Source of the DNA: an uncultured Myxococcales bacterium
Lineage (GTDB): Bacteria; Myxococcota_A; UBA9042
Assembly: GCA_903929795.1 (NCBI GenBank)
Contig: CAIYWC010000189.1
Coordinates: forward strand, 72,474-136,473
Length of the DNA: 64,000 nt
Direction of reading: 5' to 3'
Shown: positions 1 through 64,000 of the stretch, piece by piece
Layout of the letters: every line of letters begins with the position of its first letter
How positions within the stretch are numbered: position 1 is the stretch's first letter
Position numbers and translations under genes: made by a program
The notes under the pieces: generated by a model
Database searches by the model: none
Seen by the model: the letters and a program-made list of their open reading frames with translations, nothing else
What the model was told of the DNA's origin: nothing

Positions 1-1135
1 GCTGCTTGTCGTCAAACTTGACGCCGTCCGCCATGGCATCGCTGAAAAACGGCAGCTTTTCCATGACATCGCGCAGGCTGCCCATCTTTTTCAGCATGCG
101 GATCTGGTCCAGAAAGTCGCCCAGCGTGAACTTGCCGGACAGCATCTTCTTGGCGTCGCGCTCGGCCTGCTTTTCGTCGACGACCTTCTCGAAATCCTGC
201 ATCAGGCCGACGATGTCGCCCATGCCCAGGATGCGGCTCGCCATGCCCTCCGCGCGAAACGGCTCCAGCTTGTCCAGGCCTTCGCCCATGCCGGCAAACT
301 TGATGGGCGCGCCGGTCACGACCTTGACCGACACCGCCGCGCCGCCGCGCGCATCGCCGTCCAGCTTGGTCAGCACCACGCCGTCAATGCCAACTTTCTC
401 GTTGAATGCCTTGGCCGTCGTCACGGCGTCCTGACCGATCATCGCGTCAATGACCAGCAGCGTGTGGTCGATCGCCACCAGCGAGCGGATCTTGCCCAGC
501 TCGTCCATCAGCGCCTGGTCGATCGTCAGCCGGCCCGCGGTGTCAAGAATCACCACGTTGCGCCCGGTCTGCTTGGCCTGAAGCAAGCCTTTTTCGCACA
601 GTTCCGGCGGCAGCATCCCTGGCACGCTAAAGACCGGCACGTCCAGCCGCTCGCCCAGCACTTTGAGCTGGTCAATGGCCGCCGGTCGGTAGATGTCAGC
701 GGCGACCAGCAGCGGCCGATGTCCCTGGGACTTAAACAAATTCGCTAGCTTGCCGGCGGTGGTCGTCTTGCCGGAGCCCTGCAGGCCAACCATCATCACG
801 ACCGTAATCCCGGTCTTCTTGATGGCCAAGCCCGGCTCGCCCGGGTCCATCAGGCGGATCAGCTCGTCGTGGCAGATCTTGACGAAGTGATCCTGCGGCG
901 AAACTTTGACGGTCTTGCCCTTGTCGTCGGTCGCCTTGACGCGGACGACTTCGCCCAGCGCCTTTTGCTTCACGTCGGCCAAAAACTGTTTGACTACGCC
1001 AAATTCCACGTCAGCTTCCAGCAGCGACGTGCGAATGTCCGCGAGCACCTCATCCAGCGTCTCCTCGTCCAGCTCGCGGTAGCCCTGCAGGCGATGGCGC
1101 GCGGAACGAAAGCCTTTGGTAATTGTTTCAAGCAT
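1..1135 (-). CDS. ffh: Signal recognition particle protein Ffh (SRP54); N-terminal start at 1135, C-terminus runs off the window start
   Basis: Minus-strand translation from ATG at 1133-1135 reads MLETITKGFRSARHRLQGYRELDEETLDEVLADIRTSLLEADV...GLQGSGKTTTAGKLA, which aligns with E. coli Ffh N and G domains (P-loop GSGKTT). No stop before position 1. Confidence 0.9.
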   Translation of the reverse strand, partial: MLETITKGFRSARHRLQGYRELDEETLDEVLADIRTSLLEADVEFGVVKQFLADVKQKALGEVVRVKATDDKGKTVKVSPQDHFVKICHDELIRLMDPGEPGLAIKKTGITVVMMVGLQGSGKTTTAGKLANLFKSQGHRPLLVAADIYRPAAIDQLKVLGERLDVPVFSVPGMLPPELCEKGLLQAKQTGRNVVILDTAGRLTIDQALMDELGKIRSLVAIDHTLLVIDAMIGQDAVTTAKAFNEKVGIDGVVLTKLDGDARGGAAVSVKVVTGAPIKFAGMGEGLDKLEPFRAEGMASRILGMGDIVGLMQDFEKVVDEKQAERDAKKMLSGKFTLGDFLDQIRMLKKMGSLRDVMEKLPFFSDAMADGVKFDDKQ

Positions 1136-1213
1136 CTGGGCCTCGTGCGTGTGGTGCGCTGCGGGGAGCGCGGGCGCGGCAGGTTAGAACCGCTGCGTTT
1201 GCATTTCAAGCTG

Positions 1214-1243
1214 TTGACCTTCCAATGCGAGATAGCGTGCAAT
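1214..1243 (+). promoter_or_regulatory. Candidate sigma70-type promoter (TTGACC-18-TGCAAT) in the ffh/FrzS-like divergent intergenic region
   Basis: TTGACC at 1214-1219 and TGCAAT at 1238-1243, about 45 nt upstream of the ATG at 1289. Found by eye only. Confidence 0.25.
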
Positions 1244-1288
1244 ACGAGCCCCAGCCTGTTTGTCGGCCACCAGCGCCCGGAGCACACC

Positions 1289-2371
1289 ATGTCGCAAGTT
1301 TGTCTCATCCTCGGCGGTACCAACGTGCTCGAGCGCAGCATCCAATCCGCGCTTGGCGCCGCGCCGATCGTGGTTGGCAGCGCCGAAGAGGTCACGGCGC
1401 AGCTGGTCCATCACCCGGATGCAATCGTCGTGCTGGGACCGACCTTTCGCCGCGCGCTGGCGGCCGTCGCGCAGATTCGCCCGGAAGGCCAGACGCAGCC
1501 GCCGATCCTCGTGGTGTTTCGCGATGATCAGAAAGACGAAGTGAAGCGGCACCAAAAAGGCAAGGCGGTCGCGGACAAGTACGTGCAGCAGTCGCGCGCG
1601 GCCAAAGAGCTGGAACCGGCGCTGCAGGCGCTGATGGCGGCGCTGGTGGAGGAGATCGACGCCGTGGAGCTGGAAGAAGAAGTGACCGAGGAGCTGATTG
1701 CGGAGCTGGACGCCGCGGGCTTGGAAGCGCTGGAGGACGACGCCGAGGAGATGACCGCGGACGACCTGGAAGCGCTGGAAGACGACGACGAGCCGCTGAC
1801 GCCGATCGTGCTGATGGACGTCGTGACGCTCACCGTGGACGCGCTGGAGGAGGAGCCGACGACGCCGATGCCGGGCCGCGCGACCGCGCACAACGAAGTG
1901 CTGGGCGAGCTGGACGTGGAAGAGCTGGAGGGCGACGAGATCGTCGAGTCGCTGGAGCCGGAGGCGATTGAGCTGACCGAGGACGGCGACGACTTGGAGT
2001 CGCTGGAAGAAGTCCTGGACGAGGCCGTCATCGAAGAGGAGACGGAGGCGGAGGACGAGGCGCAAGCGCTGGATGCCGACGACCTGCACGAGGAGACGGC
2101 GCACGAGCACGACGGTGCGCTGCTGGCCGAGATGCAGGGGCTGCGCGACAAGCTGCAGATCGCCGCGGATTTGGCGGCGCAAGGCGAGAGCCACAACGCC
2201 GAACTGCAGGGCAAGCTGGCCAAGCAGAACGCCGAGATCGCAGCGCTGCAAGAGCAGCTCAAAGCCGCGCGGGGGCAGGTCGCCGCGCTGCAGACCCGGA
2301 TGATCGACTGCCGGATTCAGGCGGAAGAAGCCGCGGGGATCGTCAAGGCACTGGCCGGCAAGCTGGGCTAG
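1289..2371 (+). CDS. FrzS/AglZ-like protein with an N-terminal pseudo-receiver (CheY-like) domain, a highly acidic repeat linker (LEALEDD...) and a C-terminal coiled coil
   Basis: ATG at 1289 is preceded by GGAGC. The N-terminus CLILGGTNVLERS...PDAIVVLGPT...PPILVVFRDD...KGKAVADKYVQQ parallels the Myxococcus FrzS receiver (ILIVESD...PDLVVLAVDL...VPIVIIGNPD...LKAHADEYVAKP) but lacks the phospho-acceptor Asp. The middle is about 45% Asp/Glu with repeated ELEEE/LEALEDD units. The C-terminus has heptad-like LQGKLAKQNAEIAALQEQLKAARGQVAALQ. The upstream part of ORF 869..2371 overlaps ffh antisense and was rejected. Confidence 0.7.
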   Translation: MSQVCLILGGTNVLERSIQSALGAAPIVVGSAEEVTAQLVHHPDAIVVLGPTFRRALAAVAQIRPEGQTQPPILVVFRDDQKDEVKRHQKGKAVADKYVQQSRAAKELEPALQALMAALVEEIDAVELEEEVTEELIAELDAAGLEALEDDAEEMTADDLEALEDDDEPLTPIVLMDVVTLTVDALEEEPTTPMPGRATAHNEVLGELDVEELEGDEIVESLEPEAIELTEDGDDLESLEEVLDEAVIEEETEAEDEAQALDADDLHEETAHEHDGALLAEMQGLRDKLQIAADLAAQGESHNAELQGKLAKQNAEIAALQEQLKAARGQVAALQTRMIDCRIQAEEAAGIVKALAGKLG

Positions 2372-2387
2372 ACCCAATGCCAGTCAC

Positions 2388-2616
2388 TTGGCGTAAAACA
2401 CGATGAAATCGCTGCGCATTGTGGCGATCAGATTTCGGAACGCTCACGTCTGTCGGAACACTCGCCGGGGAAAAACGGCGACGCGATCCGGCCGGCTCAT
2501 GGCGCGCCTTGCGGACTTCCGTCCGCTCTTGGCGGACCTGCGGTCCGTGGCGCGCCCGTCCGGGCGCGAAATGGCTGCAACTAGCTGTTTGTCTGATGAT
2601 TTGGCTAATTGATCGG
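2388..2616 (+). repeat. Copy A of a roughly 230-bp structured intergenic repeat (three consecutive GC-rich hairpins); candidate sRNA, 3'-UTR or REP/MITE-like element
   Basis: Collinear with 10518..10748 at about 75-80% identity. Shared blocks: TTGGCGyAAA..ATGAAAT, GATTTCGGAACGCTCACGTC, TTGCGGACTTmCGTCCGCTCTTkGCGGACCTGCGGTCCG, GCGCCCGTCyGGGCGCG, ...GATCGG. Hairpins at 2511-2526, 2533-2547 and 2552-2567. It starts 16 nt after the stop of the plus-strand gene and fills the convergent gap. Confidence 0.6.
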
Positions 2617-2630
2617 CACAGGGGCCAGAC

Positions 2631-5600
2631 CTACCAGCCGCTCACCGGGACGCCGGAGACGACGCCGTTGCTGTCGTCGCCAAAGCACTGGACGGCCTTG
2701 CTTGTCAGCACGCCGCACACGACGTTTTCGCCCGCGCCGACCGAGAGCCACTTGCTGCCGGCGGGCGGCGTCGACGAGCCGGACGCGGTCGTGGTCCAGC
2801 AGGCCAGCGTGTTGTCTGCCTGGACGGCGCACGCCATGCTGCCCGCTGCAATGCCGATAAAGCTGCCGGTGGCGGGCGCCTTGGACACCGCGAACACCGA
2901 GTCGTCGCCCCAGCACGTGATGCCGCCGCCGGACTTGCGGATGCCGCACGTAAAGTTGTCGCCAGCGCTGATTTGGCTGAACGTCGCGCCGCCGGGCACC
3001 GTGGTCTGGCCGTATGTGTTCGTGCCCCAGCAGGCGACGGTGCCGTCCGCGCGCAACGCGCAGCTATGGTTTTGGCCGCAGCTGACCTGGACGAACGCGC
3101 CGGTGGGCGTACCGGTTGTCTGCGCGGAGCCGCTGTAATTCCAGCACTGCAGCGTGCCGTCGGTCTTGACCACGCAGGCGTGCGGTTTGCCGACGGAGAC
3201 CTGGGCGATGCCCGTTTGCGTCGACGTCAGCGCGGTCGGCGTGTTGGCGCCCCAGCACTGCATCTGGTTGCTGGCGTTCACGACACACGCGAAATAGTAG
3301 CCGGCGGAGACCTGGGTGAACGTGCCGGTCGGCGGCGTGGCGGCGCTGCCCCAGGCCAGCAGCTTGCCGGCGGCGTTCAGGCCCTCGGCGTAGGTGCTGC
3401 CGGGGTCGGCGAACGGCAAGGTCGCGCATGTTTGCGTGTGCGTGCAGCCGCTCGCGGGCACGCAGGCGTCGGTGGTGCAGGCGTTGCCGTCGTCGCAGCT
3501 CAGGGTCGTGCCCTTGCACGCGCCGGCGGTGCAGACGTCACCGCTGGTGCATGCGCTGCCGTCGCTGCACACGAGCGCGTTGTTGGCATGGCTGCAGCCG
3601 CTCGCGGGCACACAGCTGTCGGTGGTGCAGACGTTGGCATCATCGCAGCTGAGCGTTGCGCCGCTCTTGCAGGTGCCTGACGTGCACGAGTCGCCGCTGG
3701 TGCAGGCGTTGCCGTCGCTACACGCGCCGGTCGTGGGCGCGTGCGTGCAGCCGCTCGCGGACGCGCAGGCGTCGGCCGTGCAGGCGTTGCCGTCATCGCA
3801 GCTCACTGCCATGCCGACGCACGTGCCGGTGGCGCAGCTGTCGCCGGTCGTGCAGGCGTTGCCGTCGTTGCACGCGCTGGTCGTCGGGACGTGGTTGCAG
3901 CCGCTGCCGGGCACGCAGCTGTCGGTCGTGCAGGCGTTGCCGTCATCGCACAAGCCGTCGTCGGTCAGGCCATTACAGTCGTTGTCCACGCCGTCGCAGA
4001 TTTCGATGGCGCCGGGGTGAATCGCGGCGTTGCCGTCGTTGCAATCCAGCTTGTTGGTCACAAAAGTCGCCACCGGCGTGCAGCTCTGGACAAAGACCAG
4101 CGGGTTGCCGTAGCCATCGCCGTCGCCGTCGGCGTAGTAGAACGTGCCGGCGCCGTTGTCGATCTGCCCGTCGCAGTTGTCGTCCACGCCATTGCAGACC
4201 TCCGTGGCGCCCGGGTGGATCGCGCCGTTGGCATCGTTGCAGTCGCCGGGCACGGTCGCGCTCCACAGGCCGCTGCCGGCGCACAGGCACTTGACCTGAA
4301 TCAGCGCGTTGCCATAGCCGTCCGCGTCGCCGTCGTAGAAGAAGTTTGTGCAGGTGTCCAGGTTCGGCGGATCGGTGATCCCGTCGCAGTTGTCATCGAT
4401 TCCGTTGCAGATTTCCTTGGCTCCGGGGTGCACGTTCGGGTTCGTGTCGTCGCAGTCGGTGGCGTCCAGCGTGTGGTAGATCGGGTCGGCGGCGCAGGCG
4501 CACTTCACGTCCTTGCCGCCGTAGCCGTCGCCGTCCGCGTCGGGGTGAAAGCTGCTGCAGCCCTGCGCGCCCAGCTCATCGGTCTGGCCGTTGCAGTTGT
4601 CATCGATCTGGTTGCAGATTTCGGTCGCGCCGGGGTGGACAGCGCTCGACGCATCGTTGCAGTCGCCGCCGATGGTCACTGTGTGGACCGCGTCGGCCGC
4701 GCATAGGCAGGCCATGTCCGTGCCGCCGTAGCCGTCCTTGTCCTTGTCCGCGTAGAAATCCGTGCAGTCGACCGGCGGGCCGTCGTCCGTCAGACCGTTG
4801 CAGTTGTCGTCGATGTTATTGCACAGCTCCGGCGCGCCTGGGTGGATGCTCGCGGCAGCGTCGTTGCAGTCGCCGCCCTTGCTGGCGGTGTGACTCGCGT
4901 CCGCGACGCACAAGCAGACGCCCGCGCCGATGCCGTAGCCGTCGCCGTCGCCGTCGACATACCAGAGCGTGCAGCCCACGCCGGCGCCTTCGTCCGTCTG
5001 GCCGTTGCAGTTGTCGTCCACGCCGTTGCCGCAGATTTCCTGGGCGTTGGGGTGCACGCTGGCGTTCTTGTCGTCGCAGTCGCCGGCCTTGCTGGCGGTG
5101 TACGCGCCTTCGGGCCCGCACGCGCATTGGCTGGCGCCGGTGCCGTAGCCGTCGCCGTCCGCGTCCAGGTAGAACGCCGTGCAGCCCGGCCCGCCGATGC
5201 CGACGTCGGTGGTGCCATCGCAGTCGTCATCGACGCCGTTGCCGCAGATCTCGGGCTGGCCCGGATGGACGGCGGCGCTGGCGTCGTTGCAGTCGCCGCC
5301 ACCGAACGGGCAGACCTTGGGCTTGCCGACAACCGTCGCCGTCGCGGCGCACCAGCCGTCGCCGTCGCCATCGCAGCCTTCGTCCGTCACGCCATTGCAG
5401 TTGTCGTCGGCATCGTTGCACAGCTCTGGCGCGCCGGGGTAGACAGCGGCGTTGTTGTCGTCGCAATCCGTGCCGCTGGCGGACAGACCGGTGCCCGCGG
5501 CGCTGCACAAGCAGACCGGGCTGCCGGCGCCAAAGCCGTCGCCGTCCTTGTCCGGGTAAAACGGCGTGCAGCCCAGGGCGTTGGCGCCGTCCGTGATGCC

Positions 5601-6350
5601 GTCGCAGTTGTCGTCCACGCCGTTGCAGGCCTCCGTGGTGGCGCTGGGCGCGTCGCAGGCCGACAGACCGCTGGCCAGGCACGTGCGCACGCCCGGGCAG
5701 GTGCCCAGCGCGTTCTTGTTGCTGCACGGCGTCTTCGCACCGTCGGCGATGGCCTGCTGCGAACACGGGCACACGCCATTCTTGCGCAGGCACTGCTTGC
5801 TGGCCGCGGGTCCGCCGCTACCTTCCGCGTCGGCGCAGGCGTAGCCGGTGGGGCAATCGGCGTCCGCCTTGCAGCCGCTGCCGCAAAAGCTGCCGCTGGC
5901 GCCGTAGGCGATGCAGACCGCCGCGAGGTTGAGCTTCTGGCACTCGCTGTCCAGCCCGCATGGCCGGCAGAGCGCGGGCGGGCCATCGTCGACGGGCGCC
6001 GTCACATCCACAGCGGCGTCCGCAGCGGCATCCGGCGCCTCATCGCTGTCCCCGGTCGCCGTCGCGTCGCTGCCATCCGGGACTGCGGCATCCGCGGCGG
6101 GGACGTCGGCCGCGGTATCGGCGATCTCGCTGGCTGCATCCGGCACCGCATCGCCTTTGCCGGCGGCGTCTGCAGCCGCATCGGCGGGCTTGCCGCTGTC
6201 ATACGCCGCGACGTCGCCCTTGTTCACAAAACCAAGCTCGTCGCCAAAAACATCGTCGCTTGGCGCGTCGGCAATCGGCGTGCCACAGCTGGCGAACAGC
6301 ATCAGGAGCAAAAATCGCAGCGCAACGGCGCGACACAGCAGGGATTTCAC
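2631..6350 (-). CDS. Giant secreted lipoprotein (1239 aa) built from about 9 DGDGYG...C..DC.D.N..V.PGA.E.CNG.DDNC.G.TDEG repeats (putative metal-binding motif), about 6 Myxococcus cysteine-rich repeats (CDDGNACTTD.C....GC) and C-terminal RCC1-like propeller repeats (..CWG..)
   Basis: GTG start at 6350 with AGGAG 5 nt upstream. Signal peptide plus lipobox is MKSLLCRAVALRFLLLMLFASC|G. Repeat units were read directly from the translation. RCC1-like blades are QCWGANTP, LQCWNYSG, VACWGTNTYGQ, ITCWGDDS, LACWTTT and VQCFGDDS. Confidence 0.85.
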   Translation of the reverse strand: MKSLLCRAVALRFLLLMLFASCGTPIADAPSDDVFGDELGFVNKGDVAAYDSGKPADAAADAAGKGDAVPDAASEIADTAADVPAADAAVPDGSDATATGDSDEAPDAAADAAVDVTAPVDDGPPALCRPCGLDSECQKLNLAAVCIAYGASGSFCGSGCKADADCPTGYACADAEGSGGPAASKQCLRKNGVCPCSQQAIADGAKTPCSNKNALGTCPGVRTCLASGLSACDAPSATTEACNGVDDNCDGITDGANALGCTPFYPDKDGDGFGAGSPVCLCSAAGTGLSASGTDCDDNNAAVYPGAPELCNDADDNCNGVTDEGCDGDGDGWCAATATVVGKPKVCPFGGGDCNDASAAVHPGQPEICGNGVDDDCDGTTDVGIGGPGCTAFYLDADGDGYGTGASQCACGPEGAYTASKAGDCDDKNASVHPNAQEICGNGVDDNCNGQTDEGAGVGCTLWYVDGDGDGYGIGAGVCLCVADASHTASKGGDCNDAAASIHPGAPELCNNIDDNCNGLTDDGPPVDCTDFYADKDKDGYGGTDMACLCAADAVHTVTIGGDCNDASSAVHPGATEICNQIDDNCNGQTDELGAQGCSSFHPDADGDGYGGKDVKCACAADPIYHTLDATDCDDTNPNVHPGAKEICNGIDDNCDGITDPPNLDTCTNFFYDGDADGYGNALIQVKCLCAGSGLWSATVPGDCNDANGAIHPGATEVCNGVDDNCDGQIDNGAGTFYYADGDGDGYGNPLVFVQSCTPVATFVTNKLDCNDGNAAIHPGAIEICDGVDNDCNGLTDDGLCDDGNACTTDSCVPGSGCNHVPTTSACNDGNACTTGDSCATGTCVGMAVSCDDGNACTADACASASGCTHAPTTGACSDGNACTSGDSCTSGTCKSGATLSCDDANVCTTDSCVPASGCSHANNALVCSDGSACTSGDVCTAGACKGTTLSCDDGNACTTDACVPASGCTHTQTCATLPFADPGSTYAEGLNAAGKLLAWGSAATPPTGTFTQVSAGYYFACVVNASNQMQCWGANTPTALTSTQTGIAQVSVGKPHACVVKTDGTLQCWNYSGSAQTTGTPTGAFVQVSCGQNHSCALRADGTVACWGTNTYGQTTVPGGATFSQISAGDNFTCGIRKSGGGITCWGDDSVFAVSKAPATGSFIGIAAGSMACAVQADNTLACWTTTASGSSTPPAGSKWLSVGAGENVVCGVLTSKAVQCFGDDSNGVVSGVPVSGW

Positions 6351-6392
6351 ACGGCTCCTGTCCAGCTGGGCGCGGCGCCTCTCCCGGCCGCG

Positions 6393-6998
6393 TCAGGATT
6401 GTTCGCGGTGGTTCTCGCGCATGAGCGCAAGGAGCGCACACGCCAGCAGGAAGCGAGTATCGACATTCCTGCCCTCAGCCGCCACCGTCAAACGGTATTC
6501 TTTCACAAAAAACCGGAACACCTGATCGACTTTGGCCACCTCGCTGGTCCCCAGCAGCACGCGCCAGTGGCCCAGCAGGATCGGAAAGATCCGCCGCAGC
6601 CAGGACAGCCCGACCTCTTCCAGGATGCCCTGGGGCTGCTCGCTCTGGTCCAGCAATTCCCAGGTGTCGCGCACCATCGACTTCAGCCCACGCGAGCGCA
6701 GCGTGCCGATCCAGCCGCCCGTCTGCGCCGCCGTCACGTCGTAGACCCGATTCAGCGCCACGATCTGCCGCGACTGGATGGTCGCCAGTGGCTGCTGCAT
6801 GGCCTCGTCGGCGAAAATCTGGAACTGCTCGCGCATACGCATGACCGGGTGGCGCACGAAGGCGACGAGCTGGCCGCTGCCGTCCGTCACGCGAAACGTG
6901 CGGTTGAAAAACGATAGCCACGGCCGGCGGATGGTGTAAACGCCGTCGGGCACGGACTGAACAAGCGCGCTGCGCGGCGGAGCATAGGCAGTTTCCAT
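6393..6998 (-). CDS. Hypothetical protein of about 200 aa, possibly a tubby/scramblase/LURP-one-like fold (C-terminal hydrophobic helix FLLACALLALM)
   Basis: ATG at 6996-6998 (METAYAPPRS...) with GGAGAG 8 nt upstream. The longer ORF start at 7139 lies in the GH92 reading-frame region and was rejected. Family assignment is only an impression. Confidence 0.55.
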   Translation of the reverse strand: METAYAPPRSALVQSVPDGVYTIRRPWLSFFNRTFRVTDGSGQLVAFVRHPVMRMREQFQIFADEAMQQPLATIQSRQIVALNRVYDVTAAQTGGWIGTLRSRGLKSMVRDTWELLDQSEQPQGILEEVGLSWLRRIFPILLGHWRVLLGTSEVAKVDQVFRFFVKEYRLTVAAEGRNVDTRFLLACALLALMRENHREQS

Positions 6999-7018
6999 GG
7001 TCAAACCTCTCCAATTCG

Positions 7019-9361
7019 TTAGGGACAGGCGTTGGCACCCCAGGTGCTGTCGCCGGAAGTGAGCGTCAACTCGAGAAAGCCGCCCTGGGCGAGCGCGCTG
7101 TGCGCGATGCGCGGTTCCGTCAGCGGCTGGCCATTCCATTTCGCGCTGGCGATGTGCGTGGCGGCCGGCGCGCCCGGCGCTTCGATGCGCACGGTCTTGC
7201 CGCCGACGTCGATCTCGGCGCGGGCAAAAAGCGGTGCGGTCAGGGTGTAGTAGCCATCGCCCGGCGACACGGGATAGAGCCCCACCGAGGCAAAGACCAG
7301 CCAGCCGGACATGGCGCCGGCGTCGTCGTTACCCGGCAAGCCATTGGGATTCGCGCTGAATTGCCCAGCCAGCAGCGCGTGCACGCGGTCGCTTGCCAAA
7401 TCCGGCCGGCCCACGTCCACGTACAGCCACGGCGCGTGAAAATCCGGCTCGTTGCCCATGTCAAAATGGCCGCCGTCAAAGAAGTCGTTCAGGCGCTGCA
7501 GCGTCGCCGGCTTGCCGCCGATCTGCGCCACCAGCCCGCAGCGGTCCTGCGGGACGAGCCACTCGTAAATCCACGCCGTCGCTTCGGTAAAACCGACGGT
7601 GCCCGCGGGGTCAAACGGCTCCAGCCACGTACCGTCCTCCGCGCGCAACTGCGGGTAATTGTGCGGCCCCCATGTGTTGCGCCAATTGTTCGCGCGCGGC
7701 GCCATCTGCTTGGCCAAATCCTCGTTGCCGAGCGCGTGCGCATACTGGCCCAGACACCAATCCGAGTAGCTGTGCTCCAGGGTCATCGACGCGCCTTGAG
7801 TCAGATCACATTCCTGCGGAACCCAGCCATTTTGCACGTAAAACGGTGGCGAGCCTTGGTTGAAATAGCCGCATACGCCGTCCTGGTACGGGTTGACCGA
7901 ATCGGTCATCGCGCCGTGCTGCATCACCGTCATCGCCGTCGCCGTGTCAAAGTCGTGCAGGCCTTTTACGACCGCGTCCGCCATCACGCAGAAGGTGAAA
8001 TTTCCTGTCATTACACGGGAATCCCCGGTTGCCTGCCACGAGCACTTCGACAAGTAGCCCTCGGGTCCGACAATCCACAGCATCGACTGCAGCATGTCGC
8101 CCACGACCTCCGGCTGGATCAGCGTCAGCAGCGGGTGCACCGTGCGCGTCGTGTCCCAGATGCACCAATCGTCGGTGTAGAAGTGCTTGCCGCCGGTCGA
8201 CTGCACTGCCGCCACTTCCTTGGAATTATTCATGAACTGGCCGTCTTCGCTGTAATCCGCCGGCTGCAGCAGGGCGTGGTAGAGCGCCGAATAGAACCGC
8301 GTCCGCGCCACAGCGTCGGTGGTCTCGATGCGGATGCGCCCCAGCAGCTGATTCCACTCGGTCCCCGCGGCTTGCCACAGCTGGTCGATGGTGTGGTTTT
8401 GCAGCTCGTCCTGCTGGTGCTTGTGCGCCAGATCCGCGGAGATCAGCGACAAGCAGACCTGCGCGTCGATCGTCTGCGTCGCGTCGGACGGCCACTCCAG
8501 CCACGCGCCGGCGTTCGCGCCATCAGCGGCCAAGCCCGTGGTTTCCTTGCGGTCCTGCCACACGCCGGCGGCCGTCGGCGGCGCGCTGAACACGATCTGG
8601 GCGAAGACGGACGACAAGCCGACAATCGGCGTTTTGTCCTGCAAAATCCCGCTGATCAGCGGATCGACGTTGTAATCGCCGCGGCCCGTCACCGTGCTGC
8701 CGCTGACTTCCACATGGCCACCGACGCTTTTGCCGCGCGTGTGGCCAAAATCGACGAGCACGCGCGCGGTGCCCGGCGGAAATGTGTAGCGGTGCCAGCC
8801 ACAATGGCGCGTCGCCGCCAAATCGACGTGAATTCCGTGGTCGGTCAGCTGCACGCCGTAGTGGATCGGCGTGGCGATCTGCGTCGGCCGGTCGTAGGCG
8901 GTCGCATACTCGTCCTCGATGACCGTACGCGTGCCCATGGTCGGCAGCAGCGCGATCTGGCTATAGCCGTACGCGCTACCGCCCGGGCCATCCAGGTGCG
9001 TGTGTGAAAAGCCCTGAATCTTAGGCGAATTCCACTGGTAGCCTTTGATGTCCTGCGTGCCGTTGTCGGTGTCCGGACCCAGCTTGATCATGCCGTGCGG
9101 CAAGGTCACGCCAAAAAACGTGTTGCCGCCGCCATCGGTGCCGATGCGCGGATCGACAATCGCCGTCGGATCGGCAGCGGGCGCCAGCGCGGGCAAGTCC
9201 GGCTGGTACGGCGGCAGCTCCGGGCCCGTATCGCCCGCGTCCAGGGCCGCGTCCCCACTGGCATCCACGGCGTCGTCCGGCGTCGCCGGCTGGGAGGCGG
9301 TCTGCGCGCACGCCGTGAGCACAAGGACCAGAAGCGTCAGAACCGTGTGAAGAACTTTCAT
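7019..9361 (-). CDS. Glycoside hydrolase family 92 (alpha-1,2-mannosidase-like) lipoprotein
   Basis: Start ATG 9359-9361 (MKVLHTVLTLLVLVLTAC|AQ, lipobox). GH92-type motifs GTDGGGNTFFG, FSHTHLDGPGG and GNEPDFHAPWLY are present. The 139 aa upstream of this Met in ORF 7019..9775 have no signal peptide and were rejected. Confidence 0.85.
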   Translation of the reverse strand: MKVLHTVLTLLVLVLTACAQTASQPATPDDAVDASGDAALDAGDTGPELPPYQPDLPALAPAADPTAIVDPRIGTDGGGNTFFGVTLPHGMIKLGPDTDNGTQDIKGYQWNSPKIQGFSHTHLDGPGGSAYGYSQIALLPTMGTRTVIEDEYATAYDRPTQIATPIHYGVQLTDHGIHVDLAATRHCGWHRYTFPPGTARVLVDFGHTRGKSVGGHVEVSGSTVTGRGDYNVDPLISGILQDKTPIVGLSSVFAQIVFSAPPTAAGVWQDRKETTGLAADGANAGAWLEWPSDATQTIDAQVCLSLISADLAHKHQQDELQNHTIDQLWQAAGTEWNQLLGRIRIETTDAVARTRFYSALYHALLQPADYSEDGQFMNNSKEVAAVQSTGGKHFYTDDWCIWDTTRTVHPLLTLIQPEVVGDMLQSMLWIVGPEGYLSKCSWQATGDSRVMTGNFTFCVMADAVVKGLHDFDTATAMTVMQHGAMTDSVNPYQDGVCGYFNQGSPPFYVQNGWVPQECDLTQGASMTLEHSYSDWCLGQYAHALGNEDLAKQMAPRANNWRNTWGPHNYPQLRAEDGTWLEPFDPAGTVGFTEATAWIYEWLVPQDRCGLVAQIGGKPATLQRLNDFFDGGHFDMGNEPDFHAPWLYVDVGRPDLASDRVHALLAGQFSANPNGLPGNDDAGAMSGWLVFASVGLYPVSPGDGYYTLTAPLFARAEIDVGGKTVRIEAPGAPAATHIASAKWNGQPLTEPRIAHSALAQGGFLELTLTSGDSTWGANACP

Positions 9362-9467
9362 GACTCTATGGTTTCCCGTGTCGCGCGTCTTGGCAAGTGG
9401 CGGCTGCGGCAACAACAGGTTATCCTCGGCGCCGAGACGCGTCAGCCTAAGAAATAGAAGAGGAACC

Positions 9468-10211
9468 ATGTACTTGCGTATTTCGGTCGTCGGCATCACG
9501 GCAAGCGTCCTGCTGGGCGGCGGCTGTAGCGCCACGGTGGGCGGCGGCGGCGCGATCGTCGCCAAGGACGCGAGCGGCGACAGCGGCACGAGCCCCAGCG
9601 ACACGTACGCAGCGCCCAAAGGCGACAGCACCGGCAGCGACGCCACGGCCAAGGACGCCGACAGCGCGGATTCCGGGGGCATGAGCGCCCTGCTCGGCTG
9701 CTTGCAGGCCCAATGCGCGAGCCAAATGACGGCGTGCCAAAACAGCGCGGTCTGCGGCACTGCGCTGGCGTGCATCTACGCGTGCCCGGTCGCCGACAAC
9801 GTCTGCCCCAACACGTGCATGGATCCGCTCAAGAGCGACCTCGGCGCGCTGGCGGCCATCGACGCCGTCAGCAAGTGCGAGCAGGCCAACTGCGAAACGA
9901 CCTCGCTGCCCGCCAACACGTGCGGCAACGGCAAGTGCGAGGGCAGCGAGAGCACGTGGTGCTCGCTGGACTGCGACAGCACCATCAAGAGCCTGGCCTA
10001 CTGCAGCGAGGGCAAGTGCACGGCGACGGCGGACGCGTGCATCCTCGACGCCGACTGCAACACCGCCATGAACTGCGTGATGGAATGCACCGACCCGAGC
10101 TGCTGGGGCAATTGCCCGCCCAGCGCCAGTGCAAGCCTCGCGTTGTACAACGCCATGTGGAACTGCACGCAGTCGCTCTGCACGCTCTACCTGCCCGCGG
10201 GTTCGCCATGA
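9468..10211 (+). CDS. Cys-rich secreted lipoprotein (hypothetical; about 30 Cys in 247 aa)
   Basis: ATG 9468 preceded by GAGGAA. Signal peptide MYLRISVVGITASVLLGGGC|SA. The stop overlaps the next start (ATGA). Confidence 0.7.
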   Translation: MYLRISVVGITASVLLGGGCSATVGGGGAIVAKDASGDSGTSPSDTYAAPKGDSTGSDATAKDADSADSGGMSALLGCLQAQCASQMTACQNSAVCGTALACIYACPVADNVCPNTCMDPLKSDLGALAAIDAVSKCEQANCETTSLPANTCGNGKCEGSESTWCSLDCDSTIKSLAYCSEGKCTATADACILDADCNTAMNCVMECTDPSCWGNCPPSASASLALYNAMWNCTQSLCTLYLPAGSP

Positions 10212-10501
10212 AGGACGCCGCTGCCAACGCTTGCCGCGCGCCGAGGCTGGTGGTGCCGGTCATCAACCGCAACAAGTGCGAAGGCAAGGAAGATTGCGTG
10301 CGCGTCTGCCCCCACGACGTGTTCACCATGGCGACCCTGACGGAGCGGGACAAGGCGACGCTGTCGCTCATCGGCCGCCTGCGCGCGCGTGTCCACGGCA
10401 GCCGTCAGGCTTTTCTGGTGGATGTGGACGCCTGCCACGCGTGCGGACTGTGCGTGACGTCGTGTCCGGAAGGCGCGATTCGCTTGGTGAAAGTGCCGTA
10501 G
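10208..10501 (+). CDS. 4Fe-4S dicluster ferredoxin (about 97 aa)
   Basis: Two CxxCxxCxxxCP motifs (CEGKEDCVRVCP and CHACGLCVTSCP). ATG at 10208 overlaps the upstream stop 10209-10211. Confidence 0.8.
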   Translation: MKDAAANACRAPRLVVPVINRNKCEGKEDCVRVCPHDVFTMATLTERDKATLSLIGRLRARVHGSRQAFLVDVDACHACGLCVTSCPEGAIRLVKVP

Positions 10502-10517
10502 CTGCGACGCCCGCCAG

Positions 10518-10748
10518 TTGGCGCAAACAGCATGAAATTGTTGTGCATGATGCGGATTTGATTTCGGAACGCTCACGTCCGATGGCGCGCTCGCAGAGAC
10601 AAACGACGGCGCGATTCGCAAGGCTCGGGGCGCGCGGTGCGGACTTACGTCCGCTCTTTGCGGACCTGCGGTCCGAGGCGGTGCGCCCGTCTGGGCGCGG
10701 ACCGGTTGCAAGCGGCGAGTGATTCGAGTGAATCGCCGCACGGATCGG
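10518..10748 (+). repeat. Copy B of the roughly 230-bp structured repeat (see 2388..2616)
   Basis: Begins TTGGCGCAAACAGCATGAAAT 16 nt after the ferredoxin stop. Hairpins at 10639-10654 (GCGGACTTACGTCCGC), 10661-10675 (CGGACCTGCGGTCCG) and 10683-10698 (GCGCCCGTCTGGGCGC). The stems are conserved and the loops differ from copy A. The ATGAAAT-initiated frame stops after 9 codons here, whereas copy A runs 69 codons, so the element is not coding. Confidence 0.6.
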
Positions 10749-10762
10749 CATTGACCTGAGCG

Positions 10763-10918
10763 GCTATTCGCGTTCCAAGTGTTCGCGCGGCGGGATGCCG
10801 TCTGGTCTTTGCTAGCGCGGGCCCGCTATTCGCGTTCCAAGTGTTCGCGCGGCGGGATGCCGTCTGGTCTTTGCTAGCGCGGGCCCGCTATTCGCGTTCC
10901 AAGTGTTCGCGCGGCGGG
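10763..10918. repeat. Tandem direct repeat, 62-bp unit x 2.5 (GCTATTCGCGTTCCAAGTGTTCGCGCGGCGGGATGCCGTCTGGTCTTTGCTAGCGCGGGCCC)
   Basis: Exact copies begin at 10763, 10825 and 10887. The third copy is truncated 3 nt before the OmpA-family stop codon (10922-10924). Confidence 0.7.
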
Positions 10919-10921
10919 CCC

Positions 10922-12034
10922 TTACTTATCCGGCGGCAGGAAGTTGAACTCGACGCGGCGATTCTTCTCGTACGCCGCCTTGTTCTTGGCCGGATCAAGC
11001 GGCCGGTCCGGCCCGAAGCCCACGGGCACCAGCCGGCTGCGGCCAATGCCCCGTTCCACCAGCGCCGCCACCACGGAGTTGGCGCGAGCCTGCGACAACT
11101 TCTTGTTCTTCTTGGCGTTTCCGGTCGAATCCGTGTGACCTTCCACCTGCACGCGGACTTCGCTCTTGTCCTTGAGCGCCGCCGTGCATTCGTCCAGGAT
11201 CTTCATGCTCACTTCGCCAACGATCGTCGCCTTGTTCACCGCGAACTGGATCTGCTTCTTGAACACGATCTTGTCGTTCTCGACCTCGATCGTGTCGTAC
11301 TTCTTGGGCTCCGGCGGCGGCGGCGGCAGCTCGTCCGGGCAGCCGTCTTCGTCGTCCAGCCCGTTGAACGTCTCCGGCTTGTCCGGGCATTTGTCCAGGT
11401 GCTGCGGGTAGTCGATGATGCCGTCGCCATCGTTGTCGACGTCCGGGCAGCCGTCCTGGTCCTCGTAGCCGTCCTTGTCTTCCGCGTAGTTGGGGCACTT
11501 GTCCTTGACGTCGAGGATGCCGTCGTTGTCGTTGTCCGGATCCGGGCAGCCATCCTCGTCCAAAAAGCCGTCCTTGTCCTCGGGCTGGTCGGGGCAGCGG
11601 TCGAACTGGTCCTTGATGCCGTCGTTGTCGCGGTCGTATTCCGGGCAGCCGTCGTCGTCTTCGTCGTTGTCGTAGTCTTCCGGATCGTCAGGGCATTTGT
11701 CGTCCGCGTCGCAGATCCGGTCGCCGTCGCGGTCCGGGCAGCAGCCTTTTTGGTCCTTGACCGCAGCCGCCTTCTCCGTGTGTTCCTTGGCGATGTTCAG
11801 GTTATGCCCGGCGCTCAGCATGTCGCCGTAGCTCGACTCCAAATTGGCAAAATCGAGAAACGCTTCCGCCAGCGCGAGGTCCTTGGGCGCACAATAATAC
11901 GCCGGCACTTTGACCTGACGGATCGTCTCGCTCAGCTTGGCGGATTCTTCCTGGACTTCGCTGCCAGTGGCGCAGGCGGTCGCCAGCAGGCAAACCAGCA
12001 CGCAAAACACAATGCGGTGGAGGCGCATGCTCAT
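10922..12034 (-). CDS. OmpA-family lipoprotein with thrombospondin type-3 Ca-binding repeats (D.D.DG..D..D.CPD)
   Basis: Lipobox LLATAC. About 8 TSP3-like Asp-rich repeats. C-terminal OmpA domain ...VEGHTDSTGNAKKNKKLSQARANSVVAALVERG...NRRVEF. Confidence 0.9.
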   Translation of the reverse strand: MSMRLHRIVFCVLVCLLATACATGSEVQEESAKLSETIRQVKVPAYYCAPKDLALAEAFLDFANLESSYGDMLSAGHNLNIAKEHTEKAAAVKDQKGCCPDRDGDRICDADDKCPDDPEDYDNDEDDDGCPEYDRDNDGIKDQFDRCPDQPEDKDGFLDEDGCPDPDNDNDGILDVKDKCPNYAEDKDGYEDQDGCPDVDNDGDGIIDYPQHLDKCPDKPETFNGLDDEDGCPDELPPPPPEPKKYDTIEVENDKIVFKKQIQFAVNKATIVGEVSMKILDECTAALKDKSEVRVQVEGHTDSTGNAKKNKKLSQARANSVVAALVERGIGRSRLVPVGFGPDRPLDPAKNKAAYEKNRRVEFNFLPPDK

Positions 12035-12510
12035 TTGCCCCCCTGCGGCGCCGGCGGTGCGGGTGCGGCGGGCGCCTTGGGTGCGGCGGGCTCCTTGGGC
12101 GCGAACTTCTGCAGCCGCAGCTTGCGTTCTTTGCCCAGCCGCGCGACGTCCTGGGCCTTCTCGGCCGCCAGCTGCGCGAGCTTGGCGTACTCAGCCGCTT
12201 GCTCAAACATGCCTTCACCGGTCAGCTTTTTGGCCTTCTGGAAGTAGGAAGTTGCCCGCGTGTATTCGTACGGCGCGAATTCTTCGCCCTCAAGCTTGCG
12301 GGCCTCGTCGATTTGCTTTTGCGCGTCGCCCAGCGACTGCTGCGTGGAAACTGCGCCGCAGCCCAGCGCCGAAAGCACCAGCGCGGCGCCCACGAGCGCA
12401 CGAGTCAACGCGGTATTTTGCAACCTGTTTTTGCGGGCAACGGCTGGCCGAACGGTGGCGTCCAAGATGGTTCTCCGCGCGAGGTTGAGCGCGCCCATGG
12501 CCAGCGGCAT
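12031..12510 (-). CDS. DUF4398-like lipoprotein, commonly paired upstream of OmpA-family genes; start uncertain
   Basis: Overlaps the OmpA start (ATGA). Signal peptide with lipobox LSALGC. C-terminal Pro/Ala-rich tail. Start chosen at ATG 12508-12510; ATG 12498 or TTG 12513 are also possible. Confidence 0.65.
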   Translation of the reverse strand: MPLAMGALNLARRTILDATVRPAVARKNRLQNTALTRALVGAALVLSALGCGAVSTQQSLGDAQKQIDEARKLEGEEFAPYEYTRATSYFQKAKKLTGEGMFEQAAEYAKLAQLAAEKAQDVARLGKERKLRLQKFAPKEPAAPKAPAAPAPPAPQGGK

Positions 12511-12663
12511 CAAGCTCCAGGCTCGCTACTTTCACCGCCGGTCGCCGCCATGTCAAGCTGACCGCCCGTTTCCATGGCGGATGCGCCCGCGGAACGCACT
12601 TGTCAGCAAGCCATGCGGTGCGCCAAGATGCGCGTGCTGCGGCGTTGCCCGGCGCGGAGATTC

Positions 12664-13257
12664 ATGGCGCACCCGTTCCCTTTTCGCCTGCGCGTGCTGA
12701 TCACGGTGAGCGCCCTCGTGGCGTTGTCGCTCGGCGGAGGTTGCAAAAAAATCCAGGCAGATCGCGAACTTACTGCAGCCGAGAAGCAGGCAAATGCCGC
12801 GATCGAGAAATACTCCGCCGCGTCCGCTGAGGCCAATGCCGCGCACCAGGCCGTGCTGCAGAGCTTTGAGCAGGCCAATCACGCCAGCGACCTGACGCTG
12901 TACAAGCAAGCGCTGCGCGAGAAAGTGCTGCCGGCGATGGGCGCTTTTGTCGAGCGCTTGCAAAAGATGCCGACCGGGACGCCGGAATTGAAGCGAATTC
13001 ACGGCGAGCTGCTGGAGTCCTACCAGCAGGCGCGCGGCGAGATCGAGGCTTTTGAGCGCGACCTGCAGGGTGTGGACGGGTTGGCGCGGTTTGGCGATAT
13101 CCGCAGCCGCTTGCAGACCGGCGTGCGCAACTACCGGGAAGCGCTCGCGGCGTATTACGCTGCCAACAAACGCCAGCTGAAGTTGGATGCGCGCGCCGAA
13201 ACCGCGGCTCCCGCGGCGGTCACCGAAGCCACAAGCGCATCGACGACGGTCCAGTGA
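12664..13257 (+). CDS. Hypothetical lipoprotein (helical, Ala/Gln-rich)
   Basis: ATG 12664: MAHPFPFRLRVLITVSALVALSLGGGC|KK. The upstream part of ORF 12574.. lacks a signal peptide. Confidence 0.6.
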   Translation: MAHPFPFRLRVLITVSALVALSLGGGCKKIQADRELTAAEKQANAAIEKYSAASAEANAAHQAVLQSFEQANHASDLTLYKQALREKVLPAMGAFVERLQKMPTGTPELKRIHGELLESYQQARGEIEAFERDLQGVDGLARFGDIRSRLQTGVRNYREALAAYYAANKRQLKLDARAETAAPAAVTEATSASTTVQ

Positions 13258-13276
13258 CCCCCACCTTGGAAAGCCC

Positions 13277-14251
13277 GTGACCGAACATTTGCCCGCCAAG
13301 TTGCCGCAGCAGGAGTCGGCGAAACCACCGATCGTCGCGGAGCTTCAGGCGCTGTGGCAGACAATGCGGCCGCACCAGTGGGTCAAGAACGTGTTCGTCA
13401 TCGTGCCGCTGATTTTTGGCGGGCCGGAGCTGCTGGCGCAGCACAAGCTGACGGCGGTGCTGGTGGCGCGCGTGGCGCTGGCGGCCTTGTGCTTTTGTCT
13501 TGCATCCAGCGCGACTTACGTGCTGAACGACCTCCTGGACGCCGAGGCGGATCGCGCGCATCCGGTCAAGCGCCTGCGACCCATCGCCGCCGGGCTGCTG
13601 ACCGAGGCGCGGGCCAAGCGTTGGCTGGTCACGCTGCTGCTGCTGGACGCGATGCTGACGGCGGCGATCGCGCTGTGGGTCGGCGAGACGGGGACAGTTT
13701 TCGCCCTGGCGATCGGCGGCTATTTCATCCAGAACCTGGCGTATTCGTTGGGTCTCAAAAGAGTGGCGTACGTGGACGCGGCGATTATTGCCACCGGTTT
13801 CTTGCTGCGCGTGCTGGCGGGCGCGGCGGCGGCGCCGGTGGCGGCCTCGCATTGGATGCTGGCCTGCACGGCGCTGCTGGCCATGTTCCTGGCGCTGGGC
13901 AAACGCAAACATGAGGTGCTGACGTCCGACGTCAAGCACCGCGCCAACCTGAAAGTCTACCGGCTGGCGCACCTGAACTTTGCGCTGGGGCTCCTGGCGC
14001 TGCTGACGTCCGCGGCGTACCTGCTGTACACGCTGGACCCGGACACGGTGCAGCGGTTCCATACGGCGCGGCTGCCGTGGACGACGCCGTTTGGCATCTT
14101 TGGCCTGTGGCGCTTTTCCCGGCTGCTGGACGCCCGCGACACCGCACACAGCCCGACGGAGCGAATGCTGCACGACCCGGCGTTCCTGCTGAACCTGGTA
14201 GCGGGCGCGCTGGCGGTCGGGCTGCTTATCTACGGCGTGCTGCCGCAATGA
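13277..14251 (+). CDS. UbiA-family prenyltransferase, resembling decaprenyl-phosphate phosphoribosyltransferase
   Basis: GTG 13277 preceded by GGAAAG. Motifs RPHQWVKN and NDLLDAEADRAHPVKRLRPIAAG. About 8 predicted TM segments. Confidence 0.8.
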   Translation: MTEHLPAKLPQQESAKPPIVAELQALWQTMRPHQWVKNVFVIVPLIFGGPELLAQHKLTAVLVARVALAALCFCLASSATYVLNDLLDAEADRAHPVKRLRPIAAGLLTEARAKRWLVTLLLLDAMLTAAIALWVGETGTVFALAIGGYFIQNLAYSLGLKRVAYVDAAIIATGFLLRVLAGAAAAPVAASHWMLACTALLAMFLALGKRKHEVLTSDVKHRANLKVYRLAHLNFALGLLALLTSAAYLLYTLDPDTVQRFHTARLPWTTPFGIFGLWRFSRLLDARDTAHSPTERMLHDPAFLLNLVAGALAVGLLIYGVLPQ

Positions 14252-14637
14252 AGCGCGGCTGGGTCGGCGTTCTGGCGTGCGCGTTGGCCGCGTGTGGCGC
14301 AGCCGAGCCCGTCGCCTCCGAAAACCCGCTGCGTGCCGCCCTGGAGGAGTCCATTGCCGGGTTGGAAGCCCAGCAGCCGCTTGTCCTGCGCTACAACCCG
14401 GCGGCGTGCGCGTGTCCGCCGGCTGAGCTGCGGCTGGGCGGTCAATGGCTGCGCGCCGAACTGACGGGAGGCGCTGTGGTGCAGACCTGGCTTGCTGCCG
14501 CGGCGCGGACGCCGCCCGAGCGTCTGCCAGTGCCGTTGCAGGCGATTGGCCGGGTCGACCCGGAAGTGCTGCGGACACCACAAGGCAGCTACGCCGTGCG
14601 GATCGACGTGGCGAAAATCCTGGCGGCCGCGCCTTGA
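14248..14637 (+). CDS. Hypothetical small lipoprotein
   Basis: ATG overlaps the UbiA stop (ATGA). MKRGWVGVLACALAAC|GA. Confidence 0.6.
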   Translation: MKRGWVGVLACALAACGAAEPVASENPLRAALEESIAGLEAQQPLVLRYNPAACACPPAELRLGGQWLRAELTGGAVVQTWLAAAARTPPERLPVPLQAIGRVDPEVLRTPQGSYAVRIDVAKILAAAP

Positions 14638-14727
14638 CGCGCGAAAATGGCCAGAAATATTGACGGCGCGGTCAAGCCTGACCACAGTTGCGCGCGCGCG
14701 GTTCTGCCGCCGTTGCCGAGGTATTTC

Positions 14728-15534
14728 GTGAAGAAACCGCTGCTGATCGTGCTGCTCGTTGCTGGCTTGTTCCCCCACGCGCTGGCGATCGGCGCGCCCG
14801 CACCGAAGCCCGACGCGCTGGAGCTGCACGTATCGCTCAACGACAAAAAGGTCGGCACCGAGACGCTGCGCACGCAATCCGGCCAGGAAGGCCGCTACGA
14901 TTCGCTGGAGGCGGCGCTGCAGGACAAGGTCAACAAAGTGTGGAAGTCCTTTCAGCAACGCGCAACGCTGGACAGCCAAGCGGACGGCACCATCAAGAGC
15001 TACCGCCGCGGCATTTACGTCACCGGCGCTACGATCAACACGAACTTGTTCGCGTACAACGGCGGCTGGCGCATCGGCGCGCAGGCGGACGCGGGCGGCA
15101 AGCCCAAGGTCACGGATCTCAAGCTGAAAGCGCCGTTCGTGGTGCTGGATGAGCGCAGCGTCGCGCTTGTGGTGCTGGCGGCGGAGCGGCTGGCCAAGCT
15201 GGGCGACGCGGACTACGTGCGGGTGGACAATGCGACGACGGGCCACTTGACGCTGACCTCGGAGACGCTGGCTGCAGAAGGCAAGCACTGGACGCGGCTG
15301 CACCTGAAGGACGGCAAGTCGGTGAATCTGGAGGTGCTCAAGGGTCCAGGCGGGCAGGTCGTCGCGGTCAAAGGTCTGGACGGCTGGACGGGTGTGACCG
15401 CGGGCCAAAAAGTGCCGGCCAACCTGACGCCCGTGGCGCACGAGAGCAAGGACGCCAAGCCCGCGGAATTGCCCGCCGCCGTGACCCCCGCACAGCCGCC
15501 GCACCCGGCCAACCCGCCAGCGCCGCAACGGTGA
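14728..15534 (+). CDS. Hypothetical secreted protein
   Basis: GTG 14728: VKKPLLIVLLVAGLFPHALA|IGAP signal peptide. Pro-rich C-terminus. Confidence 0.55.
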   Translation: MKKPLLIVLLVAGLFPHALAIGAPAPKPDALELHVSLNDKKVGTETLRTQSGQEGRYDSLEAALQDKVNKVWKSFQQRATLDSQADGTIKSYRRGIYVTGATINTNLFAYNGGWRIGAQADAGGKPKVTDLKLKAPFVVLDERSVALVVLAAERLAKLGDADYVRVDNATTGHLTLTSETLAAEGKHWTRLHLKDGKSVNLEVLKGPGGQVVAVKGLDGWTGVTAGQKVPANLTPVAHESKDAKPAELPAAVTPAQPPHPANPPAPQR

Positions 15535-15640
15535 AATCCCGGTGACAGTTCGCGCTTGATTCTGTGGGCGGATCGCCTACGCTTATGAGACGTCGGCGTC
15601 GACCTGCACCCAGCGGGCGGAGACCGGCACGGAGGGTCCC

Positions 15641-16039
15641 ATGCGCCGGCAAATGTTCAAGTCCAAGCTGCACCGCGTGACCGTGACGCAAGCGGATTTG
15701 GAATACGAAGGTTCCGTCACGCTCGACCAGAACCTCATGGAAGCCGCCGATATCATTGAACATGAAGCCGTGCACATCTGGAATGTCACCCAGGGCACGC
15801 GCTTGCAGACGTACGCGCTGCGCGGACCGCGCGGTTCGGGCGTCTGCTGCGTCAATGGCGCCGCGGCGCACCTGTGCAACCCGGGCGACAAGGTGATCAT
15901 CGCCACGTTCACGGAGCTGGAGGACGCCGAGGCGCGCCTGCACGTGCCGACCGTGGTGCTGCTGGGCGATGGCAATCGGATCCTGGATGCGCACGCGACG
16001 GAAGTGCCGGGACCGCTCAAGCGCGCGGCGTGGGTGTAG
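15641..16039 (+). CDS. panD: Aspartate 1-decarboxylase
   Basis: [26 protein letters not shown]...IWNVTQG.R..TYAL aligns with E. coli PanD, including the Gly-Ser self-cleavage region. Confidence 0.9.
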
Positions 16040-16111
16040 CCGCCGCATTCGCTTGAATCCCGCGATAACCTGCACCATGCTGCGCGCTGAACAGTTCGGC
16101 GAGGTACGGTC

Positions 16112-16690
16112 ATGGCGATTCCCACAGGTCCCGCGGGGCGCGGCAAGCCCAGAAAGCCCCAGCCGATGCCGGAAGAAACGCGTCCGCCGGTGAGCTCGAC
16201 AGCGCGGCGGACGACGGACCGCCTGAGCCCGGAAGACCTCGCGCGCGCACGCGCGGCGGCTGAGCGCGCGGAGGCCCGTGGCCTGCAAGACCGCGCGCCG
16301 ACGGACTTTTCCGCCCGGCAGGACGCCGTCTCGCCAGCCGTGATGACGCTGACATTGGCGGATTTCTTTGACCTGTTCTACCAAAACCGCATCAGTGCGC
16401 CCGACATCACGCTGCACGAGTTGCTGCAGATGCGCGACAACGGCGACTGGCCGGAAACGTTCACCGCGGGCGATCCGCGCACGCTCTTTACCGAGGCGAT
16501 GTGCCGCCGCGGCGAATTCGTGCCGCTGGCTTGGCATGAAAGCGGCCTCTATTTCGCAACTTGCAAGGACGACGCCGCGCAAGATGAGCTGATTCGCGCG
16601 CTGGATCTGCTGGTGCGCGCCGAAGTGACGCTGTTCACCGCGACGCCGGAAGTGCTGGACGCGGCGATCGCCTGGCTGTATCGGCGGTAG
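16112..16690 (+). CDS. Hypothetical protein (Arg/Pro-rich N-terminus, helical C-terminus)
   Basis: ATG 16112. No family recognised. Confidence 0.5.
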   Translation: MAIPTGPAGRGKPRKPQPMPEETRPPVSSTARRTTDRLSPEDLARARAAAERAEARGLQDRAPTDFSARQDAVSPAVMTLTLADFFDLFYQNRISAPDITLHELLQMRDNGDWPETFTAGDPRTLFTEAMCRRGEFVPLAWHESGLYFATCKDDAAQDELIRALDLLVRAEVTLFTATPEVLDAAIAWLYRR

Positions 16691-16692
16691 CT

Positions 16693-18516
16693 TTGAAATT
16701 CCTTGTCTTTCTCGCGGTTTTCGCACCCACGTCCGTCCTCGCCGCAGCGCCGACTTCGCTCAGCCAAATCGCGATCGACCACTTGAAGGACGCTTCCGGC
16801 CTCAAGCTGACGTCGGTCGGCGATCGCACGCTGATCGCAGTTCAGGCGCCCGAGGGCGACGACAAGGGCGCGTTCTGGTACGGCGTCGACCCGGGCATGG
16901 ATGCGGCGACCGCGCGCGTGGTCTGGACAAGCCGCGTGGCATGCCCGTTGCCCACTGTCGGCGAAGTCCTGGCGACGCCAAGCTTGGTGCTCTGCCGCAC
17001 GGACCACGACGTGTTCGCGCTGGCGCCGCAAGATGGCGGTGTGCGCTGGCGTTTTCGCCACAAGAAGCCGCTCGCTCTGATGGCGACGGTGGGCGAGCGC
17101 GTGGCCGTGAATGTCGACAACGAAGAGCTGGTGGTGCTCGAGCTCGCGACGGGCCGCGTGCTGCGGCGTTTCGCTTTGCTGGGCGCGCCGTTGCAGGCCG
17201 TGGGTGAGTCGCCCAACGGGCCGCTGGCGCTAATTGTCGCGAAAGCCGCGGACGGCGCGCCCGCCGGTCAGACCCATGAGATCGTCGCGCAGCCGTTGTC
17301 CGAAGCCGCCAGCACGACCAACGCCCAGCTGGAACCGCTGGCGCCGCTGTGGCGTACGCCGTTTGGCGGCGCGGATTACCGCTTGGTGCCAAGCCAAACG
17401 ACGGTCGTGGCGACGCCAGTGCCGGGCGTTATCGATGCCCGCGACCTGGCGACCGGCAAAGTGCTGTGGGCCGAGCCGGTGCCGCTGCTGCCGACGCTGG
17501 AGCCGCTGACGGACGGGCTGGCGGTCGGCGGGATTCGTCCGGACGGCCTGCGCTGGGTCGGCATCGCGAATACCGGCACGAAAATAACGGTTTGGCGGCG
17601 CGCATGGCCGTTTGGCGCGCTGCATGGCGTGGGCCTGGACAACGGCCACGTCGTCTTCCTGGGCGATGGCGGCTGGCTGGTGGCGCGCGCCAAGGACGGT
17701 CAACTGGAAGCGACGGGCGAGGTCAGCGATGCCGGCGAAGTGATCGCGGTTCAGGCGGCCGACCACGTGCTGACGCTGCTGACTTCGCAAGGTCGGGCCG
17801 GGGCGACGTGGCAGCAGGTCGCGCTCAGCCCGACCGAGGCGCCGCCCCCGCTGCCACCGCCGCCGCCGGTCGATTGGTTGGCCGCCGGGCGGCAGCTGCA
17901 ATTCCTGGACTTTCCGCACGGCGGACGCGATCCCAGGACGCTGTTGCCCGGCGACGGCGCGATGCTGGCGGTGACGGTGTGGCCGTTGAAGTCGGCCCAA
18001 GGCTGGGCGTTTGAATTCCGCCGCCAGGACGCCAAGGGCGAGGGCCAAAATGGCACGCGAACGATGACTGCGGAGGCCTTGGAGTCGGCGGCGCGCTTCG
18101 ATCTCGACTTGGCAGCGGCGGGTGCGGCGGTGGCGAATCGGACGGCGCTGCGCCTGAGCAAGGGGCTGTGGCGCGCGCTGCTGGACACGGGCCGGGCCGA
18201 GCTGACGCTGGACGGCGCGCAGCTGGCGCTGCACCTGGACGGATTGGCCTCGACTCGTCTGCAAGTACGTGATGAAGCTGGCGTTTTTCATTGGGCCGAC
18301 GTGGACGTCCAGGTCGCCAGCAATGAGGACGGCAGCGTACGGCTGTGGCTGCTGCCCTATGGCGACGCCGCGATCGCAGCGCGCGCGGAGCTGCCGCATC
18401 TCACGTGGGCGCTGATGAGCGTGGACTGGCGCCCGCACGGGGCTGCGGAGCCGACGAGTGCCGACGGCAATGCGCCACCGAAGTCCAAGAAACTGAAACT
18501 TCACAAGAAAAATTGA
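16693..18516 (+). CDS. Secreted PQQ-like beta-propeller repeat protein (hypothetical)
   Basis: TTG start 2 nt after the upstream stop. Signal peptide MKFLVFLAVFAPTSVLA|AAP. Repeated D..TG..LW/RW motifs. A PPPLPPPPP linker. Confidence 0.6.
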   Translation: MKFLVFLAVFAPTSVLAAAPTSLSQIAIDHLKDASGLKLTSVGDRTLIAVQAPEGDDKGAFWYGVDPGMDAATARVVWTSRVACPLPTVGEVLATPSLVLCRTDHDVFALAPQDGGVRWRFRHKKPLALMATVGERVAVNVDNEELVVLELATGRVLRRFALLGAPLQAVGESPNGPLALIVAKAADGAPAGQTHEIVAQPLSEAASTTNAQLEPLAPLWRTPFGGADYRLVPSQTTVVATPVPGVIDARDLATGKVLWAEPVPLLPTLEPLTDGLAVGGIRPDGLRWVGIANTGTKITVWRRAWPFGALHGVGLDNGHVVFLGDGGWLVARAKDGQLEATGEVSDAGEVIAVQAADHVLTLLTSQGRAGATWQQVALSPTEAPPPLPPPPPVDWLAAGRQLQFLDFPHGGRDPRTLLPGDGAMLAVTVWPLKSAQGWAFEFRRQDAKGEGQNGTRTMTAEALESAARFDLDLAAAGAAVANRTALRLSKGLWRALLDTGRAELTLDGAQLALHLDGLASTRLQVRDEAGVFHWADVDVQVASNEDGSVRLWLLPYGDAAIAARAELPHLTWALMSVDWRPHGAAEPTSADGNAPPKSKKLKLHKKN

Positions 18517-18530
18517 CCCAGGAGATCCCG

Positions 18531-19109
18531 ATGGCAGCTGCCAAACCAACCAAGCCTCGCGAGCCAGACGCGCCGACGATCGGTGCCTGGCTGAGCGCGC
18601 ACGTGACGCAGGACGCGCGCGCGCTGGCCTGGTTTGACCACGCCGGCGCGGAGGACCGCATCGCGCGGGCCTATCGCCAGCTGTTGGCGGGCTATGACAA
18701 GGACCCGGCGGCGGTGCTGAAGACGACGCGCAAGGTCGACGGTGAGCACCATGGCCACGTGACGGTGCGGGACATCAACTATTTTTCGATCTGCGCGCAC
18801 CATTTTTTGCCGTTTTTCGGCCAGGCGGCGATCTCGTATGTGCCGGGCGACCGCATCATCGGCTTGGGCAAGCTGCCGCGGCTGGTGCAAATCTACGCGC
18901 AGCGGTTCCAGATTCAGGAGGATCTGGTCAAGGAGATTGCGGAGGCCATGATGGCCCATGGCGGCGCGCGCGGCGTGCTCGTGACCGCAAACGGCCGCCA
19001 CATGTGCATGTGCAGCCGCGGGCCATCGGACCAGACGGCGGTGACGGACACGTCGTATTCGCTGGGCAGCTTGCGGGGCATCACACGCCACGCGGATGTG
19101 CGGGTATGA
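18531..19109 (+). CDS. folE: GTP cyclohydrolase I
   Basis: Motifs CAHHFLPFFG and the His/Cys zinc site ...GRHMCMCSRG. Confidence 0.9.
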   Translation: MAAAKPTKPREPDAPTIGAWLSAHVTQDARALAWFDHAGAEDRIARAYRQLLAGYDKDPAAVLKTTRKVDGEHHGHVTVRDINYFSICAHHFLPFFGQAAISYVPGDRIIGLGKLPRLVQIYAQRFQIQEDLVKEIAEAMMAHGGARGVLVTANGRHMCMCSRGPSDQTAVTDTSYSLGSLRGITRHADVRV

Positions 19110-19921
19110 AGCGCACGCTGCTGATCGCGGCGTTCTTGGCCGCCTGCAAGTCGCAGCCGACGGCGCTCGTGGCGTTCGCCGACCGCGCAAACAACACGAC
19201 CAAGCTCGACGTGGCGGTAGAGTCCGGCAAGGTCCACGCGGAGGCCGTGACCGTCTATGAGCCGTATGAGCTGCGCGACGTGACGTTTCGCGGCGTGCCG
19301 GCGCAGGCGGTGCTCGACAGCGCGTACGGTGAAAAATGGCGAAAATCTGAAGTGATTTCGCTGGTTGCACTGGACGGATACACGACGACCGTGCCTGTCA
19401 GCCGCCTGCTGGCGCACAAGGCCTGGTTCGCGTTTGCCCGGACCGACCGTACGGATTTCGTGCTGGACAAGAAAGTGCCCAAGGCGGAGACCGTCGCCAT
19501 CGCGCCGGTGTACCTGGTGTGGGACAGCGTCCACGACGCCGCGATTCGCGCGGAGGGCGACTACGGCTGGCCGTACCAGCTCGCCAGCGTCAGGCTGACC
19601 ACGTTTGCCCAAGCCTTTCCCGGTCTTGCGCCGCCGGAGCACGGCACGTCGGAGGCCGCGGAGGGCTTTGCGCTCTTCACGCGCTACTGCGCGACCTGCC
19701 ATAGCCTCGACGGGCACGGCGGCAAGGTCGGTCCGGAGCTGAATGCGCCGCACAACGTCACCGAGTACTGGCAGCCGCAGTGGCTGCACCAGTGGATCGA
19801 TAATCCGCAGTCAATTCGCAAAGGTACAGCCATGCCGGGGATGCCGGCGCAGGTGCCACAGCGGCAAAAAGCCATCGCCGCCGTGATCGCCTACCTACAG
19901 GCGATGACTCACGGGCCGTAG
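19106..19921 (+). CDS. c-type cytochrome lipoprotein (CATCH haem-binding motif)
   Basis: ATG overlaps the folE stop (ATGA). Lipobox LAAC. A single CxxCH with Met ligand region TAMPGMP. Confidence 0.8.
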   Translation: MKRTLLIAAFLAACKSQPTALVAFADRANNTTKLDVAVESGKVHAEAVTVYEPYELRDVTFRGVPAQAVLDSAYGEKWRKSEVISLVALDGYTTTVPVSRLLAHKAWFAFARTDRTDFVLDKKVPKAETVAIAPVYLVWDSVHDAAIRAEGDYGWPYQLASVRLTTFAQAFPGLAPPEHGTSEAAEGFALFTRYCATCHSLDGHGGKVGPELNAPHNVTEYWQPQWLHQWIDNPQSIRKGTAMPGMPAQVPQRQKAIAAVIAYLQAMTHGP

Positions 19922-20596
19922 CGGCAGCTGCCACGCGTCCATCGGCGCGCGCCACACCGCGAATGCGAGAAAAACCCCGTAATACAAGGTGTTCGGCACA
20001 AGCCGCAGCGCGTAGCCGGCCTCCTGGCCCGCCGCCGTCCCGTCCAAAATGAGCATATCGGCCAGCGGCCACAGCGCGTACTGGGCCATCTCGAAATACG
20101 TCAGCTCATACAGCCACTTCCGCGTCATGAGCGGCACCTTCGCCAGACGCCGCGGCAGGACCGCCCCGCGCCACAGGATCGCAAGCGCCAAAAAGAGCAG
20201 CTCGTACACGACAAAAGTGTGGCGCGGCGTTGGGAAGCCCAGCGGGAAAATCGCGATCGCCGCGGCTTGCGCAACCGGCACGATGAGCGCAAAGCCCAGC
20301 GATGCCAGCCATGCCCGCCGTCCCGGGGCGCGAAACTGCTCCGTCAGCAGGAAGAAGCGCCAGTCGCCCAGCACCACGAATGCGATCGCCAGCGGCTGGT
20401 TGAGCGGCGACGTGGACGGCAGCGGGTTCCACGCGCCGGTCAGGAGGTTGTCGAGGCACAACTGCAGCGCGAACACTGTCAGCATCGTCCGCAGCCAGCC
20501 CGTGGGCCGGTTGCCAAGCCACAGCAGCGTCGCCGCGGTCAGCAGCGTGCCGGCGATCGGCTGGTTGAATGGGCCGTCGTACAGGTGCTGCCACAT
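19895..20596 (-). CDS. Hypothetical integral membrane protein (about 6 TM)
   Basis: Hydrophobic throughout. Overlaps the cytochrome c gene's 3' end by 27 nt (convergent). Confidence 0.5.
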   Translation of the reverse strand: MWQHLYDGPFNQPIAGTLLTAATLLWLGNRPTGWLRTMLTVFALQLCLDNLLTGAWNPLPSTSPLNQPLAIAFVVLGDWRFFLLTEQFRAPGRRAWLASLGFALIVPVAQAAAIAIFPLGFPTPRHTFVVYELLFLALAILWRGAVLPRRLAKVPLMTRKWLYELTYFEMAQYALWPLADMLILDGTAAGQEAGYALRLVPNTLYYGVFLAFAVWRAPMDAWQLPLRPVSHRL

Positions 20597-20599
20597 GCG

Positions 20600-22033
20600 T
20601 CACGCGTCCAGTTTGCGCGTCAACAGCGCGGAGATCGCCTTGGCATCGGCCTTGCCGGCCAGCTGGCGCATGACCTGCCCGACAAAGAAACCGCTCAGCT
20701 GCTTTTGCCCCGCGCGGTACTTGGCGACTTCGCTGGGGAATTTCGCCAGCACCGCATCCACGACCGGCTCAAGCACGCCGTCGTCGCGCACCACCGCACC
20801 CGCCTGCGCCTCTGCGTGCGCGAGCGCGTCCGCCAGCCCGCGCGCGGTGTCGGCAAAGGCCAGTTGGAGCAGCTCCGCCAACATCTGGTTGGACAGCTGC
20901 CCGGCGCGCCACTTGCCGCAAATCCGCAGCAAATCCGCCATGGCCGCGGCCAGTTCCGGCCACGGGCGCTCATGGCGCTGCAGTTGAGCTTGGACCTGTG
21001 TCATCAGGAATGCGGCAAAAGCAGCCGCCAGCGCAGGCGAATCCGCGATCGCGCGGTCAAAAGCGTCGGCGCGCGGCGGCTCTTCCGCCAGCCAGTTGGA
21101 CGTCCGCGTCTCCAGAGAAAATTCCTGTTGATACCGAATCTTGCGCGCCGCCGGAAGCTCCGGCAGATCCACGCTTTGGGCGTCCAGCCACGCGTCGTCC
21201 AGCTGCAGCGGCGGCAGGTCCGGGTCGGGAAAATACCGGTAGTCCGCGGCCTCTTCCTTGGAGCGCATCGACTCGGTGCGCGCCAAATCCATGCTCCAGA
21301 GCCGGGTTTCCTGCCGGACCCGCTCGCCGTCGGCGATCACGCCCACCTGCCGGTCAACTTCGTACACGATCGCTTCGCGCACGCTGCGAAACGAGTTCAT
21401 GTTCTTGATTTCGACCCGCGTGCCCAACGCCGTCTGGCCGACCGGCCGCACGGAGACGTTGGCGTCGCAGCGCAAGGAGCCTTCCTCCATGTTGCCGTCG
21501 CAGACGCCCAGCGTCATCAGAATTCCCCGCAATTCCCGGAGGTACGCGACGGCCTCGTCCGCAGTGCGCAGGTCGGGATGGCCGACAATCTCGATGAGCG
21601 GCGTCCCCGCCCGGTTCAGGTCGACGCGGGTGCCAGCGTCGCCGTGGCTCGACTTGCCCGCGTCCTCTTCCAGATGAATCCGCTGAATGCGTGCGACCTT
21701 GCCATCGTCCAGGGTCAGCTGACCGTCCAGACAAATCGGCAGCTCGGCTTGGGTGATCTGGTAGCCTTTGGGCAGGTCCGGGTAGAAATAGTTCTTGCGG
21801 GCAAAAACCGACATTCGCTGGATCGCACACTGCGTGCCCAAACCCGCGCGCACGGCCAGCCGGACCACTTCCGCATTCAGCACCGGCAGCGCGCCGGGCA
21901 AGCCGAGGCAGACCGGACACGTGCGCGCATTGGGTGGCCCGCCGACCGCGACGGCACAGCCGCAGAAGATCTTGGTGCGCGTCAGCAGTTGCGCGTGGAC
22001 TTCCAGGCCGATGATCGCCTCGAACGCGCTCAT
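20600..22033 (-). CDS. gatB: Asp-tRNA(Asn)/Glu-tRNA(Gln) amidotransferase subunit B
   Basis: MSAFEAIIGLEVHAQL..KIFCGC start at 22033 with GGAGG upstream. C-terminal YqeY-like tail. The longer ORF start at 22345 was rejected. Confidence 0.92.
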   Translation of the reverse strand: MSAFEAIIGLEVHAQLLTRTKIFCGCAVAVGGPPNARTCPVCLGLPGALPVLNAEVVRLAVRAGLGTQCAIQRMSVFARKNYFYPDLPKGYQITQAELPICLDGQLTLDDGKVARIQRIHLEEDAGKSSHGDAGTRVDLNRAGTPLIEIVGHPDLRTADEAVAYLRELRGILMTLGVCDGNMEEGSLRCDANVSVRPVGQTALGTRVEIKNMNSFRSVREAIVYEVDRQVGVIADGERVRQETRLWSMDLARTESMRSKEEAADYRYFPDPDLPPLQLDDAWLDAQSVDLPELPAARKIRYQQEFSLETRTSNWLAEEPPRADAFDRAIADSPALAAAFAAFLMTQVQAQLQRHERPWPELAAAMADLLRICGKWRAGQLSNQMLAELLQLAFADTARGLADALAHAEAQAGAVVRDDGVLEPVVDAVLAKFPSEVAKYRAGQKQLSGFFVGQVMRQLAGKADAKAISALLTRKLDA

Positions 22034-23412
22034 GTGGCCTCCGGGGCAAAAGCGCGCTGCAGCACGTCGCCGACCGCCAGGATCATCGCTTCCTGGAACG
22101 GCTGGCCGACCAGCTGCGCGCCAATCGGCAGCTGCTGGGCATCCACGCCGACCGGCACCGACAACGCCGGCAAACCCGCCAGGCTCGGACCGACGGTGAA
22201 CGCGTCCATCAAGTACATCGCCAGCGGGTCCGCGGTCATCTGGCCCAGCAGCCAAGGCGGCACCGGCGACGTGGGCCCCAGCAGCACGTCGCACGATCGC
22301 CAGGCTGTCTGGAAATCCTCTGCGATCTTGCGGCGTACGCGGCATGCCTTCTGGTAAAACGCGTCCTGGAAGCCGGCCGACAGCGCGAATGTACCCAACA
22401 GGATGCGCCGCTGCACTTCACGCCCCAGGGACGCCGCGCGGCTGTGTGTATAGAGCGCGTCCAGGGTCGCCGGGTTTGGCGCACGCGCGCCATAGCGCAG
22501 GCCGTCGTAGCGGGACAGGTTGGCCGACGCCTCCGCCGTCGCGACCAGGTAATACGCCGCGATGCCATGGCGCGTGTGCGGCAGCGAGATGGGCACCAGC
22601 ACGGCCCCACGCGCGCGCAGGGCGTCCAGCGCGGCGTGAATGCGCGCCTGGATCTGGCTGTCCAGGCCGACGGCGTCATCCAGGTGCTCGCGCGCCACGC
22701 CCACGCGCAGGCCGGCAAGGTCGTCGCGCCACTGTACGGGCTGTACCGGCTGAACCGCCGAAGTCGCGTCCAACGCATCGTGACCGGCAAGCACGGCGTA
22801 GACCCGCGCCACGTCGCGCACGGTTTTCGCCAGCGGCCCGACCTGGTCGAGTGAGGACGCGTAGGCCACCACGCCCGAACGCGAGACGCGGCCGTAAGTC
22901 GGCTTGAGGCCTGCGAGACCGCAGAATGCCGCTGGCTGGCGAATCGAGCCTCCCGTGTCCGTACCCAGCGCCGCCCACGCCATGTCGGCTGCGATCGCCG
23001 CTGCTGAACCGCCGGAGCTGCCACCGGGCACGCGCGCCAAGTCCAGCGGATTGCGGGTCGGCGCGAAGCCGGAGAGCTCCGTGGACGACCCCATGCCAAA
23101 CTCGTCCAGGTTCGTCTTGCCGATCAGCACCGCGCCCGCCGCCAGCAGCCGCGTCACGACGGTCGCATCGCGCGCCGGCACGTAGCCCGCCAGCATCCGC
23201 GAGCCGGCTGTCAGCGGCTGGCCAGCCACGGCGATGTTGTCCTTGACCGCGATCGTCAGGCCGTGCAGCGGCGCGGACCCGTCCGCTCGCGCATCCAGCC
23301 AGGCCGCCCGTTGGCGCGCCCCGGCGGCATCGACATGCAGGAACGCGGCAACTTCGCCGTCGCGCGCGGCAATCTGCGCCAGGCAGGCCTCGACATGCGC
23401 GGTCGCGGTCAT
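22030..23412 (-). CDS. gatA: Glutamyl-tRNA(Gln) amidotransferase subunit A (amidase signature)
   Basis: Amidase motifs GGSSGGSAAAIA and ...GTDTGGSIRQPA. Overlaps the gatB start (ATGA). Confidence 0.92.
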   Translation of the reverse strand: MTATAHVEACLAQIAARDGEVAAFLHVDAAGARQRAAWLDARADGSAPLHGLTIAVKDNIAVAGQPLTAGSRMLAGYVPARDATVVTRLLAAGAVLIGKTNLDEFGMGSSTELSGFAPTRNPLDLARVPGGSSGGSAAAIAADMAWAALGTDTGGSIRQPAAFCGLAGLKPTYGRVSRSGVVAYASSLDQVGPLAKTVRDVARVYAVLAGHDALDATSAVQPVQPVQWRDDLAGLRVGVAREHLDDAVGLDSQIQARIHAALDALRARGAVLVPISLPHTRHGIAAYYLVATAEASANLSRYDGLRYGARAPNPATLDALYTHSRAASLGREVQRRILLGTFALSAGFQDAFYQKACRVRRKIAEDFQTAWRSCDVLLGPTSPVPPWLLGQMTADPLAMYLMDAFTVGPSLAGLPALSVPVGVDAQQLPIGAQLVGQPFQEAMILAVGDVLQRAFAPEAT

Positions 23413-23702
23413 CCGATCACCCGCGGCGTCAGAAAACAGCCATCCAGCTGCGCGGGCGCGTTCGCGAGGGCCTCCGCTTGGCTCAAGCCCGGTTGCGGCA
23501 CGTCAGGTCGCGTCATCAGGCCCTGTTCATGGGGGTGCACCAAGGGCGCCACGTCCGTCACGTCGATTTCATCCAGCACTGCGACGAGCGCCAGCACACG
23601 CTCCAAATCACGGGCGAGGTCGGGCAGCTCACCGTCGGCAACAGACAGCTTCGCCAGCTTGGCGACCTGACGCACCGCCTCGACGTCGACGTGCACCGCC
23701 AT
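23409..23702 (-). CDS. gatC: Glu-tRNA(Gln) amidotransferase subunit C
   Basis: 97-aa MAVHVDVEAVRQVAKLAKL... immediately upstream of gatA, overlapping its start. The longer 183-aa ORF was rejected as an Arg-rich artefact. Confidence 0.85.
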   Translation of the reverse strand: MAVHVDVEAVRQVAKLAKLSVADGELPDLARDLERVLALVAVLDEIDVTDVAPLVHPHEQGLMTRPDVPQPGLSQAEALANAPAQLDGCFLTPRVIG

Positions 23703-25087
23703 CAGTGGGCTCCGGGCGCGATTGCGCGGCCGGCGGCGACTTCGATCGCCGAGGTCAGCTCCGCGCGAATGCGGTCGCGCGCCTGCGGGGACGTCGCTTC
23801 GCACCGCAGCACAAGCACCGGTCCCGTGTTTGACGCACGCACAAGGCCCCAGCCATCGCTGAATTTCACGCGTACGCCGTCGATGTCGATGACGTCGTTG
23901 GTCGCGCGGAATTGCTCGGTCACGGCGGCGACGACGCCGAATTTGATCTCGTCCGGACATTCCAGCCGCAACTCCGGCGTCGCGAATGTCTGCGGCACAC
24001 CGGCCAGCAGGCTGGACAGCGGGCCCTCGTGACGGCTGAGGATCTCCAGCAGGCGGCAGGACGTGTAGGTCGCGTCGTCGTAGCCGAAGTATCGGTGTTT
24101 GTAGAAGATATGCCCGCTCATTTCGCCCGCCAGCAGCGCGTGCTCCTGTTTCATGCGGTCCTTGATCAGCGAATGGCCGACCCTGGACATGACCGGCCGA
24201 CCGCCGTGCGCCGCGATGTCGTCAAAAAGCGTTTGGCTGCACTTCACTTCGCCGACAATCGCCACGCCGGGCTCGACGGCCAGCAGTGCGCGCGACAGGA
24301 TAATCATCAGCTGGTCGCCCCAGAGCACGTGGCCTTGCTCGTCCAGCACGCCGATCCGGTCGCCATCGCCGTCGTACGCGATGCCCACGTCGGCGTGTTC
24401 CGCAAGCACGGCTTGGCGCAGGTCCAGCAGGTTCGCTTCCACGGTCGGATCCGGGTGGTGGTTGGGAAAGCGGCCGTCGGGCTCCGTGAATAAGCCAGTG
24501 ACCGACGCGCCCAGCCGCGCGAGGATCTGCGGCGAGATCGGCCCCGTTGGCCCGTTGCCGCAATCGACGACGACGCGCAGCTTGCGCGGCCCCAGGTCGA
24601 TGTGGCTCACCAGCCAGTCCGCATACGGCGTGTGGATGTCGACTTGCGTGACCACACCGGGCGCTGCCGCCACCGCGTAATCCGCGCTTTCCGTCAGGGC
24701 GCGCAGCTCCTGGATGTCCGCGCCATGGAGCGTGCCCAAGCCGAGCATGACCTTGCAGCCGTTATCTTCGGCCGGATTGTGGCTGCCAGTGATCATCGCG
24801 CCGCCGCCGACGCCCAGCGTGTGAACGGCGAAGTAGAGCATCGGCGTCGCGACCACGCCGATGTCGCGGACGGCGAGGCCGGTGGAAGTCAGGCCCTCGA
24901 CAAACGCGGCGTGGATGCGTGGACTGGACAGGCGCGCGTCGCGCCCCAGCGCGAACAAGGGCGGGCAGCCGCGGCGAATCGCCAGCGTACCGATCGCGCG
25001 CGCGATGGCGAAAGCGTCAGGCGAGGTCAAATCGCGGTCGGCAACGCCCCGGATGTCGTAGGCGCGGAAGATATTCGGGTTCATCAA
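23702..25087 (-). CDS. Phosphomannomutase/phosphoglucomutase (alpha-D-phosphohexomutase)
   Basis: Active-site loop TGSHNP, metal loop DGDGDR and sugar loop GEMSGH. Confidence 0.9.
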   Translation of the reverse strand: MMNPNIFRAYDIRGVADRDLTSPDAFAIARAIGTLAIRRGCPPLFALGRDARLSSPRIHAAFVEGLTSTGLAVRDIGVVATPMLYFAVHTLGVGGGAMITGSHNPAEDNGCKVMLGLGTLHGADIQELRALTESADYAVAAAPGVVTQVDIHTPYADWLVSHIDLGPRKLRVVVDCGNGPTGPISPQILARLGASVTGLFTEPDGRFPNHHPDPTVEANLLDLRQAVLAEHADVGIAYDGDGDRIGVLDEQGHVLWGDQLMIILSRALLAVEPGVAIVGEVKCSQTLFDDIAAHGGRPVMSRVGHSLIKDRMKQEHALLAGEMSGHIFYKHRYFGYDDATYTSCRLLEILSRHEGPLSSLLAGVPQTFATPELRLECPDEIKFGVVAAVTEQFRATNDVIDIDGVRVKFSDGWGLVRASNTGPVLVLRCEATSPQARDRIRAELTSAIEVAAGRAIAPGAH

Positions 25088-25164
25088 GCGTCCTGTCGGC
25101 CACGCGGCCGCGGCGCATGGTAAGTCGGCGATCGCGCTCGGGCAAGGCGATCGGCATGTTTTGT

Positions 25165-26664
25165 CAGGGCGATCGCAAGCTCCCGAACCCCTCGCAAAAT
25201 TGACGAAACCGCTCGCGCCTGATCTGCTGCATCACCACGGACTCGTGATCCGCGGTGATCATCATGAACGACCTCGACGGATATCGGCAACTTTACAGGC
25301 TTTCTGCGCAGATCCCCGACTGGCGGAGCGATCTCGGCAAGCTGCACAGGCTGACCGAAGTTCTCTTCATCATGGTGGTGGCGCTCATCGCCGGCGCGCA
25401 AGACTGCGAGGACATCCACGGTTTCGGCGACGAGAACGAACACTGGCTGCGGCAGCTCCTGACGCTCAAGCACGGAATCCCGCATCACGACATGTACTTG
25501 CGGACGCTGGCCGCAGTGCCGGCGGAGCAGTTCGAGGCGCTCGTGCGGGCGTGGACGGCCGCGCTGCGCGAGCCTGACGCGCTGAAGATCGACGGCCATC
25601 AGGTGGCTTTCGACGGCCAATCGCTGCGGGCAAGCGTGGATCGCTCGCTTGGCTCACTGCCGGTGCACATGGTTTCGGCATACCTGATCGAGGCTGGCTT
25701 CACTTTGGGCTCGAAGCGTGTGGACGAGAAATCCAACGAAATCATGGCAATTCCGGACCTGATGCGTTCGCTGAACCTGCGCGGCGCGACGGTGACCATC
25801 GATGCTATGGGCTGTCAGCGCGAGATTGCGGCGACTGCGCGGGAGGTGGGCGCGCACTACCAGCTGCAGGTCAAGGAGAACCAGCCGACGCTGCTGCAAA
25901 ACATCAAGACTTCCATGGTGGAAGCGACGCGGCGGCGACGTCCGGGTGAGGCGCCAGCCAAGCTGGAGCGGCACAAGGACGTCGACAAGGGGCACGGCAG
26001 GATCGAGACGCGCGCCTGCATTTTGTCCCGTGATCTCAGTGGTATCGAGAAACGCGACGACTGGCGCGACCTCTCAGGCATCGCCAGCGTGATGCGCGAG
26101 CGGACGGACGCCATCTCCGGCAAAACGTCACAGGAAATAGGCTATTACATCGTGAGTGATCCCTCAGCTACCGCAGCCGACGTGGCACGGCTCGCGCGGG
26201 GCCACTGGGGCATCGAGAACGGCCTGCACTGGTCGCTGGACGTCGTGTGGGGCTCGGACGCGCACGCGATCCGCGACCGCAATGCGGCGGAAAACATGGC
26301 GAGGCTGCGGCGGTTTTGCGCCGGCATGGTCAAGCAAAGCGTGGGATGGGGGATGAGCGGCAAGCGCGTGCGCAAGCTCGCCGGCTGGAATCCGAACAAC
26401 ATCCTGCGCGTCTTGGCCGGCGAGGTCATCGCCAAGAAACGAACCAAGGTCGCGCCGGTGAAGTACCGCAAGGCGCAGGAGGCGGCCAAGGCTGTCGCGA
26501 AGAAAAAGTAGCGACAGAAAAATCAGCCGGCATCGAGCGTGGACGGCAACCCGTCACGTCCGCTCGGGATTCGCCGGTGCGTCAAGAGCGGTCGACGCGT
26601 GGCGAAGGTTTGGAGGGACGGGCGACGTCAGGGCTGCGGGCGGGTCGAGCTTGCGACGGCCCTG
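25165..26664 (+). mobile_element. Complete ISAs1-family insertion sequence (1500 bp) with 18-bp imperfect terminal inverted repeats and a 10-bp target-site duplication CATGTTTTGT
   Basis: Left inverted repeat CAGGGCGATCGCAAGCTC (25165-25182). The right inverted repeat reverse-complements to CAGGGCCGTCGCAAGCTC (26647-26664), a 16/18 match. Direct repeats CATGTTTTGT at 25155-25164 and 26665-26674. One intact transposase ORF inside. Confidence 0.8.
25264..26511 (+). CDS. ISAs1-family (H-repeat-associated) DDE transposase
   Basis: Aligns along its length with E. coli YhhI/H-repeat protein: GAQDCEDIHGFG, SNEIMAIPDLM, TIDAMGCQREIA and HWGIENGLHWSLDVV. Confidence 0.9.
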   Translation: MNDLDGYRQLYRLSAQIPDWRSDLGKLHRLTEVLFIMVVALIAGAQDCEDIHGFGDENEHWLRQLLTLKHGIPHHDMYLRTLAAVPAEQFEALVRAWTAALREPDALKIDGHQVAFDGQSLRASVDRSLGSLPVHMVSAYLIEAGFTLGSKRVDEKSNEIMAIPDLMRSLNLRGATVTIDAMGCQREIAATAREVGAHYQLQVKENQPTLLQNIKTSMVEATRRRRPGEAPAKLERHKDVDKGHGRIETRACILSRDLSGIEKRDDWRDLSGIASVMRERTDAISGKTSQEIGYYIVSDPSATAADVARLARGHWGIENGLHWSLDVVWGSDAHAIRDRNAAENMARLRRFCAGMVKQSVGWGMSGKRVRKLAGWNPNNILRVLAGEVIAKKRTKVAPVKYRKAQEAAKAVAKKK

Positions 26665-27024
26665 CATGTTTTGTGGTTGATCAGACGCGGTTCGGCCTTC
26701 GCGCCGGGCCTCCACGCGGCCCGACAAAAGCCTCCCCCACTGGCGCCTGGCAAGCGCCAGACGCACCACCACCAAAGCGGCCCCGCGGCCTTGCGGCTGC
26801 GTCCGCCCCTCCGTTGTCAGCTGCCGGCTTCGCGCTGGCAACTGCCCGGAAGCCAGGTTGTGGGCCCGCGCACCATCGCCGCCCGTACGCGCGGTGGGTC
26901 CGTGGACAGGAGGCCCAGCTCGCCCCCCAGAACAGTATTCGCTCGGCGCTGGATTCTGCCGCGGACTCGAGCCAAGAAAAGTTCGCGTTCCGCGCATGTT
27001 CGCGTCGGAACAAGACGGTCCCAG

Positions 27025-27819
27025 CTACCGCCGCTCGCCCGCCACCCGGTCCAGCCGCAGCCGCTCGCGGTCGTCGGTCAGCTGGCGCAGCGTGCCCATC
27101 ACGGCCAGAAAAACCGCCAGCGCCGTCGCACCCGCCACGAGCAGGATAATCATCATCTGGTACTTGATCGCCTCCTGCGGCGATTGCCCGGTCAGGATCT
27201 GGCCGGTCATCATGCCCGGAATCATCACCAGCCCGGTCGCCGCCATGAGGTTGAGCGTCGGCAGCAGCGCCGTCCGCATCGCGCGTTGGAGGTGCGTGCG
27301 CATCGCTTGCTCAAAACGTTGGCCGAGCACGAGCTGCGCCTCGATGTTCACCCGCTCCCGCAGCGCGTTCTGCGTCAGGTTGTCGATGCCCAGCGCGACC
27401 GCGTTCATCACACTGCCCAGGATCATGCCGAGGATCGGGACCGCATAGCGCGGCGCGTACCAAGGCTTGGGCGAGAGCTGCGTCAGCAGCGCGTAGCCGA
27501 GCGTCGTCAGCCCCGCGACCGCGATGGCCGCGCCGGGCACCAAGAAGCCGTTGCGACCTGCCAGCGGCCGACCGATGCGCCGCCAGGTCTCCCACGCGGC
27601 AAAACCCAGCATGACGAGCACCGTCAACGCCGTCGCCAGCGCCGATTCCGTGTCAAAAAGCCACTGCAACACGACGGCCAGCAGGCTCAACTGCACGACC
27701 ATCCGCACAGCCGCGATCGCCAGCGGGCGCGCGAGCTTGAGCTGGAACCGAATCGACAGCCCCGCGTGCACAAGGAGCAGCAGGCTGGCCAGCGCGATGT
27801 CGACATACGTCAGATGCAT
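27025..27819 (-). CDS. fetB: FetB/YbbM-like (UPF0014) ABC-exporter permease
   Basis: About 8 TM. N-terminus HLTYVDIALASLLLL resembles E. coli FetB HNITNESLALALMLV. Start could also be ATG 27834. Confidence 0.75.
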   Translation of the reverse strand: MHLTYVDIALASLLLLVHAGLSIRFQLKLARPLAIAAVRMVVQLSLLAVVLQWLFDTESALATALTVLVMLGFAAWETWRRIGRPLAGRNGFLVPGAAIAVAGLTTLGYALLTQLSPKPWYAPRYAVPILGMILGSVMNAVALGIDNLTQNALRERVNIEAQLVLGQRFEQAMRTHLQRAMRTALLPTLNLMAATGLVMIPGMMTGQILTGQSPQEAIKYQMMIILLVAGATALAVFLAVMGTLRQLTDDRERLRLDRVAGERR

Positions 27820-27826
27820 CGCGCCG

Positions 27827-28438
27827 TCAGGCATGGCCGGCCTCCTGCAAGCCCGTGTGCTCCAGCACGAGCCGGTGGTCCGCGACGCGCTGGGCCTGGG
27901 CGGCGTCGTGCGTGACCCAAATCAGCGTCACGTCCGCCTGCTTGCGGGCCAGCAGCCAGTTCTCGGCGGCCAGCGCGGTCTCAGCATCCAGGTTGGCCGT
28001 CGGCTCGTCCAGCAGGAGCACCGGAGATTGGCACGCCACGGCGCGCAGCAGCGACAGCCGCTGACGTTCGCCGCTGGACAGGCGCGCGACCGGCCAGGTC
28101 CCGCAGTCCGCCGGCAAGCCCAGCGCGGTCAAATCCGCAGTCAGCGCGGCGATGTCGGTGAAATGCTCGGCCACGGTCTCCGCCCACCAGCCTGCCGCCG
28201 CCGGAACGTAGATCACTTGGCGCCGCCAGTCGTGCGGCGGACAGTCCGCTTGGCGCAGCGCGCCGAGGAACACGTCCCCACGGTGCGGATCCAGGTCGGC
28301 CAGCGCCCGCAGCAGCAGCGACTTGCCCACGCCCGACGGACCCATGATCGTCAGGCAGCGGCCGGGTTCAGCGACAAACGTGAACGGCCCACCGGCGGCG
28401 GTATGGACGTTTTCGCAGCGAAACCTGGGGACCGTCAT
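27827..28438 (-). CDS. fetA: FetA/YbbL-like ABC-transporter ATP-binding protein
   Basis: Walker A GPSGVGKS, signature LSSGERQR and Walker B LLLDEPT. Collinear with E. coli YbbL. Confidence 0.8.
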   Translation of the reverse strand: MTVPRFRCENVHTAAGGPFTFVAEPGRCLTIMGPSGVGKSLLLRALADLDPHRGDVFLGALRQADCPPHDWRRQVIYVPAAAGWWAETVAEHFTDIAALTADLTALGLPADCGTWPVARLSSGERQRLSLLRAVACQSPVLLLDEPTANLDAETALAAENWLLARKQADVTLIWVTHDAAQAQRVADHRLVLEHTGLQEAGHA

Positions 28439-28522
28439 GGGTGCGCCTCGCGCGTCAAGCGACTGCGGTGTGGCCGCGTGTGGCGGTGCGCGCGTGCGAT
28501 CGAACCAACCACCGCACCCTGC

Positions 28523-29611
28523 TTATAACAGGTCCGCGCGCCCCAGCTTGCTCAATTCCGCCACGACCAGGCGCACGTCCTGCGACCGGTCCAGCGGCAC
28601 CACCAGCGTCGCGTCGTCCGTGGCCACGACGGCCATGTTGCGCAAGCCCACGGCGGCCAGGTACGGCCCTTTGGAGATCAGCACGCTGTGGTGCGTGTCC
28701 ACCGCCAGCACGGGGCCGTGCACGAAATTGTGCTCGCCGTCCGGCCGCAAACCCAGCACGCTGTGCCAAGTGCCCACGTCCGACCAGCCCGCGTCCAGCC
28801 GCACGCAGCGGATGTCCGGCTCATGCTCCGCCACGCCGTAGTCGATGCTGACGTTCGGACAATTCGGGAACGTCACGCGCAGCAGTGCCTCGAAGGCGTC
28901 GCCGTCGTAGCGGTGCTTGTTGTCGCGCAACTCATGGAGAACACGCCCAATTTCTGGAACATGCGCGTCCAGCGCGCGCAACGCCTTGTCCGCCCGCAGG
29001 ACAAACACGCCGGCGTTCCACAAGTGCTTGCCGCCCAACAGGTATTGCTCGGCGGTCTCCAGGCTCGGCTTCTCGACAAAACGTTCGACCGCGTAACCCG
29101 CCGCGTCCAGCGATTCGCCCAGTTGGATGTAGCCGTAACCCGTTTCCGGCGTCGTCGGCTGGATGCCCAGCGTCACGATATGGCCGCGATCCGCATGCAC
29201 GGCCGCCCGCACGATCGCCTCCCGGAATGCCGCCGCGTCCGCGACGAAATGGTCGGACGGCAGCAGCACCAGGATCGCATCTTCGACCAACTGCTCCGCG
29301 ACGATCGCGGCGATCGCCATGCACGGCGCCGTGTTCCGCGGCGCGGGCTCGGCCAGGATCTGCCCCGGTCCGAGCTCCGGCAGCACGGCTTGGACGGCGT
29401 CCCGCAGGTGCCCAGCGGTCACGCACAGCTGCCGCTCCGGCGGGCACAGCGCCGCGATGCGGTCCATCGTGACCCGCAGCAGCGTCTTGTCGCCAAAAAA
29501 CTGCAGCAGCTGCTTGGGCTCGTGTTTGCGGCTCAGTGGCCAAAAGCGCGTGCCCGAACCGCCGGCCATGACCGCGCAAACGATGCGATCTTCAAGCGAT
29601 TTCGTCGTCAC
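28523..29611 (-). CDS. manC: Mannose-1-phosphate guanylyltransferase (GDP-mannose pyrophosphorylase)
   Basis: N-terminal nucleotidyltransferase motif VMAGGSGTRFWPLS. Confidence 0.85.
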   Translation of the reverse strand: MTTKSLEDRIVCAVMAGGSGTRFWPLSRKHEPKQLLQFFGDKTLLRVTMDRIAALCPPERQLCVTAGHLRDAVQAVLPELGPGQILAEPAPRNTAPCMAIAAIVAEQLVEDAILVLLPSDHFVADAAAFREAIVRAAVHADRGHIVTLGIQPTTPETGYGYIQLGESLDAAGYAVERFVEKPSLETAEQYLLGGKHLWNAGVFVLRADKALRALDAHVPEIGRVLHELRDNKHRYDGDAFEALLRVTFPNCPNVSIDYGVAEHEPDIRCVRLDAGWSDVGTWHSVLGLRPDGEHNFVHGPVLAVDTHHSVLISKGPYLAAVGLRNMAVVATDDATLVVPLDRSQDVRLVVAELSKLGRADLL

Positions 29612-30283
29612 TCAGGCCTCCGCGCCGGAGACGGCCAGCTTGCGCAGCTGGGCCGCGACGCGCATCGGCGCGCCGGTCAGGCGGAGCACTTCTTCCACGC
29701 TTGTGTCGTCGGCGATCTCGATCAGCTCCAAGCCCGTCGGCGTCACGTCGATGACGGCCAAGTCCGTGACGATGCGGTTCACACACGTGCGGCCCGTCAG
29801 CGGCAGCGTGCATTCGGCAAGAATCTTTGGTTCACCTGTCTTTTCACAGTGTTGCATCGTCACGACTACGCGCCGCGCGCCCGCCACCAGATCCATCGCG
29901 CCGCCCATGCCCTTGACCATCTTGCCCGGCACGACCCAGTTCGCCAGATCGCCGCGCGCCGACACCTGCAGCGCGCCCAGCACCGTGATGTCCACATGGC
30001 CGCCGCGGATCATCGCGAATGATTCCGCAGAGCTGAAGTACGACGCACCCGGCATCTCGGTAATCGTCTGCTTGCCCGCGTTGATGAGATCCGGATCCTC
30101 GTCGCCTTCATACGGAAACGGTCCGACGCCCAACATACCGTTTTCACTCTGCAAAATCACGTCGATGCCCGTCGGAATGTAGTTCGCGACAAGCGTCGGA
30201 ATCCCGATGCCGAGGTTGACGTAATAGCCGTCGCGCAGCTCCTCGGCGACCCGGGCGGCGATTTCAAGGCGTGAGAGCGGCAT
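29612..30283 (-). CDS. scoB: 3-oxoacid CoA-transferase subunit B (ScoB/AtoA family); no A subunit adjacent
   Basis: Conserved ...SENG..GVGP...[28 protein letters not shown] core. Flanked by manC and a HEAT-repeat gene, not by an A subunit. Confidence 0.8.
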
Positions 30284-30307
30284 CTTTCCTCCAACAACGA
30301 CAGGCAG

Positions 30308-31531
30308 TTACGGCTTAACCGGCTTCTTGGGATTGTCCTTGTGATCCAGCCCGGCGTATTCGCGCCACGGCTTCTCGTCGGAGCCATAGTGCATGCCGGT
30401 CAGGTTCTCCAAGGCGAAAACCACGTGATTGACCAGCGATTTACTGTCCAGCCGCAGCAGCGGCACCAGTTCCGGCACGATCGTCTTGTCGCCCAAGGAC
30501 GGCAGCATGCGCAGGATGCGCACGGCCTCGTCGGGTTCACCACTCAGCGGCAGCGCCTGCAGCCGCTTGAGCAACACCACCGATGCGCCCGACGGCTTGA
30601 GCGCGACAACCGCCGCCTGCAGGGCAATCCGCTCGTCGGGCTCGATGTCGTCGCGCACCGCCGTGGCAAGCACGCGCAGGCCCGCCGAGCTCATCTTCAG
30701 CGCGACGAGCGCCTGCGCCGCCTCCGCCCGCGCGCCCGGCGTGTCCAGCCCCGCCAGCGCGGCGTTGTCCGCCCACGGTGTCGGCACCGCCGCGAGCACG
30801 CGCAGCGCTGCCCGGGCGACTTCCCGCGGCGTCGCGTCCACCAGCATCGTCGCGAGCGGCACCGCCGACTGCGCGCGCAGCGCCGCGAGCGCGTCCAGCG
30901 CCGGCGCCCGCACCATCGACAGCGTCCGTGGCGCGGCGGCGAGCGCCAGCAGCTCCGGTTCGGCGTCCGCGTTGCCGATCATGCCCAGCGCGTGGGCCGT
31001 GGCCGCCTGAACCCGCGGCGCGCCGGCCGACAACAACTGCCGCAGCGGCGCGACCGCAGCCTGAAACCGCAGCAGCCCGAGGGCCCCCGCGGCCAGAATT
31101 TGCGCCCGCTGGTCGGTGCCTCCCAGCATCTTCAGGAGCGCCGGTGCGGCGCGCGCATCACCCAAGCGCGCCTGGGCCGAGCGAATATCCGCGGTGGACG
31201 GGTCATCGGACAGGCTCGCGCCCGCAGCGTCCAGCGCATCCACCTCCGTGCGCGCGTCCAGCAGGCTGAGCGCCAGCGCGATCTTGCCGGCATCGCGCGG
31301 TGTCGCGCCCTTGAGCTGCGCGGCCAGGGCCTTCGCGACGTCATCGCGGCTCGCGAGCGCCGCGCTCAGCGCGGGACAGGTGCCAAACGCCAGGCTGTCG
31401 CATAGCAGCAAATCCTTGGCAATTTCAGGCGCATCGGCGGCCGGCGCCGGCGCCGGGGCCGGGGCCGGGGCTTGGGCAAAAGCAGGCGACGTCAGGGCGG
31501 CGACCAGGAACACGAGCAGGGCACGGGTCAT
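30308..31531 (-). CDS. Secreted HEAT/ARM-like repeat protein
   Basis: ATG 31531. Signal peptide MTRALLVFLVAALTSPAFA followed by (AP)5. Repeated helical ~35-aa units with LLxxL...ALG patterns. Confidence 0.6.
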   Translation of the reverse strand: MTRALLVFLVAALTSPAFAQAPAPAPAPAPAADAPEIAKDLLLCDSLAFGTCPALSAALASRDDVAKALAAQLKGATPRDAGKIALALSLLDARTEVDALDAAGASLSDDPSTADIRSAQARLGDARAAPALLKMLGGTDQRAQILAAGALGLLRFQAAVAPLRQLLSAGAPRVQAATAHALGMIGNADAEPELLALAAAPRTLSMVRAPALDALAALRAQSAVPLATMLVDATPREVARAALRVLAAVPTPWADNAALAGLDTPGARAEAAQALVALKMSSAGLRVLATAVRDDIEPDERIALQAAVVALKPSGASVVLLKRLQALPLSGEPDEAVRILRMLPSLGDKTIVPELVPLLRLDSKSLVNHVVFALENLTGMHYGSDEKPWREYAGLDHKDNPKKPVKP

Positions 31532-31756
31532 CAGAACCTCCGGGACGCTGGACACGCTGACCGCAATCGAAGCGCGCAGTCTGCCGGACCGCGGCACCCC
31601 ACCGGAGGCGCACGCGCGCGGTCCAGCCGGAAACGCCACAGGTCTACCCGACAACGCTTGGGTTCGTCCCAAGTCAGCGTGCATAGTCTGCGGCCGCGGC
31701 GCGCGCGTGTCGAGTCAGAAGCGGGGCAAAATCACCGTGGACACGGGTCGGCGCCG

Positions 31757-32707
31757 TCATTTGCGCCGCCAGGCGGTCACCGCGACCCCGCAGAAGATCA
31801 AGCCCGCGGCCGTCAGGACCTGCCAGCCGGGACGCAGGCCCAGCACGCGCCCTGCCGCGACGCCGGTCACCAGCGGCTGCAGGTAGACAAAAACCGCGAC
31901 GGTCGAGGCGCTGACGAACCGCAACCCGTACGCGTTGAGCAGGTAAGCCGCCACCGACGCGCCGAGCACGATGTAGGCGATGCCGCCCCAGACGCCAATC
32001 GGCAGCGCGCGCCAATCGACGAGCAGCAGCGCAGGCAGGCTGAACGGCAGGACCTCGAGCGCCGACCAGCCGAACGTCCAGCCGGTCACAGCCAGCGCGC
32101 CGTGTTTGGCGACCAGCGGCCGCGACAGCACCAGGTAAAAGCTGTACAGCAGCGTGTTGGCGCACAGGGCGAGGTTGCCCCACAGCCGGTCGACGCCGAA
32201 ATCCAGGCGTTCCGCGCCCACCAGCCACAGCGCCCCGGCCAGCGCGAGCAGCACGCCGACCATGCGCCGTGGGTCATAGCGCTCCTGGCGCAGCACGACG
32301 GCGATCAAGAGCGTGTAGCACGGAATCAGGCAGCCCAGCACCGCGGCATTGATGGGCGTGGAGCGTGCCAGGCCTTCGATGAACAACGCTTGGTTCGCGA
32401 CCACGCCGAGCAGCGACAGCCAAGCGCAGGAAAAGACCTCGCGACGCGTCATGGCCGAGCGCCACGGCCGGGTCGCGAAGAACAGCAGCGGACCGGCGAG
32501 GCAGACGCGCGTGCCGACGAGCGCGCGCGCCGGCAGGTACGGCAGCACGAGCTTGCCGACGACCGGCCAGATGCCAAAGACCACCTGGGCCAGCGCCAGC
32601 GCCACCAACGCGCGCAGGACGCGACGCGCTTGGAGTTCCTGGCTCAGGGCGGTTTCGATCACGCGCAAATCCGGGGCCAGACGCGGCCGGGGCGCGGAGG
32701 TCACCAC
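31757..32707 (-). CDS. EamA/DMT-family transporter
   Basis: 10 TM with two EamA-like halves. GTG start at 32707; start uncertain. Confidence 0.7.
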   Translation of the reverse strand: MVTSAPRPRLAPDLRVIETALSQELQARRVLRALVALALAQVVFGIWPVVGKLVLPYLPARALVGTRVCLAGPLLFFATRPWRSAMTRREVFSCAWLSLLGVVANQALFIEGLARSTPINAAVLGCLIPCYTLLIAVVLRQERYDPRRMVGVLLALAGALWLVGAERLDFGVDRLWGNLALCANTLLYSFYLVLSRPLVAKHGALAVTGWTFGWSALEVLPFSLPALLLVDWRALPIGVWGGIAYIVLGASVAAYLLNAYGLRFVSASTVAVFVYLQPLVTGVAAGRVLGLRPGWQVLTAAGLIFCGVAVTAWRRK

Positions 32708-32743
32708 GGTTTGCCGGCGATGGCAAGCGCGAGGCGGGAGCGC

Positions 32744-34588
32744 CTACCGCACACGACGGCGACGCCACGACAGCACCAGCCCCGCGAGCACGAGGCCCAG
32801 CAGCCCGGAGGCCGCGCCCCGCCCCGCCGTGCAACCGCCCGTCGTCGTGGAGGCGTTCACGTCCGGCAGCGTCACGGTCGGCTGGTCCGGGTTCCAGGTG
32901 ACGGGCGGCAACGCCGCGACAAAATCCGCCGGCAGGCTCGGCTGGCCCACCTTGGCGTTGTTCAGCTCCGCGTCGACCTGGTCGGCAAAGGTCTGGTCAA
33001 TCTCGATCGGCGGGCCGCTCTCGTCCAGCACCTCGATCTTTTCGGCGGGCTGGCCGCCTTCCGCCACGATCGGGCCCTTGCCGTCGTTGGTCGTCGAGAA
33101 GCCGTACGGCCCGTAGCAGTCATTCGGGCTCGTCGGCGCGGGCAGCGGCACCTCCACGGATGTCCCGTCGGCCAGGGCGATCTGCGCGCGCACGGCATCG
33201 GTCGTGCCCGCCGCGCAAATCGGCGTCGCCGTCGCGGTGTGCTGGGCGCTGACGGTCGGCAGGTCGTTGTTCCAGGCGAAAATCGGGTCCTTGTTCATCT
33301 CGTCCGGCGACACGAGCGTCATCAGGCGCGTCAGATACGCCGTCTTGGCATAGGCTACCTGCACGTCTGCCAGCGGTTGCACGACGCCATCGCCGATCGC
33401 TTGCGTCATCGCCGCCGGGTCAAACGGCTGCGCAGCCACGGCTTGCTTGATCGCCGCGCAGTCGCTGGCACATGCGTACTGGGTGCCACACGCGCCCGTG
33501 TAGCAGCAATCCTGTTGCAGGCAGCTGTAGAACGCCTGGTCCGTCGTGGCTGCAAAGGCCATCGGCTTGGGAATGTACTTCTGGATGATCGGCTGTAGCG
33601 TCTTGGACTGGCCATTGCCGATCGCCTGCAGCAGCGCGTTCAGGTACGCACCGGGCGCCGCAATCGCAGTCAGCGCCGCCGCATTCCAGCCCGTCAGCGC
33701 GAATTGCAGCTTCAGGTCCGCGGCCTTTTGCGCGAGCTCGGTCGTAAACGCGTGACCGGACGCCTGGTCAATCGCCTTCGCCGCGACGGTCAGGTAGTTG
33801 CCACCGGCCGTCAGCCAGTCGATCGTCTTCAGGTTCAGCACGACGTGCAGCCAGTTCTTGGGCACCGCACGCGCCGGCCCCATCGTCCAGATGATCACCG
33901 GCATGTCCGGGTTCGCCGCCAGCTGCGTCAGGCGAATCGGCAGGCACGGCGACGCCTCCTGTAGCTGCAGCACGATCGGCACCAGATCGCCGTCCGACTT
34001 GTCCTTTTGCAGCCTCAGTGCGAGGAACACAAAGCCCTGCTTGGCATACGCGTCCAGCAGTCCCGCCGTCGCCGGGGGCTGATCATAGCCGTTGTCGCTC
34101 AGCCACTTCTGCAGGTCCGCACCGCTGTCGCCCTGAATCACCTTGGTGTCGTACGGCCCAACATTCTCCGACGCCAGCACCGTCACACCCCCGCCCGGGG
34201 ACGTCGTCTGCGTCTTGTCGTTTGCCACGCCACCGTCCATCGCGTACGCGCAGTACGGAAAATGGCAATTCGGGTCGTTGTTCGCGTAGTTCAGATTGAA
34301 CGTCGGCCGCGTCGCGGCGTCCAGGACCGTGAAGATGCTGTCCGAGCCGGTCTTCAGGGTCGGCACGCTCTGCACCGGCAGGACCCAGCTGAAATTCTGC
34401 GAGGGCCCCTGATAGCTGATTTGGATGTGGACCGTGATCTGCGGCCCGTCCTGCACGTAGAGCACGCGCTCGGCGGCCTGATTGACCGGGCTCTGGAGGT
34501 TGCAGAAAAAGCCGCCGCAAGCCCAAGCGGGCGCAGCGAACAACAGGCCGGCGATGACGAGCATGGACCCATGGAAACGCGTAAACAT
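32744..34588 (-). CDS. DUF2330-type secreted protein with a C-terminal MYXO-CTERM sorting signal
   Basis: ATG 34588 with AGGAG upstream. N-terminus ...AAPAWACGGFFC (DUF2330 hallmark). C-terminus TTGGCTAGRGAASGLLGLVLAGLVLSWRRRRVR (Gly-Gly-Cys, hydrophobic stretch, Arg cluster). Confidence 0.75.
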   Translation of the reverse strand: MFTRFHGSMLVIAGLLFAAPAWACGGFFCNLQSPVNQAAERVLYVQDGPQITVHIQISYQGPSQNFSWVLPVQSVPTLKTGSDSIFTVLDAATRPTFNLNYANNDPNCHFPYCAYAMDGGVANDKTQTTSPGGGVTVLASENVGPYDTKVIQGDSGADLQKWLSDNGYDQPPATAGLLDAYAKQGFVFLALRLQKDKSDGDLVPIVLQLQEASPCLPIRLTQLAANPDMPVIIWTMGPARAVPKNWLHVVLNLKTIDWLTAGGNYLTVAAKAIDQASGHAFTTELAQKAADLKLQFALTGWNAAALTAIAAPGAYLNALLQAIGNGQSKTLQPIIQKYIPKPMAFAATTDQAFYSCLQQDCCYTGACGTQYACASDCAAIKQAVAAQPFDPAAMTQAIGDGVVQPLADVQVAYAKTAYLTRLMTLVSPDEMNKDPIFAWNNDLPTVSAQHTATATPICAAGTTDAVRAQIALADGTSVEVPLPAPTSPNDCYGPYGFSTTNDGKGPIVAEGGQPAEKIEVLDESGPPIEIDQTFADQVDAELNNAKVGQPSLPADFVAALPPVTWNPDQPTVTLPDVNASTTTGGCTAGRGAASGLLGLVLAGLVLSWRRRRVR

Positions 34589-34741
34589 CGGGAGACTCCT
34601 GGGCAAAAAATCCGCGGCAAGCCAGCGCGCTGGCGCTTGGATGCGCTGGTTGTCAGTGAACCGGGTGGACGCCCGGCCAAGGAGTCTGGCAGGCTCACGC
34701 TAATGACGGCGCGGCGACGTGTCAAGAAGGATCCGCAACCC

Positions 34742-35215
34742 ATGAACCTGACGCCACGGATGCCGCAACGTCTGCCGGACGACTGCCTTCTGCCAGGGTC
34801 GCGTCACACGCGCGCGGGCGGCGTCTCGACGCGCTACACCTGGCGGGCGCTGGAACGCGTGGTGTGCGGCGAACTCGATTTTGGCGCCGACGCGGAAGGG
34901 CTGCCGGGTTACGTCCACGGCGGCGCGCTGTCGGCGATTGCCGACGAGGCGATGGGGTTCGCCTGCTGGTGTGAAGGCCATTGCGCACCGGGCGCGCAAG
35001 TGGACGTCACGTTCCTGCAGCCCGTGCGCGCCGGCGATCACGGGCAAGTGCGCGCGTCGCTGGTCGAGAGCCAGGGGCGCAAGCTGCACTGCCAAGCCGA
35101 TATTCGCGTCGCGGACGTGCTCGTCGCGCGCGCCACGGGCCTCTTCATCGCCACACCCTTGCAGGATCCCGCGCCGTTCGCCCAGTGGCCCGGCGTCGAC
35201 CGCTTCCGGTCGTAG
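34742..35215 (+). CDS. PaaI-family hotdog-fold thioesterase
   Basis: Motif GYVHGGALSAIADEAMG. Start at ATG 34742 or 34703; the long ORF from 34007 overlaps the DUF2330 antisense strand and was rejected. Confidence 0.65.
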   Translation: MNLTPRMPQRLPDDCLLPGSRHTRAGGVSTRYTWRALERVVCGELDFGADAEGLPGYVHGGALSAIADEAMGFACWCEGHCAPGAQVDVTFLQPVRAGDHGQVRASLVESQGRKLHCQADIRVADVLVARATGLFIATPLQDPAPFAQWPGVDRFRS

Positions 35216-35220
35216 CCGGC

Positions 35221-35259
35221 AAAAACGCCGACGCCGACGAAGTTTCCCTCGTCGGCGTC
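35221..35259 (-). terminator. Intrinsic terminator for the minus-strand metzincin gene (11-bp perfect stem GACGCCGACGA/TCGTCGGCGTC, 8-nt loop, then U5 on the minus-strand transcript)
   Basis: Stem 35230-35240/35249-35259. A5 at 35221-35225 on the plus strand reads as TTTTT on the minus strand. Lies 23 nt past the stop at 35282-35284. Confidence 0.5.
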
Positions 35260-35281
35260 AGCCAATCGCATCCGCTTGCGC

Positions 35282-38200
35282 TTACGGGTACAGGCCCTTG
35301 GACGCCGGCGTCAGATCCAGACCGTACGCGCTCACCGCCTCGCGGAGGTAGTACGGGATGGTCAGGTACTGCTGCAGCGTCATGCACGCGTGGTTGTCCG
35401 CGCACGTGCAACCGGAGTTGTTGGTCGCGTTGCAGTTCGGCGTACCGCCACCCGTCGTGACCGGCTGCATCGCCGCGTCATACTTGACCAGCGCCACGCC
35501 CGTCTTCGGGTCGGTCGCGGGCAGGTACCACTCCGGCGTGCCATCGCCATCCAGGTCCGGACCCGGCGTCGTCACATAGGCATCCTTGAGCAGGCTGTTG
35601 GCGTATTCAAGCACGCGCGCCGCGATGCCTTGCTGGACACTCTTGCCAAAGATCGTCTCTTTGCCAAAGTACCGGGCGACGTAAATCTTGCCATCCGCAG
35701 AGTGGAATTCCATGCGGTTGGTGCCGATGTTCGGATCCGCGTCCACGCCGAGCTCCCACAGCCGCATCTGGTCGAGCCAGTTCTGCTGCTGATTCTCCAT
35801 CAGGTAGAGCATGGTCCACGCAATGAAGAACTTCTGCTGCTCGTAGCCCTGCTGCGGGTCGATCACACCGACGGCCGTCGGCTGCACCGCGCCAAACGGC
35901 GTGGTGTTGTCCTGACCGTACGCGCGGCAAATGGTCGAACCAGCGCCCGGAAAGCAGGAGACCGGGGTCGCGCCATACCAGGAGGTGAAGCCGAGGCCCT
36001 TGGTCGGATACTGTTCCGCGTCCACTTCCGGATCGCCGCCAGCAGCCTTCAACGAGACGCGCGCGCCCTTGATGAAGTCGTCGCCCGTCAGCGTGTTGGC
36101 GATAAAGCGCCGGTAGCCTTCCGGGAACAGGTCGGCGATGGAGACGGAGCGATACCGCGCGTCCTCAAAGTCGCCCAGCGTCGAGCTGATGAAGTTGTCA
36201 ACCGACTCGGTCAGCAGCATCGAAGCGCCCGCCTTCTCGTAGTACGAACCGGCATTCAGGGTGTATTCGACGTTGTAATCCGGACCTTCGTTGGTCGCCA
36301 GCGCGTTCTCCACGGGCTTGCCGCCGAAGCTGACGGTCTCGAGCAGACCCGTCGCGCCGTTGGGCACGATCAGCTTGGTCGCCGGCGGCGTGTTCGAATT
36401 CGAGCCCGCCGTTGCGCGCAGGATCCCCGCCGTATCCGCATAGTGCGCACCGGCTTCTGGACGCGCCGCGATCATCGTGAAGTGATCGAACACCATCGAC
36501 GCACCGAGCACGGCATCCGGGAAGAAGTTCTGCGCCGCGTAATTCCACAGGTCGTCCGGGTTGAGGTTCTGGCTCAACGCGATGTCCCGGTAGATGTTGC
36601 GGTACAGACCCAGACCCTTGGCACCGTCGCGCATCTTCTCGTAGTAGCGCGTCAGCGAGCGGTTGTACGCGTTGCGGATCGCGAACGTCTTGCGGCCGCG
36701 GCGGTAGTTGTCAAAGATGTGGTTCACTTCCGGCTGCGTGATCATGAAGTTGAAGATCTCATAGTTATCCGCGCCGTTGTCGTGGCGGTAGACGCTGGCA
36801 TTGCCCAGATCCGCCCAGGTGTCCGTCGCGAAACCGTACGGCACGCGCGTGCGGCCGTCCTTGTCGATGTCCGGTCCGCCCTCGTAGTACTGCACGTTGG
36901 CGTCCTGCGTCGCGTTGGGCAGGGTCAGCTCCTGCCACTTGACGTAGTCGACGGGCTGCGCGCGGCAACGCGTGTAGCCGTTGTCGCCCTGCACAAGCAG
37001 ACCGTCCAGCAGCGGATTGAACTGACCGTCCCGCGTGTTGTCCCAGCGACCCGGCTTCCAGTTGATCGGGTCGCTGATCGCCGCGCAATTACCGATCAGC
37101 GCGTAATTCTTCTGGTATTCCGAATAGTGAATGTTGGTCGTCGCGCCCTTTGTCGCGCCGATGACCGGCTGCAGACCCAAGATACCGCCAAAGCCGTCCA
37201 TCTTGGAGAGCACGCCCGTGCCGCGCTTTTGGCCGACGTTATACGACGGGTCCTGGTAGACGGCGGAGGCGTCGCCGTAGAACATCGACGGCGCGTGGAA
37301 GTCGTACGCGCCCAAGCCGAGCAGGTCCTGCGTCGTCTCACCCGCGTAGTCCATCACCGACGACTGCATCCACATCCAAATCAGGTTGTCGCGCTCCGTC
37401 TTGGTGACCGGGTCAAAGTAGCGCGCGCCCACGCAGGTCTCGGCGTTGGCGACGGTCTGCAGGTTCGTGCACTTCTTGGTGACCGAACCGTCCTTGGTGC
37501 GGAGCTGCCAGTACTGCGGGCGGTAGTTGAACGCGTCCGCCGACGAGATGAAGTTGTGGCGCAGGCCGACCGAGTGACCCATTTCGTGAATCACGACGGC
37601 ATAGTGCACGCGACGGGCCAGGTAGAGGCGCATGGCCTCGGCGCGGGCCTGCTTGCGGGCGGTGAACGCCTCGTCGGTCATGTTCGGATCGGGCTTGGTC
37701 GTCTCGAAGCTGCCGAACTTGGCCTGCAGCACGTCGCCCAGACCGGCGATCGACAGCGGCGCATCGGCCATCTCCATTTCGCACGCGCCGCGCGACGCCA
37801 TCGCCAGCTCCTTGAGCTGCGTGAAGTTGCGCTGCACCGCCGGGTTGCCACCACGCAGCGGCGAGACCATGTCCATCAGCCCGGACGTCAGCTGCAGACC
37901 GGCGACGCCGAAGAACTGCTGCATCATCGGGGTCATCAGGTCCATCTCGAACTGCGTATTCGCCGCAGCCTGACGCCGCGCCATGTACGACGGCGAGTTG
38001 ACCGACGGCGCCCCCTGCTGCGCGGTCACGCCGGCGAGCTTGGCCGCAACGCCCGCCACCAGCGACGCCGCCTCCGGGTGCTGCTGCGCGAACTGCTGGG
38101 CGCGTTCCGGGTTGATCTGCACGCCGCTGGAACCCGTCCGCCGCGCGTACTGATCGGCGTTCACGCCGCCGGCCAGACCGCTGGTCGAAGCCGCTTCCGC

Positions 38201-40171
38201 CGCAGCCGCCCAGTTCTTGATGTACTTGCCTTCCGTGATGTCGGCAGCCTGCAGTTCGCCCGCGGCGTAGCGCGCCATGTCGACGGTGCCTTGGCTCCAC
38301 AGCTCGTTGATGTAGGTCCAGACGTTGATGCTGGCGGAGACTTTTTCGCCATTGGTCGGGTCCGAGCCATCGACCATGATGCCCCACGGCGACGGCGTGG
38401 CGGGTTCCACGATGCCGTTCACCTGGTGGTAGCGCAAGTCGCCGCGGCGCACGTGCGTCGCAGCGTTGCAGGTCGCGATGGTGGCCAGGTCGCCGGCGGT
38501 GTGGGCGTTGAAGCAAGCCTCGGCCGTCAAGGACGCGGGCAGGCGCTTGTCAGCCGGCGCGCAAATGGCGGGGTCGCCCGCTTCGACCGGGCTGTGGCAA
38601 AGTACAACCATTTCCGGCAGCTTGGCGATCGCGATCACGCCCGGCGCCAAGTTGCGCTTGGCGCTACCGCCAACGTCGTCAGCGATCGCGGTGCACGCGT
38701 TTTCGTCGCGGTTCTTGTCCTTGTACGCGAGGCCGTGGCGGCAGTCGTCGACTTCCTTGGCCAGCGCGATGGCGTCTTCGTTGTCGTCCTGCTGGCCAAA
38801 GTAGACCGGGAACTGCGCCAGGCACGTCGCCGGATCCGTGCCGGCGCTCTTGCATTCCGCGTACTTGGCTTCCTGGGCAGCGGCGCGCAAGGCGACGTCC
38901 CATTCATGCGTGGCGTCTTCGGTCGGCTGGAAGTAGTCGGGATTGCTGCCGTCCGCATAGTACCAAGCGATCGGCTTGGCCGTGCGCTTTTGGTACGGCA
39001 GGGTGCAGCGCTGGCGGAACGTGTCGCACTGCGAACCGCCGACGCCGGTCAGCTTGGTGACGCTGGCGCACTCGTCTTCCGTGCCGTCGCCGTCGGTGTC
39101 GCGGTGCGGATCTTCGCCGTACGGCGTGGTCGAGCCCGTGTAGCAGGTGACTTCGCCGGACATGGCGACCGGATCGGCGTAGTAGTGGCTGCGCTCCCAG
39201 ATGTTGTAGCGCTCCAGGAAGCGGTGCCACAGCTGGTCCGTCATGCCGTAGTCGCGCGAATAGCCGAGGCGATCAGTCGTGAAGCCGCCGGCCGAGGCGA
39301 AGCGAAAGCCGTCCCATTCCTTGGGCTCGTAGTCGCTGTCGACGACCTTGCGGAAGGAGTGGCGCAGCGTCAGCTCAACCGGATTGCACGTGGCGGCCGG
39401 CGCCTGGCCACCGGAGAAATCGGCGTCGAGAAAGCAGGACGGATACTCCTTGATGCCCCAACCCAGCGAAGACAGGTCGATCATGCCGGGCCGCGCGAAC
39501 GACTTGGTCGTGACGTCGAAGTACGTGCCATCGTCGGCGAAGTACGGCGCATCTTCCGAGCTTGGATCGACGATCTGGTAGGTCAGCGGTTCGTACGTGA
39601 TGCCACCGATGACGCCCATCATCGACAGCGTGTCGAAGTCATAGCTGTCTGTATTCAGGTTCTTGGACCAGTCGACGCGCATGTAGTCCCGCGCGTACCA
39701 CGGCCGATCGACGGTGTTCTCGCCGACGACGTTGTACTGCTCGCCCGTCGAGGCGTTGTAGTCGCGCTTGATGTCGAAGTGCGACTGAATGGCGAACGCG
39801 GCGACGATGACGCCGTCTTCGGTCGTCTTGCCCAAGCCCTTGCCGTCCGAGCTCACGATGCGCTCGTAGGAAAGGCGCGCAATCAGCAAGCTTTCGGTGA
39901 TCTGCCACTTGACGCGCGACAGCGGCTGCGCATAGGTCGACGTGAACAGGCCGTCTTGTGCCGCGCCGTATCCGACGTCAGTGACCGTCGTGCGGGCCCA
40001 GAATTCCGGATCGTCCGCCGTGCTGATGTAGTCAGCGCCGACAAAGAACGTCTTCTGCAGGGCATCCGGCTGGACGCGGTTGATCGGCGCACGTTCCTGG
40101 GCGCAACCGCTGACGATCGCAGCGATAAGCAAGCAGGGAAGAACGAGCGGGGTAAAACGACGGAGGTTCAT
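35282..40171 (-). CDS. Giant (1629 aa) secreted metzincin-type zinc metalloprotease lipoprotein
   Basis: ATG 40171: MNLRRFTPLVLPCLLIAAIVSGC|AQ lipobox. HEMGHSVGLRH (HExxHxxGxxH) and Met-turn SSVMDY about 40 aa downstream. DxDGDG Ca-loop-like motifs. The 102 aa upstream of this Met in the ORF were rejected. Confidence 0.85.
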   Translation of the reverse strand: MNLRRFTPLVLPCLLIAAIVSGCAQERAPINRVQPDALQKTFFVGADYISTADDPEFWARTTVTDVGYGAAQDGLFTSTYAQPLSRVKWQITESLLIARLSYERIVSSDGKGLGKTTEDGVIVAAFAIQSHFDIKRDYNASTGEQYNVVGENTVDRPWYARDYMRVDWSKNLNTDSYDFDTLSMMGVIGGITYEPLTYQIVDPSSEDAPYFADDGTYFDVTTKSFARPGMIDLSSLGWGIKEYPSCFLDADFSGGQAPAATCNPVELTLRHSFRKVVDSDYEPKEWDGFRFASAGGFTTDRLGYSRDYGMTDQLWHRFLERYNIWERSHYYADPVAMSGEVTCYTGSTTPYGEDPHRDTDGDGTEDECASVTKLTGVGGSQCDTFRQRCTLPYQKRTAKPIAWYYADGSNPDYFQPTEDATHEWDVALRAAAQEAKYAECKSAGTDPATCLAQFPVYFGQQDDNEDAIALAKEVDDCRHGLAYKDKNRDENACTAIADDVGGSAKRNLAPGVIAIAKLPEMVVLCHSPVEAGDPAICAPADKRLPASLTAEACFNAHTAGDLATIATCNAATHVRRGDLRYHQVNGIVEPATPSPWGIMVDGSDPTNGEKVSASINVWTYINELWSQGTVDMARYAAGELQAADITEGKYIKNWAAAAEAASTSGLAGGVNADQYARRTGSSGVQINPERAQQFAQQHPEAASLVAGVAAKLAGVTAQQGAPSVNSPSYMARRQAAANTQFEMDLMTPMMQQFFGVAGLQLTSGLMDMVSPLRGGNPAVQRNFTQLKELAMASRGACEMEMADAPLSIAGLGDVLQAKFGSFETTKPDPNMTDEAFTARKQARAEAMRLYLARRVHYAVVIHEMGHSVGLRHNFISSADAFNYRPQYWQLRTKDGSVTKKCTNLQTVANAETCVGARYFDPVTKTERDNLIWMWMQSSVMDYAGETTQDLLGLGAYDFHAPSMFYGDASAVYQDPSYNVGQKRGTGVLSKMDGFGGILGLQPVIGATKGATTNIHYSEYQKNYALIGNCAAISDPINWKPGRWDNTRDGQFNPLLDGLLVQGDNGYTRCRAQPVDYVKWQELTLPNATQDANVQYYEGGPDIDKDGRTRVPYGFATDTWADLGNASVYRHDNGADNYEIFNFMITQPEVNHIFDNYRRGRKTFAIRNAYNRSLTRYYEKMRDGAKGLGLYRNIYRDIALSQNLNPDDLWNYAAQNFFPDAVLGASMVFDHFTMIAARPEAGAHYADTAGILRATAGSNSNTPPATKLIVPNGATGLLETVSFGGKPVENALATNEGPDYNVEYTLNAGSYYEKAGASMLLTESVDNFISSTLGDFEDARYRSVSIADLFPEGYRRFIANTLTGDDFIKGARVSLKAAGGDPEVDAEQYPTKGLGFTSWYGATPVSCFPGAGSTICRAYGQDNTTPFGAVQPTAVGVIDPQQGYEQQKFFIAWTMLYLMENQQQNWLDQMRLWELGVDADPNIGTNRMEFHSADGKIYVARYFGKETIFGKSVQQGIAARVLEYANSLLKDAYVTTPGPDLDGDGTPEWYLPATDPKTGVALVKYDAAMQPVTTGGGTPNCNATNNSGCTCADNHACMTLQQYLTIPYYLREAVSAYGLDLTPASKGLYP

Positions 40172-40277
40172 GGCATTCCTCTGGGTGAACAATCGGGCGG
40201 TCAACATCAAGGGGGCGGACGTCAAGTGAGCGGTCCGTCTGAGCATTTCAAACAACACGAGCATTTCGAACAAGAAA

Positions 40278-41564
40278 CTAATGGGGCAGACCATCCAGCG
40301 CGAGCGACAGTTCCAAATAGGCCGTCGTGTAGCGGTTGATCCCGGGGGTTTCATAGGTGGAGTCCAGCTTGAGCTGCGCGTTGTACGTCTCCAGCCCGAT
40401 GCCGGCGCCGAGCCAGGCGAAGACCGCGTAGTCGATGCCCGCGCCCCAATACATGATGGCGCGGAAATTCTGGTCATCGCCCGGCGTCAGCTGCACCGGC
40501 GCGCCGCCCGTCACCGAGATGGTCGTCGCGGCGAGTGAGGGCAGCCAATCCATGATTTCGCCGCCGGAAATCGAGGCGCTCAGCTTTTCCGTAAACGAGT
40601 AGCTCAGCGAGCCGATGGCGAGAATGCGGTTCTGTGCGGAGCGCACGCCGGTCGTTTGCAGCGAAGGGTCGCAACCGAACGCGTCGCCCGTGCAAGTGGT
40701 GATCGGCTGCGCATTGAACTGCCCTTCCGTGGACTTGTAGAAGCTGTGCTGAAAGCGGGACGTCAGGCTGACCGTCAAGTCGCGCCACGAGAAACGGCCG
40801 CTCAGGCCAATACCGGGCGCCATGTACAGCTGCTTGGCCTGCGAGGCCTTGGACGTCGGCAGGCCAACGATACCCTGCAGCGTCAGGCTGAAACCCGTCG
40901 GCGGCCTCTCGGTCTTTTCGACCTTCAAGATGCCGGCCGCTGTATTCAGCACGGTCCAGCCGAAGCTCACCATGGTGTCCGAGAGTTGCGGCTCGCGGTA
41001 ATAGGTCGTGTTGCCGGTGTTGGTCAGCTCCACCGTGGAGTACTGCCACAGCCCGATGCTCATCGTGTCGTTGAGCATGTAGCGCGGCGCGATCATCAGG
41101 CCCAAGCCCTCGTAAGGCGCGTAGGTCTGCTCGTAGTCGGGCACAAAAAGCGTGGTGCTCGTCAGGTTGCGAAAGGCGATAATTCCGCGCCAAGGCCATG
41201 CTTTCTTGTCGGTCGCTGCGGCTTGAGCGGTAGCGACGGGCAGCGTCGTGGTCGTGCCAGCGTCGGTTGTCGGCGTCGCAGCTTGAGCGGGCGCGAGCGC
41301 AGCAGGAGCCGCCAAGCTCGCGGGGACAGCGTTCGTGTCGGGTGCGGGTGGTTGGGCTGCCGGTGGCTGCGCCGGAGGTGCGGGCGTGTCGGCGAGGGGC
41401 GTCGGCGCGGGCGGAGCAGATGCTTCCGGCACTTCTTGGGCATCTGCGGCGCGGGCGCTTGCAAGCGACAGTGCGAACATGCCGGCGAGCACGCAGGCGA
41501 GCGCAGCAGCAGACGCCGGGACGAACTGGGCGCGCAAACGAAGCAAAGCGGCAAACCTGAACAT
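40278..41564 (-). CDS. Hypothetical secreted beta-rich protein (possible outer-membrane beta-barrel) with a Pro/Ala-rich linker
   Basis: ATG 41564 with GGGAG upstream. Signal peptide MFRFAALLRLRAQFVPASAAALACVLAGMFALSLASARA|ADA. Alternating hydrophobic beta-strand pattern in the C-terminal 300 aa. Confidence 0.6.
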   Translation of the reverse strand: MFRFAALLRLRAQFVPASAAALACVLAGMFALSLASARAADAQEVPEASAPPAPTPLADTPAPPAQPPAAQPPAPDTNAVPASLAAPAALAPAQAATPTTDAGTTTTLPVATAQAAATDKKAWPWRGIIAFRNLTSTTLFVPDYEQTYAPYEGLGLMIAPRYMLNDTMSIGLWQYSTVELTNTGNTTYYREPQLSDTMVSFGWTVLNTAAGILKVEKTERPPTGFSLTLQGIVGLPTSKASQAKQLYMAPGIGLSGRFSWRDLTVSLTSRFQHSFYKSTEGQFNAQPITTCTGDAFGCDPSLQTTGVRSAQNRILAIGSLSYSFTEKLSASISGGEIMDWLPSLAATTISVTGGAPVQLTPGDDQNFRAIMYWGAGIDYAVFAWLGAGIGLETYNAQLKLDSTYETPGINRYTTAYLELSLALDGLPH

Positions 41565-41725
41565 GGACTCCCGAAACCTTCGATCGACCGCGCGAGAGCC
41601 GACGACACCGAAACTTGCCACAACAGCACACCACCCGGAGCCCTGCGCTTCGGAGCCGCCGAATGTAGCACGCTCAGAAACGGCCGTGCAAGCCTTCTGT
41701 TTCGGAGACGTTAAGGCTTGGTAAA

Positions 41726-44233
41726 TTACCCGAGCCACGCGAGCCCATCCACCCCAGCGTGCGCCGCGAGCGTCAGCGTTTCGCCGTTCGCGCCTTCAGC
41801 GCCTTGCAGCGTCAATGTCACCTGCCACACGCCGGGGGACGGCGCGTGCAACGCACAGGCGTCGGCGAGGCGGCTCCGGTGGTCAAAAACCAGCGTACCG
41901 TCGATTTCTACAGCCTGTTTCCAGGCCACCAGGCGCTCCGCGGTCCACGCAATCCCTTCGGCATCGGGCTGTAGCATCGCCGCGGCGTCGTCCAGCGCGC
42001 CCGCCGCGATCGCCTGCAGCAGCGCCAGCGCTTCGACCCGCGCACGCGCCTTGAGTGCCTTGTCCGCGGCGCGTGGATCCACTGGCATATCGGGAACTTC
42101 ACTCACAACGTCTACGCCCGTTCGCAGCCGCTGCCATTCATCCAACAGGGACCGGTCCACGCGCGCGAGCACCGCCCGCAGCCACGCCACCAGCTCCAGC
42201 AGCGGGTCGCTTTGCAGATCCCCCGGTACGTTTTGCACAAGCACCTTGTAGACCTGCATCAGGTAGCGCAGCAGCACGCCCTCCACCGTTTGCAGGCCCA
42301 GTTCGCGCACGTATTCGTCAAAGGTACACCAAGCCTCCGCCATCTCGCGCACCACGCCCTTGGGCCGGATTGCGGTGTGCGCGACCCAGGGGTGATGTTC
42401 GCTAAACTTCTCAAAATTCGCATAGATCCAGTCCGCCAGCGGCTTGGGCCAGGTCACGGCGTCGACCAACTCCTTGCGCTCTTCATACGGCACCCCGTCG
42501 TTTTTCAGCTCCGCCAGCAGCTGCTGCTTTTCGCGTTGAGCTTGGGCTTTGAGGACTTGCGACGGGTTGTCGAGGATCGCCTCGCACAGCGCCAGGATCT
42601 CCAGCGGGTCCGTCGGCCGGCCCTCCGCAGTCGTCTGCGCGTCCAGATCGTCCAGCGCCTGCACCAGCCAGAGCGACAGCGCGTGGTGCAGCGAGAAATC
42701 GCGCTGCAGCCCGACGGCCAGCCGCGCGATCCGGCCGCGCTTGTGGTCCGGGCGCGCCACCAGGTCCACGATGCCGTGCCGCCAGAGCGCCCGGAACAGC
42801 CGCGCAAGATCGCGCTGATGCTGGAGTTTTTGCGCCGGGCGCTCGTGACTGTGGCGGATCAGCGCCACGACGTCGCGCAGGCCGCCCTGGCCCAGCTCGT
42901 CTTCCGATCGCGGCAGCATCGCCAGGATCAACCCTTCGTCAACGCGAAAGATCGACGTCAGCGCCTCGGGTTTGCCACTTTGCAGCCGCTCGAAGCTTTC
43001 GGCGTTCCACGGCACGTAGCCAAATTCCGGCGGTTTGGCCTTCACGAACGGCTTGGAGCGGCCGTGCTGGTCGATTTTCGCCTCCATCCGCCGGTTGTAA
43101 ATCACGTGTTCCGGCGCCTGTGCGACCACCCAGCCGACGTCGTCAAAGCCCTTGCGACCGGCGCGACCGGCGAGCTGGTGGAACTCGCGCACGCTCCAAA
43201 GTCGCGTATTTTCGCCGTCATAGCGACACAGCTTGGTGAACACGACGGTTTTGATCGGCAAGTTGATGCCCACGCCCAGCGTGTCCGTCCCGCAAATCAC
43301 CGGCAACAGCCCCTGCTGTGCCAGTTTTTCGCACAGCAGCCGGTAGCGCGGCAGCAAGCCGGCGTGGTGCAGGCCGATACCGTGCCGCAGCAAGCGCTGG
43401 ACGTCCTTGCCGTACGGGCTGGGAAAGCGTTGACCTTCCAAGACTTGGGCGATCCGCCGCTTCTGGTCCTTGCTGCACAGCTCCATCGACGCCAGGGCAC
43501 CGGCCGCCTCGCCCGCCTCGCGCTGGCTCGCGTGAACCAGGTACACCGGCGCGCGCCCGGATTTCAGCAAATCGTCCAGCGTCTCCGTGATCGGCGTCTC
43601 GCGGTACTCAAACTGCAACGGCACCGGCCGCTCGGTGGCGCTGACCAGCTTCACGGCGCGTCCGGTCAGCGCCACCAGTGCGTCAGCGATGCCGGTCGTG
43701 TCGCCCAACGTCGCGGAAATCAGCAGGAATCGCGCGTGTGGCAGGGTCAGCAGCGGCGTCTGCCAGGCCATCCCGCGGTCCTTGTCCGCGTAGTAGTGGA
43801 ACTCGTCCATGGCGATATCAGCGTTTTGAATGGATTTTTCACCGCGGAGCGCGAGCTGCGCCAGGACCTCCGCGGTGCAGCACAGCACCGGCGCGTCCGT
43901 GTGCACCGAGGCATCGCCCGTCGCCAGGCCCACGCGGTCTGCGCCCAGCCGCTCGCACAGCGCAAAGAACTTTTCGCTGACCAACGCCTTGATCGGACTG
44001 GTGTAAACCGACCGCCGGCCGGCCGCCAGCGCCAGCACGTGCAGCCCTTCTGCCACCAGCGACTTGCCCGAGCCCGTCGGCGTCGCCAGGATGACGTGGT
44101 GGCCCGCGGCCAGCTCCAGCAGCGCCTCTTCCTGCGCCGGATAGAGCCGCCGGCCGTCCGCCGTCACCGCATCGACAAACGCCAGAACCGCGTCGTCCGG
44201 CGCCATGGCATCCTGCAAGAATTCCAGCGCCAT
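41726..44233 (-). CDS. DEAD/DEAH-box (Ski2-like) helicase with a C-terminal DUF3516-like extension
   Basis: Motif I TPTGSGKS, motif II DEFH, motif III SAT and motif VI QLAGRAGRKG. Confidence 0.85.
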   Translation of the reverse strand: MALEFLQDAMAPDDAVLAFVDAVTADGRRLYPAQEEALLELAAGHHVILATPTGSGKSLVAEGLHVLALAAGRRSVYTSPIKALVSEKFFALCERLGADRVGLATGDASVHTDAPVLCCTAEVLAQLALRGEKSIQNADIAMDEFHYYADKDRGMAWQTPLLTLPHARFLLISATLGDTTGIADALVALTGRAVKLVSATERPVPLQFEYRETPITETLDDLLKSGRAPVYLVHASQREAGEAAGALASMELCSKDQKRRIAQVLEGQRFPSPYGKDVQRLLRHGIGLHHAGLLPRYRLLCEKLAQQGLLPVICGTDTLGVGINLPIKTVVFTKLCRYDGENTRLWSVREFHQLAGRAGRKGFDDVGWVVAQAPEHVIYNRRMEAKIDQHGRSKPFVKAKPPEFGYVPWNAESFERLQSGKPEALTSIFRVDEGLILAMLPRSEDELGQGGLRDVVALIRHSHERPAQKLQHQRDLARLFRALWRHGIVDLVARPDHKRGRIARLAVGLQRDFSLHHALSLWLVQALDDLDAQTTAEGRPTDPLEILALCEAILDNPSQVLKAQAQREKQQLLAELKNDGVPYEERKELVDAVTWPKPLADWIYANFEKFSEHHPWVAHTAIRPKGVVREMAEAWCTFDEYVRELGLQTVEGVLLRYLMQVYKVLVQNVPGDLQSDPLLELVAWLRAVLARVDRSLLDEWQRLRTGVDVVSEVPDMPVDPRAADKALKARARVEALALLQAIAAGALDDAAAMLQPDAEGIAWTAERLVAWKQAVEIDGTLVFDHRSRLADACALHAPSPGVWQVTLTLQGAEGANGETLTLAAHAGVDGLAWLG

Positions 44234-44248
44234 GTGCGACTCCTGTGG

Positions 44249-45607
44249 TCAATCCGCCGTGTGCGGCAAGGTCACGATGAACTGCGCGCCGCGGCCCGGT
44301 TCGCTCACGACCCGCACGTGACCCCCGTGACGCTGCACGACATCGCGGACAATCGCCAGCCCCAAGCCGCTGCCAACGCCGCGTTTGTCCGGCCGGTGGA
44401 ACGGCTCAAAGATCGCCTCAGCCTGTTCCGGCGGCACGCCCGGGCCATCGTCCGCCACCCGCAGCGACCAGGAATGCGCGAGTTGAATCACTTGAATTTC
44501 AATATGTTGGTCAGCAAACCGGACCGCGTTGGCCAGCAAATTGTCCACGACCTGCCGCAGCGCCGCGCCGTCCACCGCCGCCTCCAGGACGGACGGGCCG
44601 CCGATCGCAATCTGCACGCCTCGCTCCGCCGCCGTCGCCGCGACCGTTTCGCGTGCCTCGCGCACGATCGCCACGATATCCTGACGCGCAACCAGCCATT
44701 TGGCCTGACGAATCGCCGCGAGATCCAATAGCCGACTCGCCAGATCCGCCAGGCGGTCCACCTCCCCGCGCGTCCGCTCGAGGGTCTCGCGCAGCTCCGC
44801 TGACGTGCGATCGCGCCGCAGGGTCACGTCGATGTCGGTCCGCATCGCGGCCAGCGGCGTGCGCAATTCGTGCGCGGCATCGGCAAAGAGCCGCTCCTTC
44901 TCGTCGCGCGCCGTCCGCAGTCGGTCAGTCGCCTCGGCGATCGCATCGCGCAGCTCGGTCAGCACGTCGTTCTGGTCGTCCGGCTCCGGGGCGCTCTTGA
45001 GGTCGCCCGCGTGCAAGCGCTGCATGTGGGCGTACAGGCGCATCACGCGGCCGTGGAGCGCGCGCGCGTGGCGCAGTTGCAGCGCGAACAGACCGAGCGC
45101 GACCAGCAGCGCCGTCAGGCTCGCGACCCTCAGATAGGCCAGCACTGTCTGGCGGTTGTGTGCCAGGGACGCCGCCAGTCGCAGCACGTGGGGCCGACCA
45201 TCCGGCGCGCGCACGGCGATCAGCAGCTCGCGGACGGGCTTGTCGCGATCGCGCGCGGTCTGCAGGTGCGGCTCAGCGTCCGGCGCCACCCACTGCAGCG
45301 TCGGCGGCACGACGGCATCGGCGGGCTCGTGCGCCAGCAGCCGACCGTCGGGACCGTACAGCGCGCCGGTCGCCGAGGTCAGCCGCACCGACTCCGGCAG
45401 CGGCGAGCGGTCGAGGTGCAGGTGCGGCGCGTGGTCCATGCGGTCAAACAGGCTCACCGACTCCACCGCGGCCTGCGCCAGCAGCGCGTGATCGACGCTG
45501 ACCTGCAGCTCGCGGTCCAGCAGGACGCCGACGAGCCCAAACGCCGCAACCAGCAGCAGCGAAGGCACCAGCGCGCCGTACAGCCACAGCCGCGTCGACA
45601 GCTTCAC
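44249..45607 (-). CDS. Two-component sensor histidine kinase (CusS/CzcS-like, periplasmic sensor domain)
   Basis: Two TM segments flank a ~150-aa periplasmic domain. H-box AAHELRTPLAAM. ATPase G-boxes. Confidence 0.85.
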   Translation of the reverse strand: MKLSTRLWLYGALVPSLLLVAAFGLVGVLLDRELQVSVDHALLAQAAVESVSLFDRMDHAPHLHLDRSPLPESVRLTSATGALYGPDGRLLAHEPADAVVPPTLQWVAPDAEPHLQTARDRDKPVRELLIAVRAPDGRPHVLRLAASLAHNRQTVLAYLRVASLTALLVALGLFALQLRHARALHGRVMRLYAHMQRLHAGDLKSAPEPDDQNDVLTELRDAIAEATDRLRTARDEKERLFADAAHELRTPLAAMRTDIDVTLRRDRTSAELRETLERTRGEVDRLADLASRLLDLAAIRQAKWLVARQDIVAIVREARETVAATAAERGVQIAIGGPSVLEAAVDGAALRQVVDNLLANAVRFADQHIEIQVIQLAHSWSLRVADDGPGVPPEQAEAIFEPFHRPDKRGVGSGLGLAIVRDVVQRHGGHVRVVSEPGRGAQFIVTLPHTAD

Positions 45608-46275
45608 GGCCGCGCCTCCAGGCGAAAGCCAATCCCGCGCACGGTGGCGATGCTCAGACGATCCGTATGCAACTCGTTGAGTTTCTTACGTAAATAACCG
45701 ACGTAGACGTCAACAACGTTGGCCTCGCCGTCAAATGCGGTGCCCCAGACGCCGCTCAGCAGCTCCGTGCGCGTGCAGGCGTCGCCGACGCGTTCGAACA
45801 GCAGGCGCATCAGGGCAAATTCCCGCGCTGTCAAAGGCACTTCCACGCCCGCGCGCGCCAGCACCCGCCGATTGGCGTCCAGCTCCACATCACCCGCGCG
45901 CAACGCGCCAACGGTCGTGGAGCGACGGTGCAGCGCCTCCAAGCGCGCGAGCAATTCCTCAAAATCAAATGGTTTTACCAAGTAGTCATCCGCGCCTGCC
46001 CGCAGACCGGCGATCCGCTCTGGCACGCTGGACCGCGCCGTGAGCATCAGCACCGGCATCGTGCAGCCGCGCGCCCGCCACGCGCGCAGGACGGTCAGCC
46101 CGTCGGCGTCCGGCAGCGACCAGTCGAGGATCGCCACGTCGTAATCCAGCGCCAGACCCTGATCGATCGCGTCCGTGCCACGCTCGCAGGCGTCCACGGT
46201 GTGGCCTTCTTCGGTCAGGCCGCGCGCAATCACCCGCGCCAAGCGCGTCTCGTCCTCCACAAGCAGCAGTTTCAT
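45604..46275 (-). CDS. OmpR-family response regulator (CusR/CzcR-like)
   Basis: MKLLLVEDE start at 46275 with GGAGAAAAACC upstream. Winged-helix C-terminus. Overlaps the HK start and the czcA stop by 4 nt each. The 399-aa ORF extension was rejected. Confidence 0.9.
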   Translation of the reverse strand: MKLLLVEDETRLARVIARGLTEEGHTVDACERGTDAIDQGLALDYDVAILDWSLPDADGLTVLRAWRARGCTMPVLMLTARSSVPERIAGLRAGADDYLVKPFDFEELLARLEALHRRSTTVGALRAGDVELDANRRVLARAGVEVPLTAREFALMRLLFERVGDACTRTELLSGVWGTAFDGEANVVDVYVGYLRKKLNELHTDRLSIATVRGIGFRLEARP

Positions 46276-49200
46276 TTGGTTTTTCTCCGCCCAAGCCACG
46301 CAACCAGGCTCGGCAACACAAGCAGTGTCAGCGCCGTCGACGTCACGAGGCCGCCGACCACCACAGTCGCCAGCGGTCTCTGCACCTCCGCGCCCGGGCC
46401 CGTCGCCAGCATCATCGGCACAAAGCCCAGCATCGCGACCATCGCCGTCATCAGCACCGGCCGCAGCCGGCCCGCAGCCGCTTCGCGCGCGGAATTCACC
46501 GCGTCCATGCCGCTTTCCTGCAGCTTGAGGACCTGCGCCATCAGCACCACGCCGTTGAGCACCGCGATGCCGGACAGCGCGATGAAGCCGATCGCCGCCG
46601 ACATCGACACCGGCAGGCCGCGCAGCGCCAATGCCATCATGCCGCCCACGCCGGCGAACGGCACGTTGAGCAGGATCAGCAGCGCCGGACCCACGCGGCC
46701 GAACGTGAAAATCAGCACGCCGATGATGAGCAGCAGCACGATCGGGATCACGACCGCCATCCGCGCCCGGGCGTCCTGGTACGTGCGCCACTGGCCGCCC
46801 CACTCCAGCCGCAGCCCGATCGGCAGCTTGACCTGCGCGACGGCCGTTTGCGCCGCCGTCACCACGTCGCCCAGCTCAGCGCCGCGCACGTTGAAACCCA
46901 CGACCAGCCGGCGCTCACCGGCGTTGCGGCTGACCAAGCCAGGCGTCTCCTGCAGGTCCACGTGTGCGATCTTCGCCAACGCAATCAGGTCGCCCGCGCT
47001 GTTGGGCAGCGGCATCTCGCGCAGCGTAAACGCCGTCGGCGTCTGGGCCATGCGCACCCGCACCGGGATGCGCACCGGGCCGTCGTAGGTCATGCCCACC
47101 GGCACGCCGGTCTTGACGGCCTGCACCACGTCCAGGATGTCCGCCGCCGAAAAGCCCTGCTGCGCCGCGCCCAGCGCGTCCGGAATCACCTGCATGGTCG
47201 CCACGGCCGGCGGCGCGAGAATCCGCACATCTTCCGCGCCCTTGGCTTGGCGGATCGCCGCGGCGACGTGCTCGGCCACGGTGCGCAGCGCAGTCAGATC
47301 ATCGCCGTACACGCTGACGTCCACGTCGGTCACCGAGCCGCCCAGCAGCTCGTTGAAGCGCATCTGGATCGGCTGCGTAAACGCCGCGTCGCTGCCCGGA
47401 TCGCGGCGCTTGAGCACGGCCGCCATGTCGGCGATCAACGCGTCGCGATCCAGCCCCGGCCGCCACTGCGCCTTGGGTTTGAGGCGCACGAACACATCCG
47501 CTTGCTCCAAGCCCATGATATCCGTAGCGACTTCCGGGCTGCCCACGCGCGACACGACTTGCGCGACCTCCGGCACGTGCGTCAGGAGGGCCTGCTCCAT
47601 GCGCGTCGAGGCGTCCACCGCGGTCTCCAGCGACACGTCCGGCGAGCGCGTCGTCTGCACCACCAGATCGCCTTCGTCCAGCTGCGGCACAAACGAGGAG
47701 CCCGCGCGCAGCACCAGCCACAGCCCCAGCGCGAGCAGCCCGAGCGCACCGGCAAAGACGACGAGCGGGTGGGCAATCGCCCGGTGCAGCACCGGCAGGT
47801 ACAGCTGGTGGGCGGTGCGCAGCAAGAAGGGCTCGCGCTTGGGCACGTCGCGGGACCGCAGTAGCAGGCTCGCCGCCGCGGGGATGAACGTCAGCGACAG
47901 TAGCAGCGCGCCGGCCAGCGCAAAGATCACGGTCGCCGCCATCGGCCGGAACATCTTGCCGTCGACGCCCTGCAGCGACAGCACCGGCACGTAGACCAGC
48001 AGGATCACCAGCACGCTGAAGAACACCGGCCTGGCCACGCCAACCGCGCAATCTTCCATGCGTTCCTGTAGCGGCCGGGTGTCGTCGCGCGCCTGCAGCA
48101 CGTGGAACAGCCCTTCCACCATGACCACGGCGCCGTCGACCAGCAGGCCAAAATCGATGGCGCCGAGGCTCATCAGGTTGCCGGCAATGTCGCCCCAGAC
48201 CATCCCCGCCGCGGCGACCACCATGCTCAGCGGAATGCACAGCGCCACCAGCAGCCCAGCGCGCAGGCTGCCCAGCAACAGCAGCAGCACCGCGACGACC
48301 AGCAGCCCGCCCTCCAACAGGTTCTTGCCGACGGTCCGCAGCGTCTTGCCAACCAGCTCCGCGCGGTCGTAGATCAGGTCCAGGCGCACGTCCGGCGGCA
48401 GGATCGCCCGTACTTTGGGCATCTGCGCGCGCACGCCGTGGGTCACTTCCAGGGCGTTGGCGTCGCGCAGCATCTGGACCATCACGTACACCGTCTCGCC
48501 CTGGCCGTTCGCCGTCGCCGAGCCGATCCGCGGCAGCGCGCCCTCCACAACGTCCGCAACGTCGCTCACCCGCACGGACGTCGGCTCGCCCGGCTGCGGT
48601 GCGCGGACAATCGCCGCCGCCAGCTGCGCCGGCTGGGTCGGCCAGGCCACCGCCCGCAGCAGCACCTGACCACCGCCCGCGGCCACCGACGCCCCCGGCG
48701 ACGCGCCGATCGCCTTGTGCAGCGCGCCGATCAAGTCCGCCACGGTCAGGTGCAGCCGCGCCAAATCCGCTGGCCGCGCCAGCACTTCCAGGCTGCGCCG
48801 CTCGCCGCCCCACCAATTCACTTCGACCACGCCCGGCACCTGCCGCAGCAGCGGCGCGATGCGCAGCTGCACCAACTCCAGCAGTTCCGCCTTGGTTCGC
48901 TCCGGCGAGCGCACGGCAAAGTGGTAGATTTCGCCCAGACCGCCGGTCAGCGGACCCAGCTCCGGCGGCTCCACGCCCACCGGCAGGTCCGCCGTCACCA
49001 GGTTCAGCCGCTCCTGGACGACCTGACGGGCGCGGTAACCATCGACATCGTCAGCAAAAACTGCCGTGACCGACGACAAGCCGTAGCGCGACAGGCTGCG
49101 CTGCGCCACCATGCCCGGCACGCCGCCCAGCGCCGTCTCGATCGGCCGCGTGACCAGACGCTCCACCTCGACCGGCACCAGCCCCGGCGCGCGCGTCAGC

Positions 49201-49346
49201 ACCAGCACTTGGTTCGACGTGACGTCCGGCAGCGCGTCCAGCCGCAGCCGCACGCCGTAAAAGGCCGCCAGCCCGACCAGCATCGCCGTCAGCACCAGTA
49301 CGAAACCGCGGTGATGCAGGGACCAGCGTGTCAGCGCCTCGATCAT
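46272..49346 (-). CDS. czcA: CusA/CzcA-family heavy-metal efflux RND pump
   Basis: 1024 aa with 12 TM. Start MIEALTRWSLHHRGFVLVLTAML at 49346. Confidence 0.9.
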   Translation of the reverse strand: MIEALTRWSLHHRGFVLVLTAMLVGLAAFYGVRLRLDALPDVTSNQVLVLTRAPGLVPVEVERLVTRPIETALGGVPGMVAQRSLSRYGLSSVTAVFADDVDGYRARQVVQERLNLVTADLPVGVEPPELGPLTGGLGEIYHFAVRSPERTKAELLELVQLRIAPLLRQVPGVVEVNWWGGERRSLEVLARPADLARLHLTVADLIGALHKAIGASPGASVAAGGGQVLLRAVAWPTQPAQLAAAIVRAPQPGEPTSVRVSDVADVVEGALPRIGSATANGQGETVYVMVQMLRDANALEVTHGVRAQMPKVRAILPPDVRLDLIYDRAELVGKTLRTVGKNLLEGGLLVVAVLLLLLGSLRAGLLVALCIPLSMVVAAAGMVWGDIAGNLMSLGAIDFGLLVDGAVVMVEGLFHVLQARDDTRPLQERMEDCAVGVARPVFFSVLVILLVYVPVLSLQGVDGKMFRPMAATVIFALAGALLLSLTFIPAAASLLLRSRDVPKREPFLLRTAHQLYLPVLHRAIAHPLVVFAGALGLLALGLWLVLRAGSSFVPQLDEGDLVVQTTRSPDVSLETAVDASTRMEQALLTHVPEVAQVVSRVGSPEVATDIMGLEQADVFVRLKPKAQWRPGLDRDALIADMAAVLKRRDPGSDAAFTQPIQMRFNELLGGSVTDVDVSVYGDDLTALRTVAEHVAAAIRQAKGAEDVRILAPPAVATMQVIPDALGAAQQGFSAADILDVVQAVKTGVPVGMTYDGPVRIPVRVRMAQTPTAFTLREMPLPNSAGDLIALAKIAHVDLQETPGLVSRNAGERRLVVGFNVRGAELGDVVTAAQTAVAQVKLPIGLRLEWGGQWRTYQDARARMAVVIPIVLLLIIGVLIFTFGRVGPALLILLNVPFAGVGGMMALALRGLPVSMSAAIGFIALSGIAVLNGVVLMAQVLKLQESGMDAVNSAREAAAGRLRPVLMTAMVAMLGFVPMMLATGPGAEVQRPLATVVVGGLVTSTALTLLVLPSLVAWLGRRKTK

Positions 49347-49347
49347 G

Positions 49348-50409
49348 TCACTGCCCCGCTTCCGGCGGCCGGGCGAGCGGCGACCGATCGGCCTGAGCGG
49401 CGATGACATCCGCTTTTTGCACACCGCGCACGATCGCGGATGTGCCTGAAACGGCAAGGACTTCCACGTGGCGGAACACGGCGTGATCGCCCTGCTTGAG
49501 CACGACCGCCGCGCCGTCCGGCCGCTGCACCAGCGCGCGCGCCGGCACCTGGAACGCATCCTGCGGCAGCGACGCGACGACGAGCCGCCCGCGCAGGTTG
49601 GTCGGCAGGTCCATTGGCACCGCGGGCTCAAACCAGCGCACCACGCTGCCGTCCTGGGGGTCGATGGCGGTCGCCGTCACGGCATCCTGCAACGCAATCG
49701 CGGCACCAACCGTCGGCTCAAACCGCACGCGCACGCCCGCGGGTAGCGCCTGGTGCAAGTGCGCCTCGATTCGCGCCGCGCGATCGGCCACGAGCTGCAC
49801 CAGCGGCGGCGCGCCCGGCTCCGCCAGACCGCCCAGTTCCGCCGTCACGGCCCGCACAACGCCGGCAATCGGCGCCCGCAGCGTCCACAGGCCCGACTGC
49901 TGGACCTCGTTGGCCGCCTGATCGTCCAGCCCCGCGCCGCGCAGGATCGCCTCGGCGGCCGCTTTTTGCCCTTGGATATCCGCCAATTGCGCCTGCGCCT
50001 CGAACAGGTCCGCGGTGCGCAGCAGACCGTCCTTGCGCAGCGCGGTCAGCTCCTTGACGTGGGCTTCATAGGCAACTTGGCGTTTTTGCGCGGAATTGCG
50101 CGCCGAAAGCGCGGCAATGAGCTCCGGCGCGCGCAGGCGCACGAGCGCATCGCCTTCGCGCACGCGATCGCCCGGGCGGGTCAGCACGCGCTCGATCCGC
50201 CCGCGCACCGTCGTCGTCAGCAGCGCGACGCCGCCCGGTGCAGCCACCGTCCACGCGGTCGCCTCCAGAATCGCCTGATCCGTCGCGGGCGTCACGGTCA
50301 GCCAACGCGTCTCCACGCTGGAGGCGCCGGTCGCCGCAGCTTCAGGCACAGGCGGGGGCGACGTATTGCCGCAGCCTATCAGCGCGACACAGAACCAAAA
50401 GGACCTCAC
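49348..50409 (-). CDS. Efflux RND periplasmic adaptor (membrane fusion protein, CzcB/CusB-like)
   Basis: GTG 50409 with GGAGG 7 nt upstream. Lipobox ALIGC. Beta-barrel/lipoyl/hairpin pattern. Confidence 0.8.
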   Translation of the reverse strand: MRSFWFCVALIGCGNTSPPPVPEAAATGASSVETRWLTVTPATDQAILEATAWTVAAPGGVALLTTTVRGRIERVLTRPGDRVREGDALVRLRAPELIAALSARNSAQKRQVAYEAHVKELTALRKDGLLRTADLFEAQAQLADIQGQKAAAEAILRGAGLDDQAANEVQQSGLWTLRAPIAGVVRAVTAELGGLAEPGAPPLVQLVADRAARIEAHLHQALPAGVRVRFEPTVGAAIALQDAVTATAIDPQDGSVVRWFEPAVPMDLPTNLRGRLVVASLPQDAFQVPARALVQRPDGAAVVLKQGDHAVFRHVEVLAVSGTSAIVRGVQKADVIAAQADRSPLARPPEAGQ

Positions 50410-51650
50410 GGCTGGCCTCCACTGCTGGGTTCGGCGCGCTCGGTGAGCGCCGCGTGCAACAGCCACGCCTTGATTTCAGCCCACCGGCGATCGGTCTCAG
50501 CCTCGGTCAGGCGCCGGTTGGCCTCGCTGCGGTCGCGTCGGGCCCGCAGGACCTCAAAAACCGTCGCCGCGCCCCGGGCAAACGCCTCCTCGCGCAGCCG
50601 CACAAGCTCCTCGACCGCTGGTACAATCTTGAGCCGCAGCACGGCCTCCCGCTCCCGGCTGTGCGCCACCTCGTGCCACGCCATCGCGAGCGCGTGCGCG
50701 CCTTCATGGCTCGCCTGCGCCGCTTCGCCTTCTGCGCGCGCCGCCTGCTCCGACGCCACCGCCGTCGCGCGCTGACCGGAGTCAAACGCCGCCCAGCGGA
50801 TACCAACCGTCGCCAGCGCCTGCATGTCGCCCGCCGCGTCGCGCTGCAAGAGCCCGCCCAGCTGCAGTGTCGAGGCGTGCATCGCCCGGGTCTCCGCCAT
50901 CCGCGCGCGTTCCGCGTCCGCCTGCAGCTGCCGCGTGCGCGCTTCCGGCAGCGCGGCGGACTGCGCGACCAACTGCTGCCACTGCGCGGGATCCGGCAGC
51001 GTCACTTGGGGCGGCTGACCGGTCGCCTGCGGCAGCGGGTCCGGCGGCAAGGCACACTGGCGCGCCAGCTCAGCGGCGCGGTCGTGGACTTCGCCTTCGT
51101 AAAACACCGCGCGCAGCTCCGCTTCACCCGTGAATGCACGCGCTTCCGCCGCATCGGCCGCCGTGAGCGCACCGTGTTGCGCGGCCTTTTGCGTCACGGC
51201 TTGAAGCGCCGCCGCGAGCCCCTGCTCCGCCTGCGCGGCCTGCAAAAGCTTTTGAGCCTCAGCGACTTGCAGCCATGCGTGCGCCGCATCGAGCTTCAGG
51301 CGGAGTTGGCGCGCCCGGACGTCCGCCAGCAGCACCGCGCGCTCGGCCCGGGCCGCGTCCTCGCGCGTTTGGCCCAGATTGCCCAAGTTCCAGGACTGCG
51401 CGAGCATGAGCTGCACCGCCGGGCCTGTGCCGCTGGGTCCAAAACCGATGCCCGGGCCGAGCATCGCCTCCGGGTTACCCGAGACAGCCGGCAGCGCGCG
51501 ATCCAAATCGGTGCGAATCTGCAAGGCTTTTTGTGCGGCCTGCAGCTGCGGCAAGTGGGACGTCAGGCCGATTGCCGCGTCAAAGTCCAGCGCGTGCGCG
51601 GGTGGCGCAAGCAGCAAAGTGGCGAGGAGGGCGTGCCTGAAGATCCGCAT
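50406..51650 (-). CDS. TolC-family outer-membrane efflux protein (CzcC-like)
   Basis: Signal peptide MRIFRHALLATLLLAPPAHA|LD. Two ~200-aa coiled-coil repeats. Confidence 0.8.
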   Translation of the reverse strand: MRIFRHALLATLLLAPPAHALDFDAAIGLTSHLPQLQAAQKALQIRTDLDRALPAVSGNPEAMLGPGIGFGPSGTGPAVQLMLAQSWNLGNLGQTREDAARAERAVLLADVRARQLRLKLDAAHAWLQVAEAQKLLQAAQAEQGLAAALQAVTQKAAQHGALTAADAAEARAFTGEAELRAVFYEGEVHDRAAELARQCALPPDPLPQATGQPPQVTLPDPAQWQQLVAQSAALPEARTRQLQADAERARMAETRAMHASTLQLGGLLQRDAAGDMQALATVGIRWAAFDSGQRATAVASEQAARAEGEAAQASHEGAHALAMAWHEVAHSREREAVLRLKIVPAVEELVRLREEAFARGAATVFEVLRARRDRSEANRRLTEAETDRRWAEIKAWLLHAALTERAEPSSGGQP

Positions 51651-51697
51651 CGGTGGCCATGATGGCGCAAAAACCGCGACCGGTCTTGTGAGTTGTT

Positions 51698-51715
51698 TAA
51701 GATTCTTCTCAGAAT
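51698..51715. promoter_or_regulatory. Perfect 7-4-7 palindrome AGATTCTtctcAGAATCT in an AT-rich island of the czcC/msrB divergent promoter region; candidate operator
   Basis: Lies in a ~30-bp AT-rich patch (GTTGTTTAAGATTCTTCTCAGAATCTG). It is 65 nt upstream of the czcC start and 114 nt upstream of the msrB start. Confidence 0.35.
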
Positions 51716-51828
51716 CTGCGGCGCTTCGACAGCCAACCGCTTGGAATCTCCGGAAATCGCCGGATCCGCGCTTGCGCACGCGCCCGCCAGCCGCGAGACT
51801 TGGCCCGTCGATACCTTTGCGGAGCCCC

Positions 51829-52296
51829 ATGACCCGTCACCTCAGCGCTTCCGGACACGATCTGACCCCGTTGACGCCCGGGCAGATCGCACACTTGGCC
51901 GCGCAGCTGACCCCGCGCCAACGCGCGATCCTGCTGAACGCAGCAACCGAGGCGCCGTTTTGCAGCGGCCTGCTGGAGAACAAAGGCCCGGGCGTGTACG
52001 TCTGCGCGCTGGGCGGCCTACCGCTCTTTCGCGCCAGCGCCAAGTTCGAGAGCGGCACGGGCTGGCCGAGCTTTTTTGCGCCCTACGATCCGGAGCATAT
52101 CGTCGAGCGCGTGGACCTGAGCCACGGGATGCGCCGGGTCGAGATCCTGGACGCGCGTTCAGGCGGCCACCTGGGGCACCTGTTTGACGATGGGCCGGCG
52201 CCGACGGGCCGCCGCTACTGCTTGAACGGTGAGGCGCTCGTCTTCATCCCTGACGGCGCGCCGCTGCCGCCCGAGTCCCAGCCTGCACGGGAGTAG
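51829..52296 (+). CDS. msrB: Peptide-methionine (R)-S-oxide reductase
   Basis: SelR core ...FESGTGWPSF... and RYCLNGEAL. Cys pairs CSGLL/CALGG. Confidence 0.9.
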   Translation: MTRHLSASGHDLTPLTPGQIAHLAAQLTPRQRAILLNAATEAPFCSGLLENKGPGVYVCALGGLPLFRASAKFESGTGWPSFFAPYDPEHIVERVDLSHGMRRVEILDARSGGHLGHLFDDGPAPTGRRYCLNGEALVFIPDGAPLPPESQPARE

Positions 52297-52299
52297 CGG

Positions 52300-52803
52300 A
52301 TGTTTGCTGTGCAACCGGGCGATTTTGCCGATAAAACAGCGCGTTATGCTGATCTGCTTGTCCAGCTGGACGCGCTTGTGAGCGACGATCGCGACGGGCT
52401 GGCGAATCTGGCAAACGCGTCCGCGCTGCTGGTGCAACTGCTGCCGGATCTGAACTGGGTGGGTTTTTACCTGGTGCGCGACGGCGCGCTGCGGCTGGGG
52501 CCGTTCCAAGGGCGCGTGGCGTGCGTGCACATCGCGTTCGGCCAAGGCGTTTGTGGGACGGCCGTGGCGGAACGGCGGACGGTCGTCGTCCCGGATGTGC
52601 GCGCATTTGCTGGGCATATTGCCTGTGACGCCGCGTCGCGGGCCGAGATTGTCGTGCCGCTGCTGGCCGGCGACCGGCTGCTGGGCGTGCTGGACTTGGA
52701 CAGCCCGCAGCTGGGGCGCTTTGACGACGCCGACGCCCATGGCCTCGAGCAGGTCGCGCGGCTTCTGGCGAGTCGGTCAGATTGGTCGCGCCTTGTCAGC
52801 TGA
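52300..52803 (+). CDS. msrC: GAF-domain free methionine-(R)-sulfoxide reductase (fRMsr/YebR family)
   Basis: Aligns throughout with E. coli YebR: NWVGFYLVRDGALRLGPFQGRVACVHIAFGQGVCGTAVAERRTVVVPDV..FAGHIACDAASRAEIVVPL. Confidence 0.8.
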   Translation: MFAVQPGDFADKTARYADLLVQLDALVSDDRDGLANLANASALLVQLLPDLNWVGFYLVRDGALRLGPFQGRVACVHIAFGQGVCGTAVAERRTVVVPDVRAFAGHIACDAASRAEIVVPLLAGDRLLGVLDLDSPQLGRFDDADAHGLEQVARLLASRSDWSRLVS

Positions 52804-52805
52804 AT

Positions 52806-55800
52806 TCACTGCGTAATCAGCAAAATTCCTGGCCAACCCATCGGCAACCACAGGCCAGTCGCCGTCTCCAGCACGTCGTAGGTCTGGCCTTGTACCGACC
52901 AGAACGCCTGGAACTGCGGCGCCAGTGGAGTGGTCACCTGCCACGTCTGCACGCCCGCGCCCCAGCCAATCGTCGCCAGCAACGTCTTGCCGTGCAGGCT
53001 CATGGCGCCGATCGGCGCGCCAGGATTCAGCGCCGCAACCACCGTGGGGGCATCCGGCAGGCTCACGTCCAGCACGAACAGCTGCGTCTGCGGCGTCGCC
53101 GCGGCGCCCGTCGCGGTTTTGGCGAGCCAAGTGTATTGCCAAGCCGCGACGTAGAGCGCAGCGCCGTTGACCACGACCGCGCCCGCAGAACCCGGCAGCA
53201 GCGTCTGGCCGGTCAGAAAAGCCTTGTCGCCCTCCAGGCTGAGCACGTCCAGCAGGCTCTGGATCTGGCCGTCCTGTGGCTGCGTCCCGGCTTGGGGCTG
53301 CCAGTCGAGGGCATACGCCTGTCCGCCATCCGCCGAGAAGCCGACGATCCAGCCCGGTACGTTGACCTTGCTCGCCAGCACCGGCGTCTGGGCGTCGGCC
53401 ACGTTCACGCGGTCCAGGTAGTATTTGCCATACCACGTCCCGTCCGCGCCTTGGGCCGATTCATAGTGCGTCAGCCACAGCGTATCGCCGGTGATCTGCG
53501 CGCCCCACGCCCACGCGGCATCCGGCAGCGACACCGAACCCTTGGGCGCCGGCTGGTCCGGATTGCTCAAGTCCAGCGCGGTGAGCGTCGTCGTGTACTG
53601 CCATGAAACGATGCAATTTTGCAACGGAATCCCGGCATCAACGTCCGTCTTGCTGTCGCCATCCGCTTGGGCGATTGCGTCGGCATCGGTCGCCGGAGCC
53701 GCGTCGGCATCGACGCCCGGCTTGCCCGGCTGGCTCGACGCGCCATCGGTGGACGGCACCGCGCAGGCATCCGCATCGCCATAAGTCGGCAGGGACTGGT
53801 AGCTGACCATCCAGAGCACGCTGGCGTTTTGCACCGCGCTGGACAGGTCATACCACTGGTTGTTCGCCGCCGTTGCCGTCCACGTGCCGCGCGCTTTGGG
53901 CTGCAGCGGATCGGTGAAATCAAAAGCACGCACGGCCTGACTGCCGATGAACCAGACGATGTTGCCCACGACTGACAGGCGGCCATAGGCCTCTGGCACC
54001 GTCAGTGTGGCGTCAAAATGCTGTTCATCGGTGCTGCCTTGCGTCAATGTCCGCAGCTGCGCGGTGTTCGACTGCCAATCCACCACCAGCGCGACCACGC
54101 GGCCGCTCACGCTCGCCAACGCCGTCACCTGCGCCGCCAACTCCAGCGTCGCCAGCGGCTTGGGATGATCGAGGTCGGCGATATCGATGCTCTCCAGCGC
54201 CTGATTGCCGACCCGCCACAGCTTGCTGCCCGCTGCCAAGCTGCGCAGCTGCCACCACGAGACGAGGTTGGAGCCAAACGTCCCGCGCGGCGTCAGCTTG
54301 CCGGCCGCGTCGAAGCTGACAATCTTCAAGGCATTCAGGCTTTTGCCATCGGCGCTTTGCATGGCGGCCAGGATCACGCCCGCGGCCGGCAGCACTTCCG
54401 TGCCCGCGCCCCACCACGCGTAGCCGCCATCAACCGTCGCGGAGCCCAACAGCTGCGGCTTCTTCGGATCGGCCAGCGACAGCATCTGGAGCGTCGTCTG
54501 CGCCGTGCCCGTCGCGCTGGTCTGCACGCCGCTCAACAGCCACAGGCCGGGCGTCGTCTGGCTCAGCGACGTCGCGAGCACCGGCTGCGTGCTGCCCGGC
54601 AGCGTGATGGCGGCCGTCTCGGTCGGCGCGGCGGTCAAATCGAGCACATGCAGCGTCGTCGGCATCGCCGTGCCACTCTTGGCTTCCCAACCGCCTTCAC
54701 TGACCAGCGCGACTGAACCGTCAAAGCGCACGTCCCACCAACCTTGCGGCGCGTTCGCTTGCCACACGCCCAGATCGGTCCACTGGCCGCCGACAACCTT
54801 GCGGTGCAGCACCTGTACGCCCACCGTCGGCGGCGTTCCATCCTGGTAGGTCGACGAGGTCACCGCCAGCTCGCCCGTCCCCAGCGCCGTCGCACTGCGC
54901 AAACCGGCGTACCAAATGTCATTGCCCGTCAGCGTCTGCGTGTCCGCCGCGGCGATCTTGACGGAACCATCCGCCGCCACAGCGATTTGCTGCGTCCGAT
55001 CCACGCGCTGCGACGTGTTGCCCACGGTTTGCCACTCCGAGCCGAGCACGATGACTTCGCCGGGTTGGATGACCGCCAGCGCGACGCCGCCGGCAAACTG
55101 CACGCTGCCCAAGAGCTTGGGATTCTTGGCATCTTGCTGATCGATGACGCTGACGCGGCCGCTTGGGGCCCATGCGCCGTAGCCGTAGCCAGCCCACGGC
55201 CACCACAGGCTCGCCGGGCCGGCGATGCTGGACACGGCGCCGCCGGTCGCGGTGCCTGTCGCGACATTGGACGCGCTGGCCATGCACGCGTAGGGGCCCC
55301 AGCACCAGCCCCACCACGGCGTTTGGCCGACGTCAGCGGTCACGACGATCAAGCGGTTGTCGATGCGGCGGCTGGCGACGACCCAGCCGGGCAAGTCAAT
55401 GCTCGCGGCGGTTTGCATCGCGCTTGGCGTGGCCAAGTCGACGACCTGCACCTGGCTGCCGATCGTCGATTGCAGCTGGCCGGGGCTGGTGCTCGTGAAC
55501 GCGTAGTGTTCGCTGAGGAGCACGGTCGCGACGCTGTTGGCGACATACATTTCCCGCGGCGTGCCTTGCGCCGCGACCCGACTCAACAGTTTTGGCGCCA
55601 GCGGGTCGCTGACATCGACGGCCTGAAGACCGCGAAATGCGTTGAGAACATAGAGCTTGTTGCCGTCCAGCCGGACCACGTCGCTGTCCTCGATCGAGAC
55701 GGTGGCGGTGTTGCTGCCATCGGGGCTTGCGGATTCTGCGCTGCCGGATTTGGCACTGCCGGTGCTGCCGGGTTTGAGCGACGTGAAGTCGGACTGGCGT

Positions 55801-55889
55801 GTGTCCGTAGCGCTTTTGGTGCCGCATGCGCTGGTTATCACGCACAAGCCCAGCACGAAAACTCCGCCCATCGCAAAAATTGCACGCAT
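52806..55889 (-). CDS. Large (1027 aa) beta-propeller-domain lipoprotein (hypothetical)
   Basis: ATG 55889 with GGGAGG upstream. MRAIFAMGGVFVLGLCVITSAC|GT lipobox. Repeated beta-strand-rich units. The 339 aa upstream in the ORF were rejected. Confidence 0.75.
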   Translation of the reverse strand: MRAIFAMGGVFVLGLCVITSACGTKSATDTRQSDFTSLKPGSTGSAKSGSAESASPDGSNTATVSIEDSDVVRLDGNKLYVLNAFRGLQAVDVSDPLAPKLLSRVAAQGTPREMYVANSVATVLLSEHYAFTSTSPGQLQSTIGSQVQVVDLATPSAMQTAASIDLPGWVVASRRIDNRLIVVTADVGQTPWWGWCWGPYACMASASNVATGTATGGAVSSIAGPASLWWPWAGYGYGAWAPSGRVSVIDQQDAKNPKLLGSVQFAGGVALAVIQPGEVIVLGSEWQTVGNTSQRVDRTQQIAVAADGSVKIAAADTQTLTGNDIWYAGLRSATALGTGELAVTSSTYQDGTPPTVGVQVLHRKVVGGQWTDLGVWQANAPQGWWDVRFDGSVALVSEGGWEAKSGTAMPTTLHVLDLTAAPTETAAITLPGSTQPVLATSLSQTTPGLWLLSGVQTSATGTAQTTLQMLSLADPKKPQLLGSATVDGGYAWWGAGTEVLPAAGVILAAMQSADGKSLNALKIVSFDAAGKLTPRGTFGSNLVSWWQLRSLAAGSKLWRVGNQALESIDIADLDHPKPLATLELAAQVTALASVSGRVVALVVDWQSNTAQLRTLTQGSTDEQHFDATLTVPEAYGRLSVVGNIVWFIGSQAVRAFDFTDPLQPKARGTWTATAANNQWYDLSSAVQNASVLWMVSYQSLPTYGDADACAVPSTDGASSQPGKPGVDADAAPATDADAIAQADGDSKTDVDAGIPLQNCIVSWQYTTTLTALDLSNPDQPAPKGSVSLPDAAWAWGAQITGDTLWLTHYESAQGADGTWYGKYYLDRVNVADAQTPVLASKVNVPGWIVGFSADGGQAYALDWQPQAGTQPQDGQIQSLLDVLSLEGDKAFLTGQTLLPGSAGAVVVNGAALYVAAWQYTWLAKTATGAAATPQTQLFVLDVSLPDAPTVVAALNPGAPIGAMSLHGKTLLATIGWGAGVQTWQVTTPLAPQFQAFWSVQGQTYDVLETATGLWLPMGWPGILLITQ

Positions 55890-56057
55890 GCCAACCTCCC
55901 TGCGGCAGTCTCCCGCCGGCCAGAACAGGCAAGGTGTCCGCGGCGGCGCTGTGTCACGGAATTGCCACAGAATCCTATGCAATGCACAGTTTGGGTGATT
56001 TCGCGTGTTTGTTGCTACCATGCGCCCGGTCCAGCAGGATGACCACAGGAGAAATCG

Positions 56058-56807
56058 ATGCAACTCTCTGATTTGAAAATTATTGTTACCGGCGCGGGCA
56101 AAGGCATGGGCGCGCATTTTGCAACGCGGCTGTCCCAAGCCGGCGCTCAGGTCTGCGCGGGCGACATCGACGAAGCGGCGATGGAAAAGCACCTGCCGGC
56201 GGGCGTGCACAAACGGCGGCTGGATGTGAGCGTGGAGGCCGATGTCGCCGCATTTGTCCAGTGGGCCAACGGCCAGATGGGCGGGCTGAACGGCCTGATC
56301 AACAACGCCGGCATCATCGCGGACGGGCTGCTGGTCAAGAAGGACCGCGCGACGGGCGAAGTGCTGCGGTTTCCGACCGCCAAGTGGCACGCGCTGCTGG
56401 GCATCAACCTGACCGGCGCGATGTGGATGGTGCGGGAAGTCGTCGGTACGATGGCAGAAACGGACCAGAAGCCGGGCGTGATCGTGAACATGAGTTCGAT
56501 CGCACGACACGGCAACCGAGGCCAGTCCAACTACGTGGCGAGCAAAGCGGCGCTGGCGGCAAATACCGTGACCTGGAGCCGAGAATTCGCGCCTTTTGGC
56601 ATCCGCGTGTGCTGCGTCGCGCCGGGCATGGTCGAGACGCCGATGACCGCGGGCATGAACCAAAAAGCCCTGGAAGCCTTTGTCGCGACGATCCCGGTGG
56701 GCCGGGTTGGACAGCCGGAAGATCTGTGGCTGGCGGTGAAATTCTGCCTGGAATGCGATTATTTCAACGGCAGGACGATCGACGTGGACGGCGGCATCGC
56801 GTTTTGA
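56058..56807 (+). CDS. SDR-family oxidoreductase (3-oxoacyl-ACP reductase-like)
   Basis: TGAGKGMG Rossmann motif, NNAG, and S...YxxxK catalytic triad (SSIARHGNRGQSNYVASKAA). Confidence 0.88.
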   Translation: MQLSDLKIIVTGAGKGMGAHFATRLSQAGAQVCAGDIDEAAMEKHLPAGVHKRRLDVSVEADVAAFVQWANGQMGGLNGLINNAGIIADGLLVKKDRATGEVLRFPTAKWHALLGINLTGAMWMVREVVGTMAETDQKPGVIVNMSSIARHGNRGQSNYVASKAALAANTVTWSREFAPFGIRVCCVAPGMVETPMTAGMNQKALEAFVATIPVGRVGQPEDLWLAVKFCLECDYFNGRTIDVDGGIAF

Positions 56808-57268
56808 TCGTCGCGATCGGAACGCTCCCTTGATTTCGGCGCACCCAGACGGCGACACGCGCTCGTGACACTTCTTGCGCGCTGCTACGAGCAGGTAGGC
56901 CCGCATGACGCGCCGGGCGTGTGCTGACCTGCGACTTCAATCGTCGCAGATCAAACATTTTCACGGCGGTCCGCGGCAGAATCGCCAAACATTCGAATAC
57001 CAAGTCGAGGGCGATGTCGGCGCCTTCGTTCGCGGCGAGGCTTGGCGTACGGCAAGTCGAGGCGAGGACCCACATACCATTGCCGGGCTGCCACGGGGAC
57101 CAGGACTCCCAACGGGCGGCCGAAGGCTGGCCGGGCAGCGAAAGCTGGGTTCCCGGGTGTGGATGGGTGTGTCTGGCGAGTGCCAGCCCCCCTTCGGCGG
57201 GGCGGCAAAAGCTGGGCGGGCGGCCCCGGCGCGAAGGGCATACCAGGTCTTGCCCAAACATCATTGAA

Positions 57269-57288
57269 TACTGAACATGTGTTCAGTA
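57269..57288 (+). promoter_or_regulatory. LexA (SOS) box of the Myxococcus type: TACTGAACATGTGTTCAGTA (core CTGAACATGTGTTCAG)
   Basis: Perfect 20-bp palindrome in an AT-rich patch 12 nt upstream of the imuA ATG. Matches the CTRHAMRYBYGTTCAGS consensus at 16/17 positions. It is the only such site in the window. Confidence 0.7.
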
Positions 57289-57299
57289 TTCTGTAGCAC

Positions 57300-57989
57300 A
57301 TGAAGCCCCTGCCGCATAACTTGTTCTTCGCACATATCAACCGTGTTTCCAGAACGTTGCCTGTTCCCGTCTCCGCCAGAGGCCTTGGTCATCAGCGCCT
57401 GAACTGGCCGGACTTGGTCGGTCGGTTAGTCGAGATCGTCGGCGGTCCACGGTCACTGCGGCTGGCGTGGCTGGCGCAGCTGACAACGCAGGTTCAGGCG
57501 GCGGGCGACATCGCGGTGTGGCTCCAAACTACCGAAAGTACGCCATTTCCTCCTGATTTGCTGCGCGCGGGGATCGCGCTGGATCGCCTGCCGGTGCTAC
57601 GTCTCGCCGACTTTCCGGCGCAGTTGCGGGCAGCGGATGTGCTGCTGCGATCGGGCGCGTTTGGCCTGTGCGCGATCGACGCTACGGCGGCGAGCCAGCG
57701 CGCCTTGGATACCTCGCGGTCGCTGGACAGCGCGCTGGGACGGCTGCTGGGACTGTGCCAAAAGCACGCGTCCGCACTGGTATTTTTGACGCCCGAAACG
57801 CCTAATCTGGCCATTCAGCAAGAAAACGCAGGATTTTTGCAGACTTCGCTGATTTCTCTCCGCCTGACGGCAGCACGCGATCGCGAGGTGTCGCGGCGGG
57901 TGCGGCTGGAGGTGAAAAAAGACAAGCGGCGCGGACCAGCGACGCTGCGGTCGGAAGTCAACGGAGGGCCCGATGGCCTTGAATTCTGA
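57300..57989 (+). CDS. imuA: ImuA-like (SulA/RecA-fold) translesion-synthesis accessory protein
   Basis: Assigned mainly from its position as first gene of the LexA-box/imuB/dnaE2 cassette and its size of about 230 aa. A RecA-like remnant is present. Confidence 0.65.
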   Translation: MKPLPHNLFFAHINRVSRTLPVPVSARGLGHQRLNWPDLVGRLVEIVGGPRSLRLAWLAQLTTQVQAAGDIAVWLQTTESTPFPPDLLRAGIALDRLPVLRLADFPAQLRAADVLLRSGAFGLCAIDATAASQRALDTSRSLDSALGRLLGLCQKHASALVFLTPETPNLAIQQENAGFLQTSLISLRLTAARDREVSRRVRLEVKKDKRRGPATLRSEVNGGPDGLEF

Positions 57990-59550
57990 GGACAAACGTC
58001 TGGCATGCGTCGACATTCCCGCGCTGCCGCTGCAGTGCCTGGTGCGGCGCGAACCGGCGCTGGCGACGCTGCCGGCGGTGATTGTCGACGAGCTGCATCC
58101 GCAAGGGCGGGTGCTGTGGACCAACCGCGCGGCGCGGCTCGCGGGCGTGCGGGCGGGCGCGCGCTACGGTCACGCGCTGAGCCTGTGTGCGCAACTGCGC
58201 GCAGGGCTCGTGCCGGACGCGGAACAACAGGCGGCAATTACTGAAATTGCTGAACTTTTGCGCACCTTTACTCCGCTGGTTGAGCCCGCGCGCCAGGAGC
58301 CAGGCGTGTTCTGGCTGGACGCCAATGGCCTCTCGCGCTTTTATGCCGACTTGCCGCTGCCGGACATCCACGCGCGCTGGAGCGAGGAAATTCGCCAGAA
58401 ATTGCGCGCTGTGGGATGGCACGCCGCAGTGGTGCTGGGTTTTGACCGGTTGGCGACCTACGCGATTGCCCGGCATTTTCACGGCGTGCGGGTGCTCGGC
58501 GATCCGGCACAGGAGGCCCACGCCTGCGCGCGCGTGAAGCTGGCGAGCCTGGGCGCGACCTGGGGCATCGCGCCGAACGTGCGCGATGATCTGGAGCGGC
58601 TGGGCGTCGCGACGTTGGGTGACCTGGCTGCGCTGCCAGAGACCGCGCTGCGCGAGCGCCTGGGGCTGCAGGTCGCGCTGCTGCGGCGGCGGCTGGCGCA
58701 CGACGTGCCGATGCCGCTGGCGCCCGAGCTGCCGCTGCCAGAGCCGGTGGCCGCGCGCGACTTCGAGCCGCCGGATAACAACGCAGAACGCCTGCTGTTT
58801 GCCGCCAAGGGCCTGCTTGGGCAGTTGCTGCCGCTGCTGGTGGCGCGCCGCCAGGCGGTGGCCACGCTGGAGGTGCTGCTGGTGCTCGATCACGCGCCGA
58901 GCCAGCTGCTGCCGCTGCAGCCCGCCGAGCCTACCCTCCAGGAGCCGCAGCTGCTGGATCTGGTGCGCCTGGCGCTCGATCGCACACCGCTCCCGGCGGC
59001 CGTCCAGACGCTGCGCCTCGCACTGCACGGCGTCCCGGCGACGGCGGGGCAACTGGCGCTGTGGCAGCTGCAGGGCCAGCGCGACCCGCAGGCGGCGGCG
59101 CTGGCGCTGGCACGGCTGCGCGCGCTTTTTGGTGAGGACGCGGTAGTGGTGGCGACGCCGCGGTCAGGCTGGCTGCCGGAGGCGCAGTTTACCTGGCAGC
59201 CGCTGCGCAAGTTGTTGATTCACAAGGCGCCCGCCGTGGAGGAACCGGCCAATGTCATCCACCTGCCGCAGCAGCCGCCGGTGCGCATGGTGCGTCGGCT
59301 GCTGAGCCAGCCCGTGCGCCTGCCGCCGCGACCGGCAGATGGTCGGCCGTGGCGTCTCGCGCCGTATTCTCCTGAAACTGTTGTGCATTTTGACGGGCCT
59401 TACCGCCTCGCCGGCGGCTGGTGGCGCACCACCGACCAAACCGACCGCTGCCGCGACTACGGCTACGCCACGACGGACCGCGGCACAGTGCTCTGGGTCT
59501 TTTGCGAACCAGCACGCAACCGCTGGTTCTGCCATGGATTTGTCGAATGA
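57973..59550 (+). CDS. imuB: ImuB, a Y-family DNA polymerase-like protein (catalytically inactive type)
   Basis: N-terminal UmuC-like region LACVDIPALPLQ...LWTNRAARLAGVRAGARYGHALSLCAQL and HhH region LGVATLGDLAALPETAL. Overlaps imuA by 17 nt and dnaE2 by 4 nt. Confidence 0.85.
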   Translation: MALNSEDKRLACVDIPALPLQCLVRREPALATLPAVIVDELHPQGRVLWTNRAARLAGVRAGARYGHALSLCAQLRAGLVPDAEQQAAITEIAELLRTFTPLVEPARQEPGVFWLDANGLSRFYADLPLPDIHARWSEEIRQKLRAVGWHAAVVLGFDRLATYAIARHFHGVRVLGDPAQEAHACARVKLASLGATWGIAPNVRDDLERLGVATLGDLAALPETALRERLGLQVALLRRRLAHDVPMPLAPELPLPEPVAARDFEPPDNNAERLLFAAKGLLGQLLPLLVARRQAVATLEVLLVLDHAPSQLLPLQPAEPTLQEPQLLDLVRLALDRTPLPAAVQTLRLALHGVPATAGQLALWQLQGQRDPQAAALALARLRALFGEDAVVVATPRSGWLPEAQFTWQPLRKLLIHKAPAVEEPANVIHLPQQPPVRMVRRLLSQPVRLPPRPADGRPWRLAPYSPETVVHFDGPYRLAGGWWRTTDQTDRCRDYGYATTDRGTVLWVFCEPARNRWFCHGFVE

Positions 59551-62500
59551 CGCCGCCCTATGTGCCGCTGTGGGTCAAGACGCATTTCAGCTTTCTGGAA
59601 GGCGCCTCGCGGCCAGATGAGCTCGTCGAGCGCGCACATGCGCTGGGCCTGCCGGCGCTGGCGGTGACGGATCGCGACGGCGTGCCGGGCATCGTGCGCG
59701 CGCACGAGGCGGCAAAAGACCTGAATCTGAAACTGCTTTTTGGCTCCCAGCTGACGGTGGCCGACGCGCTGCCCGGGCGGCGACAGAGCACCGCCGCGAC
59801 GCTCCTGACCCCGGAAGACGTGGCGACCGTCCAACCGATGACGCCGGTGCTGCTGGCGATGAACCGCGCGGGTTATGCCAACCTGTGCCGTCTGGCGACG
59901 CTGGGGCGGCGGCGGTGCCAAAAAGGCGTGGCGCTCAACACCTGGCAGGAGCTTGCCGCGCACGCGCAGGGGCTCATCGTGCTGCTGCACCAGCCGCCGG
60001 ACGACCTGCACGCGCCCTGGCTGGCGGACATCGCGGCGGCGTTTGGCGATCGCGCGTATGGGCTGTGCGCGCGCCACGGCGAGGAGGCGGACAAGCCACG
60101 CGAACGGCAACTGCGTAAACTCATGGCCCATTACGGCTGGCGCGGCGTGGCGGGGCGCGAGGTGCTGTACCACGACGCGACGCGGCGGCGGCTGCAGGAC
60201 GTGCTGACCTGCATCCGGCTGGGCCTGACGCTGGACAGCGCGGGCCAGCGCCTCAAGCCGAACGCGGCGCACGACCTGCCGACGCCGATCGACTTTGCAC
60301 AGCTGTTTGCCGACCAGCCCGACTGGCTGCAGCAGACGCTGGAAGTCGCTGATCGCTGTACCTTTTCTCTCAAGGAGCTGCGCTACGTCTACCCGCTGGC
60401 GCGGCTGCCGGATGGAACGACGACGGCGCAGCACTTTGACCGGCTGACCTGGGCGGGCGCGGCGTGGCGCTATCCGCAGGGCGTGCCGGACGACGTCCGC
60501 GCGCAGCTGGCCAAGGAGCTGGCGCTGATCCACCAGCTGGATTACGCCGGCTACTTTTTGACCATGTGGGAGATCGTGCAGTTCTGCAACGCTCAAGGCA
60601 TTCTTTGTCAAGGCCGTGGATCGGCTGCGAATTCCACGGTCTGCTATGTGCTGGGCATCACGGCGATCGATCCTGTCCGGATGGGCCTGCTGTTTGAGCG
60701 CTTCTTGTCGCTGGAGCGCGCAGAGCCGCCAGACATCGATCTGGACATCGAGCATGAGCGGCGCGAGGAGGTGATCCAGCACGTCTACGGCCGCTACGAT
60801 CCGCTGCATCCGGCGGCCAAAAATGCCGACGATCCGGCAGCTTGTGTGCAAACCGGGCGGAGTCACGCGGCAATGGTCTGCAACGTCATCCGCTTTCGCG
60901 GCAAGTCGGCGCTGCGCGAGGTCGGCAAGGTGCTGGGCATTCCGGAGACGGATTTGGACCGCGCGTCGCGCTTTGTCTCGTCGTGGGGCGAGGACATCGA
61001 CGCGGCGCAACTGCAAACGGCGGGGTTTGCCCTGGAGTCGCAGTCGCACCGGCTCCTGCTGGAGTTTGCCAATGCAATTCAGGACTTTCCGCGGCATCTG
61101 GGCATCCATCCCGGCGGTTTTCTCTTGGGCCACGAGCCGATCGACACCCTGGTGCCGATTGAAAACGCCACGATGGAGGCGCGCACGGTCATCCAGTGGG
61201 ACAAAAATGACGTGGAGGCGCTGGGGCTGTTCAAGGTCGACCTCCTGGGCCTGGGGATGCTGAGCCAGGTGCACCGCTGTCTGGATTTACTCAAGCTCAC
61301 CAAGGGGTTGACGCTGACGATGGCGACCGTTCCGGCGGAGGACCCGGCGACGTACCAGATGATCAGCCGCGGCGACACGGTCGGCGTGTTCCAAATCGAG
61401 AGCCGCGCGCAGATGGCGATGCTGCCGCGCCTGCAGCCGCGGACGTTCTACGACCTGGTGGTGGAGGTGGCGATCGTGCGCCCGGGGCCGATTACCGGCG
61501 GCATGGTGCATCCGTACCTGCGGCGGCGCCAGGGCAAGGAACCTGTTGAATATCCGCACGAATGCCTGCGACCGGTGCTGGCCAAGACGCTCGGTGTGCC
61601 GCTGTTTCAGGAGCAGGTTATGCGGCTGGCGATGGTCGCCGCGGACTACACGCCGGGCGAGGCGGACCAGCTGCGGCGCGACATGGCGGCGTGGAAGCGG
61701 TCGGGCGCGATGGAAAAGCACCACGAGAAGCTGACGACGCGGATGGTGCAAAAGGGCATCGCACTGGAGTTTGCCGAGCGAGTTTTCCAGCAAATTCGCG
61801 GCTTTGGCGAGTACGGTTTTCCGGAAAGCCACGCCGCGTCGTTCGCGCTGATCTCCTACGTGACGGCGTGGCTGAAGTGCCACCACCCGGCGGAATTCAC
61901 CTGCGCGCTGCTCAATGCCTGGCCGATGGGCTTCTATTCGCCCGCAACGCTGGTCGAGGACGCCAAGCGCCACGGGCTCCGCATTTTGCCGATCGACGTC
62001 CAGCGTTCGACCTGGGAATGCGCAATGGAGCGCGGCGCGGTGCGGATGGGCGTGAAATTCGTACATGGTCTCAGCGTATTGCACCGCGCGCGACTGGAGA
62101 TGGCGCCGCCGCCATACCTCAACCTGGACGACTTTGTGCGGCGCACGCGGCTGGACAAGCGGGCGCTCGACGCGCTGGCCGAGGTAGGCGCGCTGGACAG
62201 CCTGAGCGTGGACCGGCGTCAGGCGCTGTGGCAGGTCCGCGCGCTGGCGCATCGCACGCGCGAGCCGCTGCTGTTGCCGCAGGATGAGACACTGCCGCTG
62301 TTTGCCGCGCTGGGTCTGGGCGGCACGATCGGCTGGGATTATCGCCGCAGCGGGCTGTCGACCCGCGGCCACCCACTGACGCCGCTGCGACCCGCGCTCG
62401 CGGAACGACGCCTGCCAACCGCCTGCGAAATCAACCAGATGCGCGGCGGCAAGCGCGTGCGATTTGTCGGCCTGGTGATCTGCCGTCAGAGCCCGGGAAC

Positions 62501-62732
62501 CGCAAGCGGCGTGACGTTTTTCACGCTTGAGGACGAGACCGGGTTTTGCAATCTGGTGGTCTGGAAGGACATCATGGCGCGTTTCCGCGTTATCGCCCGT
62601 ACCGCGCAACTGCTCGGCGTCACGGGCAAAATCCAAGCCGAAGACGGCGTGGTCCACCTGATCGCCGAGACGCTCTGGACGCCCGAACTCAGCCAGCCGG
62701 TGCCACTGCCCGCAAGTCGGGATTTTCATTAG
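59547..62732 (+). CDS. dnaE2: Error-prone DNA polymerase III alpha paralogue DnaE2 (ImuC)
   Basis: PHP domain start YVPLWVKTHFSFLEGAS, the pol III alpha catalytic region, and an OB-fold C-terminus. 1061 aa. Confidence 0.92.
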   Translation: MTPPYVPLWVKTHFSFLEGASRPDELVERAHALGLPALAVTDRDGVPGIVRAHEAAKDLNLKLLFGSQLTVADALPGRRQSTAATLLTPEDVATVQPMTPVLLAMNRAGYANLCRLATLGRRRCQKGVALNTWQELAAHAQGLIVLLHQPPDDLHAPWLADIAAAFGDRAYGLCARHGEEADKPRERQLRKLMAHYGWRGVAGREVLYHDATRRRLQDVLTCIRLGLTLDSAGQRLKPNAAHDLPTPIDFAQLFADQPDWLQQTLEVADRCTFSLKELRYVYPLARLPDGTTTAQHFDRLTWAGAAWRYPQGVPDDVRAQLAKELALIHQLDYAGYFLTMWEIVQFCNAQGILCQGRGSAANSTVCYVLGITAIDPVRMGLLFERFLSLERAEPPDIDLDIEHERREEVIQHVYGRYDPLHPAAKNADDPAACVQTGRSHAAMVCNVIRFRGKSALREVGKVLGIPETDLDRASRFVSSWGEDIDAAQLQTAGFALESQSHRLLLEFANAIQDFPRHLGIHPGGFLLGHEPIDTLVPIENATMEARTVIQWDKNDVEALGLFKVDLLGLGMLSQVHRCLDLLKLTKGLTLTMATVPAEDPATYQMISRGDTVGVFQIESRAQMAMLPRLQPRTFYDLVVEVAIVRPGPITGGMVHPYLRRRQGKEPVEYPHECLRPVLAKTLGVPLFQEQVMRLAMVAADYTPGEADQLRRDMAAWKRSGAMEKHHEKLTTRMVQKGIALEFAERVFQQIRGFGEYGFPESHAASFALISYVTAWLKCHHPAEFTCALLNAWPMGFYSPATLVEDAKRHGLRILPIDVQRSTWECAMERGAVRMGVKFVHGLSVLHRARLEMAPPPYLNLDDFVRRTRLDKRALDALAEVGALDSLSVDRRQALWQVRALAHRTREPLLLPQDETLPLFAALGLGGTIGWDYRRSGLSTRGHPLTPLRPALAERRLPTACEINQMRGGKRVRFVGLVICRQSPGTASGVTFFTLEDETGFCNLVVWKDIMARFRVIARTAQLLGVTGKIQAEDGVVHLIAETLWTPELSQPVPLPASRDFH

Positions 62733-62865
62733 GCTCGACTCCGGCTACCGATTTGGGATGCAGTGCAAGGCGGAGCGAGGCGATGGCGCGAAGGCGACCT
62801 TACGATCACTGACTGCCGCAGCCCAAGCTAATCCGCTCCAAGAATTCGCGGGCCTGGGCCTTGCC

Positions 62866-62941
62866 GGTCGGGGAGACAGGATTCGAACCTGCGACATCCT
62901 GCTCCCAAAGCAGGCGCGCTACCGGACTGCGCTACTCCCCG
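62866..62941 (-). tRNA. tRNA-Pro (anticodon UGG)
   Basis: Reverse complement reads CGGGGAG-TA-GCGC-AGTCCGGTA-GCGC-G-CCTGC-TTTGGGA-GCAGG-...GGTTCGAATCC...-CTCCCCG-ACC. It has a 7-bp acceptor stem, D and T arms, and anticodon-loop TTTGGGA giving UGG. CCA is not encoded. Confidence 0.85.
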
Positions 62942-63054
62942 AATTTGCCTCGCCAAGCAAGGGCGCGAAGCATGGCCGACACCGGGGGCCAGCGTCAAGC
63001 GAAACCGCCGCTGACACGCAGCATGCGCGCGACAGCGGCGGCGTCGCGGCTTCC

Positions 63055-64000
63055 CTACAGACCCGTGCGGCCCAGCTCGTTGTGGAGGCCCGTCAACGCC
63101 GGCGGATACACGCCGTTGGACACTTCCAGCGTATAAGGCGCACACACGGTGGCGTTGGTACCCGCCGCCCGGTAGATGTGGATGGCGTACCAAGCGCTGT
63201 CATCCTGGCAGCGGTGGAGGTCGTAGCCGCCCGGGAACGGTCCATGGGCGGCATAGCCAACACCCGCAGGCGTCGCACCGGCCAGCCAGCCTTGGGCGAC
63301 CCACTCCAGGCCGCCCGTCGGGTAGGCACCCGTGTAGGTGGTGCCGTAGGAGCCCGCACCGGCGGCCGACTGGAAGTCCGTGGTGTCGAACGTGTCGCCT
63401 ACGCCGCCATTGCATCCCCACTCACCATACTCGCTGTTGACGTTGCTCGGCTGGTTGGTCGGCGACCCCGGAACCCGGCGGTTGGAGGTATACGACGTGT
63501 ACCACATGAACTCCGAGTCGCCGCAGCAAACCGCATTAAAGCCCGTCGGTTGCGACGACGACGGCGTGCTGTAACCGTTCGGCACTGCGCCCAAGGGCGA
63601 CCAGTTGGGCTTGCCCGCAGCCGCCGTTTGTCCCGCGCCGCCAAGCGTAAGGGCACCCGGGTTCGCGGTGTTCTGGTACTGCACCACCGAGGCCGGCGTT
63701 GTGCCTGGGCACAAGTTGGCTGTGCTCGAGCCGCGGTAGACCTCCATCACAGCGCCAGTCGGATTGGACGGGAAGAAGGCGCGAATCGTGTACAGGTCGT
63801 TGCTGTTGTTCACGCCAACGTCGGCCGCATCCGCGCCGTAGAAGTAGAACCAATCGTGATCCGTGCCGAGAATCAGCGAGCCCGAAATCGTCACCTTCTG
63901 CCCTGTGTTGCCCAAGCCAAGGCCCGAGGTGCCAATGTCGGTCAGCGTGTTGTTGAGGTTGAGGGTGCCCGGGATGAGCGGTACGCCAGGGCACGTGTTG
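63055..64000 (-). CDS. Hypothetical secreted Gly/Thr/Tyr-rich protein, C-terminal part only (N-terminus beyond the window end)
   Basis: The open frame continues to position 64000. Composition is like the other exported proteins here. No domain recognised. Confidence 0.5.
   Translation of the reverse strand, partial: NTCPGVPLIPGTLNLNNTLTDIGTSGLGLGNTGQKVTISGSLILGTDHDWFYFYGADAADVGVNNSNDLYTIRAFFPSNPTGAVMEVYRGSSTANLCPGTTPASVVQYQNTANPGALTLGGAGQTAAAGKPNWSPLGAVPNGYSTPSSSQPTGFNAVCCGDSEFMWYTSYTSNRRVPGSPTNQPSNVNSEYGEWGCNGGVGDTFDTTDFQSAAGAGSYGTTYTGAYPTGGLEWVAQGWLAGATPAGVGYAAHGPFPGGYDLHRCQDDSAWYAIHIYRAAGTNATVCAPYTLEVSNGVYPPALTGLHNELGRTGL

Follow-up and report, generated by a model that had tools for sequence, protein, structure and literature searches.

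Two gaps between convergent genes, within a 64,000-nt stretch of DNA from an uncultured Myxococcales bacterium (hereafter the window), hold sequences that resemble each other and are predicted to fold into consecutive hairpins. In the original prediction these were left as an sRNA or 3' UTR element, a REP/BIME-like terminator or transposition target, or a MITE, raising the question of what kind of element lies behind these genes. We found that both ∼250-nt stretches belong to one repeat, not described before, which is rich in hairpins, does not encode protein and is inserted between genes.

Two collinear copies and the layout of the element

When the first stretch (copy A, 2375–2626) was compared with the window by BLASTN, it matched 10509–10711 (copy B) with 77 % identity over 205 nt (E = 1.9e-38). 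Only two exact matches to the 20-mer GATTTCGGAACGCTCACGTC are present in the window, at 2431 and 10560, both on the + strand. The claim of two collinear, structured copies was thereby confirmed, as was the observation that their hairpin stems are the same whilst the loops differ (TTCC vs TTAC; GTCC vs GTCT). The bounds first assigned to the copies (2388–2616 and 10518–10748) identified the correct loci but not their full extent, as the similarity begins further upstream and reaches GATCGGC. The shared sequence starts with CAATGCC at 2375 in copy A and with GCCAGT at 10513 in copy B, and the GATCGGC motifs end at 2617 and 10749. Consequently, the whole elements, both on the + strand, measure 252 nt for copy A (2375–2626; its similarity to a further copy, L015, starts with CAATGCC and ends with GATCGGC) and ∼244 nt for copy B (10509–10752, from BLASTN and MAFFT against copy A; covariance-model score 112.5 bits).

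Copy A is located between a TAG stop codon (2369–2371) and a minus-strand stop (2631–2633), and copy B between a TAG stop (10499–10501) and the stop of an OmpA gene (10922–10924). Both gaps are convergent, as had been proposed; copy B does not, however, fill its gap, as a 62-bp tandem repeat lies 3' of it at 10763–10919. The spacing of exactly 16 nt from the preceding stop is arithmetically correct, but it was not supported as a meaningful constant: the distance depends on the alignment start that was chosen, and a 3-nt indel separates the two copies within this interval. The ATG-initiated frame was rightly regarded as non-coding: it runs for 69 codons in copy A (ORF 2403–2612) versus 9 codons in copy B, where it stops at codon 10, it is absent in copies from metagenome-assembled genomes (MAGs) and it is disrupted by indels of 1–3 nt, so a protein-coding reading was rejected.

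Across the family, the element is composed of a variable 5' module, a long imperfect core hairpin with the 20-nt box, and then one to four GC hairpins. The order of the latter, alpha–CTCTTG–beta–alpha', was seen in copies A and B, L010, L011a, L011b and L013a, and their loops are conserved (C-TTCC/TTAC-G and CCTGCGG). The subfamily found in the window carries an additional 3' module, and copies A and B and L015 have both the 5' and 3' modules in common. All features are on the + strand. In copy A, the 5' module (CAATGCCAGTCACTTGGCG...ATGAAAT...) spans 2375–2430; it is common only to copy B and L015/L019 and is absent in MAG copies, and RNAalifold on three sequences predicted two small hairpins within it (2377–2394 and 2399–2423). 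The box, an exact match to the 20-mer in both copies, occupies 2431–2450 in copy A and 10560–10579 in copy B. It contains the 5' arm (2434–2450) of the core hairpin (2434–2492), whose 3' arm lies at 2477–2492 and which encloses an inner hairpin formed by TCGCCG and CGGCGA around GGGAAAAA (RNAalifold, pair counts). Downstream of this, copy A has hairpin alpha (2511–2526, GCGGAC-TTCC-GTCCGC) followed by the linker TCTTG, hairpin beta (2533–2547, CGGACC-TGC-GGTCCG) and hairpin alpha' (2551–2568, CGCGCCC-GTCC-GGGCGCG). The hairpins of copy B cover 10639–10698, with alpha at 10639–10654 (GCGGAC-TTAC-GTCCGC), beta, identical in sequence to that of copy A, at 10661–10675, and alpha' at 10683–10698 (GCGCCC-GTCT-GGGCGC). 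In L011 the centre of beta, CCTGCGG, is borne by different stems (CGCACC/GGTGCG).

By eye, the 3' module forms an additional hairpin, gamma (TAGCTG...TGGCTA at 2582–2607 in copy A; 10712–10739 in copy B), the stems of which differ yet pair in all three subfamily members (UAGCUG/UGGCUA in copy A, GCGGCGA/UCGCCGC in copy B and UUGCUGAUU/AAUCGGCAA in L015); RNAalifold placed a different helix in this region. The module ends with a 3' end box, TGATCGGC at 2610–2617 in copy A and GGATCGGC at 10742–10749 in copy B. That of copy A is complementary at 7/9 positions to the 5' end TGCCAGTCA, reflecting a weak terminal inverted repeat or else a stem that closes the element. Viewed as a terminal inverted repeat, the 5' sequence CAATGCCAGTCA matches the reverse complement of the 3' end TGCCGATCA at 7/9 to 9/11 positions in the three subfamily members, a match short enough for an RNA closing stem or chance.

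Conservation of the box and covariation of the hairpins

For the 20-nt box, shuffled sequences are expected to give 0.02 matches even with three mismatches allowed. Its central 18-mer is exact in the other copies found with the 18-mer pattern, whilst L003 and L010 have A as the final base of the box. In a family alignment of 12 copies, identity was 92 % within the box versus 61 % outside it, the former value being inflated by ascertainment, as the search that recovered 10 of the 12 aligned copies was itself based on the box.

The hairpins of the repeat are maintained through compensatory changes, and the stem covariation that had been put forward as a check was found across the family copies. 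In the core hairpin 87.8 % of cells were paired, versus 33–51 % with a slid partner (RNAalifold, pair counts); overall, the figure was 89.7 % versus 33–51 % in slid controls. Single-sequence folds reproduced the core helix, and an A-to-G SNP at 2481 in sister strains restores one of its C–G pairs. The 5' arm of this hairpin is near-invariant, whilst most positions of its 3' arm are variable and part of the pairing is by G–U. Hairpin alpha contributed three pairs with double changes in 12 cells, and six different, perfectly paired alpha stems were observed across the family, with a loop that is always TTCC or TTAC. In all of the DNA analysed, alpha-type hairpins were confined to the elements and to the element orientation, with none elsewhere in the 64-kb window. 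There was also an asymmetry between the strands: G–U pairs numbered 27 versus 7 A–C pairs, and the consensus fold of the + strand reached −62.5 kcal/mol with eight compensatory pairs, compared with −51.1 kcal/mol and two compensatory pairs for the minus strand.

Family members, empty sites and genomic context

Using the central 18-mer of the box, we identified seven true matches in three uncultured Myxococcales MAGs in a genome scan, and five more copies, one of them identical to copy A, in a metagenome scan. A covariance model recovered two further copies without an exact box (L011:3851–3957, 103 bits; L013:33–140, 55 bits). The expectation that the unit, first taken as 230 bp, would recur beyond the window was therefore borne out. 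At least 12 distinct full-length core copies and two partial ones are present in the three MAGs and in metagenome contigs, and the family is multi-copy in at least four related genomes. Assemblies carrying it are the source MAG, CAIYBN01 (bin-1663), CAITYF01 and CAIPXZ01. Its carriers are a few uncultured freshwater or lake myxobacteria. Copy number looks modest, with six in the best-sampled MAG and two in ∼70 kb of the source genome, far below that of typical REP or BOX families. No copy was found in ∼120 kb from closer or comparable relatives, nor in viral contigs or plasmids. Copies also decay, giving rise to truncated and hybrid forms: L012 retains only ∼40 nt of the element, two alpha variants are combined in the third hairpin of L011b, a hybrid that does not pair, and two copies lie tail to tail in L013. 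One additional candidate, L072 (a 73 % ortholog), was set aside; the 190 nt after its stop codon include 25 nt that match the L036 5' module at 80 %, without the box. This region scored 5.6 bits with the covariance model and had no nhmmer match, and the candidate stays unconfirmed.

Judged by comparison with its orthologous sites, copy A is an insertion. L073, in which a flanking protein shares 77 % identity, has the convergent gene pair of copy A with the stops 2 nt apart, versus 259 nt in the window, and the ortholog at the P0126 locus (81 % identity) also has a 2-nt gap, judged from the gene table. Copy A is bracketed by AGACC at 2370–2374, overlapping the TAG stop at 2369–2371, and at 2627–2631, overlapping the minus-strand stop CTA at 2631–2633. 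This pair, a possible 5-bp target-site duplication, is exactly 257 nt apart, and deleting 2375–2631 recreates the 2-nt gap seen in L073; by a rough estimate, the chance probability of the duplication is 0.03–0.06. No matching duplication was found at copy B or L015, and it is thus seen at one copy only. Similarly, the copy following MetH in bin-1663 (L004) is missing after MetH at 89, 84 and 82 % identity (L066–L068). For the ferredoxin gene upstream of copy B, the homologues found were only distant and non-syntenic. The family is missing at orthologous sites of close relatives, and the empty site in L073 favours the repeat or MITE end of the range of options originally offered.

The repeat inserts into intergenic gaps of any type, as copies occupy convergent, tandem and divergent gaps, and the flanking genes are unrelated from copy to copy (acyl-CoA dehydrogenase, MetH, radical SAM, NAD kinase and ferredoxin). 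Both window copies and nine of the 12 family copies lie 3' of a co-oriented gene; the idea that the element always follows a gene was not sustained, however, as three copies are head-to-head with a divergent gene and four or five are upstream of a co-oriented one. Neither an autonomous parent element nor a transposase with matching ends was found, and the sole insertion sequence of the window (25165–26664) has an unrelated inverted repeat, CAGGGCGATCGCAAGCTC, to which any similarity of the element ends was not convincing.

Alternative readings and the nature of the repeat

Comparison with described RNA families yielded no relevant assignment. In an Rfam 15 gathering scan of the whole window the only match was a tRNA (62868–62941), and at E ≤ 10 the best scores for the two copies were 11–17 bits, versus family thresholds of 48–100. 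Several specific candidates were also rejected. A 5' leader or riboswitch of the downstream gene does not fit, that gene being convergent in four cases (copies A and B, L004 and L015). An attenuator-like alternative pairing (GCGGAC/GTCCGC/GCGGAC/GTCCG) is permitted in the window copies, but the alpha and beta stems of other copies differ. Retron msr/msd was dismissed, with no reverse transcriptase beside any copy and many copies per genome. Integron attC sites carry an inverse core RYYYAAC and a core GTTRRRY at the ends of an imperfect palindrome, at the 3' ends of cassettes; here the 5' arm has GGAAC without a YYY run, the 3' arm lacks GTT, and the flanks are housekeeping genes rather than cassettes. 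A phage origin was discarded, as 19 viral 16-mer matches were all to unrelated coding sequence and the 5'-module pattern had no match in viral contigs, as was a plasmid origin, for which there was no plasmid match.

Several of the features described above might be expected if the copies were paralogous genes for small regulatory RNAs, perhaps originating from 3' UTRs; the box would then be a target-pairing or protein-binding region, and the GC hairpins would supply stability and a 3' end. Multi-copy sRNA families with an invariant block include Qrr1–5 of Vibrio and OmrA/B of enterobacteria, and the repeat is like them in having several paralogs per genome, an exactly conserved block of ∼20–30 nt in diverged sequence, and hairpins whose structure is kept. 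The box in an otherwise 61 %-identical sequence, the loops conserved over covarying stems, the excess of G–U over A–C with the better + strand fold, and the pair-restoring SNP in sister strains are all in keeping with such RNAs. So are the intervals of at least 34 nt between upstream stop and box in every copy, which leave room for a promoter, and the three copies in divergent gaps, which could be transcribed only from a promoter of their own. In the window copies, however, neither a sigma-70-type promoter nor a hairpin with T-run terminator was detected, and by eye no motif recurs family-wide at a fixed distance upstream of the box, although non-canonical promoters there are possible; readings of TTGGCG...GCATG and TGGCGATCAGATTTCG as sigma-54 (−24/−12) sites, inspected by eye, were rejected because either the spacing or the GC dinucleotide does not fit and other copies do not conserve the motif. 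Furthermore, the predicted folds place the box in a helix instead of leaving it free, and no sequence complementary to it exists elsewhere in the window. Unlike Qrr and OmrA/B, the repeat shows no conserved promoter or terminator, occupies loci that are not syntenic between relatives, varies between one and four hairpins, and includes truncated, hybrid and tail-to-tail copies. On balance we consider small RNAs a conceivable but unlikely explanation. A host-beneficial 3'-end element, acting as a bidirectional terminator or mRNA stabilizer and duplicated locally, being neither mobile nor a trans-acting RNA, would account for the nine of 12 copies behind co-oriented genes and for the very stable GC hairpins in convergent gaps, yet it seems very improbable. 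No T-run follows any hairpin on either strand of the window copies, and the terminator among the original options was thus not supported (hairpin and T-run combinations numbered 0 in 2300–2700 and, in 10440–10960, occurred only within the neighbouring 62-bp tandem repeat), a 2-nt gap suffices for orthologous convergent pairs, the conserved 85-nt core would be superfluous for a terminator, and copies also sit in divergent promoter regions and upstream of co-oriented genes.

With regard to how copies might move, a specific version of the mobility step is a REP/REPIN-type or IS200/IS605-derived element that a tyrosine (HUH/Y1) transposase, for instance a RAYT, would transfer in the form of folded single-stranded DNA. 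Recognition by hairpin shape together with loop and foot sequence fits conserved loops on covarying stems, the single orientation of all hairpins and the strand asymmetry fit folding of one DNA strand, and the extragenic location, often between convergent genes, and the lack of target duplication at two of three copies are also consistent with it. A GTAG-type 5' motif is a feature of REPs, and none is present in the repeat; nor was a Y1/RAYT gene found among the scanned ORFs (part of those in the window and a few at other loci). REPINs are inverted REP doublets that form hairpins in single-stranded DNA or mRNA (PMC3116915), and the imperfect core hairpin is likewise an inverted repeat with a spacer, but both REPIN arms are REP copies and equally conserved, whereas here only the 5' arm is. 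Given also the apparently low copy number and the absence of a conserved target tetranucleotide beside the left end (ACC vs GGG), we view this version as rather improbable. Separately, one arm of the core hairpin is near-invariant whilst the other drifts, and loops are conserved over covarying stems; this pattern, more usual for functional RNAs or sites recognized by proteins than for a parasite undergoing decay, runs counter to a mobile parasite. It is conceivable, though doubtful, that the repeat represents a multi-copy structured RNA, or a folded single-stranded DNA, of a new class that has its own protein partner, in which the box and the TTCC/CTGC loops on covarying stems would be recognition sites and the family would be kept by selection for a host or mobile-element function beyond mere copying. 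Possible functions would then include a guide or scaffold RNA for a recombinase, a box-mediated regulator, or the substrate of a mobilization system specific to these myxobacteria.

The reading we favour, with slightly better than even confidence, is a lineage-restricted, non-autonomous, non-coding composite interspersed repeat of the BIME/BOX/NIME/MITE kind. BOX elements of Streptococcus pneumoniae consist of boxA, a variable number of boxB and boxC, and are co-transcribed with neighbouring genes (PMC3049150). Like them, the repeat is a modular composite in which conserved modules at the ends flank middle units that vary in number (one to four hairpins), and it is non-coding, intergenic, strongly folded and lineage-restricted, with orthologous sites either filled or empty. 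Its middle units, however, are 16-nt GC hairpins of two alternating types rather than a 45-bp boxB, it has no sequence similarity to BOX, an apparently much lower copy number and no known matching insertion sequence, and homology to boxA/B/C is implausible given the phylum and a host GC content of 67 %. Short GC-rich palindromes in extragenic arrays with conserved linkers, often between convergent genes, are shared with BIME and REP of enterobacteria and pseudomonads, which, like the REPINs that go with RAYT transposases, are thought to fold in single-stranded DNA or mRNA (PMC3116915; PMC3184786), and the core hairpin recalls the inverted repeat with spacer that gives REPINs their long hairpin. 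In contrast to the alternating units of BIMEs, all hairpins of the repeat are in one orientation, with the alpha type only inside elements, and they are preceded by an 85-nt non-palindromic core with a one-sided invariant box; unlike REPs, which number in the hundreds, the repeat amounts to tens of copies at most as far as sampled, and it lacks the GTAG motif and a RAYT gene among scanned ORFs. With MITEs such as Correia, ERIC and RUP it shares its length range (100–300 bp), the inability to encode protein, sites polymorphic for the insertion, short terminal complementarity, a possible duplication of the target site and effects that transcription would be expected to bring (PMC3049150). AT-richness is usual in MITE-like repeats, whereas the host DNA here is GC-rich; Correia has a 26-bp terminal inverted repeat, versus only 7/9 to 9/11 here with a duplication seen once, and covarying hairpins with conserved loops are not a MITE feature.

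For such an interspersed repeat, we envisage that copies would be spread by a trans-acting enzyme that recognizes the box or core hairpin together with the conserved hairpin loops. This might be a DDE transposase, as the weak terminal inverted repeat and the one 5-bp duplication could suggest, or, as with REP and IS200/IS605-type elements, an enzyme acting on single-stranded DNA in its folded form. Copies behind genes are probably co-transcribed as a putative structured 3' UTR. When read through in this way, a copy, including either of those in the window, would fold on the + strand into a stack of stable hairpins, which would be expected to slow 3' exonucleases and to impede transcription entering from either convergent gene. 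Similar repeat families have been described both as probably parasitic and as co-transcribed structured RNA (PMC3049150).

Enterobacteria, pseudomonads, neisseriae and streptococci have well-described small interspersed repeats, whilst no family of this kind for Myxococcota surfaced in a full-text literature search; the carriers of the present one are uncultured myxobacteria. Copy A provides a clean example, placed exactly between two convergent stop codons. The repeat is an ordinary kind of genomic passenger in which the 20-base box and the hairpin loops are unusually well conserved, and the box offers a searchable marker for tracking strains or lineages in lake metagenomes. The invariance of sequence on one side only, together with the conserved loops, suggests that the repeat is recognized by a specific partner. 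Should this be a new mobilizing enzyme or RNA-binding system, the repeat would be a handle with which to find it; otherwise, it is simply a new family of repeats, to be masked in annotation instead of being called as the 69-codon ORF at 2403–2612.

The repeat pair in the window and its neighbourhood

BLASTN of copy A (window 2375-2626, + strand) against the window aligned it to 10509-10711, within copy B (10509-10752, + strand), with 77 % identity over 205 nt (E = 1.9e-38), confirming two collinear stretches. The original prediction had located them correctly, at 2388-2616 and 10518-10748, but similarity runs past these limits: shared sequence starts with CAATGCC (2375) in copy A and GCCAGT (10513) in copy B, and its last motif, GATCGGC, lies at 2617 and 10749. 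A conserved 20-mer, GATTTCGGAACGCTCACGTC (the box), is exact at 2431 and 10560, with no further match in the window on either strand at ≤ 3 mismatches (shuffle expectation 0.02). The three GC hairpins described for both copies are likewise present, with identical or near-identical stems and with loops that differ in two of them (TTCC, TGC and GTCC in copy A; TTAC, TGC and GTCT in copy B). That each copy begins 16 nt after a stop codon is arithmetically correct; however, a 3-nt indel distinguishes the copies inside this interval, which is therefore no meaningful constant. The ATG-initiated frame spans 69 codons in copy A and 9 in copy B, and the view that it encodes no protein was borne out, since copy B stops early, the copies differ by indels of 1-3 nt and most relatives lack the ATG block.

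The mechanical ORFs upstream of the copies (869-2371 and 9713-10501) were over-extended; in public gene calls for this organism, a 360-aa hypothetical protein (1289-2371) precedes copy A and a 97-aa ferredoxin precedes copy B. Between copy B and the OmpA stop codon lies an unrelated tandem repeat of 62 bp (10763-10919; 2.5 units, the first two identical), every unit of which has a weak hairpin and then a T-rich tail. As the ferredoxin-to-OmpA gap is 420 nt in the window and 358 nt, one unit less, in gene tables of near-identical strains, the number of tandem units differs among strains. On the minus strand, 2631-6350 encodes a secreted-type repeat protein of 1239 aa that carries MopE metal-binding motifs together with Dicty_CTDC and RCC1 repeats; long direct repeats with a period of ∼207 nt occur within the coding DNA. 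An apparently intact insertion sequence occupies 25155-26674 (transposase ORF 25249-26511, domains DDE_Tnp_1_assoc and DDE_Tnp_1). It has inverted repeats of 18 bp (CAGGGCGATCGCAAGCTC; 25165-25182 and 26647-26664) and, outside them, a duplicated 10-bp target (CATGTTTTGT; 25155-25164 and 26665-26674), and its ends bear no resemblance to those of the repeat. Neighbouring ORFs at 57916-62732 (+ strand), with an impB/mucB/samB-type (Y-family polymerase-like) domain and a DnaE-type polymerase III alpha subunit, resemble an imuB-dnaE2 mutagenesis cassette. Rfam 15 at gathering thresholds returned only tRNA across the window, where a tRNA gene lies at 62868-62941 (minus strand); scans of both copies at E ≤ 10 yielded just chance matches of 11-17 bits to known RNAs.

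Family members and genomic context

The central 18-mer of the box had 13 matches among genomes sampled at one per species, seven of them true relatives, all within three 'uncultured Myxococcales' MAGs (four in MJ-time_bin-1663, one in Ja1_bin-0143 and two in YR2_bin-0002); the other six were chance matches in coding sequence of unrelated phyla. Metagenome contigs added L015 (identical to L019), L031, L036 and L016, the last identical to copy A, so that the search for more copies proposed in the original prediction was positive. Pattern scans of viral contigs and plasmids found no genuine copy. As the genome and metagenome scans used one pattern each, most copies were ascertained via the box; a covariance model built from ten copies nevertheless recovered two without an exact box, L011:3851-3957 (103 bits, box GATTTCGGAACGCGTCCGTC) and L013:33-140 (55 bits), as well as a 40-nt remnant in L012. 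No copies were found in ∼120 kb of similarly or more closely related DNA (L066-L070, L072 and L073).

Neighbouring genes are mutually unrelated (hypothetical protein, ferredoxin, acyl-CoA dehydrogenase, MetH, radical SAM and NAD kinase). With gene orientation called by codon-position GC and Pfam, nine of the 12 copies lie behind a co-oriented gene. Other gap types occur too: L010, L011a and L013a are head-to-head with a divergent gene that starts ∼100-125 nt away, and the next gene downstream of L003, L007, L011a, L011b and L012 is co-oriented. Given these varied gaps and neighbours, the element is tied neither to 3′ ends nor to any gene family. In tandem gaps, the sole class informative on orientation, all three copies are co-oriented, too few for a conclusion.

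Presence and absence at orthologous sites

The decisive result is that the element is present or absent at orthologous sites. The 360-aa protein upstream of copy A is 100 % identical in NCBI, ENA and Logan contigs of the source organism, and its orthologs show 81, 77, 75, 73 and 65 % identity. At the 77 % ortholog (L073), which has the same convergent neighbour, the C-terminus of that neighbour being ...GVPQSGW* (window, ...GVPVSGW*), the two stop codons are 2 nt apart (GGCTAG-CC-TCACC), compared with 259 nt in the window; gene tables alone give gaps of 2 nt for the 81 % and 115 nt for the 75 % ortholog. Copy A is flanked by AGACC at 2370-2374 and 2627-2631, offset by exactly 257 nt, and removing the element with one AGACC leaves GGGCTAGACCTACCAGCC, with a 2-nt gap as in L073. 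Such a pair is the pattern expected of a 5-bp target-site duplication (rough chance estimate 0.03-0.06); there is no comparable duplication at copy B or L015. All near-identical strains (two differences in the 1083-nt upstream gene) carry the element. Similarly, the bin-1663 copy behind MetH is absent behind MetH genes 89, 84 and 82 % identical, at two of which the next gene is just 10 and 18 nt away.

At the 73 % ortholog, at least 190 nt of non-coding sequence follow the stop (L072:2053-2242). This stretch contains TTGCCGATT...CGCAA, resembling the L036 5′ module, and a hairpin, TCGCCG[CAAG]CGGCGA, with the stem of the copy A inner hairpin; the box is absent. A distant or decayed relative may occupy this site; the match is non-significant by covariance model and nhmmer.

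Modular structure and interpretation

The 5′ module depends on subfamily: CAATGCCAGTCACTTGGCG...ATGAAAT is common to copy A, copy B and L015, four MAG copies carry GCGCTTGTTG immediately 5′ of the box, and a CCAGT motif recurs at variable distance. The box forms the 5′ arm of a predicted long, imperfect hairpin that encloses an inner hairpin with an A-rich loop, and the 3′ arm (consensus ACGGCGGCGCGATCCGGA) is far more variable. Across 12 copies, 87.8 % of cells in this core helix are paired, against 33-51 % with the partner slid, but substitutions are nearly all one-sided (G-C to G-U), leaving the helix unproven by covariation. Identity between copies is 92 % within the box and 61 % elsewhere, ten of the 12 aligned copies having been ascertained via the box and the other two matching it at 17/20 and 15/20. 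Sister strains (L075 and L076) have G at 2481, where the window has A; the G restores a core-helix C-G pair, agrees with the family consensus and raises the model score from 102.4 to 107.7 bits.

Beyond a spacer, GGCTCGGGGCGC, stands a stack of one to four hairpins in the order alpha, CTCTTG, beta, alpha′. The alpha loop, C-TT[C/A]C-G, is constant over six perfectly complementary stems across the family (GCGGAC, GCGCCC, GCGCGC, GCGACC, GTGCGC and GCGCAC), and beta retains CCTGCGG on differing stems. Alpha-type hairpins were absent outside elements in the window and the other myxobacterial loci examined, and always take the element's orientation; they thus belong to the element and are no generic terminators. 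Identical alpha and beta sequences reappear across different genomes, which suggests a limited repertoire of units, beyond free compensatory drift alone. In the window subfamily, differing stems of a gamma hairpin pair in all three members (by eye; RNAalifold drew the region differently), and 3′ of it lies an end box, TGATCGGC, partially complementary to the element's 5′ end. The modelled helices contain 27 G-U and 7 A-C pairs, and the three-sequence consensus fold reaches -62.5 kcal/mol with eight compensatory pairs on the + strand, against -51.1 kcal/mol with two on the minus strand. These values favour folding of the + strand, as RNA or single-stranded DNA, a bias that is only suggestive as the structure was derived on that strand. 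Decay and shuffling are also visible: L012 retains just the first ∼40 nt, in L011b the third hairpin no longer pairs, its 5′ half coming from one alpha variant and its 3′ half from a second, and L013:33-279 holds two convergent copies, tail to tail with abutting stacks, one far more diverged than the other (55 against 103 bits).

On balance, the evidence favours a non-autonomous composite interspersed repeat, of the class of BIME, BOX, NIME, Correia and ERIC elements: it is multi-copy, non-coding, lineage-restricted, patchy among relatives and cleanly present or absent at orthologous sites, occupies every intergenic gap type, and is modular, with variable unit number and degenerate copies. A family of paralogous sRNAs, the main alternative, would account for the invariance of the box on one side of the core helix only, for loop conservation and for the three divergent-gap copies, yet we consider it rather unlikely, as the box is predicted to be paired, synteny is lacking and no promoter or terminator is recognisable (neither a sigma-70-like promoter nor a hairpin with a T-run was detected in copy A or copy B). 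An interspersed repeat of this kind could have spread as a DDE-type MITE, at which the weak terminal complementarity and single 5-bp duplication hint, or by being recognised as folded single-stranded DNA, in the manner of REP/RAYT or IS200/IS605, a route hinted at by conserved loops over covarying stems, by the imperfect core hairpin and by the bias towards one strand. Both window copies would probably be part of the transcript of their upstream gene, as a 3′ UTR whose stable hairpins stack up between the convergent genes. The repeat family is real and previously undescribed, albeit of a familiar kind, and is of moderate interest, chiefly for its conserved box and loops and its clean insertion between two stop codons.

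Follow-up and report, generated by a model that had tools for sequence, protein, structure and literature searches.

Three co-oriented genes in a 64,000-nt stretch of contig CAIYWC010000189.1 from an uncultured Myxococcales bacterium (the whole stretch is referred to here as the window) encode a GH92 mannosidase lipoprotein, a small tubby-like protein and a large stalked-propeller lipoprotein. Our best reading, to which we give a probability of about 0.6, is that they form a lineage-specific, probably co-transcribed string, whose core is the pair of GH92 and the stalked propeller and in which the tubby-like gene, encoding a probably cytoplasmic protein, is a latecomer. All components belong to described families, and their arrangement occurs only in a narrow clade of freshwater myxobacteria, all uncultured. 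The pairing of GH92 with a stalked propeller is the sole mildly new lead, and its significance is modest. Tight co-oriented spacing by itself does not make a functional module; it is the comparative context that tells the apparently older GH92/stalk pair from the recently inserted gene.

Layout and transcription of the three-gene string

The string and its surroundings comprise the following features (coordinates within the window):

1289-2371, plus strand: gene for a 360-aa acidic protein, downstream of the string and convergent with it (ORF layout)
2631..6350, minus strand: 1239-aa predicted surface lipoprotein with MopE and CTDC repeats and a propeller (Pfam, regex, head model)
3434..3950, minus strand: DNA tandem repeat, 150-nt period, 3.4 copies, 75% matches (Tandem Repeats Finder)
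6351..6392, minus strand: 42-nt gap between the tubby-like and large genes, from the tubby-like stop at 6393 to the GTG
6393..6998, minus strand: tubby-like/LURP-one-related (YxjI-type) protein, 201 aa (tubby fold, PF04525)
6999..7018, minus strand: 20-nt gap between the GH92 and tubby-like genes, holding a ribosome-binding site
7019..9361, minus strand: GH92 family exo-alpha-mannosidase lipoprotein, 780 aa (Pfam, TIGR01180, BT3130 alignment)
9362..9467, no strand assigned: divergent intergenic region between GH92 and the 247-aa Cys-rich lipoprotein gene (ORF layout)
9468-10211, plus strand: gene for a 247-aa Cys-rich lipoprotein, upstream of the string and divergent from it (ORF layout)

An initial annotation, made from the sequence alone, had described three co-oriented genes with gaps of 20 and 42 nt, and the coordinates, minus-strand orientation and spacing were all borne out. 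GC3 is of coding type throughout (0.84 for GH92, 0.83 for the tubby-like gene and 0.90 for the large lipoprotein gene), and the upstream extensions of the GH92 and tubby-like ORFs appear non-coding. Host genome GC is 65-70%. The GH92 gene starts at the ATG at 9361, which opens a lipoprotein signal peptide; the tubby-like gene starts at the ATG at 6998, with a GGAGAGG ribosome-binding site ahead, and the large lipoprotein gene has AGGAG ahead of its GTG start at 6350. Given this spacing, the ribosome-binding sites and the hairpin-free gaps (no terminator-like hairpin was found in either the 20-nt or the 42-nt gap), the arrangement is compatible with a single transcript, and the string is probably transcribed as one. 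The divergent region 9362..9467 is presumed to be its promoter region. No sigma-70 consensus site was found at 9362-9467, and nothing relevant to the operon in a promoter/terminator scan exceeded shuffled expectation. Paralogues of the three genes were absent from the rest of the window. A defence-system role was dropped from consideration after PADLOC defence models, run on all three proteins, matched none of them.

The mannosidase and the stalked propeller

The identification of the first gene product as a GH92 mannosidase lipoprotein was upheld by both halves of the family architecture: the N-terminal domain (PF17678) scored 187.9 bits against a cut-off of 34.5, the catalytic domain (PF07971) 422.5 bits against 24.6, and the model TIGR01180 444 bits against 249.6. 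The protein opens with the signal peptide MKVLHTVLTLLVLVLTAC, whose lipobox LTAC (residues 15-18) was assigned by pattern match only, followed by about 45 residues of acidic Ala/Asp/Pro linker, the N-terminal beta-sandwich and the catalytic domain. Its closest solved relative is BT3130 of Bacteroides thetaiotaomicron (PDB 6f8z), aligned over residues 62-775 with an E value of 2e-88. In BT3130, the general acid is Glu535 and the general base is Asp637 (PMC5930347). After conversion of the construct numbering, these residues correspond to Glu593 (FTEATAW) and Asp680 (GNDDAG) in the protein described here. It is an ordinary, probably active Ca2+-dependent exo-alpha-mannosidase, and of the three proteins it is the only one for which action on a mannose-containing glycan is plausible.

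With the GH92 enzymes of B. thetaiotaomicron (BT3130, BT3990, BT3965), the protein shares membership of a two-domain family, a lipoprotein-type mode of export and the retained acid Glu and base Asp. The genetic setting differs. The myxobacterial gene lies outside any SusC/SusD polysaccharide utilisation locus and has as its neighbour a Cys-repeat stalk protein in place of Sus-like binding proteins. A literature search for GH92 in myxobacteria found nothing specific.

The product of the third gene was likewise predicted to be a lipoprotein, and its signal peptide carries the pattern-matched lipobox FASC at residues 19-22. Phenylalanine at position -3 is unusual in a lipobox; orthologues carry LSGC or CVGC. 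The mature protein is built of five parts:

residues ~25-125: acidic low-complexity linker
residues ~125-240: Cys-rich module, no family match
residues ~240-800: 9 MopE-type units of ~69 aa each (PF11617)
residues 801-975: 7 CTDC-type units of ~25 aa each (regex, PF00526)
residues ~985-1239: seven-bladed propeller head (PF13540, AF2 model)

By Pfam profile, the repeats of this protein are genuine repeat families and not the generic low complexity that the initial annotation had set down as evidence against its own reading. PF11617 was found in 9 stretches at 287 bits (cut-off, 27), in agreement with the roughly nine putative metal-binding motif units first proposed, and regular expressions recovered 8 DxDGDG and 6 CNGxDDNC motifs, spaced about 69 aa apart. 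The second repeat class was also real, with seven CxDGNACT units at a period of about 25 aa where about six had been proposed. The label given to these units, a Myxococcus cysteine-rich repeat, did not survive: neither the whole protein nor the repeat segment matched such a model in NCBIfam/TIGRFAM at E values up to 10, in a release that may lack the model, and the family that did match was PF00526 (Dicty_CTDC; 62.9 bits against a cut-off of 27, in 4 stretches). At the DNA level, the 150-nt tandem repeat encodes the CTDC-type Cys units as double units (protein repeats 801-952). The protein contains 107 Cys residues in total.

The C-terminal propeller, proposed earlier as RCC1-like, was confirmed by PF13540 (RCC1_2; 95 bits against a cut-off of 22) and by a confident seven-bladed model; PF25390 scored 41 bits, below its cut-off of 150. 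An AF2 model of the last 259 residues, built with eight orthologues, reached a pLDDT of 92.3 and a pTM of 0.90 and shows 20 strands, arranged three to a blade in about seven blades. Foldseek placed the head closest to beta-lactamase inhibitor protein II (BLIP-II) of Streptomyces exfoliatus (PDB 1jtd; TM 0.78) and the ectodomain of CRINKLY4; UVR8 and RCC1 ranked next, and all these hits had a probability of 1.00. The blades of BLIP-II are three-stranded. Like BLIP-II and CRINKLY4, the head is compact, its roughly 260 aa making up a propeller of seven short blades, each of about 37 aa and three strands (TM 0.75-0.80, 23-27% identity). The mode of display is different: here the propeller tips a lipid-anchored Cys-rich stalk, whereas BLIP-II is a free secreted inhibitor and the CRINKLY4 propeller is a receptor-kinase ectodomain.

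The stalk itself shares tandem DxDGDGYG...CNGxDDNCxGxTD units with myxobacterial and other MopE-type PF11617 giants. More than 4000 MopE-repeat relatives were found at an E value of 1e-40 or better, in many contexts and with a wide range of further accessory domains. Within the best 120 of these hits, the combination of MopE, CTDC and RCC1_2 domains occurs in this orthologue group alone, whereas the other giants carry C-type lectin, PQQ, PKD or T9SS domains. Stalk length varies widely within the group, from 1 MopE and 4 CTDC units in the L005 orthologue (about 535 aa, with signal peptide, linker and propeller kept) to the 9 and 7 units of the window; the L087 protein reaches 1324 aa. Because signal peptide, linker and propeller are constant while the stalk varies, the comparison suggests that the repeats serve as a spacer for the propeller, which would be the working head.

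The tubby-like protein and its place in the string

The small protein had been described as a 200-aa exported protein with a tubby-like fold and a hydrophobic C-terminal helix. The fold stands, although the length is 201 aa: about 12 strands form a closed beta-barrel, with a C-terminal helix at its centre. This helix is the hydrophobic one noted earlier, and it is the core helix buried in the barrel; no membrane-grade segment was found in the protein (maximum Kyte-Doolittle 19-residue mean, 1.1). Against a local copy of PF04525.18 the protein scored 13.2 bits (E = 0.07), below the cut-off of 24.5, and precomputed PF04525.20 hits cover this exact protein and all 92 of its database homologues. 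Identity to LURP-one-related/YxjI proteins (PF04525; At5g01750, PDB 2q4m/1zxu) and to the Tubby C-terminal domain is merely 11-15%. Some sources name the relatives YxjI or "Scramblase." Membership of the scramblase family was rejected, with no PF03803 match at E values up to 10 and no transmembrane-grade helix of the scramblase type.

A search for a signal peptide was also negative, and because the protein lacks both this and a membrane-grade hydrophobic stretch, it is probably cytoplasmic. Of the original proposal that all three proteins are exported, lipoprotein-type N-termini therefore remain for GH92 (LTAC) and the large protein (FASC) only. The family is single-copy and widespread in Polyangia-type myxobacteria, and many of its Arg and Lys residues are invariant across the 43 homologues compared. 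By analogy with Tubby, the protein may bind an anionic or lipid ligand, and it need not share the function of the GH92/large-protein pair. We know of no bacterial LURP-one/tubby-like member with a tested function, and a literature search on bacterial tubby/LURP proteins found nothing specific. The family is conserved across Polyangia-type myxobacteria, and the present locus makes the question of its function no more testable.

To place the string in its comparative context, 80 genome loci with tubby-like relatives were fetched, almost all of which carry a Myxococcota label (Sorangium, Polyangiaceae, Kofleriaceae and similar). The tubby-like gene lies between GH92 and the large gene only in loci L001-L006, in which the small protein is at least 82% identical. 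In 75 other Myxococcota loci, no GH92 lies within 10 kb of the tubby-like gene. Conservation of the trio as a unit is not supported, and this is in part the outcome that the initial annotation had named as counting against its reading. The neighbours change clade by clade: Sorangium has an acyl-CoA synthetase gene there, some Polyangiaceae have a histidine-kinase-like gene together with one for a sulfatase-like membrane protein, and others have an ABC transporter. Clustering of ORFs across the 80 loci gave clade-specific neighbours only, and a conserved partner of the tubby-like gene was discarded as an explanation.

Loci found through GH92 point the same way. In L084 and L082, whose GH92 proteins are 70% and 64% identical to that of the window, the orthologue of the large protein follows GH92 directly and the tubby-like gene is absent; the gene order otherwise matches the window (UbiA, DUF4398, OmpA, Cys-rich gene, GH92, large protein). 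L087 (GH92, 64%; large protein, 51%) also holds the pair without the tubby-like gene, with a different upstream flank in which a GH15-like gene abuts GH92. Since L082, L084 and L087 have the pair and lack the small gene at this site, the pair appears to be older and the insertion recent. The sequence CAGGAGCCGT precedes the GTG of the large gene both in the window (at the end of 6351..6392) and in the tubby-free L084. The simplest history would be that the tubby-like gene moved between the members of an existing GH92/large-protein pair in the ancestor of L001-L006, and so entered the string in one sub-clade. A scar of the translocation was sought in the window as former neighbours of the tubby-like gene, such as those in L008, L010 and L011, and none was found.

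These comparisons bear on two alternative hypotheses. The first, that of the initial annotation, is that all three proteins are exported and work together, as a single module, on a surface polymer or prey glycan that contains mannose. It would account for the co-orientation, the 20- and 42-nt gaps without hairpins and the retention of the trio in six loci. However, the retention says little because those loci are such close relatives (small protein at least 82% identical), and the tubby-like protein has neither signal peptide nor transmembrane segment, does not accompany the pair in L082, L084 or L087 and is encoded away from GH92 in the 75 other loci. We consider this hypothesis very unlikely. 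The second, drawn from analogy to Tubby and scramblases, makes the tubby-like protein a membrane-tethered regulator or sensor recruited to serve the two surface proteins. The tubby fold, the many invariant Arg and Lys residues and the tight spacing of an insertion into a transcription unit are in keeping with such a role, to which we nevertheless give hardly any credence, as the protein has no DNA-binding or other additional domain, PF03803 does not match, and its neighbours elsewhere (acyl-CoA synthetase, sulfatase-like protein, ABC transporter) are unrelated. We retain the reading of the tubby-like gene as a latecomer.

Shared function or shared descent of the pair

With the tubby-like gene set apart, the GH92 and large genes are adjacent and co-oriented in about nine loci of a single clade of freshwater metagenome-assembled genomes (MAGs), and the link between them may be functional or merely inherited. 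An alternative hypothesis is that the three genes have no functional link, are neighbours by descent only, and that the adjacency of GH92 and the large gene is residual synteny in one young clade. The adjacency may be of this kind because the downstream flank is kept in the same loci: in L082, L087 and the window, which are the loci with sequence downstream, the pair is followed first by a gene for a 347-374-aa acidic protein and next by a gene of about 540 aa. The latter encodes SRP54 in both L082 and L087, whereas for the contig of the window no Pfam hit is on record for it. Confinement to one clade fits residual synteny, as does the company kept by more distant relatives of each partner. 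GH92 relatives at 53-60% identity are followed by unrelated genes (a Ser/Thr kinase, a large membrane protein, another lipoprotein), and a conserved downstream partner beyond the clade was rejected, as the genes at that position in L083, L085 and L086 are related neither to one another nor to the large protein. The MopE-repeat proteins, more than 4000 in number, have many other domain partners and contexts. A metagenome scan for relatives of the propeller head returned three distant loci only, with neither GH92 nor MopE repeats nearby.

Two observations run counter to residual synteny. In L087, the pair is still adjacent and co-oriented despite the rearrangement upstream of GH92 that brought in the GH15-like gene, and both products of the pair are lipoproteins with alike acidic linkers. 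Descent alone is, in our judgment, a somewhat unlikely explanation, and we continue to regard the pair as the core of the string.

In the working model that we consider likeliest, GH92 and the large protein would both, judging from their lipoboxes, be located on the outer membrane or cell surface, and the acidic linkers after the lipid-modified Cys would fit tethering there. A variable-length stalk of Ca2+/disulfide-type MopE and CTDC repeats could then hold the constant propeller off the membrane. If BLIP-II and CRINKLY4 are a guide, the ligand of the head may be a protein or glycoprotein carried by prey or detritus, and GH92 may trim terminal alpha-mannose off mannan or N-glycan-type material. 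Extending this, we speculate that the two lipoproteins act as a surface capture-and-trim pair for mannosylated prey or fungal or algal glycoproteins, with gain and loss of repeats tuning the stalk and the tubby-like protein co-opted as a cytoplasmic or membrane partner; such a pair would be a non-Bacteroidetes counterpart of systems that combine a glycan-binding protein with a glycosidase. This elaborate version is doubtful, and we rate it as unlikely. Should the pair cooperate, it would indicate how uncultured freshwater myxobacteria handle alpha-mannosylated material, and the display of a BLIP-II-type propeller on a Cys-repeat stalk would gain a first context.

Several ENA/NCBI metagenome contigs carry identical genes in an identical context. 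Among genome records, the nearest are MAGs labelled "uncultured Myxococcales," and their isolate names point to lake samples.

Stalk variation and other large or MopE-repeat proteins

The number of stalk repeats in the large lipoprotein varies strongly among close relatives. At L005, a closely related locus that carries the GH92, tubby-like and large lipoprotein genes, the orthologue (about 10650-12217) is only about 535 aa long, with one MopE-type unit, four CTDC units and a full propeller. Two other giant open reading frames, both unrelated to the large lipoprotein, lie in the window:

35282-40486, minus strand: 1734 aa, sole match a weak one to Met-zincin (DUF4953)
52806-56936, minus strand: 1376 aa, Beta_propel domain

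The tubby-like gene of one sister clade occurs without GH92, immediately downstream of a gene for a different, 2111-aa MopE-repeat protein (locus L011, about 6261-8000). Because MopE proteins are so common in these genomes, this adjacency is probably coincidental.

Genes flanking the cluster

The window encodes the following on either side of the cluster:

1289-2371, plus strand: highly acidic, coiled-coil-like protein, 360 aa, without Pfam match; its gene and that of the large lipoprotein converge
9468-10211, plus strand: Cys-rich lipoprotein, 247 aa, without Pfam match; divergent from GH92
about 10208-10501: 4Fe-4S ferredoxin, 97 aa; its start overlaps the preceding gene by 4 nt
10922-12034, minus strand: OmpA-family lipoprotein carrying many thrombospondin-type-3-like DxDxDG calcium-binding repeats
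12031-12513, minus strand: DUF4398 lipoprotein, preceding the OmpA-family lipoprotein

Three sister loci (L082, L084 and L087) have GH92 followed by the large lipoprotein. A gene similar in size (347-374 aa) and orientation to that of the acidic protein occupies its position in L082 and L087, where it adjoins ffh (SRP54). The position of the Cys-rich lipoprotein gene is filled in L082 and L084 by a similar-sized gene (259-275 aa) on the opposite strand; this does not hold for L087. The DUF4398 and OmpA-family lipoprotein pair is also kept in L082 and L084.

GH92 neighbors in other lineages

L087 3071-5527: GH15-like protein, 818 aa, faint Pfam match; directly upstream of GH92 and abutting it
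L085 12006-13952: multi-pass membrane protein, 648 aa, no Pfam match on record; two genes downstream of a more distant GH92 relative (53% identity)

The C terminus of the GH15-like protein (…GCTSGRTGAGVWPVLWTLCVLWRARR) is similar to a MYXO-CTERM-type sorting tail. By eye, the L085 membrane protein looks like an ArnT/PMT-type glycosyltransferase; if it is one, this could represent a mannose-related link in another lineage.

Follow-up and report, generated by a model that had tools for sequence, protein, structure and literature searches.

A recently inserted and polymorphic ISAs1-family insertion sequence upstream of PGM/PMM-gatCAB genes in an uncultured Myxococcales bacterium

Results and discussion

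Genes at the locus

The window that we analyzed (a stretch of 64,000 nucleotides from an uncultured Myxococcales bacterium) carries a run of genes that are all on the minus strand, in the order manC (positions 28523 to 29611), a FetA-like ABC ATPase gene (27827 to 28438), a UPF0014/FetB-like ABC permease gene (27025 to 27834), a PGM/PMM-family phosphohexomutase gene (23702 to 25084) and, downstream of the mutase, gatC, gatA and gatB; an insertion sequence (IS) lies between the permease and mutase genes. The manC and ATPase genes were recognized by profile matches, the permease by its match to PF03649 (242.6 bits) and the mutase by its four PGM_PMM Pfam domains. Because the scores against NCBIfam equivalog models are under the cut-offs (PgmG, the best match of the mutase, at 509 bits with a cut-off of 600; TIGR00245 FetB, for the permease, at 121.8 bits with a cut-off of 410; FetA, for the ATPase, far under its cut-off), the names of the mutase, FetA-like and FetB-like genes are approximate. 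The original prediction was broadly right about which genes flank the element; the exact specificities of the mutase and of the FetA/FetB-like proteins are tentative.

The IS sits inside the 430-bp spacer between the fetB-like gene and the mutase gene, upstream of the latter: 80 bp separate the left end of the IS from the mutase ATG, and 350 bp lie between the right copy of its target-site duplication (TSD) and the permease stop codon; its transposase gene is antiparallel to the neighboring genes. It had been proposed that the insertion separates phosphomannomutase from manC. The fetA- and fetB-like genes already lie between these two in the allele that lacks the IS (the empty allele, described below), and we drop this proposal.

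Boundaries and ends of the element

The element is a complete IS of 1500 bp (25165 to 26664, plus strand) with one open reading frame (ORF) and no passenger genes, and its limits are given by its inverted repeats (IRs), by comparison with the empty site and by near-identical full-length copies elsewhere. An inverted-repeat search places the left IR (IRL, CAGGGCGATCGCAAGCTC, 18 bp) at 25165 to 25182 on the plus strand and the right IR (IRR, 18 bp; reverse complement CAGGGCCGTCGCAAGCTC) at 26647 to 26664 on the minus strand. The two 18-nt arms match at 16 of 18 positions (89% complementary), both begin CAGGGC (CAGGG being the family-typical start), and the IRL sequence is conserved in the 78-79% relatives on contigs L014 and L015 and in the relative on contig L095. 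IRL and IRR lie directly inside two copies of the 10-mer CATGTTTTGT (25155 to 25164 on the left and 26665 to 26674 on the right), which are the only two in the 64-kb window, where 0.04 would be expected by chance; none of 100 dinucleotide-preserving shuffles contained two or more.

The 3' non-coding part of the IS (26512 to 26646, plus strand) contains the motif GGCGACGTCAGGG, which is kept in a 79% relative; a fold predicted for the 153 nt of 3' non-coding sequence was not out of the ordinary (z = -0.21). Rfam searches gave no match within or next to the IS, either over positions 23000 to 29000 at E<=1 or over the whole window at gathering thresholds, where the sole match was a tRNA-Pro at 62866 to 62941. 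With the IS and its transposase as queries, blastn and tblastn found no second copy of the IS in the 64-kb window. Since the window holds one copy only, a composite transposon with an IS copy at each end is ruled out here.

The base composition of the element had been taken as a sign of foreign origin. The dip in GC content is real but small (64.1% for the IS, against a window mean of 67.1% with a standard deviation of 2.4%) and is not distinctive, given that the GC content is no higher in 11% of all 1500-bp stretches. The transposase gene has a GC3 of 0.82, near the 0.85-0.90 of its neighbors. With the IS inside the local range and its GC3 close to that of the adjoining genes, composition gives no independent evidence of foreign origin, and we rejected it as such a sign.

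The transposase and family membership

The transposase ORF (25255 to 26511, plus strand) is uninterrupted, and the ATG at 25264 is its most likely start, which gives an intact gene (25264 to 26511) for a protein of 415 amino acids. This protein scores 317.6 bits against the NCBIfam equivalog model for ISAs1 transposases (NF033564, transpos_ISAs1; cut-off 70), covering model positions 1 to 313 of 314, and contains the Pfam domains PF13808 (DDE_Tnp_1_assoc, residues 18-101) and PF01609 (DDE_Tnp_1, residues 136-354). It aligns end to end with Escherichia coli K-12 YhhI (31% identity over 385 amino acids, E = 5e-57), and the blocks DG.sLR, DEKSNEI.AIP.L, DAMGCQ and HW.IEN.LHW.LDV are conserved between the two. 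From their place in these blocks, D117, D180 and E318 form a putative DDE triad to which a catalytic role may be assigned. The ratio dN/dS is 0.23 relative to the transposase of L014 (78% amino acid identity) and 0.16 relative to that of L095 (85%), and values of 0.16-0.23 against diverged relatives indicate purifying selection, that is, selection for a working transposase.

ISAs1 elements are described as having 14-22-bp IRs that begin CAGGG and a 10-bp direct repeat (DR) [PMC11946415], and the CAGGG start of both IRs and the 10-bp repeat found here agree with such descriptions (PMC11946415, PMC6305408). Taken together, the profile match, the domains, the IRs, the TSD and the size with a single ORF place the element, at the level of sequence, in the ISAs1 family. 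The original prediction of an intact ISAs1-family IS with a 10-bp TSD holds, with the IRs, the TSD and the ORF at the positions that it gave and the family borne out by the NF033564 match, as do its 18-bp IRs with a family-typical start and the presence of the YhhI/H-repeat conserved blocks in the alignment with E. coli K-12 yhhI.

Empty and filled alleles

We gathered contigs that carry the flanks of the element from several metagenome assemblies, by exact-sequence look-up of two flanking proteins, and compared them with a predicted empty junction of 130 nt, made by removing the IS and one copy of the repeat. L007/L010 (ERZ27313616) and L011 (ERZ18668069) match this 130-nt prediction exactly and have one CATGTTTTGT; L008 (ERR4195071) and L013 (ERZ18626337), which end closer to the site, match it as far as they reach, again with one CATGTTTTGT. 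Identity to the flanks in the window is 99.8-99.9% in all of these empty-site contigs. The gap between the fetB-like and mutase genes is 430 bp in the empty allele, which is the 1940 bp of the window less 1510 bp, and when these 1510 bp are taken out of the window the result is the empty site, base for base; the 430-bp spacing recurs in six further contigs, by gene coordinates alone. The single CATGTTTTGT of the empty site sets the length of the duplication at exactly 10 bp.

The filled allele is not confined to the window. Its left junction occurs independently in L005 (ERZ18626171), where it is identical to that in the window; L009, from the same sample as L005, breaks off precisely at the IS boundary, on the final base of the repeat; and in contig lTsc3DDT (ERZ1426691) the genes are arranged as a filled junction would predict, judged by their positions. 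Because empty and filled alleles occur in near-identical flanks, the insertion is polymorphic within one species-level population, and it is recent.

The window comes from a collection of metagenome assemblies, and other contigs with the same IS are plainly chimeras joined at the element (see below), which raises the question of whether the IS at this locus could be a repeat-induced join made in assembly. We consider this very improbable: a mis-join would not yield a precise duplication of 10 bp that the empty allele has only once, taking out 1510 bp gives back the exact empty site, and the independent left junction in L005, the end of L009 at the boundary and the layout of lTsc3DDT all agree with the window. 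The IS was inserted recently and is polymorphic at this site.

Other copies and the inferred history of the insertion

The exact 415-amino-acid protein is encoded on 23 contigs (the longest of 198,733 bp), and a variant that differs at one residue (D265G) on five more. The whole 1500-bp element is 99.87-100% identical, with identical ends, in L001-L006, L096 and L097, and the copies in L001-L003 and L006 differ from that in the window solely at IS position 975 (A or C), a synonymous difference. These copies place the 1500-bp element in at least six other sequence contexts, and with the window included the contigs have five or more distinct left flanks and six or more distinct right flanks; as a count of independent sites this is a lower bound, since the pairing of flanks is uncertain because of probable chimeras. 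In L001, L002, L004 and L005, non-matching flanks are joined across the IS, and these contigs are probably assembly chimeras at a repeat, with real IS-mediated rearrangements as a possible source of the same joins.

Among the other copies, flank pairing for TSDs works only for L097 and L003. In L097 a second insertion is cleanly resolved, with its own 10-bp TSD (CCTCTTGACC), and in L003 a third insertion has a 9-bp TSD (CGCGGGCGG), so that the duplication is 10 bp at two sites (the window and L097) and 9 bp at one (L003).

From this near-identity of copies and from the polymorphism at the site, we infer that the element is multi-copy and was very probably active recently, and that it is very probably still able to transpose. 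The original prediction of a recent and probably still active insertion thus fared well, in the empty junction with one CATGTTTTGT, which it had proposed to look for at orthologous loci in relatives, and in the matching ends and bodies of the copies in several contexts; its word on present activity is, like ours, a reading of sequence.

The homology of the transposase to YhhI also suggests a different history, in which the gene would be an old, fixed or domesticated ISAs1-like gene that is not mobile, as is the Rhs-associated H-repeat/YhhI of E. coli. The near-identical genomes with empty alleles already refute this, and the intact IRs and TSD, the near-identical copies in other contexts and the lack of an Rhs gene beside the IS point the same way, so that we give it practically no weight. 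The explanation in which we have high confidence is that the locus holds a complete, autonomous ISAs1-family IS, recently inserted and polymorphic, multi-copy and very probably transposition-competent.

The events at the locus may be pictured as follows. The single DDE-type transposase would be expected to bind the 18-bp terminal IRs and to join the ends of the element to a target whose strands are cut 10 bp apart, and repair of this staggered cut would give the flanking CATGTTTTGT duplication. The target would have been the 430-bp spacer that divides the fetB-like gene from PGM/PMM-gatCAB, and the insertion would have occurred while a single species-level population was diversifying. Strand transfer by this route, current activity and any effect on neighboring genes are to be read as what the sequence suggests.

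Possible effects on neighboring genes

The insertion might alter the expression of the downstream PGM/PMM-gatCAB genes, through loss of read-through or of a promoter in the spacer, or through an outward promoter at the left end of the IS, in which case the polymorphism would be selectively relevant and not neutral. The short distance to the mutase ATG (just 80 bp) is in keeping with such an effect, as is the fact that the neighbors are all on one strand, which makes co-transcription possible. A scan for intrinsic terminators over the filled locus and the empty spacer found none in the native spacer (terminator-like sites occur only inside fetB and antisense within the transposase gene, at chance frequency), and the filled allele recurs across samples: in the window, in L005 and L009, and, by gene layout, in lTsc3DDT. 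Against it, a strict scan for sigma-70-like promoters, whose consensus may not be that of the host, found none in the native spacer, nor in the 80 bp that are left between the IS and the mutase gene, nor at the left end of the IS. The gatCAB genes are usually essential, and since the filled allele persists, any effect would be no complete block. We therefore regard altered expression as unlikely. The disruption of an ancestral regulatory region, which the original prediction had raised, is possible, and we put a real regulatory effect of the insertion at a small chance. The stronger proposal, that the IS rewires transcription of the mutase and the tRNA-dependent amidotransferase operon (by a polar block of manC-fetAB read-through or by an outward promoter at its left end) and has been kept by selection in some lake populations, is a speculative one to which we would assign little probability.

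This ISAs1 element, well delimited and apparently active, comes from a high-GC freshwater bacterium that is uncultured, and its import goes little beyond annotation. The ends, the 10-bp target duplication and the empty site have all been verified, so that ISfinder could receive the element as a named entry, and its presence or absence at the site varies among samples, which makes it a possible strain-level marker. It is also a clean natural example of the 10-bp, and occasionally 9-bp, duplications that ISAs1 elements make; to our knowledge, transposition in this family has been little studied. Physiologically, its location directly ahead of PGM/PMM-gatCAB could be of some local interest.

Comparison with known elements

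Among GTDB genomes, searched with one per species, the transposase is closest to those of L014 (CAIYBN010000085.1) and L015 (CAIPXZ010000517.1), at 79% protein identity, and nothing else exceeds about 44%. Both are from lake metagenome-assembled genomes labeled 'uncultured Myxococcales', and L014 is a 1510-bp contig that starts exactly at IRL. A third relative, on the JGI metagenome contig Ga0073936_10097330 (L095), is 85.5% identical and has an identical 41-nt left end. These three share with the element described here 78-85% protein identity, the same IRL, the length class and the C-terminal tail; they differ from it in having only 79-85% DNA identity, and the ends of L015 are slightly degenerate (ACGGGC on the left and ...CCCTA on the right). 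Since ISs move horizontally, the 'Myxococcales' label of these nearest relatives is only a hint to the host.

More distant members of the family are known from plasmids. All annotated ISAs1 transposases among 72,556 plasmids are less than 40% identical to the one described here (the best, from Paraburkholderia, at 39.9%); ISKpn31 and other plasmid ISAs1 transposases have full-length homology over 89-94% of the protein, although for ISKpn31 the identity is only 35.8%. With the ISAs1 family as a whole (prototype ISAs1, from Aeromonas salmonicida) the element has in common a single DDE transposase, IRs that begin CAGGG, a 10-bp DR and the lack of passengers. Members of the family range from about 1.2 to 1.5 kb, and at 1500 bp the present element is at the top of that range; its transposase has, relative to the family model, an extra lysine-rich C-terminal tail of ~30 amino acids (residues 359-415) that is kept in L014, and its sister copy in L003 has a 9-bp duplication where the family has a 10-bp DR.

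Compared by IRs and description, a characterized member, ISArsp11 from the Arthrobacter plasmid pA58H3 (1306 bp, with the 19-bp IR CAGGGCTGATGCAAAGTCG and a 10-bp DR; PMC6305408), has a single transposase gene and the same length of DR, and its IR shares with CAGGGCGATCGCAAGCTC the core CAGGGC..GAT.GCAA, whereas the present element is longer (1500 bp) and has 18-bp IRs. The Rhs-associated YhhI/H-repeat of E. coli is similar over the whole protein (31% identity, with the blocks of the catalytic region conserved); E. coli yhhI (b3484) adjoins rhsB and is annotated merely as a putative transposase, and unlike it the present element has intact IRs and a TSD, empty alleles and multiple copies. ISfinder practice treats identities as low as those to the named elements as marking a distinct IS. 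Judged by its sequence, then, the element is an unnamed new member of the well-known ISAs1 family, an ordinary one and not a new kind of element.

Insertion sites of near-identical copies

The copy of the IS in the window is bounded by a 10-bp target-site duplication, CATGTTTTGT, with a GC content of 30%, and duplications also flank copies on two of the metagenome contigs that carry the element at 99.87-100% identity: a 10-bp duplication, CCTCTTGACC, in L097 and a 9-bp duplication, CGCGGGCGG (100% GC; positions 1086-1094 and 2595-2603), in L003. Across these copies the stagger length of the element seems to vary by one base (9 versus 10 bp), and there is no obvious preference for target composition.

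A variant of the transposase that differs at one residue (D265G) is encoded on contig Atp1ChpQ (ERZ1426828, 69,663 bp), between a gene for a family-2 glycosyltransferase and mfd (transcription-repair coupling factor). L097 appears to represent this site too, with the element directly preceding the downstream ORF. On four further contigs with near-identical copies, all of them short (L001, L002, L004, and L005), the 1500-bp element joins a left flank to a right flank that does not match it; the left flank of L005, for example, is the window locus, and its right flank is a different one. These contigs are probably assembler chimeras formed at the repeat, and inversions or deletions mediated by the IS within the population are a possible alternative source of the same mismatched flanks.

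Ends of the element and transposase tail

The first 98 bases of the element (window 25165-25262) are open on the minus strand, opposite to the transposase gene, and because of this long outward-reading ORFs are called from the left end at other insertion sites (352-831 amino acids in the gene calls of L001-L006, beginning within the left end); these sites probably represent genes whose 5' ends were interrupted. At the window locus the outward frame stops at the element boundary (TGA across the junction), leaving a call of 32 amino acids. The left non-coding region also contains a TTGACG hexamer (window 25200-25205) that is invariant across the window and the relatives in two lake Myxococcales contigs, L014 and L015, and is a plausible candidate for the -35 box of the transposase promoter; no -10 box to match it passed the promoter scan.

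About 30 bp inside the right inverted repeat lies a 13-nucleotide motif, GGCGACGTCAGGG (window 26620-26632), which repeats the CAGGG tip of the element and is invariant in the 79% identical relative in L015 (about 2860-2875), the adjacent non-coding DNA being far more diverged. The motif may be a subterminal transposase-binding site. The transposase itself extends about 55 residues past the end of the ISAs1 profile (residues 359-415; window 26338-26508), and its lysine-rich C-terminal end, KKRTKVAPVKYRKAQEAAKAVAKKK, is also kept in the 78% identical relative in L014.

Other features of the window

The gatB reading frame (20600-22345, minus strand) is open for 581 amino acids, but a larger GatB protein was rejected: the frame is an upstream extension overlapping gatA, the gene calls of near-identical contigs give 477 amino acids, and the GatB_N domain begins at residue 111. 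The highest GC content of the 20-32 kb region (76%; 30500-31250) is enclosed by a gene for a HEAT-repeat protein (30308-31684, minus strand) and directly follows a trough of 59% (30000-30500). The only RNA gene detected within the window is tRNA-Pro (TGG; 62866-62941, minus strand).

ISAs1 elements in another genome

The Planctomycetota MAG MFD00731.bin.2.201 contains an ISAs1 element in 14 or more copies (CAWHCN01 contigs L017-L028, L060, L062, and L090), which looks like an IS expansion within that genome; the transposase of this element is about 41-44% identical to that of the window element.

Follow-up and report, generated by a model that had tools for sequence, protein, structure and literature searches.

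What does a giant lipoprotein with a protease-like zinc site do at the cell envelope, and why is it encoded directly behind a small exported protein? This question is raised by two adjacent genes in the window analysed here, a stretch of 64,000 nucleotides from an uncultured Myxococcales bacterium. In soil and freshwater, Myxococcota are important as predators and as degraders of protein. To our knowledge, their envelope proteins are mostly unstudied. The arrangement given in the initial annotation, a giant protease downstream of an exported beta-rich protein (hereafter the partner), was confirmed, both genes lying on the minus strand. The gene calls correspond to database proteins of identical length (P0001 for the protease, P0121 for the partner), and neither gene has a second copy in the window. 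A 1731-aa ORF from 40477 and a 1687-aa plus-strand ORF (35276-40339) were rejected as artefacts of the 67% G+C DNA. The probable transcription unit is composed as follows.

40278..41564, minus strand: partner gene, 428 aa, exported, predicted 12-stranded outer-membrane beta-barrel.
40172..40277, minus strand: intergenic spacer of 106 bp, without terminator, with a GAGGAA ribosome-binding site before the ATG.
35282..40171, minus strand: protease gene, 1629 aa, a 170-kDa, disulfide-rich lipoprotein with a predicted metzincin-type zinc site.
35217..35262, minus strand: intrinsic terminator, 16-bp stem with 11 G-C pairs, GAAA loop, T5 tail.

Co-transcription of the two genes is probable. Elsewhere they lie a median of about 25 bp apart, and a 4-bp overlap in seven of 26 loci suggests translational coupling in some of these genomes. 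The terminator, with its stem and loop at 35262-35227, starts about 20 nt past the TAA stop codon of the protease gene; first described as clean, it proved to be strong.

The pairing extends far beyond this genome. Using an HMM of the barrel domain on six-frame ORFs of the collected loci, we recovered full-length partner homologues ahead of the protease gene in further genomes. Of 73 informative Myxococcota species genomes, 51, representing several classes, carry a homologue directly upstream and in the same orientation. The apparent restriction of the partner to 12 close relatives in a word-indexed search was a sensitivity artefact, given the 51 genomes found with the HMM. In the reverse direction, seven of eight loci found through the partner encoded the protease downstream (this partner-led metagenome scan used a narrower partner alignment; the diverse alignment had no conserved stretch). 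Distant partner homologues (E ~1e-36) also precede protease paralogues of 23-25% identity. The pair is thus co-conserved as a dedicated unit, as initially proposed, and the two families show long-term genetic linkage. Since the pairing has been kept across much of Myxococcota, the partner and the protease very probably act together at the cell envelope.

The linkage has exceptions. Two partner-family genes (L095 and L096) are not followed by a protease, and four monophyletic clades lack the adjacency, among them every one of the 10 Sorangium genomes and two from Polyangium. The upstream genes in the partner-less clades do not encode barrels (a PPC-domain lipoprotein, HisD-like genes, and a cytoplasmic-looking protein), and lipoprotein paralogues take the place of the barrel in Sorangium. 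A profile search of limited sensitivity detected no Sorangium partner. Therefore, the protease may work without the barrel. Comparison of partner-linked with partner-less proteases revealed no group-specific changes, the N-terminus being equally conserved in both. At least four losses of adjacency with a visibly unchanged protease, together with the exceptions on the partner side, are what would be expected if the two genes were merely co-expressed as an envelope operon with no direct functional interaction. We nevertheless consider this quite unlikely, because the pair alone has stayed together in dozens of otherwise reshuffled neighbourhoods, because it persists between such divergent paralogue subfamilies, and because in several genomes the stop codon of one gene overlaps the start codon of the next. 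No other neighbour was conserved beyond three close relatives, and a search for further conserved neighbours gave promiscuous kinase families only.

The protease was divided into the following regions.

40103..40171, minus strand: lipoprotein signal peptide and lipobox, MNLRRFTPLVLPCLLIAAIVSG followed by C (...IVSG/C), with Cys23 at 40103-40105.
38999..40102, minus strand: N-terminal conserved region, aa 24-391, with six conserved Cys and a DTDGDG motif.
39083-39100, minus strand: the DTDGDG motif within this region.
37676..38998, minus strand: N-terminal half of the catalytic module, aa 392-832, according to the AlphaFold model.
37556..37588, minus strand: zinc-binding consensus HEMGHSVGLRH, aa 862-872, at the end of a long helix (aa 833-865).
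37346..37360, minus strand: Met-turn candidate SVMDY, aa 938-942, with Met940 and Tyr942.
35285..37345, minus strand: C-terminal 690 aa, mixed alpha/beta, with HEAT-like helical arrays and a terminal four-Cys cluster.
36854-36871, minus strand: DIDKDG motif in the C-terminal region.
35540-35557, minus strand: DLDGDG motif in the C-terminal region.

The precursor begins with MNLRRFTPLVLPCLLIAAIVSGC and carries the lipobox V-S-G-C ending in Cys23; the mature chain starts with CAQERAPINRVQP, and conservation runs from the Cys onward. Cys23 does not vary among 20 aligned homologues, 97 of 102 superfamily members retain this Cys, and a lipobox was present in 100 of 119 protease homologues, in agreement with the original assignment as a lipoprotein. 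The residues after the lipidated Cys are Ala at +2 (not Lys) and Pro at +7 (not Ala). By the M. xanthus lipoprotein sorting rules for these positions (PMC3222651), we infer that the protease is probably sorted to the outer membrane. The region of aa 24-391 showed no Pfam or PDB match and is conserved in distant paralogues too. Long flanks on both sides of the active site were correctly noted in the initial annotation; their lengths are about 840 mature residues before the zinc site and 690 after the Met-turn, not about 1000 and 550.

Exactly one HExxHxxGxxH is encoded, and the SxMxY Met-turn and DxDGDG-like motifs reported with it were all present, the latter as three DxDxDG motifs (DTDGDG at aa 358, DIDKDG at aa 1101, and DLDGDG at aa 1539). 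An extended HExxHxxGxxH/D consensus with a Met-turn downstream of the third His is the sequence signature of metzincins. Of 102 superfamily members, down to 25% identity, 96-101 retain the H, E, H, G, and H of the zinc site, 100 retain Met940, and 97 retain Tyr942. The protease is thus predicted to bear a metzincin-type zinc endopeptidase site made up of three His ligands, the catalytic Glu, and a Met-turn with a Tyr behind it. It could be asked whether this motif is a relic in an inactive structural or adhesive lipoprotein, since 95% of the chain has no protease-like match and a few of the 102 superfamily members have degenerate sites (HQxxR, HAxxH). However, H862, E863, H866, G869, H872, M940, and Y942 are invariant within the orthologue group, which points to a maintained catalytic site and makes a relic highly improbable.

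The AlphaFold model (aa 392-1591; pLDDT 79, pTM 0.80) comprises a five-stranded sheet (aa 401-405, 522-526, 582-587, 599-603, and 610-618) and the active-site helix, with HEAT-like helical arrays flanking the catalytic core. The strand set is broken by a Cys-rich helical insert at about aa 440-520 and followed by a variable helical insert at about aa 650-832. The structural match to metzincins is weak, with active-site loops of low confidence and a local pLDDT below 50 at the Met-turn. Compared with metzincins of the astacin or serralysin type and the minimal snapalysin, the fold is split by these inserts of about 80 and 180 residues, the catalytic part is embedded in 1600 aa without known domains, profile matches stop at the zinc helix, and no PDB sequence match was found. 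Sequence and profile searches of the PDB gave no match for either protein.

Pfam and NCBIfam scans of the protease yielded nothing but sub-threshold zinc-motif matches. The Pfam matches (DUF4953, M10, M12, M43, and M57) all sit on the zinc site, all belong to the metzincin clan, and are all weak. The best-scoring family, DUF4953 (PF16313, "Met-zincin"), reached 21 bits against a cut-off of 24.2, below the gathering score. Of the 316 positions in the profile only about 7-36 align, and for the protease of the window only 15-35 do. All 20 homologues tested matched DUF4953 at the zinc motif only. Protease paralogues exceed the threshold (32-38 bits), and some are named "zinc-dependent metalloprotease" by NCBI. 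The suggested relationship to DUF4953, M10, and M12 profiles was not borne out beyond about 20-45 residues at the zinc site, and these matches are below threshold for this protease. Even so, none of the outcomes that the initial annotation listed as refuting it was observed. The companion domains of DUF4953, DUF5117 and DUF5118, were not detected. Our literature searches found no paper on DUF4953 or on the protease family.

The SslE/YghJ metalloproteases of Enterobacteria, which work on the cell surface or outside it, are lipoproteins about 1500-1600 aa in length and have one HExxH site each. The protease resembles them as a giant lipoprotein with one HExxH. However, their zinc site is of another class, not HExxHxxGxxH with a Met-turn, and they leave the cell through a type II system of their own, whereas the protease is paired with a small barrel. 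SslE/YghJ did not match the protease in any search of this analysis.

The partner consists of three parts.

41448..41564, minus strand: Sec signal peptide, aa 1-39, ending ...LASARA/AD, assigned from sequence.
41202..41447, minus strand: disordered linker rich in Pro, Ala, and Thr, aa 40-121 (about 80 aa), with pLDDT below 50 at aa 38-117.
40281..41201, minus strand: barrel domain, aa 122-428 (about 300 aa), 12 amphipathic strands.

Residues 17-39 were modelled as a single helix, and the partner is not a lipoprotein because it has no conserved Cys. The linker is limited to close relatives; distant homologues are about 340-350 aa long and lack it. The AlphaFold model has a pLDDT of about 90 over aa 120-428 and shows 12 long strands, in which hydrophobic residues alternate with small or polar residues, the latter facing the lumen. 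Outer-membrane barrels typically combine a signal peptide with amphipathic antiparallel strands, even in number, that close into a barrel. The partner is therefore confidently predicted to be an outer-membrane beta-barrel, which bears out the earlier suggestion of such a fold. No Pfam or NCBIfam model matches it. Other 12-stranded barrels, namely the COG4313 channel (4rl8), the amyloid secretion channel FapF (5o65), KdgM/NanC, and PcoB, show no sequence relationship to the partner, which has no predicted plug helix and whose loop motifs are unique to its family.

The conserved motifs of the partner (E..LSD, PTSKxSQA, a C..C loop then TGVR, and QL.(P)DSTY..P..NR) are located in presumed extracellular loops. 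Conservation is concentrated there and not in the strands or the lumen-lining residues; such a location fits a binding or gating role. Its role may be that of a channel, an inhibitor, or an anchor, as first suggested. One possibility is coupled degradation and uptake, in which the protease reaches the surface by any route, such as the type II secretion that exports other giant lipoprotein proteases, and digests proteins there while the barrel imports the peptides. The closest folds to the partner include small solute-specific 12-stranded channels (KdgM, NanC, VhGalP, Tsx, and COG4313), the lumen residues are small or polar, an enzyme and an uptake channel in one operon follow a common logic, and Myxococcota feed on macromolecules. 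We regard this scheme as unlikely, since conservation lies in the loops rather than in the lumen-lining strands, peptides are normally served by general porins, and the Sorangium protease has no adjacent barrel.

The distribution of the protease bears on what it may be used for. Between classes of Myxococcota, orthologues share 53-57% identity along 1600 aa; there is nearly always a single one per genome locus set, and cellulolytic Sorangium has them too. The superfamily, whose members are about 1600 aa long, comprises 1330 representatives at 50% clustering, occurs in at least 378 species genomes, and is almost wholly without known domains or solved relatives. High cross-class identity and the Sorangium carriers do not form the pattern of an arms-race effector, and the predatory or secretome weapon initially proposed was not supported. 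The conservation pattern points instead to a constitutive envelope, housekeeping, or nutrient-processing role. In M. xanthus, CglB is shed by an unidentified surface metalloprotease (PMC9946355); a link to the present family was dropped because the best 80 loci included no cultured Myxococcaceae genome.

Very high conservation with essentially one orthologue per genome would also suit a periplasmic protease for envelope maintenance, BepA-like, at the inner face of the outer membrane, with the barrel as its anchor, regulator, or substrate. HEAT-like arrays beside the catalytic core recall helical-repeat quality-control metalloproteases, the many disulfides fit periplasmic folding, and no crossing of the outer membrane would be required. 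However, the barrel has periplasmic turns of only 2-4 residues and a poorly conserved N-terminal extension that is lost in distant homologues, leaving little conserved surface facing the periplasm; its conserved motifs lie on what is presumably the outer face. We therefore give the periplasmic alternative a minor share of the probability.

The reading that we prefer, tentatively and at slightly under an even chance, is a two-gene outer-membrane module characteristic of Myxococcota, with the barrel as membrane partner in a complex with the protease. The partner would be exported by Sec and inserted into the outer membrane as a 12-stranded beta-barrel; the co-transcribed protease would be lipidated and sorted to the same membrane, where the two may form a complex and the enzyme may cleave envelope or extracellular proteins. 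In the version of this reading that we favour, though at clearly less than even odds, the barrel would dock or thread the strictly conserved N-terminal segment past the lipidated Cys, thereby holding or displaying the enzyme. A folded 170-kDa protein with about 12 disulfides is too big for a 12-stranded lumen, so that a translocon would depend on a different export route or on a short segment being threaded.

Slam (type XI) consists of an N-terminal TPR domain and a 14-stranded DUF560 barrel, and its genes adjoin lipoprotein substrate genes in about 52% (PMC5449769). Similarly, the partner gene adjoins the lipoprotein gene it might serve in about 70%. Unlike Slam, the partner has a disordered N-terminal linker, 12 strands, and neither TPR nor DUF560, no match to which was found in 65 partner-family members; the candidate cargo here is a disulfide-rich protein of 170 kDa. 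Type V secretion was rejected, as two-partner secretion and autotransporters require a 16-stranded Omp85-type barrel with POTRA (TpsB) or a fused passenger, neither of which is present. A further version of the module, in our view unlikely, would make the partner a dedicated display device for giant lipoprotein proteases, unrelated to Slam and used Myxococcota-wide by the metzincin superfamily; the barrel would capture the post-Cys segment and expose or position the enzyme on the cell surface. Linking the protease superfamily to a new family of 12-stranded barrels provides a concrete two-protein system, relevant to how large lipoproteins take up their place at the outer membrane or cross it beyond the Slam and LptD-type examples.

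The protease would also add a new architecture to the metzincins, in which an internal cysteine switch may be present.

37781..37783, minus strand: Cys797, in an RGAC motif.

Of the 25 Cys in the mature chain besides Cys23, Cys797 is the sole one without an obvious partner. It is a candidate zinc ligand that may keep the site latent in the manner of a cysteine switch. Cys797 (C406 of the aligned segment) is invariant in 120 orthologues and present in 64 of 102 superfamily members, and several of the others have a Cys within a few columns.

The protease and its upstream neighbour form a two-gene module, probably of the outer membrane, that is genuine rather than an artefact and had not been characterised before; it links a new giant metzincin architecture to a new family of predicted 12-stranded barrels. 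Both genes lie on the minus strand, and database gene calls match both proteins in length exactly. The protease and exported upstream neighbour of the initial annotation are confirmed.

35282-40171, minus strand: protease gene, 1629 aa
Protease aa 358, 1101 and 1539: DTDGDG, DIDKDG and DLDGDG, respectively
Protease aa 862-872: zinc site HEMGHSVGLRH, the sole HExxHxxGxxH of the protein
Protease aa 938-942: Met-turn motif SVMDY
About 20 nt past the protease stop codon: terminator, a 16-bp G+C-rich hairpin with a T5 tail
40278-41564, minus strand: partner gene, 428 aa

The protease begins with a lipoprotein signal peptide (MNLRRFTPLVLPCLLIAAIVSGC), and its mature chain contains 25 cysteines, not counting the lipidated Cys23. 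The motifs are as initially annotated, but the flanks, put at about 1000 and 550 aa, had to be revised: the stretch before the zinc site is about 840 residues long and the one after the Met-turn about 690. With a G+C content of about 67%, the window has long shadow ORFs on both strands. A 1687-aa antisense ORF (35276-40339, plus strand) and a 5′ extension of the protease ORF (40172-40477, minus strand) are typical of DNA of this composition and were rejected as a gene and as coding sequence, respectively.

Pfam and NCBIfam matches of the protease were all below threshold and spanned about 20-45 residues at the zinc site; the families matched there (DUF4953, M10, M12, M43 and M57) all belong to the metzincin clan. 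PDB sequences gave no match, even in a profile search. A search for homologues yielded at least 951 proteins. Of the best 120, nearly all have about 1600 aa; they cover 97-100% of the query at 53-87% identity, are annotated as hypothetical, and originate from Myxococcota MAGs and Sorangium. In an alignment of 20 of them (mean column identity 63%), the lipobox Cys, the zinc ligands, the Met-turn and almost all other cysteines were invariant. When one genome per species was scanned, relatives turned up in 378 genomes. Of these, the best 80 nearly all bear labels of Myxococcota or of Myxococcota-like Delta-/Proteobacteria MAGs (one is labelled ‘Enterobacteriaceae’), and include Sorangium, Polyangium, Kofleriaceae, MAGs labelled Archangium/Myxococcaceae, Vulgatibacter and Bradymonadia. 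Representatives clustered at 50% identity, searched exhaustively, gave 1330 matches (408 with E < 1e-30), among them paralogous subfamilies of 1250-1780 aa with 25-40% identity, which likewise come from Myxococcales MAGs. Among 102 full-length members of this superfamily of orthologues and distant paralogues, the catalytic residues and lipobox Cys are near-universal. Degenerate zinc sites (HQxxR...P, HAxxH) occur in the superfamily proteins P0258/P0367 and P0225/P0246, which, judging from these residues, are probably pseudo-proteases. The protease evolves very slowly and is also present in Sorangium, so that its proposed role as a predatory weapon is not supported.

An AlphaFold model of the protease covering aa 392-1591 (pLDDT 79, pTM 0.80) consists of a five-stranded sheet broken up by helical inserts, with HExxH at the end of a long helix, and a large, mostly helical C-terminal part. 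Cys797 of an RGAC motif (window 37781-37783, minus strand) is isolated, invariant and apparently unpaired, and lies 65 residues ahead of the zinc helix. Together with the odd number of cysteines in the mature chain, this suggests that Cys797 may be a cysteine-switch-like latency element.

The partner comprises a Sec signal peptide, a Pro/Ala linker of about 80 aa and a strand-rich domain of about 300 aa. Its conserved motifs (E..LSD, PTSKxSQA, a disulfide loop followed by TGVR, and QL.PDSTY..P..NR) lie in the long connections of the predicted barrel. With both termini periplasmic, these connections would be extracellular or lumen-folding loops.

In a word-indexed search the partner seemed limited to 12 close relatives, and no partner homologue was found upstream of the protease in one Sorangium locus. 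A search of six-frame ORFs from the 80 genome loci with an HMM built from the barrel domain gave a wider range: of the 73 loci with upstream DNA, 51 have a full-length partner whose gene, on the same strand, ends 0-200 bp ahead of the protease. The 22 partner-less loci form four monophyletic clades in the protease tree (Sorangium/Polyangium and three MAG clades), a distribution on which the adjacency looks ancestral, with several losses or relocations. In the reverse test, the protease came next in seven of the eight metagenome loci found via the partner that had downstream DNA. The remotest partner homologues (E ~1e-36 to 1e-42) precede two giant lipoprotein paralogues arranged in tandem. Exceptions to the pairing are the homologous loci L095, L096 and L083, the last with tandem paralogues and no barrel. 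Conserved neighbours other than the partner were absent beyond three close relatives. The gap between the two genes has a median of about 25 bp, with a 4-bp overlap in 7 of 26 loci, and the 106-bp spacer in the window contains no terminator.

Downstream of a distant barrel homologue, two loci, L085 (3913-15410) and that of the database protein P0189, carry two giant metzincin lipoprotein paralogues in tandem (1507 and 1546 aa; 1483 and 1664 aa). Those of L085 are just 23-25% identical to the window protease, and one has HEMGHCEGLRH. At both loci, a pair of M16 (pitrilysin-type) peptidase genes lies ahead of the barrel homologue, and the arrangement may represent a larger proteolytic gene cluster. 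The paralogues of L083 (424-9362; 1497 and 1453 aa) are mutually 35% identical. In one clade, a 540-600-aa PPC-domain (pre-peptidase C-terminal) lipoprotein stands in the position of the barrel, upstream of the protease (L012, 3931-5541; same place in L005 and L014). Sorangium loci, including L027 (720-4796), have two paralogous genes for lipoproteins of about 500-685 aa upstream of the protease, the one scanned having no Pfam match, and a Ser/Thr kinase gene downstream; this whole arrangement is kept only inside the genus.

In M. xanthus, Lys at +2 marks inner-membrane lipoproteins and Ala at +7 those of the matrix (PMC3222651). The protease has Ala at +2 and Pro at +7 and, by these rules, would be sorted to the outer membrane. 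It may form a functional complex with the barrel. We favour docking or display of the protease as the role of the barrel, because protease conservation sets in immediately after the lipidated Cys, because partner conservation sits in loops, and because Slam systems likewise pair a barrel with an adjacent lipoprotein (PMC5449769). However, the partner falls outside the Slam definition, having no TPR domain, no DUF560 match and 12 strands instead of 14. An obligate translocon is disfavoured since Sorangium lost the partner adjacency, and the lumen is too narrow for a folded, disulfide-rich 170-kDa protein to pass. Rival readings are that the barrel is a peptide-uptake channel, that the protease serves quality control in the periplasm, or that the two genes are simply co-expressed.

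The flanks of the pair (30315-35215 and 41726-50409) are syntenic in three close relatives only. One contains a DEAD/DUF3516 helicase, a two-component pair and an RND efflux system, and the other a 4HBT thioesterase (opposite strand), a DUF2330 protein, EamA and a HEAT_2 protein. The sole RNA gene detected in the 64-kb window was the following.

62866-62941, minus strand: tRNA-Pro (TGG)
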